This document shows positions 1 to 64,000 of a stretch of 64,000 nucleotides of DNA, in pieces. Source of the DNA: an uncultured virus (IMG/VR IMGVR_UViG_3300010283_000223) (lineage: Duplodnaviria; Heunggongvirae; Uroviricota; Caudoviricetes). Each line of letters begins with the position of its first letter. The stretch's first letter is position 1. A program made the position numbers and the translations under genes. The stretch lies in IMG/VR virus record IMGVR_UViG_3300010283_000223; one strand, 5' to 3'. Under the pieces are notes generated by a model. That model was not told the origin of the DNA. It was given only the letters and a program-made list of their open reading frames with translations, and made no database searches.

Positions 1-120
1 AGGCTATGGCCAGCCTACTTAATAAGGCTGACCAACGCTTTGCAACTTTGTCCAATTTGGACATGCAACAATGTCCAAAAATGTTTTGCAACTTTGTCCA
101 AAAAAGGCTTGCAAAAAACA
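1..120. mobile_element. Probable end of an insertion sequence (IS21-like multi-repeat terminus)
   Basis: TGCAAC(TT/AA)TGTCCAA at 41, 64 and 87 and a partial copy at 110 (23-bp period), ending in ...AACA at 120; abuts a 5'-truncated gene. Confidence 0.55.
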
Positions 121-121
121 T

Positions 122-427
122 ATGTATGGACTGAAAATTGATGAAATAGATGGAGAAGTAGTATTACGTCTGGATAAGTCCGACTATTCCACCTATTCCT
201 CAATAGAAAAAATGCTCCGTGCATGGCTCTCCGAATCTAAAAAGCTGGAGAATGGCGAAAGCACCAAAGAGGAATATGATAACTGGCGTTACAAATATCC
301 GGAACTGGATACACACCAAGTCTGGGCTAAGGTTCCTTCACAGGAAATCAGCGATATGCTTCTCGCCGGATTAAAAGAAATAGAAAAAGAAGAAAAGAAA
401 GAAACGAAACGCAAAAAGAAAAAATAA
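122..427 (+). pseudogene. 3' part of a mobile-element HTH regulator-like gene, 5' end replaced by the IS end
   Basis: Plausible protein sequence from MYGLKIDEIDG onward; the upstream part of ORF 71..427 is translated repeat DNA with no RBS. Confidence 0.5.
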
Positions 428-491
428 GCATGAAAAAACCTTACCAATTTTCAATTGTCATATTTGAAAATCAGTAAGGTTTTCTTATGCT
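427..491. terminator. Long imperfect inverted repeat, probable terminator
   Basis: AGCAT..AAAACCTTAC..TTTTCAA / TTGAAAA..GTAAGGTTTT..ATGCT between convergent genes. Confidence 0.5.
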
Positions 492-671
492 CATAAAGTA
501 ATCGTATTCATTGAATAAGCAAAACTATTGCCATATCGTTGTCAACACTTAAGCAAATTTATTTAATATTTGTATTGATATCTGCTTCTTATGCCCTATA
601 TTGCAATAAGTAATTATGTTTTATTAACATAGTCCAACAAATAAAAAATTAAACAATATTGGAGAAAGCTT

Positions 672-2288
672 CTAATCTAGCAACTCCCATTTACTATTTA
701 TGTACTCTATTAGTAAATTTGCAACATTTTGTTTATTTTCCTTTGCTATCTGAAGATTCTTTTTTGATGTATATACATAGAAAATTTGTGTATCATGCAT
801 ACTATCTTTCGCAGTATTCACAGATTTTTCTTTCCCATGCATCGCTTCCATAAATGTTGTCTTTTCCTTTTCATCAAAAACAATATATATAGGATTCTCT
901 TCCATTTTCTTTCTATTACTTACAAATGCACTTTCCCTTGTAATTGCAAAATCAAAATCAAAACCATTCTCAATTGCAAATTCATTGAAGAAATTTACAA
1001 GGTAAATAGGTCTCGTATATTTATCCTGCTTTTCTTTGTTTTCCTTTGTTTTTTCATCATTCAGTCTTTGCAATTCCTCTTCATTCATAAAGAACAATCC
1101 AAAGTCTTTCAAACTACCTCTTAAAACATCTAACATATTTTCAAGTTTTTTAGGAGCAATACACTCTTTTACTTTCAGAATATACTCCGCTTCGCTCTTC
1201 CACAAAGGCTTAAAACGCATATCTCTAGCAAAATAGTGCTCTCCTACGATACTTTCATCGTCATTTTTTAAAAACGCTATTATATCATCATCACATAAAA
1301 GACGAAGTTTTACATTATCCTCTTTGGGAAATCCCTCTTTTGAAATAGCCATCTTATTAAAAACATTTCCATATTTTTTCAGATTTTCATATTTTCCCAT
1401 CATAAATCTGTTATAACGAATAATAGCGTGTTCTACAAGCTTACAATCATATAATACAGTAGGATTACTTTGTATCCAACGTCGTTCTAGATCATTTGCA
1501 TAAGTTATGTTTTCGATTATACTTAAAGACCCCTTTTTAAAAGCCAATTTAAAAATTTCACCACTAGTTTTTGTCTTTATTGTAGTTATCACATAACCTG
1601 CTATAAGGCGTTCATAATCAATCTTCATAGTGGAATATCCCGTTACATATGCATCTCTCATCAGATAATCCAACTTGTCAACATCTATTAAACTTCCATT
1701 CAAAATGTTTATCAGACAATTTCGTAATTGATATTTTATTTCCTTAGAAGAATATTCAATCCCCATTATAGCTCTGGCAAAAAATTCTTTTTCAAAATTA
1801 AAACCCATTTTTTTCAGAAGGTTTATTCCAATTATAGCACTCATCGCCTCATGAGGTTTACCTGTGCCTTTATCCATAACATCATTATCAAAAGTCGGCG
1901 ACTGTATTAAATCCTGAAATTCTTTTTCAAATATTGTGCTTGCATTATAAAAATCTTCTCCAGTGTGTGAAAAAGGAGAGTGCCCTACATCATGGAGCAA
2001 GCAACTCAAAATGAAAGTTTCTCTTATTTCATCCCAATCATATACGTTATCAAAATCCTCTCCTAGCTTATTTCCTATATTGGATCGCAAATAATCTATA
2101 GCTTTCTTTCCCAAGTGAAATACACCTAATGAATGAACAAATCGATTGTGGAGTGCACTTGGATATAATGATGCATAGCCTGTTTGCCGTATATTTCTCA
2201 ACCTTTGAAATTCTGCCGAATTGATAATCGGAATATAACATGACTTGACTTCTACATATCCATAAACTGGATCCTTAAATTGCTTCAT
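672..2288 (-). CDS. HD-superfamily phosphohydrolase (SAMHD1/dNTP triphosphohydrolase-like)
   Basis: Motifs DPVYG, FQRLRNIRQ, HNRFVHSLGV, LLHDVGHSPFSH, DVDKLDYLMRD. Confidence 0.9.
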   Translation of the reverse strand: MKQFKDPVYGYVEVKSCYIPIINSAEFQRLRNIRQTGYASLYPSALHNRFVHSLGVFHLGKKAIDYLRSNIGNKLGEDFDNVYDWDEIRETFILSCLLHDVGHSPFSHTGEDFYNASTIFEKEFQDLIQSPTFDNDVMDKGTGKPHEAMSAIIGINLLKKMGFNFEKEFFARAIMGIEYSSKEIKYQLRNCLINILNGSLIDVDKLDYLMRDAYVTGYSTMKIDYERLIAGYVITTIKTKTSGEIFKLAFKKGSLSIIENITYANDLERRWIQSNPTVLYDCKLVEHAIIRYNRFMMGKYENLKKYGNVFNKMAISKEGFPKEDNVKLRLLCDDDIIAFLKNDDESIVGEHYFARDMRFKPLWKSEAEYILKVKECIAPKKLENMLDVLRGSLKDFGLFFMNEEELQRLNDEKTKENKEKQDKYTRPIYLVNFFNEFAIENGFDFDFAITRESAFVSNRKKMEENPIYIVFDEKEKTTFMEAMHGKEKSVNTAKDSMHDTQIFYVYTSKKNLQIAKENKQNVANLLIEYINSKWELLD

Positions 2289-2318
2289 CTTTCTGCATTC
2301 CCCTTTTTATTTCTTGTC

Positions 2319-2666
2319 CTATGCAGCAATTTCCTTTATTGCTTCATCCAATAACTTCATAATATCGTCCGGCAAATATTTAATGAATTTCACATTCAAG
2401 TCATCTACATTTTTGTTCTTATTTATTTTAATTCCAATAAGCTTATTATCTTCATCATATATACACTGAAAATAATCAGAATAATCATAAATAGCAGAAT
2501 ATACTTCCTCCCGTGACGTCAGGAACACTGCACCAACCCCTTCCTCAATAGAAAGCCTTCTAACACAAATCCCCAATCGATTAAGTTCGACAGTTGAAAT
2601 CTCTTGCTCATGTTTCTCAATCAACATTCTTGCTATAAGATATTCTGCTCCTACAAATTCTGTCAT
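2319..2666 (-). CDS. Hypothetical protein, operonic with the HD hydrolase
   Basis: 115 aa ORF, AAGGAG RBS, 30 bp upstream of the HD gene. Confidence 0.75.
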   Translation of the reverse strand: MTEFVGAEYLIARMLIEKHEQEISTVELNRLGICVRRLSIEEGVGAVFLTSREEVYSAIYDYSDYFQCIYDEDNKLIGIKINKNKNVDDLNVKFIKYLPDDIMKLLDEAIKEIAA

Positions 2667-3056
2667 TTTTCATTCTCCTTTTTCTCTTTTATGCTTAATA
2701 TATGCATCTATCTATTAATATGTCATTTATGTGTATTTCCATACTACCATAAAACACAAATTTGCACCACACTTTTAATATTCTCTTTGCGAAAACACAT
2801 TATGTCTAACTTTTGTAAACTACATAGTTTATCCTTTATCCATATAAATATTAAGGAATCTAAACCGCATATCTGTTGTGACATTCATCAAATGGAAATT
2901 CAAGTATTTACGTTTGACTCATTGCTCACACAAATCCGTAGGTTTTTACTATGTTTTTGAAATAAATTCATTCTTTGAATAAGGAAAATCTGTTGCCAAT
3001 ACTTAAACAAATTTGCTTAGAAGTCGCATAAATACTAGTTTTTTTGACACTACTCC

Positions 3057-3071
3057 TTATTCAAACTCAAT
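3057..3071 (-). other. Candidate prophage att core (copy of a guaA-like 3' end)
   Basis: Minus strand ATTGAGTTTGAATAA = I-E-F-E-stop, matching the guaA C-terminus (..ATIE[F/W]E*), in non-coding DNA just beyond the last phage gene. Confidence 0.6.
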
Positions 3072-3146
3072 TTGTCTCAGGCGTTTTTATGAACTAACAC
3101 GACAAATTAACATATATTATAAACGCATACAACGCCTAAAATCAAC

Positions 3147-3374
3147 CTAGACTTTTTCTCTGGGTGTCATTTGGGTGTCAGGCAAAATTTCAATTACATC
3201 CGAAACATGCACACCCAAAACCTGGCATATCTTGTCTATATGTTTCATTTCTACATACTGTCCTTTGTTCATTCTTGACAATGTACCATTGCTGAATCCA
3301 ACCATGTCTCGTAGTGTTGTCTTGTTAATCTCTTTTTCGATAAGAGTCTTCCATAGCGGTTTATAAGATATCAT
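3147..3374 (-). CDS. Cro/C1-type HTH regulator (YozG/HTH_26-like)
   Basis: ISYKPLWKTL...IDKICQVL pattern. Confidence 0.8.
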   Translation of the reverse strand: MISYKPLWKTLIEKEINKTTLRDMVGFSNGTLSRMNKGQYVEMKHIDKICQVLGVHVSDVIEILPDTQMTPREKV

Positions 3375-3393
3375 GATACAAAAGCCTCCATTC

Positions 3394-3708
3394 CTAATTC
3401 AATATCCTCTCTGTTGTGTGTTTGCTGTCAAAATAAATTTCGCCCCTATAAAGTGCTTTCAAAACCTCCCTGTCGAAAAGTTTTTCTTTTTCTGGGCCTC
3501 CAATATCTAAAATATCAATTTGTTGTATTTCAATAGGAGAAGCATTTGCTGCCGTTCTAAATTTGATAGTATCGGTACCTATCTCATCAATTAGTGCATG
3601 TGCCCATTTTGTTTCATCTGCATCTCTAAAATGTATCAAGTATATGCATTTTTCAAATATTTCATTTCCTGCTATTACAGCATTCTTTCTATCAACATCT
3701 AAAACCAT
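3394..3708 (-). CDS. Hypothetical protein
   Basis: 104 aa ORF with GGAGG RBS. Confidence 0.7.
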   Translation of the reverse strand: MVLDVDRKNAVIAGNEIFEKCIYLIHFRDADETKWAHALIDEIGTDTIKFRTAANASPIEIQQIDILDIGGPEKEKLFDREVLKALYRGEIYFDSKHTTERILN

Positions 3709-3746
3709 AGTTACCTCCCCATATAATAGATTTTTGATATATTCAT

Positions 3747-3855
3747 ATTATAAATACATATGTTCCATAAGTCAATACTTTTATTCTAACTTGTTAGAAC
3801 TTTTTTTCATAATTTTAGATAAAACTATTGACTGTGGCTCTGCATATGGTAATAT
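3747..3855. promoter_or_regulatory. Divergent sigma70-type promoters with a palindromic operator
   Basis: Minus TTGACT(3775-3770)-17-TATAAT(3752-3747); plus TTGACT(3828)-16-TAATAT(3850) with extended TG; palindrome TTCTAACTTGTTAGAA at 3784-3799. Confidence 0.65.
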
Positions 3856-3925
3856 ATAAATAGCAACAGATAAGAATAAAAATACAACACGTTAGAACAT
3901 TTCTTTATGAAAATGGAGGTACAAT

Positions 3926-4849
3926 ATGATTAAGAACCAGAAGTTTGGAGTTGAAGTTGAAATGACAGGTATTACAAGAAAGAAAGCAGCTGACATCGTT
4001 GCAGAAGTGCTTGGAACAACCGCATCCCGTCCAGATTCGACTTGCTATCACACTCGCACAATTATTGATCAGGCCGCTCGCAAATGGAAAGTGATGAGAG
4101 ATTCTTCCATAACACCTGTAATAAATGATGGTACCGCAGATAGCCTCGATGAATATAGGGTAGAATTTGTGACACCTCCTTTGAATTATTCCGATATTGA
4201 ATTACTTCAGAGAATAATCAGGAGGCTGAAAGAAGGTGGAGCAAAAGCTCACCGTAGCTGTGGGATACACATTCATGTTGACGGAGCGAACCACAATCCG
4301 AAATCCCTTCGCAGGCTAGTAAATTTCATGACATCAAGACAGGATCTTATATACGAGGCTCTTGAAATCGGAGATAGAGAATCCAGTTGGTGTCATAAGC
4401 TAAACTCCAATCTGCTTATTGCCATGAAAAAAGACAAGGATATCACTAAGGAAAAGGCAGAAGAAATCTGGTACAGCAGAGCAAATGATGGTTACTGTGG
4501 AGGCATTGATCATCAACATTATAATACAACCAGATATCACGGCGTTAATCTTCACAGCTACTTTACGAAGGGAACTGTAGAATTCAGGCTTTTCAATAGC
4601 ACTCTTCACGCTGGAAAAATCAAAGCTTATATTCAATTTTGCTTGGCCGTTTCGGCGTGGTCCATCACATCGCAGGAAAAAATTTCTTTTCGTTCCATGG
4701 CTGGATATACGCCCGAACAGAAAGTAACTATTATGAGGAATATACTTACTCAGCGCCTTGGTCTATATGGAGATGAATTCAAAACCTGTAGGCTTCACAT
4801 CATGGCACCATTAAAAAGAGCAGCCGGTATGACCAGTAGAGCCGCATAA
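3926..4849 (+). CDS. Putative amidoligase (COOH-NH2 ligase type 2)
   Basis: FGVEVE, VEFVTPPL, SCGIHIHV, TVEFRLFN motifs. Confidence 0.85.
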   Translation: MIKNQKFGVEVEMTGITRKKAADIVAEVLGTTASRPDSTCYHTRTIIDQAARKWKVMRDSSITPVINDGTADSLDEYRVEFVTPPLNYSDIELLQRIIRRLKEGGAKAHRSCGIHIHVDGANHNPKSLRRLVNFMTSRQDLIYEALEIGDRESSWCHKLNSNLLIAMKKDKDITKEKAEEIWYSRANDGYCGGIDHQHYNTTRYHGVNLHSYFTKGTVEFRLFNSTLHAGKIKAYIQFCLAVSAWSITSQEKISFRSMAGYTPEQKVTIMRNILTQRLGLYGDEFKTCRLHIMAPLKRAAGMTSRAA

Positions 4850-4883
4850 ATAAACACGCTGCCCTATCGGCCATACGGGGAGA

Positions 4884-5339
4884 TTGGAGATAATAATTAT
4901 GCTTTATGTTGCTTATGGAAGTAATCTTAATTTGGCTCAAATGAGCTATCGTTGTCCTAATGCTAAAATATACGCTACCGGATTTTTGGAGGACTGGAAG
5001 CTGATATTTAGGGGTTCCACAAATAACTCACACGCCACAATAACGGAAAGTTCTGGTTCTATAGTTCCTGTCCTTGTATGGGAGATAACTAGATTAGATG
5101 AGAAACGGCTTGACATATATGAAGGTTTTCCCCAATATTACGAAAAGCAACTCTTAGCCGTGCGCACAAAGGAATCTTCTGTTATCGCAATGGTTTATAT
5201 TATGAATAAAAAATATCTTGCAGGATTACCCTCAGAATTTTATATAGATACTATCAAGAAAGGGTATGAGGATAATAATTTTGATTTGAAATATCTTTAT
5301 GACGCTTTAGAGGAGAACAGGTATGAATTATTGAATTGA
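4884..5339 (+). CDS. Gamma-glutamylcyclotransferase (AIG2-like)
   Basis: YVAYGSNL and LDIYEGFP motifs. Confidence 0.85.
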   Translation: MEIIIMLYVAYGSNLNLAQMSYRCPNAKIYATGFLEDWKLIFRGSTNNSHATITESSGSIVPVLVWEITRLDEKRLDIYEGFPQYYEKQLLAVRTKESSVIAMVYIMNKKYLAGLPSEFYIDTIKKGYEDNNFDLKYLYDALEENRYELLN

Positions 5340-5342
5340 TAT

Positions 5343-5381
5343 AAAAAAAGACGTTCCTTTTGCATTTCAGAACGTCTTTTT
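5343..5381. terminator. Bidirectional intrinsic terminator
   Basis: AAAAAGACGTTC...GAACGTCTTTTT between convergent genes. Confidence 0.75.
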
Positions 5382-5403
5382 CTACATAAATAGTGTTGCA
5401 GCG

Positions 5404-5661
5404 CTATTTATGAGACGAAATCAAGGAACCGTTCTTGGTATGTATGACCTTTGGATGCTCATCCGGTACCCTAACAATTAACTCATCGAGATCGCACTCG
5501 AGTGCCTCGTATATGAGGTCCAGGTGCTCCAGATTCACCCTGTCAACGAGCTCATGGTACAATTCGTTAATTGTGTTTGGTCTTATCCCGGTGGCTCTCG
5601 CAAGATCCGCTTGTGTCCACCTAATTTCGCCGAGCCTTGTAGATAGTAAAATCCTTATCAT
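5404..5661 (-). CDS. HTH_26/XRE family regulator
   Basis: WTQADLARATGIRPNTINELY HTH. Confidence 0.85.
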   Translation of the reverse strand: MIRILLSTRLGEIRWTQADLARATGIRPNTINELYHELVDRVNLEHLDLIYEALECDLDELIVRVPDEHPKVIHTKNGSLISSHK

Positions 5662-5765
5662 ACGTCATTGCTCCTTCACGCTATAAAATAACATTTTTCG
5701 ACACTTTCATGTGTCTTTTGTTATTTTATAGCGTATTTAGTTATAACCATTCGGAGCAATCAGTA

Positions 5766-6608
5766 TTAAATAATAAGTTTATCCCAGGTCTTGGAACCGA
5801 CCACACCATCAACCTGTAGGTCGTGATCTGCCTGATATGCTTTGACTGCCTCGTAGGTTTTATCACCAAAGATACCATCTACCAAAACCGTATATCCTTT
5901 GTCACTAAGCAGAGTCTGCAGTTCTCTGACCTCTTCTCCCCGGTTTCCTCTTCGGAGTACCGGTTTGTCCTTCATAAGGACCGGATTTGCCTTGGCATAC
6001 TTGTCCCATGCCGCAGGTGTCATATATGCTATGTCCAAATCAAGATCTCCCCCATACCCGGGAAGCTGCCCCTTGGAGGAGTACTGATGAATTGCATACC
6101 CTTTGAATGCTCCAAGACCTTTGCTATCCGTCCACGGCTTATCCTGATAGCTTGTGGGCTTCTTATTGGCGTACTGTGCCATCCACAATCCATAGTTCCC
6201 ATTCACTACTTCTGTCCAGTTATATTCTCGGCAGGAGGACTTGCTCATGTAAATAAGTGGTCTTACGCCTGTTACTTCATAAACACGATCAAGAAATTCC
6301 TTTGCATAGGAAACACCTTTCTTGAGTGCATCCGCTTCCCAATCAAGAACAAGGATTGCTTCTCCAATATACCCTTTTACATTTTTAATAAAATGATCCG
6401 CTTCTGCTGTTCCGCTACTCTTTCCATCTGCAAAGTGATATACGCCAAGTTTCCTTCCGGCTTCCTTTGCTGTCTGATAGAATTTATTACAGCACGGGTC
6501 CACAAATTTGGTTCCCTGCGTTGCTTTGATAATTACAAAATCACAGCCCACAGTTGCCAGGTTTATTCCCTGTTGCCAATGGGATATATCAATTCCTCTC
6601 ATGCTCAT
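5766..6608 (-). CDS. Endolysin: GH25 muramidase + C-terminal peptidoglycan-binding domain
   Basis: GIDISHWQ, IKATQG, LDWE, LDLD; C-terminal VDGIFG/VDGVVG..TW. Confidence 0.92.
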   Translation of the reverse strand: MSMRGIDISHWQQGINLATVGCDFVIIKATQGTKFVDPCCNKFYQTAKEAGRKLGVYHFADGKSSGTAEADHFIKNVKGYIGEAILVLDWEADALKKGVSYAKEFLDRVYEVTGVRPLIYMSKSSCREYNWTEVVNGNYGLWMAQYANKKPTSYQDKPWTDSKGLGAFKGYAIHQYSSKGQLPGYGGDLDLDIAYMTPAAWDKYAKANPVLMKDKPVLRRGNRGEEVRELQTLLSDKGYTVLVDGIFGDKTYEAVKAYQADHDLQVDGVVGSKTWDKLII

Positions 6609-6719
6609 ACTAAATCCTCCTTCACTGTTAACATATCTGCGCTTGTGTTGTCATAGCCTATCCTTCCATACACTGGCTTGCGCGGTAAATTGCTACACAA
6701 GCCAGTAGAAATAGAGTTA

Positions 6720-7085
6720 TCATGCCTGCTCCTTTTCCACAAACTCTTTAGCAGCCTTATTACTTTCGAGCATCTTTTTCATCTGCTCTAATGCGCCATC
6801 TACCATCTTGGAAAAGCGTTCAAAACTAATCATCTTTGCAAGCCACGGGAAAGTCCGTACAAACCAGTCATATACATATCTCAACTTCAATGCACCGGTT
6901 CCACCGCCCAGTTTCTTTTCTGCTACAGTAACCGCATAAAGCAGCCACTCTTCAAGCTTCTTAATCTGCTTTTCTGTTGGCAGTCCCGCAAATTTGTATA
7001 CTGCTACTCCTGCACAACTCAATACTGCTGCGAATGCAATAATGAGAAACCAATTTTCTGTTACCCAATTCATAAATGTATTCAT
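6720..7085 (-). CDS. Probable holin (LL-H-like)
   Basis: N-terminal transmembrane helix, AEK..GTGALK motif, directly upstream of the endolysin. Confidence 0.65.
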   Translation of the reverse strand: MNTFMNWVTENWFLIIAFAAVLSCAGVAVYKFAGLPTEKQIKKLEEWLLYAVTVAEKKLGGGTGALKLRYVYDWFVRTFPWLAKMISFERFSKMVDGALEQMKKMLESNKAAKEFVEKEQA

Positions 7086-7363
7086 AATTCAATTTCCTCC
7101 AATTCTTTTATTTTTGATTGATCTTTGTGTTTCCGACAATTCTCGGTCTTTGCTTTCCAGATGATAAATCCTGTGTGTATGCTTAGTTCGCCCCATACCA
7201 CGGGCAATCCTGCGCTCACGATGGACATGTCTGCAATATTGAGCCATTCTTCACCGCTTAACGCTGTGAGGGCAAAACATGCCCATGTAAAGATCCAGGC
7301 AAACCGTAGATTGTAAAAATACAGTTTGTCCGTAAAACCTCTTTTTAAGAGCAGTTTTTCCAC
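7082..7363 (-). CDS. Membrane protein of the lysis cassette
   Basis: Two hydrophobic segments; likely GTG start at 7363 after AGGAGG. Confidence 0.6.
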   Translation of the reverse strand: MEKLLLKRGFTDKLYFYNLRFAWIFTWACFALTALSGEEWLNIADMSIVSAGLPVVWGELSIHTGFIIWKAKTENCRKHKDQSKIKELEEIEL

Positions 7364-7374
7364 ATGAGCACCTC

Positions 7375-7677
7375 CTACATTAAACCTATAATGGCTGATA
7401 AAATTGCAGTGATAACCCCGCTCGTTATTGCTGTGATGGCCACCGTTTGAAGTGTACCCCATTTTTTCCCTGGAGCTGATTCAAGGCGTTCTACTTTTTC
7501 CGTAAGATTGTCAACCTTTTCTCCCGTACTTTTGCTTTCCTGTGCCAACAGTTGAACAGAACCGGACAGATTTCTAATTTCCTCAATAAGATTTTCTGCC
7601 TTTTCCATGCGGTGTTCCAAAGAACCGATACGATGTTTATGATCTGATAGTGCCTCTGCAAGTTTCACGTCATCCAT
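7375..7677 (-). CDS. XhlA-like coiled-coil/C-terminal TM lysis protein
   Basis: Coiled coil followed by hydrophobic C-terminus. Confidence 0.6.
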   Translation of the reverse strand: MDDVKLAEALSDHKHRIGSLEHRMEKAENLIEEIRNLSGSVQLLAQESKSTGEKVDNLTEKVERLESAPGKKWGTLQTVAITAITSGVITAILSAIIGLM

Positions 7678-7694
7678 GTTTCTTCCTCCCTTCG

Positions 7695-7728
7695 CAACAA
7701 AATAGGCATCGGTTATTGACCGATGCCT
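7695..7728 (-). terminator. Intrinsic terminator-like hairpin
   Basis: AGGCATCGGT-5nt-ACCGATGCCT, followed by ATTTTGTT on the minus strand. Confidence 0.55.
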
Positions 7729-7737
7729 CGACTTATT

Positions 7738-7896
7738 CTATGAATTTTCTTTTTCTAACCTATTCAGAAGTTCCTCCTCCTGTTCTACGCTTCGATATTG
7801 CGATAGTTCCTCCAATATAACACGGATTAAGCTGGATAGCTGAGATATAATCTCTGCTTGTTTTTCGCAAATTTGCAAAATATTATTACTCCTCAT
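7738..7896 (-). CDS. Small coiled-coil hypothetical protein (52 aa, below the ORF track cutoff)
   Basis: Translated by hand: MRSNNILQICEKQAEIISQLSSLIRVILEELSQYRSVEQEEELLNRLEKENS. Confidence 0.55.
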   Translation of the reverse strand: MRSNNILQICEKQAEIISQLSSLIRVILEELSQYRSVEQEEELLNRLEKENS

Positions 7897-8065
7897 TATA
7901 TGGTTCTCCTGTTATCTCTGTGTACTCTTCCTCTGTAATCCAAGGATTTCCTTCCGGATGTGTTACCGCATCCCTAACTTTTCTTTTATCCCATAATTTA
8001 CGATCATAAAATCTTTTTACTTTTTCGTAATTAGGGCTATGCTCTGCAACTCGTTTCTTTGCCAT
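7886..8065 (-). CDS. xkdX: XkdX family protein (59 aa, below the ORF track cutoff)
   Basis: Translated by hand: ...YEKVKRFYDRKLW...WITEEEYTEITGEPY. Confidence 0.85.
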   Translation of the reverse strand: MAKKRVAEHSPNYEKVKRFYDRKLWDKRKVRDAVTHPEGNPWITEEEYTEITGEPYNEE

Positions 8066-8077
8066 TTTTGTCCCTCC

Positions 8078-8464
8078 TTATAAATTTACATCTGTCATCA
8101 TAGCCAAGTATTCAAGATTGGCCGTATTCAAAGCTGCTATGGTGGTAAGTGTTGTGTTGTCTGCCGGATATGGATCTTCATTCTCCACAATTTTGCATGT
8201 TTCCCAGTCATATTTGTATCTCAACGGAACCACGCCTTCCGGAAGTTCATCAACCGCACTCTCCTTCGCAATATCATCATACGAAGGGCGGAACTGGGTG
8301 CCAATCTTGGGATATATCGTTTCATTATCTGAACCGATGTATCCCTGTGCATCATGCTGGTGGCACAGAACTACCAAGTTATTCTTATTCTTTTTTACAT
8401 AGCGCACTTCATCTACTATGTCAATGATCACATCAGACTTGTTAAGTAGCAAAAATTTGCTCAT
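8078..8464 (-). CDS. Hypothetical tail-associated protein
   Basis: C-terminal ANLEYLAMMTDVNL, typical of genes preceding XkdX. Confidence 0.7.
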   Translation of the reverse strand: MSKFLLLNKSDVIIDIVDEVRYVKKNKNNLVVLCHQHDAQGYIGSDNETIYPKIGTQFRPSYDDIAKESAVDELPEGVVPLRYKYDWETCKIVENEDPYPADNTTLTTIAALNTANLEYLAMMTDVNL

Positions 8465-9602
8465 CTCGCATTCCTCCTTGCATAAATTTTTCTATAAATA
8501 ATTGATTATAAAGATTGGCTAGACTCCTTTTTGTAAGATATCCATCCTTATGTGCTAAATAACCGGATATGGATGCGTAAAAGCTTCTAACTGCGTTGTA
8601 ATCCATCTCGCCATTTTCCACCTTGACCGCCATTTTCTTTAACTTCTTGCGGTACTGTGCTATTCTCTTATGAGAAGCTTTCCGTATAACTTTTCCCTTC
8701 TCTGTAAGGAAATATCTGTCTTGCAGCCAAGTAAAGCCATGTGAAAGCTTTATTTTCTGCGTTTTCTTCGGGTTCATCTCAATTCCAATTTCAGCATACA
8801 TTTGGGAAATATCTCTCAAAATCTTGTCAGCCTCTTCTTTCGTGTCCACTATCACATACCAATCATCCATATGTCTGCAGTAATATTTTTTCCGCAGCAC
8901 ATCTTTGATGTAATGATCAATCGCATTCGCATATGCTACAGCATTTATTTGGCATACCTGGGACCCTAAGCCAAGCCCTTTTCCAAATGGTGATATAAAA
9001 TCCATCGTCTGTCTTATGAGCTCTTGATCTGTAATCATCTTGCACATATTCTTATATATGACATCATGTCTGAGACTGGCAAAAAAATCATGTCCATCTC
9101 CCATAACAATGTATCCAGAATTTGTAAATCCAGATTTTCTGTAATGCCGACGCAAATCCTTTATCAACTGATCAGAACTAAATCCGGTACCCTTTCCTTC
9201 TTGGGAAGCTCCGTTCTCATAAATAAGAGATTTCTCCATAATCGGAACTATGCCATAATCGCAGACCGCCTTCTGCGGTACCCTTTCTGTAATATGTACC
9301 GAAGATATGTGCCTTATTTTTCCTCTTTCGTATAGGACGAATTCTATAAATCCTTTGCTTATCTTTTGATGTTTCCGCATTTTACGGCTAATGACGTATG
9401 AATTTCTAAGCACGTTGCATCCATATTTTTGTACAGAAGCTTTCCAGTTAGTTCCTCTCCTCGCTTTGTAAAATGACTTACGAAGGGATCCAAACTCTGT
9501 AACCTTCTGAAATGTATGATCAGCATTTCTGATAGCCTTTTTCTCTTCTCTTTTCGCTTTTCTTCTTTGGTAACGTGCTTCTCTTCTCTCTTCACTGTTC
9601 AT
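8442..9602 (-). CDS. DGR reverse transcriptase
   Basis: RT motifs GKIRHI..ERV, GKG, D..DFF.S, GLGLGSQVCQ, RHMDD, FTWL; no maturase/HNH domain; adjacent TR and avd. Confidence 0.95.
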   Translation of the reverse strand: MNSEERREARYQRRKAKREEKKAIRNADHTFQKVTEFGSLRKSFYKARRGTNWKASVQKYGCNVLRNSYVISRKMRKHQKISKGFIEFVLYERGKIRHISSVHITERVPQKAVCDYGIVPIMEKSLIYENGASQEGKGTGFSSDQLIKDLRRHYRKSGFTNSGYIVMGDGHDFFASLRHDVIYKNMCKMITDQELIRQTMDFISPFGKGLGLGSQVCQINAVAYANAIDHYIKDVLRKKYYCRHMDDWYVIVDTKEEADKILRDISQMYAEIGIEMNPKKTQKIKLSHGFTWLQDRYFLTEKGKVIRKASHKRIAQYRKKLKKMAVKVENGEMDYNAVRSFYASISGYLAHKDGYLTKRSLANLYNQLFIEKFMQGGMRDEQIFAT

Positions 9603-9839
9603 TTTTGGAGCTGCACCTCCTATATCTTATGTCTTTTGGCTAGTATGTAATTAGATACATAACGCACACCCATGAAATGCCTCGCCACAGGCACCATGCA
9701 AGAAGCGTCCGGATGCTTGTATGAAGGTACTTATTTACGGGAGTTCCTCCCGATGGTTGCATTCTCCTTCCGTGCAAAAATGATTGTTTTCTGTCCAAAC
9801 GGACCTACTCAGACTACAAATGTTACACATGCACGGGAT
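9603..9839 (-). ncRNA. DGR RNA spacer (Sp) region between TR and RT
   Basis: Non-coding gap at the canonical position, with stem-loop potential (CATGCAAGAAGCGTCCGGATGCTTGTATG, ~9695-9723). Confidence 0.5.
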
Positions 9840-9968
9840 CAGGGGGCCACGCCATTCGAGTTGCTCGCGTTGTTGTTGTTGGCCGCACCCGCGGTAGTCA
9901 CATTGCAAAAGTTCGTACCGTTGCCGGAGTTCGGAGACGAAAGCCACCAGTTCGCTGAACCACCACCA
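9840..9968 (-). repeat. DGR template repeat (TR)
   Basis: 129 bp with 27 adenines and 11 AAY codons on the coding strand; differs from both VRs only at adenines. Confidence 0.97.
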
Positions 9969-10004
9969 CGGATGATTTTAATTCAGAATGCAACCGCTGT
10001 ATTG

Positions 10005-10418
10005 TTATTCCAATTTATCAAACCTGCCCCTATCCGACTGCATCCACGCTTTTATGTATCCTTCCTCATTGATGAGATACCCGGTCCATTTTTCCAGGAC
10101 CGAATCACTGATCGGAAGAATTTCGCTTAGCAGACGAAGATCTTTGAGCATGATTTGTATTTCCATAATTGCCCGCTTCTGAAATTTTATTCTTCTTTGG
10201 TACTCTGCTTTTGATCTTGGGAACACAGAATTTGCATATATCACGTTATTATGCACAATTTTAGCTGACTCCATAAGGTCTTTCCCTTTTGACAGCCGGT
10301 ACCTTTTTGGTATTACATTTTCTCTGTGACAAGCCTCTATTGTAAACTTTTCGAGTTCATGTGCAGTATTCAAAAATTCCATTGCGGATGTGCTTCTGTT
10401 CCTTGCTAAAACACTCAT
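10005..10418 (-). CDS. avd: DGR accessory variability determinant (Avd, four-helix bundle)
   Basis: Basic helical 137 aa protein between target and TR; PKRYR...ANS..P and W..SDR motifs. Confidence 0.85.
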   Translation of the reverse strand: MSVLARNRSTSAMEFLNTAHELEKFTIEACHRENVIPKRYRLSKGKDLMESAKIVHNNVIYANSVFPRSKAEYQRRIKFQKRAIMEIQIMLKDLRLLSEILPISDSVLEKWTGYLINEEGYIKAWMQSDRGRFDKLE

Positions 10419-10436
10419 ATTTTTTCCTTACTATCA

Positions 10437-10453
10437 GGCGGGACAAGCCCGCC
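10437..10453. other. DGR target-recognition hairpin 1
   Basis: GGCGGG-ACAAG-CCCGCC just downstream of the target 1 stop codon. Confidence 0.85.
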
Positions 10454-10459
10454 AGATGA

Positions 10460-11419
10460 TTATGATTCTGATGAAACGATTTGGAAGCAGGGGGCCACGC
10501 CATTCGAGTCGCTCGCGTTGTAGTTGCTGGCCGCACCCGCGGTAGTCACATAGCAAAAGTTCGTACCGTTGCCGGAGTTCGGAGACGAAAGCCACCAGAG
10601 CGCTGAACCACCAGATTTTCCATAGGTTTTTACCCTGTTTGATGCAACTGCATAAATCGGGAATTGTGCCGTATCAGACGTATGCTCCGTAGCTGTAGCA
10701 TATGTCTGCGTTCCAAATACCTCCCATTCTTTTGGTATCCAGATTTTATCTGTCGCCTCCTGCAGAGCACTTCCCTGATTACCGATTGAAGTCTTAAACG
10801 TTCTCTCTGAAATCACTGCTTTTAATTCATCCGGTAACGCCTGATAGAACACTCCATTCAGCCATTCTCTCATAGTACAAGCATTCCAACCGCCTACATT
10901 GGTGTTCGATGGATTCATCTGCCTTGCGGTCTCCATGCAATATCTAGGCTCAAAAATCAGCTGATGCGGCTGATCGTGGTTAATAGCTGCTATGCGGTAT
11001 GTCATTACTTCCTTAGTATTCAGAGCTACATTGATCTCATCACCAATATTGCAGTATGTAGTCTCCAAATGTGCATTGACAATATTTTTTAATCCGGTCC
11101 ATGTATTTGTATTGAGGCCTACCTCAATTTCTTTATATTCTCCTGCACTCAGGTGTACAATTGTTTCAAACTCTGTGACTCCAGCATTTGATACCGTTAC
11201 TTTGTATGCAGCTTTCCCAGCGAGATCAAATGTTGCCGTAAGGTTTGCGTTAAATTTTCCGGTAACTGCTGTAACACCATCAGTAACCACGATTGTTTTT
11301 CCTTCATCCTCTTCCACTGTAGATTTGCAAACCAACTTTGCATTTGTAAGTCCAACGAGAAGAACTTCAACGAGAGCGGCGCCTTCCGATGCGCCATAAT
11401 CAGCTTCCACAAAACTCAT
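10460..11419 (-). CDS. DGR target 1: tail-region protein with C-terminal C-lectin-fold (DUF6273-like) variable domain
   Basis: GGW...MREWLN, DKIWIP..WE, WWLSSP...GVAPCF; contains VR1. Confidence 0.9.
   Translation of the reverse strand: MSFVEADYGASEGAALVEVLLVGLTNAKLVCKSTVEEDEGKTIVVTDGVTAVTGKFNANLTATFDLAGKAAYKVTVSNAGVTEFETIVHLSAGEYKEIEVGLNTNTWTGLKNIVNAHLETTYCNIGDEINVALNTKEVMTYRIAAINHDQPHQLIFEPRYCMETARQMNPSNTNVGGWNACTMREWLNGVFYQALPDELKAVISERTFKTSIGNQGSALQEATDKIWIPKEWEVFGTQTYATATEHTSDTAQFPIYAVASNRVKTYGKSGGSALWWLSSPNSGNGTNFCYVTTAGAASNYNASDSNGVAPCFQIVSSES
10488..10613 (-). repeat. DGR variable repeat VR1
   Basis: 126 bp match to TR; 6 mismatches, all at TR adenines. Confidence 0.97.
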
Positions 11420-11421
11420 AA

Positions 11422-12033
11422 CTACTTATCCTCCTTTATATATGATTCTTTAATGGTCTTTCCTGTCTTGGTTGGAGTAATCACCGATGTTTTGGTGTAT
11501 TTATAGCTTCCAGATGTAGGAACAATAACCTCTGTTATAGTCTTAACACCTGTGGCAGCATTTAAGGAAAATGTTGTGGTAACGACTGCATCATCTGTTG
11601 TTACCGTAATAACCTTTCCACCGCTCGTTCCATCCGCTATCACGGTTTCTTTGTTCACAAGACCATATTTAGACAAGAACGCCTGATCTGCTAAGGAATC
11701 AATTTCGTCACCGTGTTTCTTGACAATCCTTGCATCTGCCACATAACCGGCTTTCGTAGTAGTGTCATTATTTGCAATGTTTGCATCTGCCGCTTCTCCT
11801 GAAGGAATCTCAGGCTTATCTGAAAGGTCATTATAGCTTCCGGTTGAAGCCACCTTTGCAAGTTCTTCTTTCGGAGGTCTTCTCTCAATCAGATTTTTAA
11901 GTGCCTGATCGTTCTCAAGAAGCTGCTGAAAATAGCCATTTATAAACGATGCAAGCACAGGGTCTGTCTCCAGAACCTCGTTGACATTTTGAATGTTCAA
12001 GGCGGGTTCTGAAGGAATAACAAATTTTGCCAT
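11422..12033 (-). CDS. Putative tail fibre component
   Basis: LAKVASTGSYNDLSDKP fibre motif; position after the baseplate genes. Confidence 0.7.
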   Translation of the reverse strand: MAKFVIPSEPALNIQNVNEVLETDPVLASFINGYFQQLLENDQALKNLIERRPPKEELAKVASTGSYNDLSDKPEIPSGEAADANIANNDTTTKAGYVADARIVKKHGDEIDSLADQAFLSKYGLVNKETVIADGTSGGKVITVTTDDAVVTTTFSLNAATGVKTITEVIVPTSGSYKYTKTSVITPTKTGKTIKESYIKEDK

Positions 12034-12173
12034 GTTTTACACCTCTTTCTAATAATATTTTGCATAGAAATAGGGGCATACGCCCCTATTGATGTCAGAC
12101 CCTCTTAAACATTGCGAATTATATCGCATATGTGCGGTCTGTATTGCTTTTTGTTGGATTATATCGATATCAG

Positions 12174-13331
12174 TTATGCGAGTATATCGTCGATATTGAA
12201 TGTCATTTCTGCCTCTTTGTTCTTAATCTTCTTATCAAAGGTCTTAATGCAAACAAGATCGCCATCTTCATCTACTAGTCCAATTTCCGTGATGTATTTG
12301 CCATTGCCCTCAATTTCACTCAGCATTCCTGTGTATCTATAGCAACTGTCACTTATTCGCATCTTGCTATCGAGTTTCTTCCGGACGATTTCATTAACCA
12401 ATTCGGTCTGATCTGCATCTGGCACATATGGTTTTCCATCTGCTCCCAATCCTGTTCCAAATACAAAACCCGCTATTATGCAAGATGTATCGGCATCAAA
12501 ATGAGACTTTAAGATTTTCCTTTTTGCTTGATTAAGTAATACTGCATCTGCCAAGTCAATGTCCTCCTTTTCTGTGAATGACCCCCAATTAATTTTTCCA
12601 TTGAACCGGTTCTTCCCATCGTAATAATTGTATTTTGCACCATCTGCCTGATGAGTTATGCTTCCGTCAAATTTGCATAATCCGTCATAATGATTAGAAA
12701 AGGTAACTCCGTCAGAGTGCCACCGAATAGCACTATTCCAGCGGAATGCTCCGTTCCATCGATGATTTTTTTCATAGGATAATTTGCAGTTCCCGAATCG
12801 TTCCCAGGATACCATATCGATCTTATCTGTATAACTTGATCGAAACAATATTTTTACTCCTCCAGCGCGAATAACCATGGGTCTGATTAGTGCCGGATCT
12901 GTCTCATCGGTAGTAATTTCCGCTATACTTATTTCGATAGAGGCCGGTTCCCGGATTGCTTCAGCATACTTTATCTTTGCATCTCCCCATAGCAGATACA
13001 TTCCTTTCATGATATCTGCATAAGTCGCATTGGAATTATTTTTCAGTGCTTGGAACCTCAACACATTCCGGTACATCTCGTCCGTAATAACCACGGACAT
13101 TTCTCTGTTCATTAGCACATGAGCATCTTTTCTTGTAACATTAACGATGGTTCCAATCATATCAAGATTCATGCCATGCGCGGTATCAATGTCTACTACC
13201 TCTTTGAGTTGGTTGTTGACTGCTTTCACATCGTCAAGCTGCTTTGAAAAAGCTTTAATAATTGCAGATATATTCGGCTTGTCTCTGAACTGGCAAGGAA
13301 TATTGGCTATCCAATCGTCGTATGCGCTCAT
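12174..13331 (-). CDS. Baseplate wedge protein (DUF2612-like) with C-terminal tail-collar-like domain
   Basis: DIDTAHGMNLDMIG motif; YDG..FDG repeats; ITEIGLVDEDGDL. Confidence 0.75.
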   Translation of the reverse strand: MSAYDDWIANIPCQFRDKPNISAIIKAFSKQLDDVKAVNNQLKEVVDIDTAHGMNLDMIGTIVNVTRKDAHVLMNREMSVVITDEMYRNVLRFQALKNNSNATYADIMKGMYLLWGDAKIKYAEAIREPASIEISIAEITTDETDPALIRPMVIRAGGVKILFRSSYTDKIDMVSWERFGNCKLSYEKNHRWNGAFRWNSAIRWHSDGVTFSNHYDGLCKFDGSITHQADGAKYNYYDGKNRFNGKINWGSFTEKEDIDLADAVLLNQAKRKILKSHFDADTSCIIAGFVFGTGLGADGKPYVPDADQTELVNEIVRKKLDSKMRISDSCYRYTGMLSEIEGNGKYITEIGLVDEDGDLVCIKTFDKKIKNKEAEMTFNIDDILA

Positions 13332-14776
13332 GTCGATAGACTCACCTCAATTCTGCTTGCATCCACATTTATAGCCTGCCTCTGATTTGCAGATATATTT
13401 CCTTCTATAAATTCAGTTGGCTTACTGCTTATATCACCTGAACTTGCCACATGAATTTTACAATAAGCAATACCGGCCAATACTTGATATATTCCGGCTA
13501 TAAATGTCTGTGACATCAAACTGTCTCCAATAGAGATTCCAGCTGCTTTCTCGCAGATGGTTTGCTGCACTACAGATACATAATCTGGATTGATGTTACT
13601 TCCATCTGTAGTAAGTTCGACCTTTATCCATGCGTATATAGGTTCCGGTCTTCGCAGTTTTATCGGTATTTCATCTCCATACTCACCGAGAACATTGACC
13701 ATAATATCGCCGCAAGTCTCAATCCCTCCGGATTTCTTTGTGAGAATTGCTTTGGCTATTGCTTCCTCATCTCCACCATCAACTATAACTTCAACGCAGT
13801 GCGGAGGCCTTCCAAGTTCGTCTTCTACATTGTATGGATTCTCGTAGCACCTCACATCTTTCACTCCAGCAACGTTTTCCAGAATATATGCTTCGATACT
13901 TTCTGTCATTGTTGATGATGTTCCATATGATTTTCTTATGTAATCCTGCCGGAAAGAAATATCACTTTGCTGAATTCTTCCAGGTGTTGGCTCTATTTTG
14001 TTGACCACAGATATCAGACCAGTTACATTTGATGCAATATCGCAAATAGTACCTTCCGGGCACTGAATATCTCCATAATCAACTGTGTAATAGTGTACTA
14101 GACTTACCACATATTCTGTAGTAAGATTGCTTGACAGCGACACATCATTACTGCGAGCTGCCACTGTATCCTCTATGGTAAGTGTCCCATTCTCTGTATC
14201 AGTTGCAACAGCATATCCAGCAACTTCTATTATTCCGGCCAATCCGTTAACTATGCTTTCCGCTGTCGGTGTTCCTGTGGCTTTATAACTATACATTTTG
14301 CCATTCAGCTCTACATTGTAAGTACCTTCAACGATTGTAACTGGCTTTATACATATTGCATTGCAGGACGATCTCGTAATCTCTGAATCCTTTGTACTTT
14401 TAAGCTGTACTACAGGATTTGTAATTGACGATATGAGGCTTCCTTTAGGAACAATCGTTCCATCCTTCGCAGTGCAATGTATTGTGTACTCGGTATGCTT
14501 ATTTCCTCGTCTGAATACGTTGCTATACTGGCATGCATTGTCAAGATTTACTCCTTCTGCTGTAGATGGGTATTTTGCATAATAACTCTCTTGTGCCACC
14601 TCCCACATTTCTGCTATTTTATCGCAAAACGGAATGATCAGGACAGAGTTGAGCAGTGATTGTGGATTCTGAGATACATCAAATCCAAGGGAACCGGAAA
14701 GATCTTCTTGTACTTCTTTGAGGATTGTGTCAAACCTTTTTAAAACAAACCCTTTATCCGTTACGCCATATTCCAT
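13328..14776 (-). CDS. Baseplate J-like protein
   Basis: YGVTDKGF, TAEGVNLD, GRPPHCVEVIVDGG. Confidence 0.85.
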   Translation of the reverse strand: MEYGVTDKGFVLKRFDTILKEVQEDLSGSLGFDVSQNPQSLLNSVLIIPFCDKIAEMWEVAQESYYAKYPSTAEGVNLDNACQYSNVFRRGNKHTEYTIHCTAKDGTIVPKGSLISSITNPVVQLKSTKDSEITRSSCNAICIKPVTIVEGTYNVELNGKMYSYKATGTPTAESIVNGLAGIIEVAGYAVATDTENGTLTIEDTVAARSNDVSLSSNLTTEYVVSLVHYYTVDYGDIQCPEGTICDIASNVTGLISVVNKIEPTPGRIQQSDISFRQDYIRKSYGTSSTMTESIEAYILENVAGVKDVRCYENPYNVEDELGRPPHCVEVIVDGGDEEAIAKAILTKKSGGIETCGDIMVNVLGEYGDEIPIKLRRPEPIYAWIKVELTTDGSNINPDYVSVVQQTICEKAAGISIGDSLMSQTFIAGIYQVLAGIAYCKIHVASSGDISSKPTEFIEGNISANQRQAINVDASRIEVSLST

Positions 14777-15123
14777 ATATTCACCTCCCTCTCAAATCTC
14801 TCTTTACTCTCTGTTGTGACCGTATATTTTATCACAGCCTCTCTTGTTGCTGAATTTATCGAAACAGTCACATTGTCAACGCTTTTTACTCCATCAACTG
14901 ACAATATCTGTTTTGATATATCATTTATGATCAGCTGCTTATTAGGATTTTTAACAAAAATATTTTCAAAATATTTAACTCCATAATCCGGTCCAAACTT
15001 CCATTCTTTGAAAAACCACCTAAGTCTGATATAAATTCCCTGTTCGATGCTGTCAGTGACTGCTATATCATTATTTACATACAAATCTCCTTCTCTTGTC
15101 ATCTGCAAGTCATTCATTGTCAT
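14761..15123 (-). CDS. Baseplate gp25/W-like protein
   Basis: IRLRWFFKEW..YGVKY, ILSVDGVKSV; synteny. Confidence 0.75.
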   Translation of the reverse strand: MTMNDLQMTREGDLYVNNDIAVTDSIEQGIYIRLRWFFKEWKFGPDYGVKYFENIFVKNPNKQLIINDISKQILSVDGVKSVDNVTVSINSATREAVIKYTVTTESKERFEREVNIWNMA

Positions 15124-15749
15124 CCCTCCGTGTTCGCACCTGTAATATTTCCTGTAGCTGTGATATTTCCATCTACATCCAGGTTACCTTTGATGGATAC
15201 TTTGCCGTCAAACTTAGTAATTCCTTTGATACTTACATCTCCATTGATTTCTATGTTTCCTTCAATTTTGGTATCTCCTGTTATTTCAATTCCTTCCTCC
15301 GTTATAACAATCTTCTTGTCTCCATTCGTGATTACTACAGCCTCTTTTTCATTTGCTTCTTTCTGGGCATCTACTGGCGCTCTCTGTAATCCCGGAACAG
15401 CAATGCAGTTTGTAAGATCGAATCGCTCATTTGATTGTGCATCCGTCGTTTCTGATAGGAGCGCAGAGAGGCTTTGTTCCGCACAAACAAGCAAACATGT
15501 GTCTCCAGGTTTTATCGGTATACACGAGGCGATACCGGATGAATTTGCAGTTATACAAACAGGTACGGAAGGTATGACAGGATAGTCCATTTCTACTTTT
15601 CCGCAGAAAAAACTTCCAATCGGTTGAACGTTTGCCATTCCAGTAGCATCATCAAATGTCAGTATTTTACCAGGCATAGCAGTGTGTACGCTGTTGTTAA
15701 GTACATCTTTGACCATTTTTTCCATTTCCTCAACTACTTCCTGTATCAT
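15120..15749 (-). CDS. Baseplate spike (Gp138-like)
   Basis: HTAMPGKI, PIKPGD, RFDLTNCIAVPG, C-terminal beta-helix repeats; start refined to MIQEVV. Confidence 0.8.
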   Translation of the reverse strand: MIQEVVEEMEKMVKDVLNNSVHTAMPGKILTFDDATGMANVQPIGSFFCGKVEMDYPVIPSVPVCITANSSGIASCIPIKPGDTCLLVCAEQSLSALLSETTDAQSNERFDLTNCIAVPGLQRAPVDAQKEANEKEAVVITNGDKKIVITEEGIEITGDTKIEGNIEINGDVSIKGITKFDGKVSIKGNLDVDGNITATGNITGANTEG

Positions 15750-16660
15750 GCTACCACCTCCACTATTTGTGCCGTACACTTCCAATCTCCGGAGTAATTG
15801 TCTCCTGAATATGACTGCTTTTTTACGCGGAAAATTCCGTTTAGATTGCGGCTTTCCACCTGTACTAGGTCGTTAATGCCGATTGCTCCGTTTATCAGAT
15901 ATTCAATTTCATATCCAGGAATTCCATTTGAACTATCCGAAGATGCGGATCCAGCTGCTGATACTTTTCCGCTACCGCTCTTTGATGCAGTTGTTTGTGT
16001 AATGCTTATTTTTTTCGGTATGCTTATGAGCCCTGTTTCCGCACTAATTTTATATGCTTTGGTTGTTATGGCTTCTCCTTGGCAAAACACCTGTAAAACG
16101 CCGTTTTGCAAAGAATAATTAACACCAGCTTTCTCCATAAGAGACTGTAGTGCCGCCTTTCTCTTTCCAACAGAGCAATATCCGTTGCTGTACTTTGCTG
16201 TCCGCAGCAATGCTGATGCCTTTTCTGTAATGATAGACGACTCAATTCCCATCTGTTTCTGAAGTTCTGACAGAATTTTATCTCCCGTAACCACTCCGCT
16301 AATAGACATGGTACCAATGGCATCATAGCTTGATAAACCATCTACCAATTCAACTTCCAGTATTCTATCTGCATTGTTCAGTGTTTCAGAAGGATTTGCG
16401 ACACCGCCGATAAAGATTGTACCGAGTGTGTCGCTGTATCCTGCTTTTATCTCAACCACGCACTTATCCTCGCTGAGTAATGCTTTATGCTCACTATTCA
16501 GATTTGATATCTGCAGTCTTCCTGTATTGCTACTTTCTGTATCCGCTTTTTCCAGTGAGAAATTTACATGAAGTGGTCTATTAACTCCAACACTGGAAAT
16601 TTCCGTTCCTATCTGTCCTGGAATTCCGAATAAAATACTGTATTGCCTAAGAAAATTCAT
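15746..16660 (-). CDS. Baseplate hub protein
   Basis: I.NL, AGY, YSLQNG, ETGLISIP motifs; start refined to MNFLRQ. Confidence 0.75.
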   Translation of the reverse strand: MNFLRQYSILFGIPGQIGTEISSVGVNRPLHVNFSLEKADTESSNTGRLQISNLNSEHKALLSEDKCVVEIKAGYSDTLGTIFIGGVANPSETLNNADRILEVELVDGLSSYDAIGTMSISGVVTGDKILSELQKQMGIESSIITEKASALLRTAKYSNGYCSVGKRKAALQSLMEKAGVNYSLQNGVLQVFCQGEAITTKAYKISAETGLISIPKKISITQTTASKSGSGKVSAAGSASSDSSNGIPGYEIEYLINGAIGINDLVQVESRNLNGIFRVKKQSYSGDNYSGDWKCTAQIVEVVA

Positions 16661-16673
16661 AACCGACCTCCTG

Positions 16674-16985
16674 TCACAACTCACTATTTGGTATATAGAC
16701 GAATTTCGCCTTTTTCTCTTTAAAAGCATTTCTTCCAACATGTTTGTCTACAGAAAAGCACCCGAAATCCCCATCAGGAAGATCCGTATATGTGTAAAAA
16801 TAAGTTAATGGGGAGAACGGAACGATCTTTGTCATTGGTAAAATAGGGTCCATATTGGTCTTATACAGGCCAAATGACCAATAGTCATATGATGGGTTAT
16901 AGGTAAACCGGATATAATACTCTTTTCCAGAAAGTGTGATCCGGCTTATACTATCGTTCTTATCCGGAACTTCAATGTATAGCAT
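16674..16985 (-). CDS. Small baseplate protein
   Basis: Synteny; 103 aa. Confidence 0.65.
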   Translation of the reverse strand: MLYIEVPDKNDSISRITLSGKEYYIRFTYNPSYDYWSFGLYKTNMDPILPMTKIVPFSPLTYFYTYTDLPDGDFGCFSVDKHVGRNAFKEKKAKFVYIPNSEL

Positions 16986-16999
16986 CTGTCAGCCTCCTG

Positions 17000-17629
17000 T
17001 CATTCTAAAGAATACCATCCGGTCTTGTTTCCTAAACCGCTGGCCATGTTATAAAGCAACGTGCTGCCATTCTTGGATGAACTTGTAGTATCTCCGCTTG
17101 CCTTCCCGCTTTGTCTGTCCGATGCGGTTGTCGGAGTAGAACTCTGCGCTTTTGTCGTTGAGGCGGCTCCGTTCGATTCCATCGTATTCCCTCCTCTAGC
17201 ATATTCCGCAGGAATAACTACTGATTTCGCAGCCGTCACTGTAATCTCTGTAAATTCAATCGGTATCTCTTTTGCATATCCAGCCTGTGTAGTGTCGCTG
17301 ATTGTGATATTCTTTATGATCATATTGTCATAAGATTTTCTCGGAGTAGTTACACTTACAGGGCTTCTTGCTTTGTATAAATCCAACAGCTGATTGCAGA
17401 TATTTTCTACACGCTGGTCTCCGACTCCATGCCTCGAAAGCCACGTAACCGGTGTCGCCGTCACATACAATGTCAGCTTCAGTGCGGTAGGGTCCAATGC
17501 AACGTTGTCAGATACGCTATACCCTTCATCAAGAGGGTATTGCGGTACTGTAGCAGAATGTGTTTCCTGAGCTTCTATCAACGCATCAAATTCAATACCC
17601 GCTACAGTAGTTACCACTTTCTGTTTCAT
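17000..17629 (-). CDS. Tail tube initiator/Dit-like protein
   Basis: YPLDEGYSVSDN motif, after the tape measure. Confidence 0.7.
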   Translation of the reverse strand: MKQKVVTTVAGIEFDALIEAQETHSATVPQYPLDEGYSVSDNVALDPTALKLTLYVTATPVTWLSRHGVGDQRVENICNQLLDLYKARSPVSVTTPRKSYDNMIIKNITISDTTQAGYAKEIPIEFTEITVTAAKSVVIPAEYARGGNTMESNGAASTTKAQSSTPTTASDRQSGKASGDTTSSSKNGSTLLYNMASGLGNKTGWYSLE

Positions 17630-17637
17630 TATTACAC

Positions 17638-19701
17638 CTACCTCCCTAAAGCTACGGCATGTGCCAGATAAGTGCTGGCGTCGTGTGCATTTTTATTCAT
17701 CTGCTTAGCAGCCTGTGTTTGTTGTTCACGGTCTCCTCCGCTGAAGCTGTTCTGGAAATTATTATTCTGTACAATTGTCATATTACTGTTCGACACATTT
17801 CCTGCAGTCTGCACAGATGCTTCCGAAGATCCAGTCAGTGCACTTAACCCATTTCCGACATCTCCGGTCACCACTCCCTTGATCAGTGCGGCAACTCCAG
17901 TGACTGTAGATTTGAGTTTTTCCTTTCCCTTTTCGATTCCCTGTGCAAACAGGTCCATCATATCAGGAGTCCATTTGTCTGCATCAGCAAGAGGCCCTTT
18001 ATCAGGCTTCGAAAAATGCAATTTTTCCTTGATCGCATCTCCGACACTGTTTATTTTTTCTTTCAATGCTGAAATTTTTTCTGTTATTCCATTAATAAAG
18101 CCTTGTAGCATATCTTTGCCCCACTCAAGGGCTTTTGATGGCAATCCACCGAAGAGTCCATCGAGAAGTGCCAGAATGGCCTGAAAGAAATTGGAGATAT
18201 ACTCCTTGAAACTTGACCATGCATTTTTAAATGATTCTATCGCTCCATCTGTGTCTCCGGCCAGCAAAGCAAATAATCCTTGAAATAAATTTACTATGAA
18301 CGATACGTATGGCTCTATAGCGGCGACCATAAATGATACCGCCTGAACAATTCCGTTTAGCAAATTTTGTGCATATGCAAGAATTTCAGCTCCGTGCTCA
18401 TCCCAAAAATCCTTCAGAGAATCGAACGCTGGTGCGCAGATCTGTTTTATATACTCTATGATCTGTGCGATATTATCCTTTAATGCAAAGAACTTTTCTC
18501 TTGTAGCATCTACATCTACCCCCGCATTTGCAAGCAATGTTCCAAACAAAGAATCTTTTCCCTGCAGGAACCCTATAAAATCCTGAATCAACAAAAAGAG
18601 CAGCACTATGGCTGCTACTATTGCTAGGGCTTTAAGGTTTATACCTCCAAGTATCTTGGAGAAGCTTTTGAATTTATCAACTGCAGAAAGTATTTTTTCT
18701 CCGGCTTTGTATGCCATTATAGCTCCTATAACAACTCCGAGCATTTTAAGAGCATTCTCTCCCCCGCCTACCATGTCAATAAGCTTCTTTCCGCCATCAA
18801 CCACCTTTGTGATAACAGTTTTGACCTTTTCTCCATACTCCGTAAATTTTGTGAATATCTTGTTTGCCTTAGTTCCTTCCTCATTAACATCTCCAAGGCT
18901 GTCAGACCATTCTTTTACTTTTCCTGTAAGCTTCGAAAGTAGGCTTAAACCCTTTGTCGCATACGGGAGAATAAATCTTCCGACATTTTCCTTGATATCC
19001 TTTATCTGCGCTTGGAATTGCCTTGTTTTGGACTCAAAAGAGTCCATAGACCTTGCGGCATCTCCTATAGCATCCTTTGATTGTTGCATTATGGCAGTAT
19101 AGTTTACCTGCATCTTAGACAGCTGATCCAGCTTCTCATATGTGCCCGAAAAACCAAGTTCTGCCATTGCTGTCGCTCTGGTAGTATCATTCAGTACTGC
19201 TCCTAGCGTTTTTGCAGATTCGCTCTCGCCCATTACCGCTTTTGTCATGGCGTTAATAGCCGTAGTCTCGTCCAGGTTTGCAAAGGACGATATGTCGATA
19301 GCTGACTCTACAAGTTGCTCTGACATTTCCATAGCAGCGTCACGTGCCATACCAAAACCAACGAACAGGTTCTGGTTGTCTGCCAAGTACGTTTTAATGG
19401 AGTTCTTCGATCTTCCAATGGCGTTAGCAAGATTTCCAGCCCATTCATCGGCTTGTCCAGATAAATTATCGAAAACTACATTAAATTTCTGTTCCATCTG
19501 CTCAACATCAGAAGCTGCCTGCATACTGTCTTTTCCAAACTTCACAATACCTGCTATGGATACTGTTATTCCAACCATACCTAGCAGTGACTGCAATGAG
19601 TTCTTCAAAGCTTTTCCGTCAGCAAGTGCTTTTTTACGAGACTGCTCATCTACCTTGTAGCCCAAAGCGACCATGAGTTCTTTAACCGTCAATGGTGTCA
19701 C
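17638..19701 (-). CDS. Tape measure protein
   Basis: 687 aa helical protein with TM segment and LHFSKPDKGPL motif. Confidence 0.9.
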   Translation of the reverse strand: MTPLTVKELMVALGYKVDEQSRKKALADGKALKNSLQSLLGMVGITVSIAGIVKFGKDSMQAASDVEQMEQKFNVVFDNLSGQADEWAGNLANAIGRSKNSIKTYLADNQNLFVGFGMARDAAMEMSEQLVESAIDISSFANLDETTAINAMTKAVMGESESAKTLGAVLNDTTRATAMAELGFSGTYEKLDQLSKMQVNYTAIMQQSKDAIGDAARSMDSFESKTRQFQAQIKDIKENVGRFILPYATKGLSLLSKLTGKVKEWSDSLGDVNEEGTKANKIFTKFTEYGEKVKTVITKVVDGGKKLIDMVGGGENALKMLGVVIGAIMAYKAGEKILSAVDKFKSFSKILGGINLKALAIVAAIVLLFLLIQDFIGFLQGKDSLFGTLLANAGVDVDATREKFFALKDNIAQIIEYIKQICAPAFDSLKDFWDEHGAEILAYAQNLLNGIVQAVSFMVAAIEPYVSFIVNLFQGLFALLAGDTDGAIESFKNAWSSFKEYISNFFQAILALLDGLFGGLPSKALEWGKDMLQGFINGITEKISALKEKINSVGDAIKEKLHFSKPDKGPLADADKWTPDMMDLFAQGIEKGKEKLKSTVTGVAALIKGVVTGDVGNGLSALTGSSEASVQTAGNVSNSNMTIVQNNNFQNSFSGGDREQQTQAAKQMNKNAHDASTYLAHAVALGR

Positions 19702-19704
19702 CTC

Positions 19705-19971
19705 CTACCCGCTGTGTTTGCTATCTTCAAGCATCCCATGCTCTGTGTCCTGTCTCATGACCATAAGTGCATAAAGCTTCAACGCTTCATCAAGTGTGTA
19801 ATATTCTTCAAGTTCCATCATAGAAGCCATTCCATTCTGAATCAGGACATACATTCTCAATTCGAGGTCGGTAAATTGGCTTCTGTCGAATTCTCCATAC
19901 TTCCCGACAAGATCGTCACTACCTTTTGAGAAAGGCCTCCAGATTGGCCGAGAAGTTTCTTGAAAAAACCC
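19705..19971 (-). CDS. -1 frameshift extension of the tail assembly chaperone (gpGT-like)
   Basis: In-frame slippery G GGT TTT at 19971-19965; -1 frame open to TAG at 19707-19705. Confidence 0.8.
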   Translation of the reverse strand, partial: GFFQETSRPIWRPFSKGSDDLVGKYGEFDRSQFTDLELRMYVLIQNGMASMMELEEYYTLDEALKLYALMVMRQDTEHGMLEDSKHSG

Positions 19972-20387
19972 TTGAAATTTACATTAATAACCTCATATGC
20001 CAGTCGATACATATCATCAACGTTCTGGCAGAAAACCTGATCCAGAACATCCTGTGTAAGCCATGTCTGTACCGGTTCTCCGGTTGCAGAATCTATATAA
20101 CTACAAGAGATATTCTGCTGCAACAGTAACTTTCGGAAAAGTTTTTCGATTGTATCTCCATCAAGCGTTGAAAAAGCCCCTGTGACCAAAGGCATTGCAT
20201 CCTTTAGATCCATGGACAGTACATCATCATCGTTGCTTCCTATCAGTGGAAGGCAACCAGCAACAATCGGTCCGAGAAATTTTCCGAGTTCTCCAGATAG
20301 ATTTGCGGCTTTCATAGCTCCAAAGGGGTAGATTGCAAAATCTACCCCGCACAGTGAAACCCTGTTTGGTTCAATTTGTTTAATCAT
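19857..20387 (-). CDS. Tail assembly chaperone
   Basis: Between tube and tape measure; NFKGFF slippery motif. Confidence 0.8.
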   Translation of the reverse strand: MIKQIEPNRVSLCGVDFAIYPFGAMKAANLSGELGKFLGPIVAGCLPLIGSNDDDVLSMDLKDAMPLVTGAFSTLDGDTIEKLFRKLLLQQNISCSYIDSATGEPVQTWLTQDVLDQVFCQNVDDMYRLAYEVINVNFKGFFKKLLGQSGGLSQKVVTILSGSMENSTEANLPTSN

Positions 20388-20400
20388 TTTGTCACCTCAT

Positions 20401-20817
20401 TTAATTTTCAGCAAACTTTCCTTCTCCACAAGCAAGCTCCCATTCTCGGTTTGTCGCTTCCTTACCTCTTCCCCATGAAGCAGGTTTTGTTACCCATGCC
20501 ACATCCGAGGAAAACTGTTCTTTTCCCATAATATCTTTGATAATAATAGGGAAATGTCCATCCCCATTCTCCTGATCCATGGCGTATCTCTTATTGAGAT
20601 ATGCACTTGTAGGAGAATTCTGCTGAAGCGCAAGTTTGATGCTATATGCCTGGTTCGGACTCACCGATCTGTTGACACTTCCATCGCACCCTACCTTCAT
20701 TGTTGTTCCGTCTCCAGAAGATTCAATACTGATAAACGAATCATCTGCATATCCGGATACAACATGTGATCCAAGGGCAATAATTACTTTTTTGGGATTG
20801 TATGTTTTTACATCCAT
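20401..20817 (-). CDS. Tail tube protein (DUF3277-like)
   Basis: TYNPK, VGCDG, LQQNSP, REW. Confidence 0.8.
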   Translation of the reverse strand: MDVKTYNPKKVIIALGSHVVSGYADDSFISIESSGDGTTMKVGCDGSVNRSVSPNQAYSIKLALQQNSPTSAYLNKRYAMDQENGDGHFPIIIKDIMGKEQFSSDVAWVTKPASWGRGKEATNREWELACGEGKFAEN

Positions 20818-20834
20818 ATCAATTTACCTCCTGC

Positions 20835-21911
20835 TTAATATACTAATGTTCCTTTAATCTGTGTCTCATGAATGGCGCCAGCAAGACGTGCAGTGAATGA
20901 TACTCCAGAGAGCTTTCTGTTCTTCTTGTCCGATGCACTCACCTCCGATGCCAGCGGAACTGTAATTGTATACCCCTTCTCAACTTCTCCATCACTCTTT
21001 ATTCTGTCTGTATCAATTCCGTTATTCTTTTGTGCTGCAGACAGAGCAGCCTCGAGCACATTCTGTATCCCAGTGATTCCTCCATCGTTGTACGCAATCT
21101 TTGGATTCTGTACCAAATAATTGAAAACATCGATCTGAATCTTATTGATCAACCACTCTTTGAATCTGATTACATCAATCCATTCTCCTGATCCAACTTT
21201 TCCTTCCTGGACCACATCTTTGTTTGCAATTGTTCGATAGAAGTTTACATTCCCATCCTTCAAGGTTTTTGCCTTCGTAGGTGTCAGATTGGATGCCGTC
21301 ACTCCCCTGAGTGTCTTGAGAGACCAAGTCTCGGATCCAGGGGTGTAGGAAAAGCATTTTGCCATATACGCAATTGACGCATATGTATTACCGTCAGGAA
21401 TAGCTGAGTCTTTAATGTCTCCTGCAAAAAATCCAAATGTATTGTTATAGGGTGACATATTAATAGGGCAATTACCGGATGTAAAAGTAAATCCAAAAAG
21501 CTTTCCGTTTGCTTCTGCCCACTTTGCCGCAGCTTCAAGGTCGGACGATGTTGTATAAGAAACCAAAGCAAATCCGTACCACTTATTCACTGAAACAGCT
21601 CTGTCAAGACAGTCTGCAATCGTTTCATCAGCCTCAAGCGTTTTTTCTCTTGCTATTACATATATCTCATCCGGTCTCATATCCTGATTAAAAGCCACCG
21701 CAACAGCTTTATATGCTGCATCTTCGCTCGTATAGCCAAACACTGTTAAATCCTTTGCGCTCTGAACAACAATGACTCCGGTCATTTCCTCGTCACCTGC
21801 ATTTGTAGGTTTTGGTACCACAAGCAGCAAATTTGAGAAGGATGCGCTGTCCGTTGCCGGCGTTTCGATTGCAATGGTAACATCTACCACATCGTTAATG
21901 TTATTACTCAT
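20835..21911 (-). CDS. Tail sheath protein (DUF3383-like)
   Basis: PGSETW..KTL.GV, GEWIDVI...WL, LAGAIH. Confidence 0.85.
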   Translation of the reverse strand: MSNNINDVVDVTIAIETPATDSASFSNLLLVVPKPTNAGDEEMTGVIVVQSAKDLTVFGYTSEDAAYKAVAVAFNQDMRPDEIYVIAREKTLEADETIADCLDRAVSVNKWYGFALVSYTTSSDLEAAAKWAEANGKLFGFTFTSGNCPINMSPYNNTFGFFAGDIKDSAIPDGNTYASIAYMAKCFSYTPGSETWSLKTLRGVTASNLTPTKAKTLKDGNVNFYRTIANKDVVQEGKVGSGEWIDVIRFKEWLINKIQIDVFNYLVQNPKIAYNDGGITGIQNVLEAALSAAQKNNGIDTDRIKSDGEVEKGYTITVPLASEVSASDKKNRKLSGVSFTARLAGAIHETQIKGTLVY

Positions 21912-22504
21912 TTCTGAAATCCTCCTGTTAAGTTTATTGTCTCAATGGTATCAGAAGCCTCTAACAACGCCTCTGAACCGCCTCCGCTAGCATTTGGAAT
22001 AATTCCTATGCCTAGCTGATTATATTTCCCATACGCACTCTCCGTGAAAGATATGCCAATCGTAGTCATTGCTCGGTAATTAAACGTACTGTTATCGTTC
22101 ACAAGCCCGCTAAGACTTTCGATGTCTGCTGTTTCTACGGTTAATCCCTCTGCTGCTAAAGCATCCACCGTTTCATCTGATGAAAGGTACAGCAAAAAAT
22201 CTTCCAGATCTCCCATAGAGGTATCTTTGTAGACAGCGGTTTCTTTTCCTTTGTTTATATTTTCGCCTTTTGTATACAGATTGATATCAGCATCCATATG
22301 AGCTGTCCAGTAATTCTTATAACACTGCTCTTGCTCATCAAACCGGCATATCGGGCTACCCGTCTTCCTATGCTTATAAAATTTGATATTTATATACGGA
22401 TTGGGAAACCTCGGCATTTTTTGAGACGAATGAAATACATGATTCTTTCCATAATAGCCGGCCAAGATGTTCAATACCCGTTCCTGCATTTCATCAATTG
22501 TCAT
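21908..22504 (-). CDS. Neck/tail terminator protein
   Basis: Synteny; start refined to MTIDEM. Confidence 0.6.
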   Translation of the reverse strand: MTIDEMQERVLNILAGYYGKNHVFHSSQKMPRFPNPYINIKFYKHRKTGSPICRFDEQEQCYKNYWTAHMDADINLYTKGENINKGKETAVYKDTSMGDLEDFLLYLSSDETVDALAAEGLTVETADIESLSGLVNDNSTFNYRAMTTIGISFTESAYGKYNQLGIGIIPNASGGGSEALLEASDTIETINLTGGFQK

Positions 22505-22902
22505 GAATTGGTTTCCTCCTCTTTTTCTGTTTGGTCTGAATCTATCGGTGGTTCCTCTTGGTTCAAGCACTGAATCCATTCACTTGTGTAATGCCTCAAT
22601 ACTGTATTTTCACTAAGAATAGATGATACACATTCAAACCATTTCCCTTGGAACCACAAACAGTCAGCCCTTCGTTTTTCTGCCTCACTTGCTGTCATAA
22701 CTTCATCATCTGAAAAACTCTTGAGGCGCTGCAGCGTATAATCGCCATTTTCATCTGTTATGTGCCCTTTTTTAGTTGTTTGCACATCCATTAGCATAAT
22801 CATGTCAGTATACGACTCCGGAATAGCATATCCATCTCGAACCTCTATGCATCCATTAAATCGTCGTATAATATGCTTTTTTCTCCACAGTCCAAGAGGC
22901 AC
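22501..22902 (-). CDS. Head closure-like protein
   Basis: Synteny; AD.LWFQGKWFE. Confidence 0.6.
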   Translation of the reverse strand: MPLGLWRKKHIIRRFNGCIEVRDGYAIPESYTDMIMLMDVQTTKKGHITDENGDYTLQRLKSFSDDEVMTASEAEKRRADCLWFQGKWFECVSSILSENTVLRHYTSEWIQCLNQEEPPIDSDQTEKEEETNS

Positions 22903-22908
22903 CCTTAA

Positions 22909-23358
22909 TCACCCTTTCTTCTTTATGACAAAATTAACAGAGTTCTTCATAGTTCCGGTATCGATAAGTGGATGAGAGCTTCCTTTTCTTCTGATAGTCG
23001 CCTCCAAATTAGGTTCAAAATAACCGTCCTCTATCGTTGTTTGAACCATATCTTTCTGAAATACTCCTATTTCCTTCAATACCTGTTCTGCTGTTTTTCC
23101 GTGTATTATATCAACAACCTTTGACTGCAAAAATTTAACTATCTCGTCTTCGTTGTCATCAACACTATCTCTCAAGAAAGGACGAGACGGAATGGTCTCG
23201 GTGCCAAGTTCATTAAATGCTGCCACATCGCAGACATCCGCCCCATTCTCTTCTCGGGAGGCTCCGTGTTGGAATCCAATCTGAACAACCATCTTTCCAA
23301 GTTTGTCCAGTTCTCGAAATACCCTTTCTCCTTCTGGCGTCAACCTATCATCACTCAC
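22909..23358 (-). CDS. Neck protein
   Basis: NELGT..IPSRPFL, KGSSHPLIDTG. Confidence 0.75.
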   Translation of the reverse strand: MSDDRLTPEGERVFRELDKLGKMVVQIGFQHGASREENGADVCDVAAFNELGTETIPSRPFLRDSVDDNEDEIVKFLQSKVVDIIHGKTAEQVLKEIGVFQKDMVQTTIEDGYFEPNLEATIRRKGSSHPLIDTGTMKNSVNFVIKKKG

Positions 23359-23746
23359 TGATCACAGTCTCCCCTCCGCAGATTATAGGAATTGCAACTC
23401 TCTTTCTCAGATTAAGATATTCCGTACCATAAATGGTAAGAGCATATTCTCCATCGGCTTCTCCGAGCCGGCTTTGCTGAGTAGACGAAAAAGACACCGA
23501 TGTATCTCCTTCTGAAACAGAAGAAAGACCAAAGGTGTCTCCTATTGTGCCTATTCCTATTGATGTTCCGAGCCCACGCAGCTTCATTTTATGAGCCGCC
23601 AAGTATGCCAATGCCTGTTCATACAATTTTCCAAAACGTTTTTTTGATATCAACGGCTCTGCAAGTGATATGAAAGTCTCGATTGTATCATCATCGACCT
23701 TTTCGAATTCAGGCATTGTTTTTCTAATGATATCAAATGCCTCCAT
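23351..23746 (-). CDS. Head-tail adaptor (DUF4054-like)
   Basis: PEF, YLAAH, T.YG.EY motifs. Confidence 0.75.
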   Translation of the reverse strand: MEAFDIIRKTMPEFEKVDDDTIETFISLAEPLISKKRFGKLYEQALAYLAAHKMKLRGLGTSIGIGTIGDTFGLSSVSEGDTSVSFSSTQQSRLGEADGEYALTIYGTEYLNLRKRVAIPIICGGETVISE

Positions 23747-23756
23747 ATGTGCCTCC

Positions 23757-24176
23757 TTAGCCGATCTGTTCAAGTTCCGCGGTAAGAATATCCAGAATCT
23801 GTGCTTTCAACTCTTCTGCCTTGATATCATCTGCCACTTCCATTCCGAGAGCTGCGGCTTTCAGCTGCAATTCTTCTTTCTTCATAGATTTTACAGCTTT
23901 GATTTCAGCCTCTTTCTCCGCTTTTGCAGCCACGATAGCTTCCTGCTTTGCCTTATATTCTGCGATGGCAGCCTCTGCAATCTTGGCCCTTTCCAAATCA
24001 CTAATATCATCACATTTCTTTGGCGTATCTTCTGTATCCACAAGAATACCTTTTTCAAGGTAAAACTTAACAACCGGATGTGTTTCCTGCCCCGCAAGCA
24101 ATTCTGTTTCTGCTCCGGGGAGCAAAGGCTCCCCGTTTATTCCAATAATTTTTCTGGACTTATTGATCACTTTCAT
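23757..24176 (-). CDS. Hypothetical head-region protein with C-terminal HeH/Rho-N-like motif
   Basis: MKKEELQLKAAALG...KAEELKAQI. Confidence 0.6.
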   Translation of the reverse strand: MKVINKSRKIIGINGEPLLPGAETELLAGQETHPVVKFYLEKGILVDTEDTPKKCDDISDLERAKIAEAAIAEYKAKQEAIVAAKAEKEAEIKAVKSMKKEELQLKAAALGMEVADDIKAEELKAQILDILTAELEQIG

Positions 24177-24188
24177 ACTGTTTCCTCC

Positions 24189-25202
24189 TTACACGCCATA
24201 TGCTAAAAGCATAGAAAGCGGATAGTAAATGATGAGTCCTGCTGTTCTTGCCTCGCAAGGAATCTCTGTTTCCAGTTTCTGTACCTGCAAAGGATACTGG
24301 TAGAAAGGAAGTGGCATTTCAAGGCTGAATTTCTCAGCATCCTTCGTGTACATGAATGCAACGTTCTTTCCGGAAGTATTGATATCCGTTGCTGTATCCT
24401 GAAGCTCTGCCATACTCTCGAAATTCTTCAGATAAGGAGCATGCTCTTTTACGAAGCTGAGAACAGTCGTTTCAGTATCCGGAATTCGTCTTGTTGACAG
24501 GTCCATATACACATATGCAGGAAGAGCCAGAGTGTCAGGTTTTTCGATAGACATTGTAATTTTGTCAACGAATTTCTGCATTCCATTGATATCTTCCAAA
24601 ATCTGATCTGCAGTCTTATGAGCCCAGTCGGTGTACTTCTTTCCATCCACAGTAACCTCAGACAGAGTATACAGAGGGATATCTGTCCCCTCTGAAAAGA
24701 TTCCGACAAGATTATGCTTTGCATCTCCTGCAAAGGCAATCTTATTAACCATATAGTCGGATGCCCTTCTTGCAGCAGCTCCCTTTCTTGCATCCAGGGA
24801 CTTGCCTGCCATTCTGGATGCACGCATTTCCTGTACGTTGTATCCGTAACTGTCACCGATGGATTTAATATGTGCAGTATGGGATTCTCCCTTTACATCT
24901 ACTCTCGGAAGGTCTGTCGCATAATTGTTGATGATGGCAGCCATTCCGGTAATATCGTAGCTGTAGTATGTTGTTGTTTCTGCTCCCTCATTTACCTCAG
25001 AGGTAATAGGGAAGTATGCCAGAGCGGAGAGCTCCGGATATAATTTGTCGTATGTCTTTGCTTTTACCTGATCAAGTTCTCTTGCAAAGAATACTGTGGC
25101 CGATTCAACACTGTCAAAGCGAAGCTGTTCGCTATTTGCAAGCCCTTTCACGAGGTTTGAGCTTTTCAGTGCGTTGTAGTCATCTCTGTTGAATTCTTTC
25201 AT
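24189..25202 (-). CDS. Major capsid protein (DUF2184-like)
   Basis: 337 aa; YATDLPRVD, IAFAGD, GLIIYYP. Confidence 0.88.
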   Translation of the reverse strand: MKEFNRDDYNALKSSNLVKGLANSEQLRFDSVESATVFFARELDQVKAKTYDKLYPELSALAYFPITSEVNEGAETTTYYSYDITGMAAIINNYATDLPRVDVKGESHTAHIKSIGDSYGYNVQEMRASRMAGKSLDARKGAAARRASDYMVNKIAFAGDAKHNLVGIFSEGTDIPLYTLSEVTVDGKKYTDWAHKTADQILEDINGMQKFVDKITMSIEKPDTLALPAYVYMDLSTRRIPDTETTVLSFVKEHAPYLKNFESMAELQDTATDINTSGKNVAFMYTKDAEKFSLEMPLPFYQYPLQVQKLETEIPCEARTAGLIIYYPLSMLLAYGV

Positions 25203-25219
25203 CTGTTAACTTCCTCCTC

Positions 25220-25735
25220 TTACTTAGCTGTGGTTGCCTTAATTACGGCACCCGGTCTGAATTCTGCGTTTGCAATTCCGGCATCTGTTTCGCCAAGGAA
25301 AATAGCGTTCACCTCAACCTTTGTGGACTCATCATCAGAAGTAGTGAATAATCCTGCTTCGTCACCATCCGTAATCATGTAAACCTTTTCCTTGTATGCA
25401 GGCTTTGCCTTGGATGCAGTCTTAATCCAAATGCGGCCATACTGTAAGCATCCAACTGTGCTTTTGTCTCCAATGGAAACCTTGTTGTCCATACCCATCT
25501 CTACCATAACTGAGTTGTGAACGATTACACCCTCAAAATCATCTGATGTTGCAGAAGATGCAGGAACCTTTACATCTACACCCTTATTGGTGCCAATTAC
25601 AACACCAACTCCAAACGCTACTCCGATGCCTTCTGCCTGTCTTGTTGCTACTTCATGGGCCGATAAATCATACAGCCCGCCTGCTACTCCCTTGGGAGAG
25701 CTAAAACCGTAACTTGTCTGTACTGCCATGCTCAT
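25220..25735 (-). CDS. Capsid decoration/cement protein
   Basis: Position before the MCP; G/A/V-rich, GRIW motif. Confidence 0.65.
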   Translation of the reverse strand: MSMAVQTSYGFSSPKGVAGGLYDLSAHEVATRQAEGIGVAFGVGVVIGTNKGVDVKVPASSATSDDFEGVIVHNSVMVEMGMDNKVSIGDKSTVGCLQYGRIWIKTASKAKPAYKEKVYMITDGDEAGLFTTSDDESTKVEVNAIFLGETDAGIANAEFRPGAVIKATTAK

Positions 25736-27057
25736 TATTTGTCTCCTCCCTTCATTCTTTTGATCATTTTATTCCTTGCAGAATCGGACCCGCACTCTTC
25801 CTTGGAATCCTTGCGAATCTGATCTTCAAACATCTTTTTTCTCTGATCATCAGTGCTCTTTCTTTCATGGAATGACTGTTTCGCAATATCATACGCAGCT
25901 GTAATGTAAGTAGCGCTCTTACCATCCAGATTGATCTTTGGATTAACAGCTTTGATAATGCGTTTTCTTCCCTCTAACACGGAAAGGTTCTCTACTCCAT
26001 CGAGGTGAAGTTTGTCAGCCATTCGGCATACATCAAGTCTTTGCTTTATGATCTGGTCAACAGAATCTGTGTTTACCTTCTTTTCAGCTTCCTGCTCAGA
26101 AGGATTCCCTTCAGAATCCATATTATTATCATCAGGAATAGTGGCGTCTCCATCTGTTGCACTTGGTTCTTCATTGTCACCGTTCATGTCATTGGAAGCC
26201 TGGAGCTTATCAATTTCCGTGAGCAGTGTGTCAAGATCTGCTTTCTGGGCCGCAATGATATCTTCAGGTGACATCTCTGATCCATCTGCATCCCGTCTAT
26301 CAATGTTCTCCCGAACCTGCTCGATAGGTGTCTTTTCATCTGTCGGTTCCTCTGTTCCGGGTGAGTCCCCATCGACTCCTTCTCCCCCGGATGCCTGGGA
26401 AGCCGCTTTCTGGGCTTTGTATAAAGCAATGGCAGCTTCCATTTCTTCTGGTGTCAAATCTTCTCCGTCGCTGTTGTTTTTGCGACCACTGTTGGGTTTG
26501 TACATGATTTCTTTACCTCCTTTAAGAATTTGTACATCATCATCTTTCCCGTCAATATTCAGCCTAGCGGCATCTCCCGCTCTTGCTTCACCAACAAGTG
26601 CCAGATGATTGATTTCAATGTTTCTCTGTATACAGTCATAATGCTCTCCCCTGTATACCCCGGGAGTCTCCTCAGTATCCAACGCATATCCAAGGGATAG
26701 TTCCTTAAGACCAGCTTTATTCATAGCGTTAACATCATGGATGATGATCTCACAGCGGACGCAATCTCCGTCTCTATAGCCCTCGCTCATAATAGTGCCG
26801 ATCTGTTCCTGTCTGACATTATTTTTGTCAACTTCCCCAGCGTCATGGGTAATGATTATTGGCTTGCCTTTGTAACTCTTTAATGATTTCTCGCTAAAGA
26901 CGTCCTCCGGCAAGCGCAGCTCTCTGCGTGTGGTACCATCCGGATTCTTGTATTCAAAAATGCCACACCTCGTTACGATAGGATGGTCAACGAGATATCC
27001 TTCCTCCGTATAGTACGTTCCGTCAACAGCAATGCTGTCAATTCTGATTTTCTTCAT
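25735..27057 (-). CDS. Prohead protease/scaffold (DUF2213-like)
   Basis: GIFEY, KPIIITH, KELSLGY, NHLALV.EARAG; acidic scaffold C-terminus; start refined to MKKIRID. Confidence 0.85.
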   Translation of the reverse strand: MKKIRIDSIAVDGTYYTEEGYLVDHPIVTRCGIFEYKNPDGTTRRELRLPEDVFSEKSLKSYKGKPIIITHDAGEVDKNNVRQEQIGTIMSEGYRDGDCVRCEIIIHDVNAMNKAGLKELSLGYALDTEETPGVYRGEHYDCIQRNIEINHLALVGEARAGDAARLNIDGKDDDVQILKGGKEIMYKPNSGRKNNSDGEDLTPEEMEAAIALYKAQKAASQASGGEGVDGDSPGTEEPTDEKTPIEQVRENIDRRDADGSEMSPEDIIAAQKADLDTLLTEIDKLQASNDMNGDNEEPSATDGDATIPDDNNMDSEGNPSEQEAEKKVNTDSVDQIIKQRLDVCRMADKLHLDGVENLSVLEGRKRIIKAVNPKINLDGKSATYITAAYDIAKQSFHERKSTDDQRKKMFEDQIRKDSKEECGSDSARNKMIKRMKGGDK

Positions 27058-27079
27058 TTTTTCACCTCCTCTCTCTGTT

Positions 27080-28030
27080 CTACTTATCCCATTGCATCTG
27101 AAACGGAACATCAATATTAACTTTAGACACATCAAATACAGGTTTTGCTCTGCATCTGCACTGATAATCCTCTCCAGGATGGCATCTTCTGCCTCTTCCA
27201 ACATCTGGAGGATTATCCCAGCTAAACATCTTGCCATGTAATTCTTTATGACTTTCCCTGACACGTTCATCCTGACAGGTTCTCCATATATACTCATTTA
27301 CTCCTGCATCTTTCTGTTGGTGCTTCGTAATCTGAGCATTGAGTTTACCTGTCTGATCTCTTGCTATCAATCTGGCGTGCCTCTTGTCCATTCCGTATTG
27401 CCGATGCAGCTCCTTGATGATATCTGTGTTTGTCTTTCCACCCATAAAGCTTTCATATACCAGCTGCTTTACTTTACACAGTGAATCACTTGGAACTGTC
27501 TTAATCAGGTCGACATTGTCACTGATCCACTTCTCAAGCATTTCCTTGTAGAAGTCTCCGGAGTAGTAGTCCTCCATGATATTGATACCTAATGTCTTTC
27601 CTATAACCTTTTTCCATTCTTTTATAGTCATTTTGTAATCAAGGTTTGCTATCTCCCGCATTTTTCTCTTCAAGTCAAACATGCCAATTGCACTCTCAAG
27701 CTCTCGTTGTATGTTCCTGAAAAGGATGTTCAGGCGAACAATCGTGTTGTCTATTGCTGAGAAACGAGATGTTTTCCGCTTTTTCATATTGTCTTTTTTA
27801 GAATCCGTGTTGTACTGGGTTCCTTCACTGAGTATTTGTTTGAGCTCTGGGATATACTTCTCCAGAATTTCCTTCTCTATGGCCATATAACTATTGACCA
27901 GTCTGAAATACTCCCGCTCTGCAGTGTACGGATAACTAGGAGTGTATTTCGCTTCTACCTTTGTTCTCCCATTTAGGTGTTTAATCATATCCTGACGGAG
28001 CAGCTGCATTGATTTATTATCCTGTTGCAC
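27080..28030 (-). CDS. Minor head protein (Phage_Mu_F)
   Basis: ARLIARDQ, DERVRESH, HPGEDYQCRC. Confidence 0.88.
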   Translation of the reverse strand: MQQDNKSMQLLRQDMIKHLNGRTKVEAKYTPSYPYTAEREYFRLVNSYMAIEKEILEKYIPELKQILSEGTQYNTDSKKDNMKKRKTSRFSAIDNTIVRLNILFRNIQRELESAIGMFDLKRKMREIANLDYKMTIKEWKKVIGKTLGINIMEDYYSGDFYKEMLEKWISDNVDLIKTVPSDSLCKVKQLVYESFMGGKTNTDIIKELHRQYGMDKRHARLIARDQTGKLNAQITKHQQKDAGVNEYIWRTCQDERVRESHKELHGKMFSWDNPPDVGRGRRCHPGEDYQCRCRAKPVFDVSKVNIDVPFQMQWDK

Positions 28031-28134
28031 TGTCTTCTCCTCCTTCCTCAGATTTTGTTTTTTCTTTCGTTGACGATTATTTCATAGTCCGAACCAAAAA
28101 GCCCCGCAGAGCCGATATAACAGTCCTACAGGGC

Positions 28135-28167
28135 AAAATAAAAGAGCCTTACATCTCTGCAAGGCTC
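28135..28167 (-). terminator. Intrinsic terminator after the 62 aa gene
   Basis: Minus strand GAGCCTTGC-AGAGAT-GTAAGGCTC-TTTTATTTT. Confidence 0.65.
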
Positions 28168-28180
28168 GCCTTCGTTTTAA

Positions 28181-28369
28181 TTATGCTACTAATTCATCGA
28201 AAATGTAATCAATCACATCGTCTGTCTGTGCTTCCGGATTTTTTCTCAGATACTCTAAGAGTTTCTTCTGGCACTCTTCATCACTTTTTACGCTCGCAAA
28301 AGAACCTTTCACGAAGTCATCGTAACTGTCAGGCACATTTCTAAGAGCCTCTTTCAATTCCTCTGCCAT
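28181..28369 (-). CDS. Small acidic protein, candidate immunity protein
   Basis: 62 aa, GGAGG RBS, immediately after the portal fusion. Confidence 0.6.
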   Translation of the reverse strand: MAEELKEALRNVPDSYDDFVKGSFASVKSDEECQKKLLEYLRKNPEAQTDDVIDYIFDELVA

Positions 28370-28379
28370 AAAGCACCTC

Positions 28380-30593
28380 CTAATCTACATTTTCAACTTT
28401 GCTAAAAATATTATATTCACCAAATCCATGGCACTCAAATGCGTAATTATAAGCAATATCATCATCCGGGTTATAGGTTGTGATCATGCCGCTACGCTTA
28501 CCATTGTATTTGGCGTGATATATATTGTTTATATCGTGGCCAACTTTTTCAGCTTCTTTAACTGAAACATTTTTAGCCGTTTTTCTCTTGTATGATTTTC
28601 CGCTGCTGTCCTTTGGTGGTTCATCGTCATCCCCGCCGCCTTCAGGCTTTCTTCCAGATCCAGGACCACCATCAGCTTCTGCTTTAATATTACTCGAAGC
28701 AGAAGATTCCGTCAACATGCATTCGTGCAGCTGCCTCATCATTTCTTCTAAGCCAAGTCTGAACGGCAAAAACAATTCCCCCTCCAGAACTTCTCCTATC
28801 TCTGCGAATCTTGCATTTTCCATTTCATCATTAAATGAAATCGGCTCTCCATAGAACTCTGTACATAAGAATACTTGGGACGGGCAATACCCTTCAGGCA
28901 TTCCGGCAATCAATGCTACCGGTATAGTCTCTGCGATATTTATTCCAAATTCCTCTCTCGTTTCCCTGATTGCCGCCTCTTCTGGTGACTCTCCTGCTTC
29001 TATGTGCCCTCCGGGACCGCAAAGGAGTCCGCTGTCTTTACGATTTCCAACCAGAATCTTTCCATCTCGCATAACAATTACTCCACATCCGGTTGGTATG
29101 ATCTGCTGTGCGGGGAATACAGGTTGCTGCATATCAGAATCTGTATTTTCAGTCTCCCGAACTTCTATATCCGGTAGTTTCTGCTGTGCCGGTAATGCCG
29201 TGTCCACTGTTTCTTCAGATTCTCCAGTTTCAGTATCGTTCCATCCTTCCTCTGAAATAATATCATTGACCGTAAACTCTCCATCCTCAGAAAGTCTTTT
29301 TCGAACCTCTTCTGCATCGATTGCCTGCATGTCAACATATATTTGCGCTGTCTGTGCCTTTACAAACTCTGTATCTGCTTTTACCTTGTCTGTATCCGCC
29401 TGCTGTTTCTCGTCCATGTTCCACAAAGGTTTGAATTCCAAATTGTAATCCGGTATTTCATCGAATTTCTTTTTGTACTTTCCAACACTAAGGATAATGT
29501 CAATCACAGTTTTTATGTTTTTCTTCAGATTAAGTTCCTGGATATTCCCGATGAATCCATAATAATTTTCCATATCTCCCTCACCGGTAGAATTTTCTCC
29601 GGCAGGAGAACGTCCAAACAATTTCGTCTGCGGGATCCCCGTGACTGCGGACAACATATTGCAAGCTGCATCGACGATATCCTTTACTCCTGAAAAAGTA
29701 ACTGTCTCATAGTGATAATCTTCTCCATCTGCATCAATGGCTATAGAATTCAATATGCCCTTGGCCATATCTATGAGATTCAGCCTTTTTAGGATTTCTT
29801 CCTCGCCATCCTCTGTAAGAATCCGTTCCGCAAGTCCCTGCATTTTATATACGGCTTGTACCGCTCTATCGAGCAGCTTTGCACCATTCCCATGGGATGT
29901 AGTAGTAACCTGTAAGTCTCTGTGTATCCGCATATATTCAGGAATTCCGAAGTACCGATATTGCTGATATGATGAATACATAGGTATTATGTTATTCCTA
30001 AATATAAGACATCTCGATTCATGAACCCTAAAGGTGCCTCCATAAATCGGGGAGATATTATAATACTCCGGCATACCACATTTGCTTCTGCCACTTCTAC
30101 CATTTTTTACTCCGCTTGTTCTGTAAATGCTGTTATAGTCAGGAGTAACAAAGGGCAGTTCAAAAACCTGCAGTTCATCAATTCCCTGAATATTATCCCA
30201 ATCGACAGGATCGTCAAGCTCTCCTCCATCGTCAATAAACATCACCATTATGGAACCGCCGAACAGCCTAGCCCATTTAAGAGCTTCCGCAGCCTTCGCT
30301 TTGAAATCCAACTCATCCAGTGATTTATCAATAAAGGTCGTAATGTCCACATCGGATATGTTATAATTACACCCTCCCCTTACTGCATCATCTGCAGGAA
30401 TGTCTATAATCTTTGCGAACAATCCATTTTCTTCGTAGTTGATTTCCAAGTCTACATCTGATACGATTCCGTCTGACTCAAATGCATAATGTTCGGAGGC
30501 GTCATTCTTGGTGCCGTACTTGTTTAACAGGTTTTTGTACCCGTCACTTCGTATTTCTTTCTGATTTTCCTTAGTCTTTTCTTCGTTCTGCAT
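28380..30593 (-). CDS. Portal protein (DUF1073-like) fused to a Nudix hydrolase and a C-terminal extra domain
   Basis: Portal motifs WARLFGG, VHESR, IPQTKLFGRSPAG; perfect Nudix box GHIEAGESPEEAAIRETREEFGI at 29009-28941. Confidence 0.88.
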   Translation of the reverse strand: MQNEEKTKENQKEIRSDGYKNLLNKYGTKNDASEHYAFESDGIVSDVDLEINYEENGLFAKIIDIPADDAVRGGCNYNISDVDITTFIDKSLDELDFKAKAAEALKWARLFGGSIMVMFIDDGGELDDPVDWDNIQGIDELQVFELPFVTPDYNSIYRTSGVKNGRSGRSKCGMPEYYNISPIYGGTFRVHESRCLIFRNNIIPMYSSYQQYRYFGIPEYMRIHRDLQVTTTSHGNGAKLLDRAVQAVYKMQGLAERILTEDGEEEILKRLNLIDMAKGILNSIAIDADGEDYHYETVTFSGVKDIVDAACNMLSAVTGIPQTKLFGRSPAGENSTGEGDMENYYGFIGNIQELNLKKNIKTVIDIILSVGKYKKKFDEIPDYNLEFKPLWNMDEKQQADTDKVKADTEFVKAQTAQIYVDMQAIDAEEVRKRLSEDGEFTVNDIISEEGWNDTETGESEETVDTALPAQQKLPDIEVRETENTDSDMQQPVFPAQQIIPTGCGVIVMRDGKILVGNRKDSGLLCGPGGHIEAGESPEEAAIRETREEFGINIAETIPVALIAGMPEGYCPSQVFLCTEFYGEPISFNDEMENARFAEIGEVLEGELFLPFRLGLEEMMRQLHECMLTESSASSNIKAEADGGPGSGRKPEGGGDDDEPPKDSSGKSYKRKTAKNVSVKEAEKVGHDINNIYHAKYNGKRSGMITTYNPDDDIAYNYAFECHGFGEYNIFSKVENVD
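28687..28715 (-). promoter_or_regulatory. Internal sigma70-type promoter in the 3' part of the portal gene
   Basis: TTGACG-17 bp-TAATAT. Confidence 0.55.
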
Positions 30594-30604
30594 CCTATCA
30601 CCTC

Positions 30605-32041
30605 CTAATTTGTCAGACCGCTAATGTCAAATTGTTTCTTCTCATAGCAAGAAAGAGCAACTGCATCCGCCCTGTCCGGCGAATCAATCCCTCTCTTTTT
30701 CATTTCCTCTTTGCTTTCAAGCTGTATTTTTCCTCTGCTCGTAAGCCTATATTTTCTGCACGATAACTGCGCTACAAGCTCATTGTCATTCTCAAGCGAC
30801 AGTTCTTCGAGCCTTAATTTATCCTTTACGCTTCCCCATAAGTAACTTGTCATGTTGTCATAAATGTCACACGCTTTTACTTTGTTTCTTCCATCCTCCA
30901 CGACATCATCCGGCACCTTTCCGGCAGCATTAACCGGAACTATAACCATTCTGATGAGCTTCTCTTCCCTCTTTACCTCTTCCAAACGATCAGTTACACC
31001 ACCTCCGAGTCCGCAATCATCGATATTCACATATATCTTTCCTCTATACGCCGGGAAACTGACTATCGTTTCCCTGTACATATGTACTATCTTACCGACT
31101 GTGGTCATGAGGCTTTGCCCTCTAAACTTTATCGGAAGGGTAATATTTCCACCTACATTCCTCGCTATGATCGTTTCATCAGAGCCATATCTGGCCACAT
31201 CGACACCAAGCGAAATCCTTCTTACTGGTTCTCCTTCTGGCAGATCAAGCATTGTACAATGTTCAATGATGGACAGTCCGATAAATACATCATCTTCCTG
31301 TTTTGGGAATTCTCCGAATACTCTGACAAGTACCACATTACTTTCTCTTCCGTATTTCTTTATCAGCGACTGTATATTTTCCTTATTTGTCCTCGGACTA
31401 TCTGCAGATGATACTGTGTGGCATTTATAAATAGCTCTATCACCATTGAAAGCATCATAAAAAGTGCCGGAGGTCCTAGTTGGGTTCCCGCACATCAAAA
31501 GCTTATTGTTATCTCCAGATAATGTTCCGAGTATGGCCTCCATGATCGGATCAGCAACACCAGAAGCTTCGTCTACTATGAACAGCATGTTATCTTCGTG
31601 AAAACCTTGCATATTCTCAGGCTTTGTTGCAGTTCTTGCTACAGCAAACCAACGCTTTTCGTTTCCAACCATGTAGATATAGGTCTTTGTCCATTTTAGG
31701 ATATCTGATAGCAAAGGAGACTTGCTCATCCACTTGCTCACCTCAGACCACAGAACATCGTGAAGCTGCTGCTTTGTCGGCGCTGTTGCAACAATCCTCG
31801 GATACGGGTAGCAAGTCAGAAACCACAGAAGCGCCACTGCCTCCATACCTGTCTTTCCAACACCCTGTCCTGACTTGATAGCAACTTTGGGATTCTCTGC
31901 CAAATCCATTAAGGCTTTTCTTTGCCATTCGTCTGGTTTAAATAGCAGCACTTCCCTTGCAAATAACACCGGATTTTTCCTATATACAGGGATCCTCTTT
32001 CTAAAGAATTGCTGCCTCAAGGCTCGTGATCTCTTATCCAT
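30605..32041 (-). CDS. terL: Terminase large subunit
   Basis: SGQGVGKT Walker A, IVDEASG, GNPT, GVDVARYG, SPDRADA. Confidence 0.93.
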   Translation of the reverse strand: MDKRSRALRQQFFRKRIPVYRKNPVLFAREVLLFKPDEWQRKALMDLAENPKVAIKSGQGVGKTGMEAVALLWFLTCYPYPRIVATAPTKQQLHDVLWSEVSKWMSKSPLLSDILKWTKTYIYMVGNEKRWFAVARTATKPENMQGFHEDNMLFIVDEASGVADPIMEAILGTLSGDNNKLLMCGNPTRTSGTFYDAFNGDRAIYKCHTVSSADSPRTNKENIQSLIKKYGRESNVVLVRVFGEFPKQEDDVFIGLSIIEHCTMLDLPEGEPVRRISLGVDVARYGSDETIIARNVGGNITLPIKFRGQSLMTTVGKIVHMYRETIVSFPAYRGKIYVNIDDCGLGGGVTDRLEEVKREEKLIRMVIVPVNAAGKVPDDVVEDGRNKVKACDIYDNMTSYLWGSVKDKLRLEELSLENDNELVAQLSCRKYRLTSRGKIQLESKEEMKKRGIDSPDRADAVALSCYEKKQFDISGLTN

Positions 32042-32891
32042 TTTCGCTCACATCCTCTCCCAATACAGCTGCAATCCAATCGTCAACGGCATCATTTCCG
32101 GCATTCTCGCTATCCAATCTCGCTTTTTCCATGCGGTATTTAGATAGTGCTTCAATCGCCTTTGTTTTTTTAGCTTGCACATTAGATAGCTCAGATTCGA
32201 GGCGGGCTATGATATTGTCCTTATTTTCAGTCTGGGTAAATGTACTGTATTCTCTTCCAGGCATCCTCTCCTCTTTTTTGATACTTTCTGCTATCCTGCG
32301 ATCATACTCCTCTTTATCAGCTTTTTTCTGTTCCTCTGTACCATCAAAAGTTCTTTTTCTTTCTCCTCTCTGTGTAAAGCTCAGGGCAACAGGCTCTGCA
32401 GAATTTCTGTATTTGTTGATAGCCTGCATCAAACGACGTTCTCGGACACTGAATAGTTTTATCTGCTCCATGAGCAATATTTCTGTATCATCCGATAACT
32501 CATCAATGAGTTGCTTTTCTTCATCTGACAGCGTATCCCAATATACAGAAGAATAACATCCATGCTTTATGGGAGGCTTAGGATGTGGATTCCCACGTCC
32601 TCCCTTTGCATTCTGGTTTCCTTTTGGGGCTCCTCTTTTTGGTGGAACGCTCCCTTTACCTTTTGTGGAACGCTCCACTGGTTTTTTTTTGCTCTTTTCA
32701 GTATTGTTAGGGTGTAACTTTGCCTCCCACCCGTCCAGTGACTTCCACTTGCGAACTTTATTGTCTGGGAGCCCTAATTTCTCAGCAATCTCTACCAGTT
32801 TCAAACTTCCCTTACTATCAAGGTACATCTGTTCTGCTCTCTTGCGCTCCTCACTTCTTTTGTCCACATCTGGACTCCTTGGTGTCGGCAT
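32034..32891 (-). CDS. terS: Terminase small subunit
   Basis: N-terminal HTH (VRKWKS.DGW), GAPKGNQNA, KHG. Confidence 0.85.
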   Translation of the reverse strand: MPTPRSPDVDKRSEERKRAEQMYLDSKGSLKLVEIAEKLGLPDNKVRKWKSLDGWEAKLHPNNTEKSKKKPVERSTKGKGSVPPKRGAPKGNQNAKGGRGNPHPKPPIKHGCYSSVYWDTLSDEEKQLIDELSDDTEILLMEQIKLFSVRERRLMQAINKYRNSAEPVALSFTQRGERKRTFDGTEEQKKADKEEYDRRIAESIKKEERMPGREYSTFTQTENKDNIIARLESELSNVQAKKTKAIEALSKYRMEKARLDSENAGNDAVDDWIAAVLGEDVSENG

Positions 32892-32991
32892 TTACCTCCC
32901 TCCTTGCTATTTTGATTTCTTTCGTGTATACGAAAAGAGCGGAAGATATTCTCAACCGCTCTCTTTTCAACGTATATTGCACGATTTAACA

Positions 32992-33510
32992 TTAAAACTT
33001 CGTTATATACTCGGCTTTTGAATAGTTTTCCCGACCTTTTACCATCATCTTCAAAAAATCCTCTTTTGAGAAGTCTGATAGCCTAAAAATCTCTTCAGGT
33101 TTCATGCCAAGTTGTTTTCCTATTTCCTCAATACTTTTACCTTCATTCATAAGGTCTTTTACAATAGCCTTCATCGGTTCCAGTAAGTGAGTACCACGTG
33201 CCCGATTATGCGTAACTGTTCCATACATATCCTCAGATTTTTCAGAATGCTCCACAATTACTACAGGTACCATACCTCCAAGCATGGTAATAAGTGGTTC
33301 CTGCCCAGCCACAGTCCAACGATGATATCCATCAATAATCGTATAGTCTGGGCGAACAACAATAGGTAGTGTCCATCCATTTGTAAGAATAGACTGCTTT
33401 AGCAACTCCAGGTTCTGCTTTGATACCTTATTGGGGTTCCAACTGTTTGCCCGGAGCTTATTTCTATCTACCCAATGCATGGTAGACAATGGTTTTTTCA
33501 AATCATTCAA
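32992..33510 (-). CDS. ParB/Srx-fold protein, IbrB-like
   Basis: N.WNPN, GWTLPIV, IIDGYHRW, THNRARGTH; likely TTG start at 33510. Confidence 0.85.
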   Translation of the reverse strand: MNDLKKPLSTMHWVDRNKLRANSWNPNKVSKQNLELLKQSILTNGWTLPIVVRPDYTIIDGYHRWTVAGQEPLITMLGGMVPVVIVEHSEKSEDMYGTVTHNRARGTHLLEPMKAIVKDLMNEGKSIEEIGKQLGMKPEEIFRLSDFSKEDFLKMMVKGRENYSKAEYITKF

Positions 33511-34651
33511 CCCGCTTCGCCTCCTCCCTTTTAGCCTCTGAAATGTATCGGCCATATATTCTCTGAAATAACGCTCGGTAGGTGCGCAGCTTTGGATCTC
33601 CTGATATGAGTCCCTCGTAAATAATTTTATAATCTTTTTCTGTTGCAATAGGGGCTACTCTTATGAAAAAGTTCCTGTATTTGGATGCAATCTGTCGCTT
33701 ATGCTCCGTAGTAAAATACACATCCATGTTATTGAACATCTTTATAAGCTCTGCCTTATAATCTTTTTTGTCGGAATCTGCTTCGATTGATCTTCTTGTC
33801 GCGGAGTTCCTTCCAAACATCTCGCTGTCCCAATAAAGGGCTGCGAGATATGCGTTTGGTTCCCTTCGAATTACCCTTTCCATCAGATCTGGGTAATACT
33901 CATTCATCTTTACAAGGCTTCTAGCTGTATCTATAGAAAAGAACTGTGATACTCTCAACTGTCCTTTCCTTGTTCCTGCTTGCCATAAATACAGATAAAT
34001 ATCCGGTATCTCCACATGTTCATTAAGAAGGTAAAGCCAGACATCATTATTGGTCCAATCATAGATCGGAAATATCTGGTGTTTTGCTGTCATGGTTTTT
34101 CCCGCTCTTGTCATTGTAGCGATATTCTGTAATCGCTGAACGGACTCTGCTGTCCTGATACCTGTCATTGTTATTCCACTCTGACAGGTCCTTGGAAGAA
34201 AGTCCTGGTACGTTTCCACCCTCGGCTTAAGTAGTTGGTGGCTTCTGATTGCAAATGAGGGAGGCTGTCTTACCCAGACATCTTCCTTTTCTCTGTCCCA
34301 ACATATGAATGATTCATCATTGGAAAGCTCATTAAAACAGTTGTAATGCCTGACTTCCAAACAATACCACTCAAATTTAGCCCCCATCAGAATAAATCGC
34401 TTTCTCCAGTTTTTCACTGTCTTTTCTATGCATGGGAATATTGCTTCCTCATCGATAAACTGCACGACCAACTGAGAGGGATTTACCTTTCCCCTCTGCA
34501 CAAGGTTGTACACAAGCTGAGCCATACACAAACTGTCCTTCCCGCCGGAAAAAGACATAAATACAGGAAGACCATTGTTAAAAACATTGGTGATCCGTAT
34601 CTCGGCTGCTTTTACAACATCAATGCTGGACTCTCGTCTTTTTACAGCCAT
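33503..34651 (-). CDS. PAPS-reductase-fold protein, IbrA-like
   Basis: SFSGGKDS PP-loop, FIDEE, GIRTAES..R, PIYDW...DVW. Confidence 0.85.
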   Translation of the reverse strand: MAVKRRESSIDVVKAAEIRITNVFNNGLPVFMSFSGGKDSLCMAQLVYNLVQRGKVNPSQLVVQFIDEEAIFPCIEKTVKNWRKRFILMGAKFEWYCLEVRHYNCFNELSNDESFICWDREKEDVWVRQPPSFAIRSHQLLKPRVETYQDFLPRTCQSGITMTGIRTAESVQRLQNIATMTRAGKTMTAKHQIFPIYDWTNNDVWLYLLNEHVEIPDIYLYLWQAGTRKGQLRVSQFFSIDTARSLVKMNEYYPDLMERVIRREPNAYLAALYWDSEMFGRNSATRRSIEADSDKKDYKAELIKMFNNMDVYFTTEHKRQIASKYRNFFIRVAPIATEKDYKIIYEGLISGDPKLRTYRALFQRIYGRYISEAKREEAKRVE

Positions 34652-35283
34652 ATTTTCTCACCGCATTTAGGACAGATGGCAAATTTCTTAACATCGGCGG
34701 CTTCGCCATCTTCCCCATTATCAGTATCCCCTGCAGATTGCAGAGGTACTTCTGATGCAGTGTATGCAACGCCGGTATTTGGATTTTCTTCTCCATGCTC
34801 CGGCAACGATGCCTTTTCATTTTTCTCCTTAATGGCTTTGATTTCTTCATCATCCAAAGTTCCATACGAAGAAAGTTTCTCTGTGATATCATCTGCTTCT
34901 GATACCATCTGCTTCAATATTTCGGAATCATATCCCGGAATATCTAAATCATCATGTAGATCCTCCAGGAATGAATTCAACGTATCAAGGTTTTCAATAC
35001 CTAGTGAGAAAATCTTGTTATCTGCTATCATAAGTTTCTTTTTCTGATTTTCCGTCAGGTCATAATATTGATAAACCTCTGCCTCTTCATACTCCAAACG
35101 AAGTAAAGTATCGTAAAGTCCGTTGCCGGCCAGAATAACGTTGTTCTCGTCAATGACAATCGGTCTTATCTGACCAAACATCTTTACACTTCTTTCAAAC
35201 TCACGGAGCTGCTGCTCTGTGTGAATCCGCACGTTCTTCTCCGGTTTGTGAAGTTCTGATAATCTTTTGGTTGTAATTTTCAT
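34642..35283 (-). CDS. ParB N-terminal domain protein with C-terminal Zn ribbon
   Basis: N.RIH, FGQIRPIV, ILAGNG, IADNK, CPKCG. Confidence 0.85.
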   Translation of the reverse strand: MKITTKRLSELHKPEKNVRIHTEQQLREFERSVKMFGQIRPIVIDENNVILAGNGLYDTLLRLEYEEAEVYQYYDLTENQKKKLMIADNKIFSLGIENLDTLNSFLEDLHDDLDIPGYDSEILKQMVSEADDITEKLSSYGTLDDEEIKAIKEKNEKASLPEHGEENPNTGVAYTASEVPLQSAGDTDNGEDGEAADVKKFAICPKCGEKIWL

Positions 35284-35329
35284 ATTTCCTCCATTTCTGA
35301 AGGACAATGACGTTTCCGGCTGCAACCGG

Positions 35330-36118
35330 TTATTTTATAGAATCAAAAAACCGCTTAGCACCTTCAAAGTGTTTTGCGGCCTCTTGCACAATACTTTTAT
35401 CTATTTCATATACTTCTTTCCATCCTTGTTCCTCTGTTTTCATATACTGTCGAGCCGGCCAAGGATGTGTACCACACAGATATCCTTTCTCCCATCCATA
35501 GATAGGCGGAACTGGAAGTTTGTAATAATGGATATAGGCAAGTATCTCTTCGTGGGTCCAATCTGCCAGTGGGCTGAATCTCGTAATTCCTCTGGTATTT
35601 GTATATGTATTGGATCCTCTTCCAACATAATTTCCATCTGCTCTTCTCCTTCCAAGCAGAATCATATCCAGATTGCATTCCCTGTAATACTTTTCCTGGG
35701 CTCTGTGCTGTACTATTTTAAACCATGTGGCCGCTGTCTTGGCATCCTTTGGGAAAAGCATTTCTGGATGTAATTTCAACCATTCAATATCCTGCCCTGT
35801 ATTAACAATAGTAAGACCCTCCGGTGCATTCTCCCTCGCCCATGCCTCAAATGCCGGATATTCCAGGTTGCATACGGCAAGCACGCATTTCTTGATGCCG
35901 GCTTTCTCGCAAATCTTGCCAAGCACAATACTGTCCTTTCCCGCACTCCATCCATAGGCAACGTTCTTACCAGCCGTCTTTTCTTTAATGTCTTTGACGG
36001 TTTGCCTCACTTTTGAATCCAAGGCTTTTTTTGATACAACCTTCTCAATATTTGCCACAGCTTCAACCCATGCATCATTTCTTATTCTCTGCTTTCTTCC
36101 CAAAGCTTCATTTCCCAT
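35330..36118 (-). CDS. Second PAPS-reductase-fold protein
   Basis: WSAGKDS, LGRRRADG, PLADW. Confidence 0.8.
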   Translation of the reverse strand: MGNEALGRKQRIRNDAWVEAVANIEKVVSKKALDSKVRQTVKDIKEKTAGKNVAYGWSAGKDSIVLGKICEKAGIKKCVLAVCNLEYPAFEAWARENAPEGLTIVNTGQDIEWLKLHPEMLFPKDAKTAATWFKIVQHRAQEKYYRECNLDMILLGRRRADGNYVGRGSNTYTNTRGITRFSPLADWTHEEILAYIHYYKLPVPPIYGWEKGYLCGTHPWPARQYMKTEEQGWKEVYEIDKSIVQEAAKHFEGAKRFFDSIK

Positions 36119-37505
36119 TTTGTATCACACCTCCTGTTTTTAAGGTATGTGATACAGCAATGGCGATTATTCCAGCCGAGAGCACAGTCAATAGGCTTCC
36201 CGCTGTTTTATATGCTGCAATGTTATAAATGTTGCCATAGGCGAAAATAGGAAGCCCTACAACCAACGCAAATACAATTCCTGTAGTAACTCCCTTCGCA
36301 GTCAACTTGACACCCTTTAATGTAAAGACCGTTGGAAGCATAGTTGCTGCTCTTAGCGTTCCATACATCAGAAACAGATGCGTCACCGTCAATCCCGGAA
36401 TGTTTGCAACTGCGATTCCCACAAGAAGTAAACAGATCATGGCTATTTTCCCAAAAGTTGAGGTTTTTTTCGTCTTAATGTCTGTCGTAAGAGATGCGAT
36501 GGCGCATAAATTACTGTCAATTGTTGACAAAAGCCCTGACACAACCATAAACAGAAATGGGACAACCGCCCAACTTGAAAACAATGTGCTTATTAGCTCA
36601 AAGTTAATTACTCCTGTATCGGTTGCAACGTATCCTGTTCCCGCTCCGATAAATCCAAGAATTCCCATAGACAGCGGAACAATACCGAATAGCAACGCTC
36701 CAACCAAAAAAGCCCTGCCTATATGATTTTTCTTTACGCAGAACGCCCTTTGCCAGAAACATTGATCACCAAACGGACCAGAAAGAAGTCCTACTGTTGT
36801 TGGAAGTCCAAAGCCAAGGAATATTTCCCATCCTCTTTCCGACACAAGTGAGAATCCATCACCATTGATTCCTCCCAGACCACTAGCCCAAGTATCCATG
36901 CCCCCTGCATTCCAGGTACCGAATACCACAAAACATACGCTTGTGATCAGCATAAATATCATTTGAATAGCGTCTGTAAGGATTGATGCCTTTATTCCGG
37001 AAAACTGAGAATATGAGAATGCTATGGCAGCCATTATAATTGTCATTAGCCAGAATGGAATTCCGGTAATCATACTCAATATCTTGCTTCCGGCCAAAAG
37101 TTGAACTCCTGTTGATAATGCAGATAACGCCCCCAGCTGGAACAGATAAATGTTCCTCACTGATTTGGATTTATACTTCGCATACATATATCCGGACAAT
37201 GTGATGCCATGTGGCATTTCTGCTCTTATTTTTCTTGCAAAAGGTATGAATAAGATCAGACATAAAACATTTGGGACCAAAAACCAGAAGAGCCCTGCAA
37301 AGCCCTTCGTGTAGGCATTCTCAGTTGACGTAAACAGTGCCGGCGCCCATATCCAGGTAGCTGCTATGCTCAATGCTGATACAAACCACCCTATGTTACG
37401 GTCTCCGACACAAAATCTTTCCATGTTTCTTTCTTTATTTGTCATTAGTATTGTTGCACCCACCATAATGAGTGCATAGATAATCAGAACAATTATCCCT
37501 GTCAT
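36108..37505 (-). CDS. Sodium:solute symporter family transporter
   Basis: About 12-13 TM segments; SIAATW, GIKASILTDAIQ, DQCFWQR, SGLLSTIDS. Confidence 0.88.
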   Translation of the reverse strand: MTGIIVLIIYALIMVGATILMTNKERNMERFCVGDRNIGWFVSALSIAATWIWAPALFTSTENAYTKGFAGLFWFLVPNVLCLILFIPFARKIRAEMPHGITLSGYMYAKYKSKSVRNIYLFQLGALSALSTGVQLLAGSKILSMITGIPFWLMTIIMAAIAFSYSQFSGIKASILTDAIQMIFMLITSVCFVVFGTWNAGGMDTWASGLGGINGDGFSLVSERGWEIFLGFGLPTTVGLLSGPFGDQCFWQRAFCVKKNHIGRAFLVGALLFGIVPLSMGILGFIGAGTGYVATDTGVINFELISTLFSSWAVVPFLFMVVSGLLSTIDSNLCAIASLTTDIKTKKTSTFGKIAMICLLLVGIAVANIPGLTVTHLFLMYGTLRAATMLPTVFTLKGVKLTAKGVTTGIVFALVVGLPIFAYGNIYNIAAYKTAGSLLTVLSAGIIAIAVSHTLKTGGVIQNGK

Positions 37506-37654
37506 TTTTTTACCTCCTTCAATTAGTTTGAAGGAGCAAAAACCCCGGGACTCTATTCCCGGGGTGTGTTGACTGATATGATTTTACGCATACAAGATAA
37601 CATTTTATATATTACGGTGTCAACCGATACTTTTTCGGATACGGATGTTATACG

Positions 37655-38260
37655 TTATGTCAAACCATCCACGCCAAATATCAGGGCCGAGAGTCTTTCA
37701 ATGGCTATTTTTTCGTCTGTATAGGTGGTGTCTGATGAAATATTCCACTTATCCATAAGTTCTTTTCTGGTTACTTTCGGATCTGATATGTATAATCCAT
37801 AAATAATATCATACCTTCTCTTGTCGATTTCATTTCCTGATTGTTCGCAGCATATCTGATACATATGAATCATAGTCTTTACATGGCTTACGATAATGGC
37901 CGTTCTCGTTGCGCTGGTCTTTATACTTTCCACGATAACCTCATCATTATACATGTTCATCATATTATCCAAAATATCAGCTGCTGATTCCTCCATCTGG
38001 CTTCGACCAAATACAGAATTCTCCGCATTAATCCGCAGCATACGGTAATTTCTAAGAAGCAACTTCGTGTTATGGTATCTCTTGTCTCTATGCTTTTTCT
38101 GCCTGTCTTTTAATTCCATCTCATACCTATCAATTCCAGCTTTCGCACCTGCTATAGCTGCCTTTTCCATGAGTTCCTGCAGTTCCTCCTTTGACAGCGT
38201 GATGAGCATAACCCTTTCCTTATCTGTTTCCATAAAATAGACCTCCTTATACATATACAT
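37655..38260 (-). CDS. Probable late transcriptional regulator (RinA/ArpU-like)
   Basis: TKLLLRNY, C-terminal HTH-like segment, LS.LIFGVDG; at the early/late junction. Confidence 0.6.
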   Translation of the reverse strand: MYMYKEVYFMETDKERVMLITLSKEELQELMEKAAIAGAKAGIDRYEMELKDRQKKHRDKRYHNTKLLLRNYRMLRINAENSVFGRSQMEESAADILDNMMNMYNDEVIVESIKTSATRTAIIVSHVKTMIHMYQICCEQSGNEIDKRRYDIIYGLYISDPKVTRKELMDKWNISSDTTYTDEKIAIERLSALIFGVDGLT

Positions 38261-38379
38261 TTATCCATTTGTACGTCTCTCAAGAAGGCCTTTCTTCCTG
38301 CATCTTAGGTATTGTTGAATGATTACATTATAGCAATTTATTCTATGAAAGTATATATATTTTCTATTTTATTGAAGTT

Positions 38380-38580
38380 TTATATATCCATAAAATCAGA
38401 TAAATTATACTGTCCCGGTACCGAATAGTTTTTATCATCTGCCAAGGAATAGCTTTCTCGGCTTCTTTCCCTCATGGCCTTTCTTTTCTCCGGAAAGATT
38501 TTCCTATAGCATATCGGTCCATATCCGGTTCGTATGCTCTGCTCGCTTTTTAAAGGTCGTCCACACCCAAGGCATGTCAT
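38380..38580 (-). CDS. Zn-finger protein (DUF6011-like)
   Basis: C..CGRPL...S...GYGPIC. Confidence 0.75.
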   Translation of the reverse strand: MTCLGCGRPLKSEQSIRTGYGPICYRKIFPEKRKAMRERSRESYSLADDKNYSVPGQYNLSDFMDI

Positions 38581-38606
38581 TTATGCGCCCCTTTCTAGTA
38601 AAGTTT

Positions 38607-39008
38607 TTATTGTGATCCCAATAAATCGCTTTCCTCGAATACCAATATTTTATAGTTAGGTATGTATTTTCGCATTTCAAAATCATCCCAATGTGTATAT
38701 GCTCCCGAAAAGAGACAACTTAATGCATACTCTTCCCGTTCCTCTTCTGTTTTGAGCCAAAAGCAATGATTTTTCACATGTTCTTTGATTTTTTCCAGCA
38801 GCTTCTCTTCTTGAGTGTCTTGAACTATCTTCAATGCCATCTCTAGCCACATTTTAGGTAAGAATTCTCCCAAGTTGGTCTTGTAATATTCCTTGAATAC
38901 AGAATCGCGTCTTACATTCCCAAAGCGGGTAGTATATGTAGTCCCTGTACTTTCGCTTCTACCTATCCGCTGCTTTATAGCGTAATCAGAAATACTAACT
39001 ATCTTCAT
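38607..39008 (-). CDS. Hypothetical protein
   Basis: Co-oriented ORF with GGAGG RBS. Confidence 0.65.
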   Translation of the reverse strand: MKIVSISDYAIKQRIGRSESTGTTYTTRFGNVRRDSVFKEYYKTNLGEFLPKMWLEMALKIVQDTQEEKLLEKIKEHVKNHCFWLKTEEEREEYALSCLFSGAYTHWDDFEMRKYIPNYKILVFEESDLLGSQ

Positions 39009-39018
39009 CGCAAGCCTC

Positions 39019-39825
39019 CTACTTATTTTCTGCTTTGCATTCGGATTCTATCAGATCCAAATGGTCAATTGCATTCTGCAAATACCTCCGGACATTATCA
39101 AGATCCTCCGGATAATGGCTTGCAAGTGCTCTATCTAATTCCTCGACCAGATCATCGTCTTTCCATAAATATCGCCCTACATTATGTTTTCGTAGCACCT
39201 CTCTCATCTTCTCAAGCAATTTTATTTTTTCTTCTGTATTTTGTAATGCCGCTAGTCTTACCTGCGCCTCTATGAGATCATTGGCCATTTTGCTGCCAAA
39301 TTGCTTACCAAGTTTCCTCTTCTCGCTTTTATCATTTAAGTAGTCTTTTGCATACTCTGCTCTGCTTTCATAAAACGGAGTTCTGTCCTGGTCAAGCCGG
39401 CTAAATATGATATACTTGTACACTCCTACAGGCTCCTCTATGTCCCTCCATAAAGCTTTTTTCTTCTTTTTCAAAACTCCAGTTTTGGGATAATAGTATA
39501 TAAGTCCTACATTGTCCGGCAGCTCATCTTTTTCAATCAATCCAACAGGAACCACGAAATAAAACTCATTACAATACTGAAGATAAAGATGCCATTTATT
39601 ATCCTGAAGGAAATCTCCACGGCTCACCTTAATCTCATATCCAGTAATACATGGACCCGTATAGCTTTTCCGAATGGCTAATCCATCGAATTTCAAAAGC
39701 CCCTGCGGATCCGGAAAGTATGTAGAACAAGTTTTGCACTCAGTTACAAAATAGTCCTTTGAATGATACTCTGCTAATGCCTTTTTTATATCTGTTGAGG
39801 TGACCTTGTCTTCTTTTGCCATCAC
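39019..39825 (-). CDS. MmcB-like PD-(D/E)XK nuclease-fold protein
   Basis: FDGL...GYEIKVSRGDF..D.KW..YL.YCNEFYFV. Confidence 0.75.
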   Translation of the reverse strand: MMAKEDKVTSTDIKKALAEYHSKDYFVTECKTCSTYFPDPQGLLKFDGLAIRKSYTGPCITGYEIKVSRGDFLQDNKWHLYLQYCNEFYFVVPVGLIEKDELPDNVGLIYYYPKTGVLKKKKKALWRDIEEPVGVYKYIIFSRLDQDRTPFYESRAEYAKDYLNDKSEKRKLGKQFGSKMANDLIEAQVRLAALQNTEEKIKLLEKMREVLRKHNVGRYLWKDDDLVEELDRALASHYPEDLDNVRRYLQNAIDHLDLIESECKAENK

Positions 39826-40187
39826 AATCCCCCCTCTTCCAGCTTTCTGTCAATAATCGGTATAAGCATCCTTGCAGCCAGTCTCATGTGAATTTTGGTG
39901 GGGGCTTCAACAATTTTAATTAGCATATCTAAGTATATTTGTTCTGCGGTCATTTCTTCTGCATAACTCTTAGCTTGCTCTTGAGTTTCTTTTACAATCG
40001 GAATGACCTGACACTTTTCTGATATTTTATGTATTAAATCCACTGCCCGATCCGTAAATTTAACATTTTCCCCATCTGTGCATTGTTCTTGTAGTAGTTC
40101 GAATATCATGCCATCAATATCCAACTGTTCCGTTCTTTTTATAACCATTTCCTGCTCTTTCATATTAAAAATCCTCCTATATTGCAA
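39822..40187 (-). CDS. Hypothetical protein
   Basis: Co-oriented ORF. Confidence 0.6.
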   Translation of the reverse strand: MQYRRIFNMKEQEMVIKRTEQLDIDGMIFELLQEQCTDGENVKFTDRAVDLIHKISEKCQVIPIVKETQEQAKSYAEEMTAEQIYLDMLIKIVEAPTKIHMRLAARMLIPIIDRKLEEGGL

Positions 40188-40189
40188 AC

Positions 40190-40600
40190 TCAGTCATTGT
40201 TCTGCGTATCAACGCGCATCTGCAGCCATCCAATCCATTCAGTCTTATTCCATGTACTTCCTTTCAATACATCGTCCGTAATATCATTGAATAAATCTGC
40301 TAATTGCTCATCCGTCATAGCCCTGATTCGATCCGCATTGGTATTTGATTTATAATACTCGCAATCTCTTTCTATCTCTTCATGCGGACTGTCATTTATT
40401 TTAGGACACCATTTTCCAACAATGACATCATCGTTGTTTGACAGATTATATAGGTTTTGACAATTTCTACATTGAACCATTATGCTCTCCTTTCCGTTCA
40501 AAAGCCTCCTGCAATATATTTGCTTGACATCTATAATTATTATTTCTATGACAAACCTGCTAATTTCCTCTTGTCCATTCCTGTATATGTACAGGATCAA
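40190..40600 (-). CDS. Hypothetical protein (start probably internal, MVQCRNC)
   Basis: TNADRIRAMTDEQLA motif common in clostridial phages. Confidence 0.6.
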   Translation of the reverse strand: MILYIYRNGQEEISRFVIEIIIIDVKQIYCRRLLNGKESIMVQCRNCQNLYNLSNNDDVIVGKWCPKINDSPHEEIERDCEYYKSNTNADRIRAMTDEQLADLFNDITDDVLKGSTWNKTEWIGWLQMRVDTQNND

Positions 40601-40943
40601 ATGCTTTCATACACTGAGGACATATTGGATACAAACCGTTTCGATAACTGCTTTCCATATCTCTAAAAACTTTGTTCCTTCTCATTCTTTGGAATTCCTC
40701 GTCTGCCATCTTTGCATAACTCTGGGCCTTGGATAACATCCTTTGTTGCGCTTCCTCAATATCCTCATGTATTTCTGCCAAATGTACAAGTGCGTCAAAT
40801 GCATCAATAATCGCTCCGCAATCGCTGCAAGTAACTATTCTGTTGGTGGTATCTACTTCATAATGTGGTGGATTGCATTTGCATATTTTACCTCTGGCAC
40901 GATTGATTCTTACAAACTCAAAAGATACTATGTCACTATTCAT
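40560..40943 (-). CDS. Zn-binding hypothetical protein
   Basis: CKC, C..CG, CPQC. Confidence 0.65.
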   Translation of the reverse strand: MNSDIVSFEFVRINRARGKICKCNPPHYEVDTTNRIVTCSDCGAIIDAFDALVHLAEIHEDIEEAQQRMLSKAQSYAKMADEEFQRMRRNKVFRDMESSYRNGLYPICPQCMKAFDPVHIQEWTRGN

Positions 40944-40968
40944 AAGCGTTACTCCTTAAAATTTCAGT

Positions 40969-41226
40969 TTACTTAAGTATTTCCACAGTGATTTTAACCC
41001 TATCACCGTTCGTAAAATCATAAGAGTTGGTATACCAATGCTTACCATTCTCTACCATATCCTTATGTATCTCGGTGATGTAATCAACTTCGGTCTCCTT
41101 GGTCTTTACCCTTGTATTAACTTCTTCCTGCATTGCTCTTTCCTCCAATTCTTCCGGGCTGTATTTCCGGTAGCTGATCCCGTAATTCGTAAATCCACCG
41201 GACTGATATGTTATAAGTCGTGACAT
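40969..41226 (-). CDS. Hypothetical protein
   Basis: Co-oriented ORF. Confidence 0.5.
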   Translation of the reverse strand: MSRLITYQSGGFTNYGISYRKYSPEELEERAMQEEVNTRVKTKETEVDYITEIHKDMVENGKHWYTNSYDFTNGDRVKITVEILK

Positions 41227-41304
41227 TTTATACTCTCTTTCAGTTTAATTCATCCCACGTCATAATTTATTCCTCCATTCCTCGAAATCATCGTTTCAAA
41301 GTAT

Positions 41305-41640
41305 CTATAAATATTTTCTATAATGCTCTGGAAATCTAAAAATACGCTCTCTTCCTATATTTGCAGGCTTTTTGTTTAGTCTTTGCAATTCCGTAGAGAA
41401 GCTATTTACATCCAAGTCCAAATCACTATAGCATTGACCACATTCAAGTCTTACAATCCAATTAAAAGAACCACTATCGTACTGATACAATAATGCATTT
41501 GCTTTTGGATAAGACTTAAGATAGTTTTCTATTTTCTGAAACTGTTTAGCTGTTTCTTTACAGTCTGCATAACCGTTTATTTTAAGCCAATGAACATATC
41601 TCAAAACATCAGTCTCCTTTTTTGTTGAAACTTTAATCAT
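41305..41640 (-). CDS. Hypothetical protein
   Basis: Co-oriented ORF with 4-bp overlap. Confidence 0.6.
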   Translation of the reverse strand: MIKVSTKKETDVLRYVHWLKINGYADCKETAKQFQKIENYLKSYPKANALLYQYDSGSFNWIVRLECGQCYSDLDLDVNSFSTELQRLNKKPANIGRERIFRFPEHYRKYL

Positions 41641-41867
41641 CTGCTTTCTTTTACCGCTTCGCCACCCATAATGACTCCGTGTACAACTTCTGCATAAGGC
41701 TCGTCCTTATTTACCACGTAGTAGCTATTAAGACGTTTCTTTCCGTCCTCTTCTCTTCCACGCATGATCTTTTCCATCATGACATCAAGTGCTACCTGCT
41801 CCGGCTCTTCAAGATATTTGAAAACATCTTCCCTTTTAAGAACAATATGTGTATATGCGTTTTCCAT
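41637..41867 (-). CDS. Hypothetical protein
   Basis: GGAGG RBS; YYVVNKDEPYA. Confidence 0.65.
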   Translation of the reverse strand: MENAYTHIVLKREDVFKYLEEPEQVALDVMMEKIMRGREEDGKKRLNSYYVVNKDEPYAEVVHGVIMGGEAVKESR

Positions 41868-41899
41868 CCTCTTATCCTCCTAAACTTTAATATTTCAGT

Positions 41900-42295
41900 T
41901 TAAATTATTTCTTTCAACTTGGCTTCGGCTTCCGCTCTGGTAAGGAATATCCTTTCGCCAATGTCGCACGGTAAATAGCAACTCTCACCCATATCAGCGT
42001 CATTTATAGCATCAATTCTCATAACAGTTCTGTCTTTATGAATCTGCTTGATATATAACTGGATAACGCGCATCATAATAACTGGCTCTTTCGCTCCTTT
42101 ATTTACCCGATACAAAGTATCTCCTACCTTGCATGGCAACCGCAGGAGCAATCCCTGCTCCTCAGCATCTTCGTAGGCAGCAAGTTTATTAATCAGCGAT
42201 TGCAAATTTGCCTTTCCATATTCATAAGGTGTATCTATCGGATTTATAGATTCATAATCTTCTCCGTTTCCCATATATTCCGTTAATCTTTCCAT
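41900..42295 (-). CDS. Hypothetical phage protein
   Basis: MERLT, KLAAYEDAEEQG..LPCKVGD, FLTR.EAE. Confidence 0.75.
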   Translation of the reverse strand: MERLTEYMGNGEDYESINPIDTPYEYGKANLQSLINKLAAYEDAEEQGLLLRLPCKVGDTLYRVNKGAKEPVIMMRVIQLYIKQIHKDRTVMRIDAINDADMGESCYLPCDIGERIFLTRAEAEAKLKEII

Positions 42296-42310
42296 TTGAT
42301 CTCCTAAACT

Positions 42311-42748
42311 TTAATTTACTGCTTCAAGAAGAAACTGCTTTTCTTCTAATCTTTCATAAATCGTCTGACCGGTCTGTGTCTCAATATATGGTAGGAAGAT
42401 CTCTTCGAACCTCACCATATGAATATCCAGTAATGCCATCTGTGCTTCTACCCAGTCTTTCAAAATGCGCCATGCCACACGCTCTGCCTGATCTCTGGTA
42501 GCTTTGATATTGCTTCGGGGACTATTTTTCTTTTCCCTCTTAAGGACTTCCAGACACTCATCCACTTTTACTGGAAGCCGTACCGGGATCTGCTGCATTC
42601 CGGTATCTATTAGGAATGACAGGCCAGTAATGCTTTCGCCATCGTAATTCTTCATAATGCTCTTGGCTTTGTGCTTCATCAGGATATATTCGATTTCTGA
42701 TACCGTTTTAAAGCTATCAACTGTTGTGGTGTAATTTAATATAGCCAT
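42311..42748 (-). CDS. Conserved hypothetical phage protein
   Basis: QAERVAWR.LKDWV.AQ. Confidence 0.7.
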   Translation of the reverse strand: MAILNYTTTVDSFKTVSEIEYILMKHKAKSIMKNYDGESITGLSFLIDTGMQQIPVRLPVKVDECLEVLKREKKNSPRSNIKATRDQAERVAWRILKDWVEAQMALLDIHMVRFEEIFLPYIETQTGQTIYERLEEKQFLLEAVN

Positions 42749-42760
42749 AGCTGTCCTCCT

Positions 42761-43249
42761 TTAATTTAATTTATCAAAATCATAATCACTCTCTATAAAA
42801 TCTATGGTTTTTTGATGATGAATACAGTTCCCTAGTGCATCATAGATTTTAAACATATCTGCTTCTGTGAAAGATGTATCCAAAAAATCATTAACTCCAT
42901 TTCTCATAAATTCTTGGAATTTTCTGTTTCTCCATTCTTGCGAATACGGTTGCGTTTTACATGCTGGCCGTGAAAACCATTCCAGTACCTTACACTCAAT
43001 ATCCAAAGGAGATTTGCAGTTATGTAAGACAATGTACTGATTAGTTCTTAAATGTGCGATAAATTCTCCTCGTTCATTTATAAAACTATTTGGAAATGCC
43101 TTTACCAAGGAATCCACTGCTTCTTTTAAATCTTCTGGCATATGACATTTGTACTCTTCGCAATCATCCCAGTTAGATACACAATGTCCATATTCACATT
43201 CTTCACATGGCGCATTACTTATGCAATTCATATCATCCTTTACCTCCAT
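42761..43249 (-). CDS. Hypothetical protein
   Basis: GGAGG RBS region; KVLEWFSR motif. Confidence 0.65.
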   Translation of the reverse strand: MEVKDDMNCISNAPCEECEYGHCVSNWDDCEEYKCHMPEDLKEAVDSLVKAFPNSFINERGEFIAHLRTNQYIVLHNCKSPLDIECKVLEWFSRPACKTQPYSQEWRNRKFQEFMRNGVNDFLDTSFTEADMFKIYDALGNCIHHQKTIDFIESDYDFDKLN

Positions 43250-43484
43250 AAACTACTTTATTGCCTCACCTTTATAATTTACATGACACTCTTCTTGCAA
43301 AAATTCTTTTGTTTGCAATTCTTGATCAGTATAATTGTTGCTTCTATAAGCAAAACGCTGCATTAGATGCAATATTTCTTCATCAGTTCCAGTGCGCAAT
43401 TTTTCTAAGTTCGTCATGATATCGCCTCATTCATCGTATTTTGTAAACCTATAGTCGTTCTTTTCTCCTCCTTATGTTTTCTCC

Positions 43485-43501
43485 GGCGGGACAAGCCCGC
43501 C
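43485..43501. other. DGR target-recognition hairpin 2
   Basis: GGCGGG-ACAAG-CCCGCC, identical to hairpin 1. Confidence 0.85.
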
Positions 43502-43507
43502 AGATGA

Positions 43508-44311
43508 TTATGATTTTGATGAAACGATTTGGAAGCAGGGGGCCACGCCATGCGAGCTGCTCGCGTAGCTGCTGATGGCCGCACCCGCGGTAGCCACATA
43601 GCAAAAGCCCGTACCGCTGCCGGAGTCCGGAGACGAAAGCCACCAGTGCGCCGAACCACCACCAAATCCATTCAACTTTACTCTGTGATGTCTGTCTCTG
43701 TAATAATTCAACTGCTCGTAGAGATTTTCTTCTCCAAAGCAATTATTTTTATCAAACACCTCTGATGCCGATGGAAGAAAAAGTTTAGTCCGATATATCT
43801 TCTCTTCATCGCCGTCCATATACTTCCGGTCTACAGTCGCAATCACTTCCTGTAGGTCACTCGGCAGCAAATTCCAAATATCATTATCCAAATACCCCTG
43901 CATTTCAGATAATGCAATTCCTCCGGCATTGGTCCATTCTTTATTCATCCTCTGTTCTGCATCCTTGATGCAATCCCTCGCTTCAAAACGGATGTAATCT
44001 TTCCCAATATCCGTAATGACCCATTCCTGTGGGTTTCCATTACGGAGTTTTGATGTTACTACATCTCCGATCTGGTACCGCACCTCGTTCCGGTTTAAAG
44101 CAGCCTTGATCATTTCCCAGGAAAATTCTTCCATTGTGGTTCTTGATATTGTGCATTCCCCGTCCTTCTTTTGTTTCATATTTTTTCTCAGTTTAATATT
44201 TTTATTTTTGATTCTTTCATAAAAAGCAATTCTTTCCCGCTCAATAATTTCCGGACTTCCTTCTATACGGAGTTCTTCCGAACCTACTCTTATTCTTAAT
44301 TTATTGTTCAT
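43508..44311 (-). CDS. DGR target 2: remote early-region protein with DUF6273-like variable domain
   Basis: KLFLPSASEV, WWLSSP...GVAPCFQIVSS; contains VR2. Confidence 0.92.
   Translation of the reverse strand: MNNKLRIRVGSEELRIEGSPEIIERERIAFYERIKNKNIKLRKNMKQKKDGECTISRTTMEEFSWEMIKAALNRNEVRYQIGDVVTSKLRNGNPQEWVITDIGKDYIRFEARDCIKDAEQRMNKEWTNAGGIALSEMQGYLDNDIWNLLPSDLQEVIATVDRKYMDGDEEKIYRTKLFLPSASEVFDKNNCFGEENLYEQLNYYRDRHHRVKLNGFGGGSAHWWLSSPDSGSGTGFCYVATAGAAISSYASSSHGVAPCFQIVSSKS
43536..43664 (-). repeat. DGR variable repeat VR2
   Basis: 129 bp match to TR; 14 mismatches, all at TR adenines. Confidence 0.97.
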
Positions 44312-44386
44312 ACCGTTCTTTCTCCTTTTTTCTTCTACATTTTCTGCAATGTCATTTTCTAATTTCCAAAATTACTCTTTCATACC

Positions 44387-44611
44387 TTATATATTTCTTT
44401 TACGGACCTCCCTTATGATTGCAGTTCTCATAGAACTGTTATCTAATAGCCCGGCGGCATCCAGCGCTTCTTTAGTTCCACATTCATCACAGATCATGGT
44501 TTTATTGTCTACTCTCGATAAAGCTCTAAGCCTGGAAAACTCCTTATTGCACTTTGGGCAGATCATAGCTACTCCTTTCTGGAGAGGGAGCCTCCCTCTC
44601 CTGCGCTTCAC
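44387..44611 (-). CDS. Small Zn-finger protein (start probably MICPKC)
   Basis: CPKC...ALSRVDNKT.IC.ECG..EAL. Confidence 0.7.
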   Translation of the reverse strand: MKRRRGRLPLQKGVAMICPKCNKEFSRLRALSRVDNKTMICDECGTKEALDAAGLLDNSSMRTAIIREVRKRNI

Positions 44612-44658
44612 ATTAATAAGTTACTCCGTGATATGTAATTCCTTTATGGACCTAAAGG

Positions 44659-45717
44659 CTATTCTGTAAAATTGACCGGAAGTACCAGTGCTGTCATATC
44701 GCTATCTTCGGCACGAATAATAGCAGGATGACGTTTGCTGGTAAAAGCTATTGAAATATTTTCACATTCAAAAGCTTTTACGCACTCCATAACCAGCGTT
44801 GGATCAAATGCTATTTTCAGACCATCCCCTACATCAATCTGCGTACTAATATCCTCTGTGTAGTCTGCTGTCTGGTTCTTATAAGTGATGTTTATGTTCT
44901 GTCCAGAAACATTGAGTAATACCGGTGCTTTATCCTCTTGTGCGCCACAGAGCTTCGCCCTGTTTATTGCATCCAGCAGGGCTTTTTTCTCCACCGCTGT
45001 CTGTATCTCTCCTTCAGTAAACAATGTCCGATAATTAACATAATTTCCTTCGATCAGTCTCGTATATATCTCATAGTCTTCTGTCCGAAATACCGCCCCG
45101 TATTTGTCATGGCTTATCGATACATTTTTCTGCATATCCAACTGCATGATCTTCTCAACTGCAGGTTTCGGAACAATCATTTCGAAGCTGCCATTCATAT
45201 CTAAACTATCCCATGCAATTCTGTGGCCATCTAATCCTACCAGGTTGAGCTTTCCGTCCTTGCATTCAAAGAACATTCCCTCCATCGTGCGATTTCCCAT
45301 ATTTTCAGAAATGGCATATGTTACATGGGAAATTGCTTTCTTTAACTCATCTGCAGGAATAACATCCTCCTGGCTTGTGTCTATATCGCTTCTTGCGTAT
45401 GCGAACTGTTCAACCGGTAAGGTTTTAAATTTATTCTTGATACTCCCCATTTGAATAGTAACCATGTCCCTGTCACAAGTGACCGATACATCTCCTGCCG
45501 GAAGATTTGTGATAAGGTCAAATGCCTTTGCCGGAATGATGAAATTATCTTCCTCTATGCCATCTAGCGTCGCCTTGACGGTCAGTTCAGTGTTGGATGC
45601 AATTAAATGACCATCCTGCACCAAAATTCCTTTTAAAGCGTCTATAGTGGTTTTCTTTGGTACGATTCCTTTCAACTGGCTTATTTTTCTAGCCAATTCA
45701 ACTTTCGATATCTTCAT
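44659..45717 (-). CDS. dnaN: Phage-encoded DNA polymerase III beta sliding clamp
   Basis: 352 aa; LDGHRIA, RLIEGNY, C-terminal LVLPV. Confidence 0.88.
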   Translation of the reverse strand: MKISKVELARKISQLKGIVPKKTTIDALKGILVQDGHLIASNTELTVKATLDGIEEDNFIIPAKAFDLITNLPAGDVSVTCDRDMVTIQMGSIKNKFKTLPVEQFAYARSDIDTSQEDVIPADELKKAISHVTYAISENMGNRTMEGMFFECKDGKLNLVGLDGHRIAWDSLDMNGSFEMIVPKPAVEKIMQLDMQKNVSISHDKYGAVFRTEDYEIYTRLIEGNYVNYRTLFTEGEIQTAVEKKALLDAINRAKLCGAQEDKAPVLLNVSGQNINITYKNQTADYTEDISTQIDVGDGLKIAFDPTLVMECVKAFECENISIAFTSKRHPAIIRAEDSDMTALVLPVNFTE

Positions 45718-46237
45718 GTAGCTCTACTCCTTCCAAAAACAGTATTTTGCAGTATTTCTGTATTACTTGATACGGTTTCAGCTCTTTCAATGTCATATGC
45801 TTATGACCAAACATTTCTTTCATAGACTTCCATACATTCCAAGGAACCCTGAAGAACTCACTCATTCCAATGGAAACTACAATATAGCAGTGAGCTCCCA
45901 TCTTTTCGTAACGATCAAACGTTTCCCATTGCTTGTCCGTTACTGCGCCCTGCTGAATCTTATCTGTATCTGTATGTTTTGCATCAAATACAATGCAACT
46001 TCCGTCACACAACACTCCTTTGAAATCAGGCTGCGCCTTTTTGGTAAAGCAGGCTATATATTGTCCCATTTTTCTATCACCATAAGGTTTTAAAGGCTTC
46101 ATTGGCTCTGGGGTTTTATCGATACATGCTGCTCCCTGTAAAAAATAGAATTCGCAGGAATCCTCTAGCCATTTTTCAAACATCTCTCCGGATTGTCTGC
46201 TTCTCCTTCCGATTAAACTTCTATTAGGATTTGTCAT
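45698..46237 (-). CDS. recU: Holliday junction resolvase RecU-like
   Basis: G..FE, KTPEP, PDFKG...FDAK.T. Confidence 0.8.
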   Translation of the reverse strand: MTNPNRSLIGRRSRQSGEMFEKWLEDSCEFYFLQGAACIDKTPEPMKPLKPYGDRKMGQYIACFTKKAQPDFKGVLCDGSCIVFDAKHTDTDKIQQGAVTDKQWETFDRYEKMGAHCYIVVSIGMSEFFRVPWNVWKSMKEMFGHKHMTLKELKPYQVIQKYCKILFLEGVELHEDIES

Positions 46238-46871
46238 TTTCTTCAACTCCTACTGTCTGAACGGATATCTCATAAGCTGTCCTGTACTCCGGTTCTCCAT
46301 TTTCGCTATGTTTCACATATTGTCTTGATTGGATGCGTCCCTTAATATCACATTTGGTTCCAACAGGAAGGTTCGCAACATATGTCGCATTTCTGCTCCA
46401 GCAGATGCAAGGTATGTAATCTGACTTACCATAAGATCTGTTCACCGCCAGAAGCAGATCCGCAATTTCTCTTCCAAGAGGTGTCTTTCGATAAATCGGT
46501 GTCTTGCAGATATGTCCTGAAATATATACTTCATTGATATCATCGTTGCCGCCTGTCTCCTCATCGGAAAAGTCGAGCATAATTTCTCTGGCAAATACAG
46601 ACAAATCCAATCTATTTTTGCTTTCTTCATGCTTGTTGTATGACCGGAACTGTCCTCTTATCAGGACTTTTCTGCCAACAAAATCCTCTTTCACATTTAT
46701 CAACCTTTCGGATACAGTAACCGGAATAGTATCGCATACGCCGCTAAGTCTTGGTATAGTAACACCAACTCTATAGAATCCTTCTCCGAACACCTCGTGG
46801 TTAAACGTAAATTTACTTGCAATATTTCCTAATATTGTTACCTGATTGTTATCGATATTGTTATTTTCCAT
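46224..46871 (-). CDS. ssb: Single-stranded DNA-binding protein (tandem OB folds)
   Basis: RKTPLGREIAD, SDYIPCICW, GRIQSR. Confidence 0.85.
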   Translation of the reverse strand: MENNNIDNNQVTILGNIASKFTFNHEVFGEGFYRVGVTIPRLSGVCDTIPVTVSERLINVKEDFVGRKVLIRGQFRSYNKHEESKNRLDLSVFAREIMLDFSDEETGGNDDINEVYISGHICKTPIYRKTPLGREIADLLLAVNRSYGKSDYIPCICWSRNATYVANLPVGTKCDIKGRIQSRQYVKHSENGEPEYRTAYEISVQTVGVEENDKS

Positions 46872-47904
46872 TGTTGATCTCCTTCCTGTACATTAAGTCT
46901 GGCATTTCAATTCCATTTTCTTTGCAAAATCTTTCAAAGCACTTCCTACACATAAAGCAGAACTGTTTTGGCTGCTCTCCTCTTTTTGATCTTGCTAAAA
47001 TAGTTATCATTTCTCTTTTCTTATTTTTTTTCCCGCAGGAATAACATACATCATATAACTTATCCTGCATTTTCTCGCTGATTCTTTTATGTTGTAGTTG
47101 CTCCGGGAACTCTCTTCTCATATTTTTCTCCCCAACAATAGGAATCAAGCTATCTTTCATGAACACCGGTACTCCACAAGCAGCTGCGCAACTTACAATG
47201 TGATTTATCCACTCAATCTTAGGGATCACCTTATCCTTTTTCCTTCCGGTTTCTGCACCTATGATTACCCAGTCTGTAAAATTGGCTATGGTAATTTCCA
47301 GTGCATCAATTACATCCTCCATTATTGGTTCTATGCTCAAAAATGAATGTGCGTTATTAGGCAGATCCTGCATTGCTGCCTCTGCTGTCATTGCTTGTGC
47401 TGAATTTGTTACAGTCACTCCGTACCACATATTGGGTAACTCCGGCAGCTTGTCCTTCAAAAGCAAACTGACATATCGATCTGGATTCTTTGTAAGAAAC
47501 AAAAAGTTATGTATCGGATGTTCTTTGCAGACTTTCATAATTTCATCTATCCAACTGTCCGGTACCCATTCTCCGAATACATCTGCCATGGCCCCAACGA
47601 AAATATTGTTTCCCATCTTAATCTTGTCGATCGTATTAAGCCGGTATCTATGGAAGGTTGGTTCAAATCCGAACGGGTATACCAGATCATGTCCTGTTTC
47701 ATTCTTCATAGGATCATCCAGTACATACAGCTTTTTATCTCCCTGCTCTATCACAGAATAATTATCAACTGCCATTTTATTCAGGCGAACGTTACCAGAA
47801 AATCTTGTTGTCATAACCTTTGCATAACAGTAATGGCATCCGTGAAAACATCCAGTGATCGGATTCCATGTGTGATCACACCACTCTATCCTTGATTTAT
47901 TCAC
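46861..47904 (-). CDS. DUF5131 (Gp37/Gp68) family protein
   Basis: IEWCD.TWNPITGC..GC.YCYA, FLTKNP, SIEP, WVIIGAETG. Confidence 0.85.
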   Translation of the reverse strand: MNKSRIEWCDHTWNPITGCFHGCHYCYAKVMTTRFSGNVRLNKMAVDNYSVIEQGDKKLYVLDDPMKNETGHDLVYPFGFEPTFHRYRLNTIDKIKMGNNIFVGAMADVFGEWVPDSWIDEIMKVCKEHPIHNFLFLTKNPDRYVSLLLKDKLPELPNMWYGVTVTNSAQAMTAEAAMQDLPNNAHSFLSIEPIMEDVIDALEITIANFTDWVIIGAETGRKKDKVIPKIEWINHIVSCAAACGVPVFMKDSLIPIVGEKNMRREFPEQLQHKRISEKMQDKLYDVCYSCGKKNKKREMITILARSKRGEQPKQFCFMCRKCFERFCKENGIEMPDLMYRKEINNGK

Positions 47905-48103
47905 TGAAGTTCCCTCCTTCCACATATTCAACATAGTATTCTTGCGGCGCATTCTTCACATTTTCTCGCCCTGCAACAGGCTTTCTTCCAATCCTTACTG
48001 TGTAACCGCATTTCACAAGCAATGTGGCCAGCTGTAGTCTGTCTTCTTCATTCCACTGAACGGAACCTTTTCTTATGCTGCTTATTTTTGCCATTATCCA
48101 CAC
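47897..48103 (-). CDS. Hypothetical protein
   Basis: EDRLQLA..LVKCGYTVRIG. Confidence 0.7.
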   Translation of the reverse strand: MWIMAKISSIRKGSVQWNEEDRLQLATLLVKCGYTVRIGRKPVAGRENVKNAPQEYYVEYVEGGNFSE

Positions 48104-50286
48104 CTCCTAGTTTTCTGTTGTTTTTTATCACGATCTATCGTTTCCAGCATTTTCTTCTCAAAAACCTGCACAAAAGCTTTTACTTCCGGTGGCATTCCGC
48201 AATTTTTCATACCTCTGCACTGAATGATTTGGTTGTCTCTCCATTCCATAGTGAAGTAGGATTTCTCTGGATGATCTGCTTTTCTGATGAAGAAAATATT
48301 TGTTTCTCCCCTTGCCACTCTTTCAACATATCCTCCAACGCAATGGTGCAAAGCCTCGCCCTCCTTACGTATTTCATCTCCACTCTGAGGGACCACCAGT
48401 ATCAAACCTTTTCCCTTTATCCGGAAAGCATTTACACCCTCATTTTGGGTAAATATCTTTTCCATTGCCTTTTTGGTCTCAGCCATTTTCTCGGCGGCAA
48501 GTTTCTCTCTGCGTTTCTTTTCAGCTGCAGCTTTTTTATCTTGCAATGCCTTATATTCTTCTGCGGTTCTGTCATGTACCTTTTTGAAATTGTTAGGCAT
48601 ATAAATAAACATGTTGTTAAGGTCATATTTCAGCTCACGGCACCACCCTATATACTCAAGCCAGTCATGTGCCATATTCTGTTTTCTCTCTATTCGCGGA
48701 TCCGTTCTCTCTTTATACCTGTTGTAGGAATAGCCCCACATGCAGGCATTCTTTTCTCCGATCGGGTATCTCTCACTCTCCCTGTCTATGTACCGGCAGA
48801 GCTTATGGAGCGATACCTTTCTGTTCTTCTCCTTCAGAAGATCTGTGTTGCATTCAAAGGTTTCGTAAAATTCCTTTAACTGCTCCGGCTTCATCTGGAT
48901 ATCAAGCTGCTGTGCTACCTGCAACAGGCGGAGTTCGTAATGATTGCCGTCTATTGCCTGTAGTGTCCTCGTATTGACCTTATTCAGCCCTAAGATTTCA
49001 TAGATGGTGTCAGCCTTATAATTGACCTTGCCCGTCATGTTCCCGCTGTAGTTGTAGCCTCTTACTACATCCTTCGTCAGCTGGTTCAAGCCCATTTTGC
49101 AGAACCACTCAAGCTTCGGAAATTTCAGATAAATATCAATGGCATCCTCGTATCTGAAAGCCGTGGTCGGAATGTTCTGCGCCAGAATTTCCAGTGCGGA
49201 ATACTTCATAGGTGTGTGTTCCCATGCCTCTGGAAGATTTCCGGGATATAAGATGCACTCCATGCATGCGATATTTCCCTCGTCTGGAATCCAGCGTGAA
49301 TTCCCCTTCTGGTGGTACACTCCCCATTCATAGCTTTCCTTCATCAGCTTTTCGCCGAAGAATGTGCAAAAACAGCGGCTGTACTCATGCATGGTTTCTT
49401 CAATTCGTTTCTTCCATATGCTGCCTGTTATCATTGCGTCATTCTTTATATGTCTCCATGCTTTGAAGTATCGGAGTAAGAAACCTTCCTCCTGCCGATC
49501 CACATATATGAACCATCTTTCATCTGTTATCTTGCATGGCATTTTTCCTCTTGCCTTATATGTCACTCTGCTTCCGCAGAAAGGACATTCCCCTTTTTCA
49601 TTATTCCGAAGCCTTATCCTGCTCCGGTCAACGATTCCTGTCTTCCGGCAGTGCGTACACTCAAATTCAGCCTTTCCCTTGGATGTCTCTTTGTAAATTC
49701 CATACCGGCTGAAGCTCATGCCCTGCTCCCATACCCAGTCGGTAAACTCCTGCGAAGGCTCTCCTATCGGCTCCATCCGTAAATCAATCGGATCAAGGAC
49801 TTTCCTGTGCTTCTCTGCCAGTCGTTCCGCCTTGACCTTGTCCTGGAATCTGTCAATAGCATCCCATACGTTCTCGTCAGTGTCTTTGCGGTAAGCCTTG
49901 AAAAAGCTCTCCATGACGCCCTTGTCCTCTGCTGTCCAAATAAACACCTTGGGAATGTGTTCGCTTTTCCATGTTTTTTGATCCCATTTGTACTCCCATA
50001 ATCGGAAACCCTGCATATTATCAAATGCAGCTGTGAGCCATTTAACCTTTGACTGTGACAGGTCCTGCGTGATATAATCATCACTCGACAGGAATGTCCT
50101 AAATGCTGCTTCCGTTTTTCCTTTTTTGAGCTTCGACACCTCATAGAAATTCAGAAGCAGTATTTTGTTATCATCAACCAGCTCCGCAGTCACAATGTTC
50201 TCCATTCCGTCCAGTCTATCTGCCATTTCAACCATTTCTGCTGTTGCCTCTGGTCTAGGCAATGCAGACAGCTTTCTTTTTTCCAT
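48094..50286 (-). CDS. PcfJ domain protein
   Basis: EG..LHHCVGGY, IFFIRK..P.KSYFT.E, Q.RG..N. Confidence 0.88.
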   Translation of the reverse strand: MEKRKLSALPRPEATAEMVEMADRLDGMENIVTAELVDDNKILLLNFYEVSKLKKGKTEAAFRTFLSSDDYITQDLSQSKVKWLTAAFDNMQGFRLWEYKWDQKTWKSEHIPKVFIWTAEDKGVMESFFKAYRKDTDENVWDAIDRFQDKVKAERLAEKHRKVLDPIDLRMEPIGEPSQEFTDWVWEQGMSFSRYGIYKETSKGKAEFECTHCRKTGIVDRSRIRLRNNEKGECPFCGSRVTYKARGKMPCKITDERWFIYVDRQEEGFLLRYFKAWRHIKNDAMITGSIWKKRIEETMHEYSRCFCTFFGEKLMKESYEWGVYHQKGNSRWIPDEGNIACMECILYPGNLPEAWEHTPMKYSALEILAQNIPTTAFRYEDAIDIYLKFPKLEWFCKMGLNQLTKDVVRGYNYSGNMTGKVNYKADTIYEILGLNKVNTRTLQAIDGNHYELRLLQVAQQLDIQMKPEQLKEFYETFECNTDLLKEKNRKVSLHKLCRYIDRESERYPIGEKNACMWGYSYNRYKERTDPRIERKQNMAHDWLEYIGWCRELKYDLNNMFIYMPNNFKKVHDRTAEEYKALQDKKAAAEKKRREKLAAEKMAETKKAMEKIFTQNEGVNAFRIKGKGLILVVPQSGDEIRKEGEALHHCVGGYVERVARGETNIFFIRKADHPEKSYFTMEWRDNQIIQCRGMKNCGMPPEVKAFVQVFEKKMLETIDRDKKQQKTRRCG

Positions 50287-50299
50287 CGTACATCCCTCC

Positions 50300-51247
50300 T
50301 TACAGCCCCATCATTGAGAACAGATCCATCTGCCCTTCAAGTTCATTCGACCTCTTCTTAGGAGCTTCTTTCTTCTCCGGCTCTTTCTTTGGTTTGTCCA
50401 CCTTTGCTTCCAGCTTCGTCTCTGGCTTTGGAGCTTCTTTGGCAACCTTATCTTTTTCAACCGCCTTTGCCTTTTTCTCAGCACGTTTCTTCATGCCGTC
50501 CAGACGCTTCTGCTGATCAGCTTTCTGCTTCTTTTCTCTCTCCTTGGCTTCTTTTGTTTTTTTCTCTTCAAGAGCTTTATCATCCAGTCTGTAATAGTCT
50601 TCAGCCCATTCATAGACTACGGAATCCTTTACCATGGCACAATTGCCACTCTTGAGCTTTCGCGCCTGATCCATGATGTACTTGAAACACTTCTCCCAGG
50701 TCTTATGCGTCTGGCATACCGCATCAGCCAATGTCTCCGATTCTTTGCACCGGTCAATCATGTGTGACAGGATAGGCTCGGCATAGCCTTCCTTTGCACT
50801 TTTCAGTTCGCCCTGCAGCTTTTTGACAGCTTCATCAATGCCTTTTTCTGTTGATTCATTATCTTTCTTTTCTTCCCAGCTACTGTTTTCAGAAACCTTC
50901 TGTGCTTCATTGTTAATTGCTTCCGTATAAGCCTGTTTTTCAATTCCTGCAATAGCTTTACCAATCTCTGATTGTGGTTCAGTCTCTGAAAAATCAATAG
51001 CCTCATATTCTTCTTTTAATCGGTCATTCTCTATATCAAACAATGTGTTACCGTCAGCATCATAGAATGCGGTTACTTTTTCTCTCTTTAGTATCTTGTA
51101 GGTAGTATCCCCTACCTCAACTTCGCTTTTGCTATCCTCCGAGGAATATCCGTTTTCCAGATACTCAAGAACAGCTTTGCTCCACTCGCATTCGTAATCT
51201 TGATTATCTCCTAATGCGTAGTGTATTGCTTTTCTACCTGTTTCCAT
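50300..51247 (-). CDS. PcfK/AcrIIA9-like domain protein
   Basis: KTWEKCFKYI...A.K, D.VVYEWAEDYY; upstream of pcfJ; C-terminal QMDLF. Confidence 0.7.
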   Translation of the reverse strand: METGRKAIHYALGDNQDYECEWSKAVLEYLENGYSSEDSKSEVEVGDTTYKILKREKVTAFYDADGNTLFDIENDRLKEEYEAIDFSETEPQSEIGKAIAGIEKQAYTEAINNEAQKVSENSSWEEKKDNESTEKGIDEAVKKLQGELKSAKEGYAEPILSHMIDRCKESETLADAVCQTHKTWEKCFKYIMDQARKLKSGNCAMVKDSVVYEWAEDYYRLDDKALEEKKTKEAKEREKKQKADQQKRLDGMKKRAEKKAKAVEKDKVAKEAPKPETKLEAKVDKPKKEPEKKEAPKKRSNELEGQMDLFSMMGL

Positions 51248-52070
51248 AGGCTTCCTCCTTTTTATCGAAATCGAAAAACATATAAAAGTGCTCTTTTCCC
51301 ACTGCCTTTTCGGTGGTTGCGGTTCCACAAAGACCGCTCATTGACTGAAACAATCTTCTCCAGGTCCATATTTGATTTTGAAACATTGGCATATACCAAA
51401 GTTCCTGTCCCTCTTTTTCATTTGGGAACAATACATGACCCGTTAGAGGATTAGTAATTGTATTTGCTATGCACACATATCCTGCACATCCCAAAAGGGA
51501 AAGCTGTATATAACACATCATTCCTGTTATTCGGTCTACATCCTGCCCTACAAAAACCACATGATTTTGAAAATTATGCTTACATTTTTTCATAGTATTT
51601 GCAGCAGCTATCAATGTCGCTCCTGCTCCGCAAGCCGGATCACATATAGATAAGTACCCTTGTTTCTCAATATGACTGTCAATGTCCTTGCAGGTTATTT
51701 CAGACATCATCTTGCATACACAGTAGGGTGTAAAAAACTGCCCTTTCCAGTGATTTCCAAGATTTAACTGCATATACATATCTCCAAGAAAATCCTGTTC
51801 CGGCTTTCTTTCAAACGCTTCAACAATGATTGCAAGCATTTTCGCAGGAACTTCCACAGAGCCAAGTCTCTCTATGCATTGTGCGTATTCTTTTTCTCTG
51901 CTCTCATAATGCTCTGGACTTCTGTCAGCCACATTACTTATTGAGCACGCTATGACCGCCATTAAATCTGCCCAAACCTGCCAAGCACTCCGTGAATAAC
52001 AAAGGCTATGAAAAATATCCAAAAACTCTTTTTCTGTTCCATGGATTATGTCACTTTGTTTCACCGCCAT
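51234..52070 (-). CDS. Short N6-DNA-methyltransferase-like protein
   Basis: DFLG..Y, GQFFTP, DPACGAG. Confidence 0.8.
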   Translation of the reverse strand: MAVKQSDIIHGTEKEFLDIFHSLCYSRSAWQVWADLMAVIACSISNVADRSPEHYESREKEYAQCIERLGSVEVPAKMLAIIVEAFERKPEQDFLGDMYMQLNLGNHWKGQFFTPYCVCKMMSEITCKDIDSHIEKQGYLSICDPACGAGATLIAAANTMKKCKHNFQNHVVFVGQDVDRITGMMCYIQLSLLGCAGYVCIANTITNPLTGHVLFPNEKEGQELWYMPMFQNQIWTWRRLFQSMSGLCGTATTEKAVGKEHFYMFFDFDKKEEAYGNR

Positions 52071-52680
52071 TTAATTTCCTCCTTAGTTCTTCCATCAGAT
52101 CAGCCGGTGCCTCGACTCCCTCATTTACCGGTTTTGCATTTTCGATAAGCCCTGTTTCCTTAGCTTCTAAGGCAGGTTTCGTATTCTGCTCAATTTGCAT
52201 CTGTTTTGTCTTTTGCACAATCTCAGGTAACTGCCGTTTTTTTATGCATTCATTAATTTGGTCTTCATAGGCAATTCTGAAATTTGCTCTGGATGACGAT
52301 ACATTCACGTCCGCGCATATATTTATCCATCCCAGGTTTTTAACGATAGAAACCGTCACATCATCCATTGCTCCATATGCCTGTTCCGGATTATTCTGCC
52401 CGTACATGCCTATTGCTTTTTGAACGCTGCCCCAAGCCTCATCAAACGATGGAAGGGGACCTTTTGTTCTTTCCATGCATAATCTTCTGATATCAGCTAT
52501 TGTCGGCGGGAATGTACTTGTAGCTGCGAATTCCATAATGGCATTTTCAGCAATAGAATAATCCACATCTTTAAGCATTGCGTACCAAAATCGCATTGCG
52601 GTAGCATCAATAAGTATTTTTGATGCCGGATAAGATGCCTTGATAGCTCCTGCTATGAGGTTAAATTCATCAGTTGTCAT
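52051..52680 (-). CDS. Replicative helicase loader/inhibitor (G39P-like)
   Basis: WY.ML.D.DY, FPPTIADIR, EAW. Confidence 0.75.
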   Translation of the reverse strand: MTTDEFNLIAGAIKASYPASKILIDATAMRFWYAMLKDVDYSIAENAIMEFAATSTFPPTIADIRRLCMERTKGPLPSFDEAWGSVQKAIGMYGQNNPEQAYGAMDDVTVSIVKNLGWINICADVNVSSSRANFRIAYEDQINECIKKRQLPEIVQKTKQMQIEQNTKPALEAKETGLIENAKPVNEGVEAPADLMEELRRKLNGGETK

Positions 52681-53527
52681 TTGACGCCCACCCCCTTACA
52701 TTGTTAGCCCACTGTTCCATAGGGGACTGGCTTTGCCCGCCATACCGACGATTGCCTTTATCCTGCTCTCTTGATAACCAAGAGTTTACAAACTTGGTAA
52801 TGCCTCTTCTGGTCTTACGTTTTGTCTGGTTCGATATGCACCATGCCCGCATCTCGTTGAACTGTTGCTTTACATCCACGCTTGGGTAAAGTCTTACGTA
52901 TTCTGCGAATAATGCTTCCGTTGGTCTCCATTCAGAACCGTCATTCAGTATCAAGGCTTCAACATCTGCTTCTGGTTCGGAGGGGTGTTTGTCAGAACTC
53001 CGAACAGGAATATTTATATCTCTATCTCTTTTCTCTATCTCTTTCTCTATCTCTTTCTCTGTGTTACAGTTTGTTACTTCTGCGTTACCTTCTGTTACAC
53101 CAGTGTTACATTGTAACGCTTTCGTTTCGCTCATTTGTTCGATCAATTCCTTTTGAGCCCTGTGTTTTCGCACTCTTTCAGCTGATGCACTTTCGCTTCC
53201 TGTAACAGCAGGAACTTCCGTCAAAAGGTATTGATCCTTACTTATCACTTCGAGCAATCCACATTTCTGCAAATATGACACAGTGACCGTAACATTATCG
53301 ATATCCTCATCAAGGTCAAGAGCCAGTTCCTCTTCAAAACTATCTTCAACTCCCTCGTAGTAAAGCTTTCCTTCATTTTTAAGAGATAGAAGTTGCATCT
53401 TTAGGTAAATAATAGTGTATGTATCTCCACCAGCTATCTTTCGAAGTTTCTTGATGACCTTTGAATTGAACCAATCATCTTTCAGCCTGAGCCAATAGTA
53501 TTTCTTAGCCATCCCTGGTACCTCCAA
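52670..53527 (-). CDS. Phage replisome organizer / replication initiator
   Basis: KKYYWLRLK.D.F, GD....IYLK..LLS; internal iteron-like repeats. Confidence 0.85.
   Translation of the reverse strand: MEVPGMAKKYYWLRLKDDWFNSKVIKKLRKIAGGDTYTIIYLKMQLLSLKNEGKLYYEGVEDSFEEELALDLDEDIDNVTVTVSYLQKCGLLEVISKDQYLLTEVPAVTGSESASAERVRKHRAQKELIEQMSETKALQCNTGVTEGNAEVTNCNTEKEIEKEIEKRDRDINIPVRSSDKHPSEPEADVEALILNDGSEWRPTEALFAEYVRLYPSVDVKQQFNEMRAWCISNQTKRKTRRGITKFVNSWLSREQDKGNRRYGGQSQSPMEQWANNVRGWASNDN
53020..53117. repeat. Putative phage origin: helically phased GTTAC repeats plus CT-rich repeats
   Basis: GTTAC at 53063, 53073, 53084, 53094, 53105; inverted GTAAC at 53113; TCTCTATCTCTT repeats alongside. Confidence 0.55.
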
Positions 53528-53582
53528 TTTTCATGACTGTAAGCTTCTCCTTTCTGGGGCTGCCCGAAGGCAGCCTCGTATT

Positions 53583-56500
53583 TTATTCATAGATAACCTT
53601 GGATCCATCCTCCGTCTTTATGACGTCCAGACTTTGAGGGAAACGTGCTTTCATGGTAGGATCATGTGTAATTGCCATGATCTTCAAATTCGGATACCGG
53701 TGCTGGATAGTCTCAAGGGCATCACAGTAGGCCTGTATTCCATCCGCATCAAGGAACGGCGGTTCATCAATAAAGAGCATTCCCATTTGTATTCCGGCTG
53801 AGGATGCCTTGATTTCAGCCAGCGCAAGAATGACCGACAGTGATGCTTTTACCTTTTCTCCTCCAGATTTTGACAGATAAGGAAGTGTTGATTTTCCATA
53901 CTCTTCAATCAGAATATCCAAGGTGACAACTTCCTTATTGGTATTGGACTTAATTGTTTTCTCGGTCTGGAATTCAATACCCATTTTCCCACCTGTCATT
54001 TGACCTAAAATACTGCTCGATACCTCTGTAAGCTTCGGCACCAATGACCGAATGATCTGGTGTGGGATTCCATCTTGAGAGAATGCTGATTTTAGCAAAT
54101 CATACTTGGCAATCTCTGCTGATACTCCGGATATGCTGGTCTGCAGTTCTGATACAGCCAGTTTTAATCTTTTGATTTCTTCAATCTTCTGATTCAGGCC
54201 GCCAAGCTCCTGCTGATGCGAATTCATGATGTCAGTGTGCTGTTTTATCTGAGAATTCATAGAATCTATCTGCATCTGCAGGGAGGTAATATCTAGTGTT
54301 GCTCCACCTGTCTTTTCGAGTTCTGCTTTTGCATCTTCCAGCTCTCTCAGGAGTTCTGTAAGTCGAATGGAGTAATCGGCTTTCTGCTGTTCTGCATTTG
54401 CCTTTCTTTCCCTCACAACCGGGTAAGTTCCGGCTAGGTCCACATATGCTTTAAGTCTGTTTATTTCTGCCAAAGTTTCTCTATGAGCAGTTACTGCATC
54501 CGTATACTCCGGAAGGATTTCTTCTATCTCCTGTGCCTTTATTTTGACCGTAGAAAGCCTTTTTTGCGCTTCAGCTATATTTGACTGTATATGCTCGATT
54601 GAAGCTTTTACGAGTTCAATCCTGCTTTCACGCTGGTTAAGCTCCTCAAGTTGATCAACATACGGACGGAGTTCTGCGATTCTAGCCTTAATCTTCACTA
54701 TATTTTCCGGTTCAAATCCAATGCCAAGCAGATCGGAGTCTAGTTTTTTCAAGTGGTCTTCAAGTGGTTTTACTTTTGCCTGATGGTCCTCTTCCAACTT
54801 TTTCAATATATCCGGATATTCATCTAATTTTTTCTTTGAGGTCAGAGCATCCGCAAGGAACCCACAATTTGCTTTCTCGATATCCACACATTGTACCGAA
54901 TCAAGAAGGTGTGCTTTTCTTCTATGATTCTCTTCATCCCTCTCAAGCCCTTTCTTAGTTGTCAAAAACAAATGCTGGAGTTCTGCTATTGAATTGCTAA
55001 CCTTCTGCTTTTCCAGTTCCTTTGCCCGGTAATCACGCTCTTTTTCATACTCAACGTTTAAGAGTTTATCCTGGCTCATATACTCTGCCGCATTTGTCCG
55101 GATCACATAGTCATTGGCATTGTCCTGCAAATCACTAAGTTCTCTGTTCTTTTGGTCAAGTTCTGCCTCATGCTTTGATATTGAGGCTGTTTCATCCGCA
55201 ATCTGCACTCTAAGTCGATTTAATTCATCTACCTTGCTCGCATGGACAGCGGCTTTCTCAGAAAGCTCTTTGTCCTTTTCTACAAGGGCATTGTATTTTT
55301 CCACTTTCTGTAATGTGTCCGGCTCGCTCTGCAGCGTAGTATCACAGGTCGTAATGGTGGACGAAAGAGCTGCTATGTTCGTCTGGCATTCACCGACCTT
55401 TGATTCCAGTGAGACTATGGAAGCCTGTACTTTCTTGCGGCGTTCCTCTGCTTCATTCTGCATGTTTAAAATGACCGATTTTTCATCACGCTCTTTCGTG
55501 AGTTCATTAACCCTGTCCTGATGAACCGATATGCTGCTTTCCACAATTGCCTTTTCAGCAAAAGGATCTCCGTAGCCATTTATTGTCTGTTCATGTATAT
55601 TGACCGTATTTTTTTTAGCTGCAATGTCTCTTCTAAGAATCGCAAGGTTATCCTTGACTAAATCTTCCATAACGCTATATATGCCAAGTCCGAGAAGATT
55701 TGAGAGGACTCCAACACGTTCCTCCTTGCCAGCTTCCAAAAATAATCCGTACTGGTCCTGCATAATCAGTACGCATGCCTTGAATGTGAGACTGTCCATT
55801 CCAAGAACTTTTTCAATCTCATTTTGCGTATCCTTATATTTTTCTTTTGAACGGTCTTCCCATTCTCCACTAATAAGCTGCGATAAATTAAGCGTTCCTT
55901 TTCCGGATTTTGCTCTTGTGCGCACTACACGGAATGTATTTTCTCCAAGTGAAAATGTAAAACTGATAGAACCAGATCTTGCCTTTTCATCACTTCGAAT
56001 CCATCCTGTGAGATCTCCTTCTCTTGGTTCTTCAAACAGACAGTCCATAATAGCATCCATGAACAGGCTGCTCTTTCCCGCTCCATTCTGTCCATTAATA
56101 GTGCAGAAGCGAATATCATCAAACGAAAAACTCTGCTCTACATAATTTCTGTAATTTTTTACAGAGATTTCCTTTGGGATAAATGTTCCGGTAAACTCCG
56201 ATACAGACTCATTTGCCCTCGCTTTTTCAATGATCGGGCGTGCAGCCTCCAGTATCTGTGTGATTTCCTCTGGCATTTTTCCTTTTTCCTGTAGATACTG
56301 GATAAGATTTGTTTCCGGATCATCAAATTTTGAAAGTTCCGTTCGGTTTACATCCTCTATGGAATCCAATTTTATGTCTGCTTTCCAAAAAGCTCCTGCA
56401 TCATACAGAGCCTTTTCAATCTGTGCGGTATTTATTGCTTTTTTCTGTTCTGCTGTGCAGCTGTAGATAATTCTGACAATCTTATCAGCAACGCCTTTCT

Positions 56501-57434
56501 GTGCGAAATAGATAGGTAATGATTCCGGATTATTGATTGCCTGTTCCACATCGTTCTTATCCCAATTTATTGTTAAAAATTCTCTATAAGGTGTTTTATG
56601 GAATTCTGAATCCGTAAATACCAAGCCTGTTTTTCCAAATGCGCCCTCTTCAAAGTGATGAATCCAGAATCCTCTCTCCTGTCCCTCATCATTAAAGTTG
56701 ATAGCATTCACAGCGCCGCTGTAGCATACATTATCAAGGCCATTTATAAACTGTGGTCTATGTATGTGGCCGAGAGCAACCAGATCATAATTAGCGGCTA
56801 TCAGCATTTCCTGCGTAATCACCGGTTCAACCTGTGAAAGAAACTGTACCTGTCCTGATTCCGTATTTGCCCCAGGCACTGTGTAGTGTGACATTAGAAT
56901 TGTCAATTTGCCGGGTTCGCAAAGCGATTTCATTCCAACCACAATATTTCCAAGTTCATCACTGAACACCATGTTTTCTTCATCCTTGGACAAACCGGGA
57001 AACTTTGCTCTGAATTTGCCTTTATCAAATCCAGGTACCACTACGATATCAGCGTATGTTGTGTTTATTATCTGCGGATCCGTTACAATATAAACATTAT
57101 TAACCAATTCAAAATGTGCCCTTAACTCATCAAAGGCATCTTCTGAGTCATGATTTGGTGTACCTCGCATAACAACGATTTTCCCGCAAGTCTTTGACAA
57201 TCTAAGTATGATATCTCTTGCCTGCAGTACCTCTTTGTGGCTCCTGCTCTGCCAAATCTCGGCCTGATGGAATATGTCTCCGGATACAAGGATGAGGTCT
57301 GGAAGTTCATTCTCTGCAACTCTTACCACTTCCTCAAGGCATTTCAGTGTATCCATGGATCTAAGGTTTACCCCGTCCTGTTCCGGTCCCTTAAAGGAAC
57401 CGATATGCCAATCTGCTGTATGTAATATTTTCAT
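53583..57434 (-). CDS. SbcD(Mre11)-SbcC(Rad50) fusion nuclease-ATPase
   Basis: ADWH, GD, NHD, GHIH phosphoesterase motifs; GQNGAGKS, Q-loop, coiled coil, KSGGE, LFIDE, ITHD. Confidence 0.9.
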   Translation of the reverse strand: MKILHTADWHIGSFKGPEQDGVNLRSMDTLKCLEEVVRVAENELPDLILVSGDIFHQAEIWQSRSHKEVLQARDIILRLSKTCGKIVVMRGTPNHDSEDAFDELRAHFELVNNVYIVTDPQIINTTYADIVVVPGFDKGKFRAKFPGLSKDEENMVFSDELGNIVVGMKSLCEPGKLTILMSHYTVPGANTESGQVQFLSQVEPVITQEMLIAANYDLVALGHIHRPQFINGLDNVCYSGAVNAINFNDEGQERGFWIHHFEEGAFGKTGLVFTDSEFHKTPYREFLTINWDKNDVEQAINNPESLPIYFAQKGVADKIVRIIYSCTAEQKKAINTAQIEKALYDAGAFWKADIKLDSIEDVNRTELSKFDDPETNLIQYLQEKGKMPEEITQILEAARPIIEKARANESVSEFTGTFIPKEISVKNYRNYVEQSFSFDDIRFCTINGQNGAGKSSLFMDAIMDCLFEEPREGDLTGWIRSDEKARSGSISFTFSLGENTFRVVRTRAKSGKGTLNLSQLISGEWEDRSKEKYKDTQNEIEKVLGMDSLTFKACVLIMQDQYGLFLEAGKEERVGVLSNLLGLGIYSVMEDLVKDNLAILRRDIAAKKNTVNIHEQTINGYGDPFAEKAIVESSISVHQDRVNELTKERDEKSVILNMQNEAEERRKKVQASIVSLESKVGECQTNIAALSSTITTCDTTLQSEPDTLQKVEKYNALVEKDKELSEKAAVHASKVDELNRLRVQIADETASISKHEAELDQKNRELSDLQDNANDYVIRTNAAEYMSQDKLLNVEYEKERDYRAKELEKQKVSNSIAELQHLFLTTKKGLERDEENHRRKAHLLDSVQCVDIEKANCGFLADALTSKKKLDEYPDILKKLEEDHQAKVKPLEDHLKKLDSDLLGIGFEPENIVKIKARIAELRPYVDQLEELNQRESRIELVKASIEHIQSNIAEAQKRLSTVKIKAQEIEEILPEYTDAVTAHRETLAEINRLKAYVDLAGTYPVVRERKANAEQQKADYSIRLTELLRELEDAKAELEKTGGATLDITSLQMQIDSMNSQIKQHTDIMNSHQQELGGLNQKIEEIKRLKLAVSELQTSISGVSAEIAKYDLLKSAFSQDGIPHQIIRSLVPKLTEVSSSILGQMTGGKMGIEFQTEKTIKSNTNKEVVTLDILIEEYGKSTLPYLSKSGGEKVKASLSVILALAEIKASSAGIQMGMLFIDEPPFLDADGIQAYCDALETIQHRYPNLKIMAITHDPTMKARFPQSLDVIKTEDGSKVIYE

Positions 57435-57874
57435 AATTTCAATGCCTCCTTTGTAGCTTTCATCGCATAAATCATATTGTTTAACTCAAGTTCCAGTAAT
57501 TTGAATGTTTTCTCTTCTATTCCGCAGAAATCAATTCCATCACCGGTCCATTCCTCTCCAACAAAAAGGATATTTCCCATAATTGGCTCTCCATGCTCAT
57601 CTGTTTTGTAAAGATAACTTCCGATTAAATTTGGTACGTTTCTTTTCAGTCTGCCCTCTTCATCAATCAGCATGCTCACGCACTGTCCCGGTATTTTGTT
57701 AGGGCGATTTTTCATTTTTAAATCCGTATAAAGTCTTTCCGGCATCACATGCTCATAAATATCGCATCTATTACCAATGAGTTCTTTTAACACCCTATTC
57801 TGCTCGCAATGGTCTCCATCCGGAAAATCATGTACTGAAAGTTCCATATCTGTAGATATTTTGATAAATTTCAT
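57431..57874 (-). CDS. DUF3846-like hypothetical protein
   Basis: IDEEGRLK...N, PI.GNI. Confidence 0.7.
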   Translation of the reverse strand: MKFIKISTDMELSVHDFPDGDHCEQNRVLKELIGNRCDIYEHVMPERLYTDLKMKNRPNKIPGQCVSMLIDEEGRLKRNVPNLIGSYLYKTDEHGEPIMGNILFVGEEWTGDGIDFCGIEEKTFKLLELELNNMIYAMKATKEALKL

Positions 57875-59007
57875 TATCTGGCTCCTCTCTGACACTTGAC
57901 GCATAACGGTTGTCCGAATTTGTTAAGTGAATAATTATAAACATTTGGCGTAATTGGTGAGCCGCAATTACTGCAAGCAAGTTCTTCATTCTCCGGTTCA
58001 TTATTGACATTTTCAATGTTTTGTATTTCCTGCTCACTCTGACTCTCCAAATCATCTTCTGTTGCTGAAGTTTCATCAGCGAGTACATCGCTTTGAAATG
58101 CCGGATTATCTGCAAATTCATCAGGATTAAAGAAATCAATTTTCCTATTGGCGTCTGTATTAATAGTTGTGAGTGCCGGAACTTCTGACCCAAACAAGGT
58201 TCCTATGGAATTCATTCCTTGCGATAACATTGCTCTGCGCACTTCTGGATCGTTATAATCAGGCGAAAATGTAACACGGGGAATTGCAAATGGGTTTTCA
58301 AGTTCTGCTTTTGTATATTGCCCTTTCATCCCGGTAAGAGCTCTAATAACGCGAAGTATAGCTCCCGTCATAGCCTTTTCAGCTGCAGTTTTTCTGAGAA
58401 GCGTCATATTAACCAATACCGAACGTTCAATGTATTTTTCCCTGTCACAATCATCTATCACATATGCTTTGCACGCTTTCCCCCACTTGTTTGTAGCATT
58501 AATCCATTTTCCCTTGAACATTTCTGCGGCGGCTTTTGCGGCTTTTTCGTCAGTAATACCTTTTATGGATTTATCCATAAATTCAATTTTGTAATTGGCC
58601 TCTTCGTCATCTAGTTCAATGGTCTTCCAATCTGCATGAGTTTTTCCGGTACCATCAGGCATGCGCATTGCTCCATAGGCTTTAGCCTTATAAGAGTTAG
58701 CACTTTCCCTCACCACATAGGTATGATTAGGGTCAAACTGTATGCCAGCTGCAGCTGCAATTTTCATTAAAAGTGGCTTTGCAGGAGAAAATGTATCAAT
58801 CCAAATTTCTTTTCCATTTCCATCTTTCGCTTTAACGGATCCTACTTTGAAAATATCTCCAGAATTTTCAGACAAGTCAGCACTCACTTCCATGACTGTG
58901 ACTTTATAGAATGGGTTCAGCTGAACCTCTGTTGATGCCGGCATAAGAAGATTACAGCCGGCGTATCTCTTTTGTATTTCTTCCATAGCATTCATTTTCT
59001 TTTCCAT
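57874..59007 (-). CDS. Conserved hypothetical protein with C-terminal Zn finger (possible recombination protein)
   Basis: C..CG.PI....YS..KFG.PLC..CQ; precedes the exonuclease. Confidence 0.65.
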   Translation of the reverse strand: MEKKMNAMEEIQKRYAGCNLLMPASTEVQLNPFYKVTVMEVSADLSENSGDIFKVGSVKAKDGNGKEIWIDTFSPAKPLLMKIAAAAGIQFDPNHTYVVRESANSYKAKAYGAMRMPDGTGKTHADWKTIELDDEEANYKIEFMDKSIKGITDEKAAKAAAEMFKGKWINATNKWGKACKAYVIDDCDREKYIERSVLVNMTLLRKTAAEKAMTGAILRVIRALTGMKGQYTKAELENPFAIPRVTFSPDYNDPEVRRAMLSQGMNSIGTLFGSEVPALTTINTDANRKIDFFNPDEFADNPAFQSDVLADETSATEDDLESQSEQEIQNIENVNNEPENEELACSNCGSPITPNVYNYSLNKFGQPLCVKCQRGAR

Positions 59008-59058
59008 GTCAATACCTCCATATTGTTTGTTTATTCTTGATTTATAAAGCGATGAATG

Positions 59059-59337
59059 CTACAATATGGATGCAGTGGGAGTGTTCCTGTCTTCGGACGG
59101 AACGCTCTTTTCCATATTGCGAAGCTCCTCGCATAAATCCATTGTAAATTTTGAGAAGGCCAATGATTGAACATATTCAGCCGTAAGCTGGGCCAGATAC
59201 CACGGTTGCATTACTACTGGTCTCTTTTCCATTTTGTAAATATATTTCTGCTTTCTTTTAGCATAAATTAAAGCCTTTTCATAATAAGCATCCGGTATAT
59301 CGGTTTGTAAAATTAACTCAACCTCTCTCTTTGTCAT
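59059..59337 (-). CDS. Hypothetical protein
   Basis: Co-oriented ORF. Confidence 0.6.
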   Translation of the reverse strand: MTKREVELILQTDIPDAYYEKALIYAKRKQKYIYKMEKRPVVMQPWYLAQLTAEYVQSLAFSKFTMDLCEELRNMEKSVPSEDRNTPTASIL

Positions 59338-59662
59338 GTGCTTTTCCTCTCCTGTAATACTTAAAAAATGTATGTATGGCGCAGTAGGATAGTAAAAAAA
59401 CTATTCCAACCAATATGTACTCACCCCCATATGCTTTGTACCCTCTTTTCTGATACGCATACGGAATGGCCTGCATGGCTGTGAAGTACGCCGCTGATAA
59501 AGCAAAGAAAAATTCTATGATACCTACCGTGATGATTTCTGCCACCGAATCCTTCTGTTTTTCTCTTCGCACCGGGGACAAATATACCCTGACTTTGGAA
59601 TCCTCTGTAAGATACTGATATTCCAGTTCAGATTGCACTTTACACACTTTGCTTTCACTCAT
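59318..59662 (-). CDS. Hypothetical membrane protein
   Basis: Two TM segments, RGY.AYGGEY. Confidence 0.65.
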   Translation of the reverse strand: MSESKVCKVQSELEYQYLTEDSKVRVYLSPVRREKQKDSVAEIITVGIIEFFFALSAAYFTAMQAIPYAYQKRGYKAYGGEYILVGIVFLLSYCAIHTFFKYYRRGKAHDKERG

Positions 59663-59671
59663 GTCTGCCTC

Positions 59672-60370
59672 CTACTTATAAAATCTCATTGCGTCGCACT
59701 GATATAGGTAATTCAAATTCCGGCTATGCCAATTATCATCATCTTCACAAGCTTCAAAATACAGGCACCCGTCAGAATAATCATTCGTCGCTGTCCTAAC
59801 AACTTCAACTGCCTCATAGCAATCGTCATTAGGTTCAACTCTGTCCCAACGTCCGTCACCCATGCACGAATACTGGTAAGTTCCACCTGTGCATTGATAA
59901 ATCACATCATGAATGTTACCTGGAAACAAATCGCTCTCCACTCGGTTAAGAACCGACATTATGATCAACGTCTTGCATTGAATTGAACACCCTTCTGCCT
60001 CCGCCATTGCAAGCCTTGCTAATAAATATGTTTCTTCCTCAGTCCAATCTCTTTCATAAGCAAATGCCGGCCACTCAGGAATTGTTTTCATCTCTTTTGC
60101 TTCTTGCATGCGTTCCGCCGCTTCAGCAACCGGTTGTGACTTAATGCTTGTGACATATGTAACTGCAACTCTCTCCGGCTCAAGAGAGGATGATGCAGCT
60201 GCCTTTATCTCCCCTCCTTGCCATACAGCTATTAGTGCGCCTATTACTATCGCTCCGACAGCTGCGCATGAAGTGTTATACGATAACCTTTTCACGACTT
60301 TGCACCTCCGAAAAACAGAATTGTAATTGCCCTCCCCGACCAGCTCTATACATGCTTTGAAGTTTTGCAT
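59672..60370 (-). CDS. Cell wall hydrolase (SleB/Hydrolase_2 family) with N-terminal TM
   Basis: LARLAMAEAEG, VLNRV.S..FP..I..VIYQ. Confidence 0.85.
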   Translation of the reverse strand: MQNFKACIELVGEGNYNSVFRRCKVVKRLSYNTSCAAVGAIVIGALIAVWQGGEIKAAASSSLEPERVAVTYVTSIKSQPVAEAAERMQEAKEMKTIPEWPAFAYERDWTEEETYLLARLAMAEAEGCSIQCKTLIIMSVLNRVESDLFPGNIHDVIYQCTGGTYQYSCMGDGRWDRVEPNDDCYEAVEVVRTATNDYSDGCLYFEACEDDDNWHSRNLNYLYQCDAMRFYK

Positions 60371-60497
60371 TTTCCTGTTTCTTTTCCTGTGTACATGTGC
60401 ACCGTTCTCCCGGATCTAAGTTTCCGTTGCACAAAGGGCACACATTATAGTATCTTTTCGCCATCTCTGATACCTCCTCTCTAAATAAAGCGTTCAT
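60276..60497 (-). CDS. Small Cys-rich protein
   Basis: CPLC..NLDPGERC.C. Confidence 0.65.
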   Translation of the reverse strand: MNALFREEVSEMAKRYYNVCPLCNGNLDPGERCTCTQEKKQENAKLQSMYRAGRGGQLQFCFSEVQSREKVIV

Positions 60498-60672
60498 TGA
60501 AATATTTTCTGGATACCTTTCCTTTGGGATATCTCATGTATCCCTGTTCCACCATTTCATCATTCAGATTTCGGATTATTTCCTGTGCCTTTGTCTGTTT
60601 ACACCCAAGAATTTTCATGACATCCTGCACAGTGTAATAAGAAACCGTGACTTCCTGGTTTATCACTGCCAT
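60481..60672 (-). CDS. Excisionase-like DNA-binding protein
   Basis: YTVQDVMKILG...A..IIR.LN.E...GKV.RKYF.ER. Confidence 0.65.
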   Translation of the reverse strand: MAVINQEVTVSYYTVQDVMKILGCKQTKAQEIIRNLNDEMVEQGYMRYPKGKVSRKYFNERFI

Positions 60673-60687
60673 TCCTTCACCTCCTAC

Positions 60688-61176
60688 CTATTCATCCTTT
60701 CGACAGTTTTTTGTGACCCATGCTTTCAGCTCCTGTGTCACTGCATTCAGTTCATCCAATGATGAAAGCACCTTTTCCAATGTCGGTTGCTCGTCCTCTG
60801 ATATAATGCCGTCTGATACAATATCCAAAAGAGCTTCCTTTGTCTTTGAAATTTTCTGGAACGCTGAAAGAGCCTTAATTGAAATCCTATCGAGGTCCTG
60901 CGCTGTAATCTCCGGAATGTCCCATCCCAAAGGACATAAATTATGACAGTATGTATTGATCAGTTCTGGTGCATTATATAAATCTGACATTTTCAACACA
61001 GCTTCTGGTGTCGGTACACTGATTCCAAGTTCCCAATCAGAAATTGTGGACTCCGATGCATAGCCCAATACTTCTGCAGCGCCAGCTCTACTTTTCAGTT
61101 TGTCGTTATATCTTGCAGCTTCCAATCTAGCCTTGCAAAAGATATTGTTCTTTGCTTTCGTAGGTCTTGTTCCCAT
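60688..61176 (-). CDS. HTH regulator (phage CII-like)
   Basis: SRAGAAEVLG..ESTISDWELG HTH; YC..LCPLG. Confidence 0.7.
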   Translation of the reverse strand: MGTRPTKAKNNIFCKARLEAARYNDKLKSRAGAAEVLGYASESTISDWELGISVPTPEAVLKMSDLYNAPELINTYCHNLCPLGWDIPEITAQDLDRISIKALSAFQKISKTKEALLDIVSDGIISEDEQPTLEKVLSSLDELNAVTQELKAWVTKNCRKDE

Positions 61177-61210
61177 TTATTTTCTTATCCTCCTCGCCAT
61201 ATAATTGATT

Positions 61211-61547
61211 TATCCTATTAGGAAAGTTTAATGGCAAAAAAAATCAATAGGTTTATCAAGTTTTTCGGAAAGGATTTTAGCTTCCTGTAAGGAAATTTTA
61301 GTTTTTCCATTTTCTTTCTTGCTATAAGCAGAAACAGTTTTTAATCCCAGCATTTTTGCCATCTCTAACTGTGTGAATCCTTTCGATTCTCTTAACTCTC
61401 TTAATGGTACATTCACTGCGTATCGTCCTCCCTTCTTTCCTGTTAGGAAATTTATGTTTATATATTATACTTTCCTATATGGAAAGTCAATAGCTTCGAC
61501 GAAACTTTTTTCCAATTAGGAAAATCAAAACATTTCTTAATTGGAAA
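61211..61547. promoter_or_regulatory. Six 15-bp palindromic operators (TTTCC-N5-GGAAA) and the lytic promoter
   Basis: Sites at 61211, 61281, 61436, 61471, 61509, 61533; minus-strand TTGACT(61490-61485) with -10 TATAAT/TAATAT ~61469-61462 brackets the 61471 site. Confidence 0.85.
61228..61416 (-). CDS. Cro-like repressor
   Basis: 62 aa XRE HTH, divergent from CI. Confidence 0.85.
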   Translation of the reverse strand: MNVPLRELRESKGFTQLEMAKMLGLKTVSAYSKKENGKTKISLQEAKILSEKLDKPIDFFCH

Positions 61548-61575
61548 ATGCTATATTGATATAGGAGGTGTTTTC

Positions 61576-62307
61576 ATGAATCGTCTTAAAGTACTACGGG
61601 AATCGAAAGGAATGACTCAGTCTGAACTTGGAAAACTTTTAAATGTAAAAGATGCTGCAATTTCAAAATATGAATCAGAAAAAATTCCGCTAACAGCAGA
61701 TACTATAATGCGATTAACGGAAATATTTTCTGTCTCAGCCGACTACATATTAGGTCTAAATGATTGTGGTTCTGGCAGTCTTGCGTCCTCTCTTGGATAT
61801 AGTGAAGAAGAATCAGATGCCACTACCTTTCCGCATAAGCTAGCATTGCAAATTGATTATGAATGTTCTACTATTCATCAATTAGCAGAAACCATTCATA
61901 TACCAGATCGTGAAATTATCGAATGGCTTTTAGGAAAGAGCACTACTTATCAAAAGTATTATAAAGAATTATCTGCTTTTTTTAACGTAGATGAAAGATA
62001 TTGGAACAGCCCTGGTGCTATTTCTCCGACCATAGAACCAACACTAGATGAGTATTTGCTTATCATTTCTCGGAGAGATTACTTAAAAAACGGCAAATGG
62101 TCCGAATACTCTCCAACGCTCGCAAGTTTTTTTCCTGGGATGACACTACCAGAAACCTTCGAGGACAATAAGGTTTTATCTTCCTTTAAAAATCTTAATG
62201 AAGATAACAAAGATATCATCATAGGTAAAATAAAAGAGTTACTGAAAGAACAAGTCTCTCAATCTGTTGCAGCAGATGGTCAAATGAGAAAAGCGTCTGG
62301 AAAATAA
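61576..62307 (+). CDS. CI-like repressor (two HTH-like domains, no S24 peptidase seen)
   Basis: N-terminal XRE HTH (MTQSELGKLL..ISKYE, VSADYILG). Confidence 0.85.
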   Translation: MNRLKVLRESKGMTQSELGKLLNVKDAAISKYESEKIPLTADTIMRLTEIFSVSADYILGLNDCGSGSLASSLGYSEEESDATTFPHKLALQIDYECSTIHQLAETIHIPDREIIEWLLGKSTTYQKYYKELSAFFNVDERYWNSPGAISPTIEPTLDEYLLIISRRDYLKNGKWSEYSPTLASFFPGMTLPETFEDNKVLSSFKNLNEDNKDIIIGKIKELLKEQVSQSVAADGQMRKASGK

Positions 62308-62343
62308 TTAGCCTCGAATGGTACCGGGGCAGAAAGAATAGTC

Positions 62344-63114
62344 ATGACAAGTAAGAAACCTATTGGTTTTCACGCTATTGATAGAATTAAACCTTCTTAT
62401 CGCCAAATATGTAACGGTAGATTTGCATTAATGGGACGCATTGATTTTTATGATATAGAAATTTTTTTCTGGAAAAATAATTCCAAAAATTATAAATTAG
62501 CTTCTTTCCTATGTTCAATCTTCCCGGAGCATATAACACCAGAGGAAGATAATAATTATTGCAATTATGCACTGTTATCTTCCGAAAAAGATTTTTTATT
62601 CTATTTTGACGCATTGAAAGAGTTATTGTCTATTATATATGGTTGGAAGTACATAGAATTATATGTTAATCATGAACAATGTTTTCCAGATGAACTATCA
62701 ATATACATTCATACTCTTATAGGCCTGTATCCAGCCCGCTCACAGTATTATGATGTTCGAGCGGCAATTAAGGATTTTCGTAATCCATGGTTGCATGAAA
62801 AAAATCTATATCATATAGTGTATGATCTTTTTCCCGAATATACTGTAGTACCACACTATAGATCAAAATGGCTTGAAAATCTTGAACTCGATATTTATAT
62901 TGAGAACATTGATCTAGCCATAGAATATCAGGGCGTGCAGCACTATAAGCCATTAAAACATTGGGGTGGAGAAGAAGGATTTCTGAAAAGGCGTGTTAAT
63001 GATATTCGCAAGAAACGCCTGTGCGAGATCCATGGTACTTCTCTGATTTATTTTTCATATCTCGATGAAATAACGGAGGGATTTGTGAAAAGCAAACTAA
63101 TTAAGTATTTTTAA
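62344..63114 (+). CDS. Hypothetical protein with C-terminal PD-(D/E)XK-like endonuclease domain
   Basis: LELDIYI...LAIEYQG.QHY...D..K...C. Confidence 0.7.
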
Positions 63115-63410
63115 TGGAGGTATTCAGCATGAGACAACCTGAACCCTCACAAATGATGAATCCAGAAATTACTTTAAGAGAAAAAGTCCTTGGAGAACTC
63201 CTAAACACTCCTCTCGCTGATGCAATGGAGCATGACGAGGAATTTGAAAGGATGATTGAAGAACGGTTATCACACCTTGACGATCTCTCCAGAAGCGAAT
63301 TCTATCGTTTAAGGAAAGACCGCAATAAAATAGGTGTACTTTCGCAAAAAGACCTTGATATGCTGACATTAGAGGCAATGGAAAGGTCCTACAAATACAG
63401 AACAGAATAA
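63114..63410 (+). CDS. Hypothetical protein
   Basis: 98 aa ORF, GGAGG before internal ATG. Confidence 0.6.
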
Positions 63411-63502
63411 ATCTACTTGGAAGGTACTCGATGTACCTGCCAAGGGAGCTGATGGGGCGATTATGTCGGCTGCCGGACACTTATGGAAGGGAGCTGGTGC
63501 CA

Positions 63503-63586
63503 ATGGTTACATACACGGATCTGATCCAATTTGTAATTATGCTTTGTGCAATCGTTACTCTTGTTATCAATATACACAAAAAATAG
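63503..63586 (+). CDS. Type I toxin-like hydrophobic peptide (27 aa)
   Basis: MVTYTDLIQFVIMLCAIVTLVINIHKK; AAGGGAG RBS. Confidence 0.7.
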   Translation: MVTYTDLIQFVIMLCAIVTLVINIHKK

Positions 63587-63673
63587 CGCCCTCGCTCTGG
63601 TAAAGTAAGGCGCTATTTTTAATGCTGCATTTTGCCGGCGGCTAGGTATACTCTAGCCATTGGCTCTCTTGTT
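63575..63673 (-). ncRNA. Putative antisense RNA antitoxin (ends approximate)
   Basis: Minus promoter TTGACT(63709-63704)-18-TATAAT(63685-63680); terminator AAAAATAGCGCC...GGCGCTATTTTT at 63579-63620. Confidence 0.55.
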
Positions 63674-63720
63674 AAGTACATTATAGTACCTTCTTTCATA
63701 AAAAGTCAAGGAGGCTATAT

Positions 63721-64000
63721 ATGCCAGCATACAAAGAAGACAACGGAACCTGGACCTCCAAATTCAAATACAAAGACTGGCGTGGAGAAAAAAGACAAAA
63801 GACAAAGAGAGGTTTTGAGCGGAAAAAGGATGCTTTGGATTTTGAAACTGAATTCAAGGCTACTTTCGTGCATTCTGCAGATATTCCATTTACCGTCCTT
63901 GCCAAAAATTATCTGAGTGATCTCACAAAGAACCATAAAATAGAAATAACCACCGCAGAGCGAAAGCAACGGGCTTTTGACAAAATGATCAGTCCTTATT
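63721..64000 (+). CDS. int: Tyrosine integrase, N-terminal part (truncated by the window end)
   Basis: MPAYKEDNGTW..KFKYKDWRGEKRQKTKRGF.RKKDA arm-binding domain; AGGAGG RBS; frame open to the edge. Confidence 0.85.
   Translation, partial: MPAYKEDNGTWTSKFKYKDWRGEKRQKTKRGFERKKDALDFETEFKATFVHSADIPFTVLAKNYLSDLTKNHKIEITTAERKQRAFDKMISPY

Follow-up and report, generated by a model that had tools for sequence, protein, structure and literature searches.

Closest Described Systems

In established DGR work, cDNA made by the reverse transcriptase (RT) and the accessory protein Avd homes to sites that carry an IMH and a hairpin, and it can act in trans. Bordetella BPP-1 combines RT, Avd, a template repeat (TR), a VR, an IMH, and a GC-rich inverted repeat with adenine mutagenesis of a C-type-lectin tip (PMC5758913); its Mtd is a single adjacent virion target with beta-prism and beta-sandwich domains. 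Non-adjacent targets are reported for 45 of 372 DGRs, whereby the phage-associated ones lie nearly all within 50 kb (PMC5758913). Four double-VR prophages have distal, apparently non-structural C-type-lectin targets (PMC12629997), and a role of distal targets in phage-host conflict was proposed in 2021 (PMC8008677) and also in PMC12629997. Small DUF6273 proteins have been described as second targets in Lelie and CP11 (PMC11792537), in nd4/nd12 (tgt2; PMC10743442), and in Toutatis (10.1101/2024.10.15.618418), and such targets were read as receptor-binding proteins (PMC10743442; 10.1101/2024.10.15.618418). For Roseburia phage Shimadzu, orf43 is reported as VR2, 2% of the virion reads at the VRs bear DGR-type changes, and VR1 and VR2 were both mutated in all five isolates (10.1101/575076). 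Virion proteomics or knockouts of distal DGR targets were not found in our literature search, which covered few of the subscription journals.

The DNA analyzed here comprises 64,000 nucleotides from an uncultured virus of the Caudoviricetes (IMGVR_UViG_3300010283_000223) and is called the window in the following. Its DGR has the same components and the same adenine mutagenesis of a lectin tip as BPP-1, but besides a tail-module target (target 1) it has a second one (target 2), which is remote, belongs to the DUF6273 subtype, and lacks both Mtd domains. The best phage-record match of target 2 is Shimadzu orf43 (LR596903) with 38% identity. Like the window phage, Shimadzu is a myovirus with the order tail target-avd-TR-RT, and its early replication genes include a stand-alone DUF6273 gene with VR2, in which 15 of 15 mismatches to the TR are at adenines. 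It differs in its TR sequence and in the position of VR2, which is about 14 kb from the TR as compared to 33 kb in the window. Furthermore, orf43 has 209 aa without the N-terminal module of target 2 and sits directly beside methyltransferase genes, between a DNA methyltransferase and Erf, and the activity of Shimadzu VR2 is seen in reads, whereas that of the window VR2 is seen across strains only.

The layout is repeated in Dulem virus 34, where 15 of 16 VR2 mismatches are at adenines. Gp24 of Faecalibacterium phage FP_Toutatis is likewise a small DUF6273 protein encoded among early genes; one TR serves both gp24 and a structural target, and 13 of the 14 mismatches are at adenines. It is, however, a distant DUF6273 protein whose body could not be aligned to the target-2 profile. 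Gp24 is core in its genus (98.8%, 10.1101/2024.10.15.618418), whereas target 2 is accessory, and the partner target in the Toutatis group is a Hoc-like/tentaclin protein, with the authors favoring receptor binding. Quimbyvirus ORF 84/80 resembles target 2 by its description as a distal, apparently non-structural C-type-lectin DGR target (PMC8008677), but Quimbyvirus is Bacteroidetes-associated and its target lies within 7 kb of four methyltransferases. The novelty implied by the earlier note on this DNA thus does not hold, since the same layout with a homologous protein (10.1101/575076) and the conflict hypothesis (PMC8008677) are both in print. The locus adds a member to a known dual-target layout and not a principle. 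Nevertheless, it sharpens the question of what distal phage DGR targets do, owing to the accessory status, the frozen alleles, the separate lineage, and the fusions reported below.

One Template Repeat and Two Targets

The window holds a gut-type phage. It contains tail sheath, baseplate, capsid, and terminase genes as well as a divergent pair of HTH regulators, from which we infer a temperate myovirus. Its host probably belongs to the Lachnospiraceae, as suggested by the closest named genome of the same layout, which is a Lachnospiraceae MAG. The DGR cassette, in the order target 1, avd, TR, RT, and the variable part of target 2 comprise the following features:

8442..9602, minus strand: DGR reverse transcriptase, 386 aa, intact (RVT_1 E=2e-12; phrog_1423 E=2e-60; LGSQ and HMDD motifs)
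9840..9968, minus strand: TR between avd and RT, with 27 adenines, mainly in AAC/AAT codons
10005..10418, minus strand: Avd accessory protein (phrog_3206 E=3.3e-8)
10437..10487, minus strand: IMH-like 3' block of VR1 with a GC-rich hairpin at 10437-10453 (-9.8 kcal/mol, z -5.1)
10460..11419, minus strand: target 1, a 319-aa DUF6273 protein at the end of the tail module, after baseplate and tail-collar genes (PF19789 E=8.5e-22)
10488..10613, minus strand: VR1, 6/6 mismatches at TR adenines (126 bp)
43485..43535, minus strand: IMH-like 3' block of VR2 with a GC-rich hairpin at 43485-43501 (-9.7 kcal/mol, z -3.6)
43536..43664, minus strand: VR2, 14/14 mismatches to TR at adenines, 15/15 orthologue VRs distinct

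RT, Avd, adenine-only VRs, IMH/hairpin, and lectin fold, which are features of a DGR, were found here. A Pfam scan of Avd gave no match. The Avd-TR-RT cassette is intact, and the position of target 1 suggests that it is a tail protein.

As the earlier note had stated, VR2 matches the TR (9840-9968) over 129 bp, and each of the 14 mismatches falls on a TR adenine. The alignment is ungapped, and 27 TR adenines are available in it. The probability of such an adenine-only pattern by chance is 1e-11. A chance repeat was rejected as the origin of the match. TR and VR2 are 33,567 bp apart. When TR adenines were ignored, a scan of the window returned three copies at 99 of 99 positions, and the next best place reached 42. 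The 51-nt 3' blocks following VR1 and VR2 are identical at 50 of 51 positions and are the only two copies in the window; the block is absent after the TR, where the downstream sequence folds no better than shuffles (z -1.0). Both features agree with what PMC5758913 reports as the IMH and inverted repeat of DGR targets.

It had also been claimed that VR1 and VR2 were mutagenised separately, their mismatches being mostly different. This last detail needs a correction: three of the six VR1 positions are changed in VR2 as well, two of them to the same base, and 11 of the 14 VR2 changes are unique to VR2. Together with the variation across strains given in the next section, the claim that a single TR serves two targets and that VR2 is independently and actively diversified could be upheld. 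By analogy to the BPP-1 model, the RT/Avd complex would make errors at adenines when copying TR RNA, and the resulting cDNA would replace any site in which a TR-like repeat is followed by the IMH-plus-hairpin signal. Two genes carry this signal, target 1 in the tail module and target 2 at a distance of 33 kb.

The 3' end of the window target 2 (43485-43535) is nearly identical to that of target 1, whereas target 2 of the diverged prophage G004:C82 and of the frozen clusters described below ends differently (compare the region at L005:3846). This suggests that the homing signal of target 2 may have been re-acquired from target 1 in the window lineage.

In the relative L002, the TR, which forms a pair with VR1 (10681-10806 / 11328-11453), differs from the window TR at three sites. 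The L002 VR1 differs from its own TR at 12 sites, all 12 at adenines, so VR1 follows the TR changes.

Variation of VR2 Across Strains

At 90%, the target 2 cluster comprises 44 members. Fifteen of these were listed; the frameshifted P0190 (239 aa) was dropped and the window protein was added. Among these 15 near-identical orthologues all 15 VRs are different. At TR-adenine codons, the sequences differ pairwise by 0.62, as compared to 0.022 in the body, and all residue changes from the TR (139 of 139) are reachable by adenine-only substitution. The corresponding values were obtained for target 1 (15 of 15 VRs distinct, 0.61 vs 0.016, 125 of 125 changes adenine-reachable), for which 15 of the 1032 cluster members were listed. 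The earlier note had held that target 2 carries more substitutions than the tail target. Across strains, this was not seen, with means of 9.3 and 8.3 changed codons, respectively (p=0.17), and the contrast of 14 to 6 holds for this window only. VR1 and VR2 have similar residue spectra, which thus give no sign of a different class of ligand.

In the diverged prophage G004:C82, both targets are present, also about 33 kb apart, and 15 of the 16 sites at which VR2 differs from its own TR are adenines. Between the TRs of G004 and the window there are 18 differences at non-adenine sites, and at all 18 of these each of the four VRs agrees with its own TR. A caveat is that metagenome assembly can stitch VR1 onto target 2. 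Nine of the 14 full-length members of the target 2 cluster end like target 1 (SSES); the six sequences with the target-2-specific ending, window included, all differ in their VRs. Contigs from four sequencing runs show further VR alleles, break in the VR, and mix TR, VR1, and VR2; since these runs were available as assembled contigs, the variation seen is between contigs and not between reads. Taken across strains, the sequences indicate that VR2 is an active DGR target.

The contigs of three runs depart from the window sequence at 43238, just downstream of target 2, so that the genes further downstream vary between strains.

Fold and Ancestry of Target 2

Target 2 is encoded as follows:

43508..44311, minus strand: target 2, a 267-aa stand-alone DUF6273 protein (C-type-lectin fold) with the VR at the C-terminus (PF19789 E=1e-17; model pLDDT 91.5)
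44177..44311, minus strand: optional N-terminal beta-hairpin and helix module, residues 1-45 (secondary structure in the model)

The predicted structure (100 sequences, pLDDT 91.5) consists of a hairpin-helix, a linker, and a globular domain of C-type-lectin fold, in agreement with the lectin-like C-terminus proposed before. It replaced an earlier model from 28 sequences, in which the VR was disordered and no PDB match at E<=0.001 was obtained. The best fold match is 9qa6 (Z 17.0, rmsd 2.7, 174 aligned residues), namely the N-terminal region of the Thomasclavelia IgA peptidase. That region is reported to be DUF6273 and dispensable for catalytic efficiency (PMC12402451). Further matches are Lcl (Z 8.7), the DGR target TvpA (Z 7.6, rmsd 4.3, 135 aligned), and then C-type lectins; tail and decoration proteins are also among the structural neighbors. 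A fold by itself does not reveal a ligand. A homotrimer prediction scored 0.19 against a mark of 0.42 and was set aside. Many orthologues are the bare domain of 215-219 aa and lack the N-terminal module; a search of the Atlas with this module gave no usable match. A tentaclin was rejected, as it does not agree with a C-terminal domain and VR without an Ig domain. Mtd-like virion receptor-binding proteins are encoded in the tail module and have N-terminal attachment domains, whereas target 2 is encoded in the early module and its N-terminus is an optional hairpin-helix.

As had been claimed, the lectin-fold domain is all that targets 1 and 2 have in common, and both match DUF6273. The body of target 2 is 36% identical to Shimadzu orf43 and 25% to its own target 1. 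A tree of 28 rows was calculated with the VR removed; Toutatis gp24, with a body that could not be aligned, was not included. Target 2, its G004 counterpart, orf43, and nine unplaced proteins fall into a single starred clade (98/99), from which the tail targets are separate, whereas target 2 of Dulem virus 34 gains no firm place. The grouping of target 2 with its own target 1 was rejected (p-AU 0.0003), and so was a recent duplication of target 1 as the source of target 2. For the members of the starred clade, the tree therefore suggests common descent outside the VR. Target 2 would then descend from an old lineage of DUF6273 lectin-fold genes that are stand-alone, reside among early genes, and have their tips overwritten by the resident TR. 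The dN/dS of the body is 0.12-0.28 in four of five comparisons, the fifth being saturated, and the body is thus under purifying selection.

A single-protein scan of viral contigs returned no relative of target 2. In the giant proteins P0033, P0034, P0037, and P0040 (2180-3973 aa), the target-2 profile has 7-12 matches each.

Gene Context, Presence, and Frozen Alleles

As had been noted before, the gene of target 2 belongs to the early replication module and follows recU and dnaN. A Zn-ribbon gene also precedes it, and the replication genes of this run are all on one strand and mostly overlap:

44659..45717, minus strand: dnaN (beta clamp), upstream of target 2 (PF00712/PF02767/PF02768)
45698..46246, minus strand: recU, upstream of target 2 (PF03838)

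The promoter scan gave fewer sites than in shuffles (9 vs 15.5) and no terminator after target 2, so the early timing is deduced from gene order. In the window, L005, L009, Shimadzu, Dulem 34, and Toutatis alike, the small target is found in the early module. L005 and L009 keep the order dnaN-Zn ribbon-target 2 and have an intact hairpin of different sequence. The nearest methyltransferase in the window is 7 kb away from target 2.

In the relative G003, the sequence to either side of the site has 92-94% identity with the window and the cassette is intact, but other small genes replace target 2. Target 2 is thus an accessory gene. G001/G002 (39 kb, 63% complete) gave no match to target 2 but was set aside, as the stretches examined reach window position 33272 and it was taken to end before the site. 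In two of the four target-2 clusters examined, the VRs are almost constant, and these clusters persist. In one such case, the frozen-VR orthologue of L007 (matching P0207, on 89 contigs), the hairpin is broken (-1.5 vs -9.7 kcal/mol). This orthologue is 73% identical to target 2 and lies three genes after a DarB-like anti-restriction pair; none of the 11 neighboring ORFs that were scanned matches a virion family.

An unrelated DGR is present at L007:12427-17011, with a MutS_I-like gene, Avd, TR (13460-13602), and RT. Its VR (19 of 19 at adenines) is internal to a protein of 675 aa whose N-terminus is signal-like, and this DGR is also near the DarB-like pair.

Putative Role of Target 2

We lean slightly toward the reading that target 2 is a soluble protein that is expressed along with the replication genes, remains in the cytoplasm, and uses its variable surface to bind a variable protein of the host or of a rival element. 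A cytoplasmic binder is favored by the accessory status, the purifying selection, and the fusions of relatives to cytoplasmic domains. In a Pfam scan of 59 relatives, three had a second domain above the cut-off, namely AbrB/MazE, dATP/dGTP diphosphohydrolase-N, and DUF6378 (one each); no tail, Ig, or membrane family was found as a second domain. AbrB/MazE and dATP/dGTP diphosphohydrolase-N domains are cytoplasmic. The target 2 sequence contains no hydrophobic or signal-like stretch. The intracellular location asserted in the earlier note thus gains indirect support from the lack of such a stretch, the cytoplasmic-type fusions, and the DarB-side orthologue without virion genes among its scanned neighbors. 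Counter-defence would be the likeliest use of such a putative binder; a search of the PADLOC defence library gave no match for target 2. Against a cytoplasmic binder stand the absence of the gene from G003, the persistence of two frozen clusters, the similar residue spectra of VR1 and VR2, the recognised second domain in only three of 59 relatives, the distance of 7 kb to the methyltransferase, and the receptor-binding role that two papers assign to small DUF6273 targets (PMC10743442; 10.1101/2024.10.15.618418). A strong adaptive role is further opposed by the finding that, in mice, selection on the Shimadzu VR2 alleles was weaker than on VR1 (10.1101/575076).

A more far-reaching proposal, which we regard as tentative and rather doubtful, is that the whole target-2 clade consists of antibody-like intracellular binders that are made early, have a lectin-fold scaffold randomised by the template that also serves the tail protein, and are selected to bind and neutralise variable host defence proteins or to deliver small fused modules to them. 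Gain and loss of the IMH/hairpin would then decide whether the gene evolves or is frozen. Among natural relatives there are ones that have target 2, ones that lack it, and ones in which it is frozen, and many VR2 alleles occur on a near-constant body. If it is true that such proteins have host defence factors as their ligands, adaptive counter-defence would be open to phages through DGRs, in addition to host-range switching.

Several other explanations have to be weighed. It might be, with a minor but appreciable probability, that target 2 is a functional yet weakly selected accessory that is hypermutated mainly via its homing signal, so that most VR2 diversity is drift. This would agree with the weaker VR2 selection in vivo in Shimadzu (10.1101/575076), with the persisting frozen orthologue clusters, including one sequence on 89 contigs with a broken hairpin, with the absence from G003, and with the alike residue spectra. 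However, separate lineages whose IMH and hairpin sequences differ have kept the homing signal intact, dual targeting that includes an early gene is found repeatedly in phages whose TRs are dissimilar, and the body is under purifying selection.

We consider it improbable that target 2 is a second virion adhesin, made in early or mid infection and loaded on the tail or head. Such a role has been proposed in print for nd4/nd12 tgt2 (PMC10743442) and Toutatis gp24 (10.1101/2024.10.15.618418), and it would fit the fold and TR-encoded surface shared with the tail target as well as the tail and decoration proteins among the structural neighbors. But none of the six inspected contexts (window, L005, L009, Shimadzu, Dulem 34, and Toutatis) is in a structural module, the N-terminal part of target 1 is missing and many orthologues are a bare domain of 215-219 aa, the fusions in relatives are of cytoplasmic type, and the L007 orthologue lies amid scanned ORFs without a virion-family match.

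Still less probable is a soluble receptor decoy or exclusion factor whose surface ligand is of the class that the tail protein recognizes, and which masks receptors after lysis or blocks their export. Target 2 is soluble and has no anchor, and scaffold, TR, and residue spectra are common to both targets; yet VR1 and VR2 differ within the window, G004, Shimadzu, Dulem, and Toutatis, which makes a matched specificity unlikely, and target 2 has no export signal. A relic, or a chimera that assembly has made from TR, VR1, and target 2, is very hard to sustain as an explanation of VR2, for although three near-identical repeats break short-read assemblies, P0190 looks chimeric, and nine of 14 full-length members end like target 1, all six sequences with the target-2-specific ending differ in the VR, the VRs track their own TR at 18 of 18 sites in two lineages, IMH/hairpin, RT, and Avd are intact, and read-level activity is published for the Shimadzu homologue (10.1101/575076).

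Further Observations in the Window

Apart from the DGR, several gene arrangements were recorded. The portal protein is fused to a NUDIX domain (28380-30593, minus strand; PF06381 and PF00293). Just before the terminase, the region 32992-37505 (minus strand) contains two ParB-like genes, two PAPS-reductase-domain genes, and a sodium:solute symporter; this cluster is mostly kept in G004 and is possibly a DNA-modification module. An SbcD-like nuclease is fused to an SbcC-like SMC ATPase in a protein of 1283 aa (53583-57434, minus strand). After the endolysin, an amidoligase and a gamma-glutamyl cyclotransferase are encoded as a pair on the opposite strand (3926-5339, plus strand).
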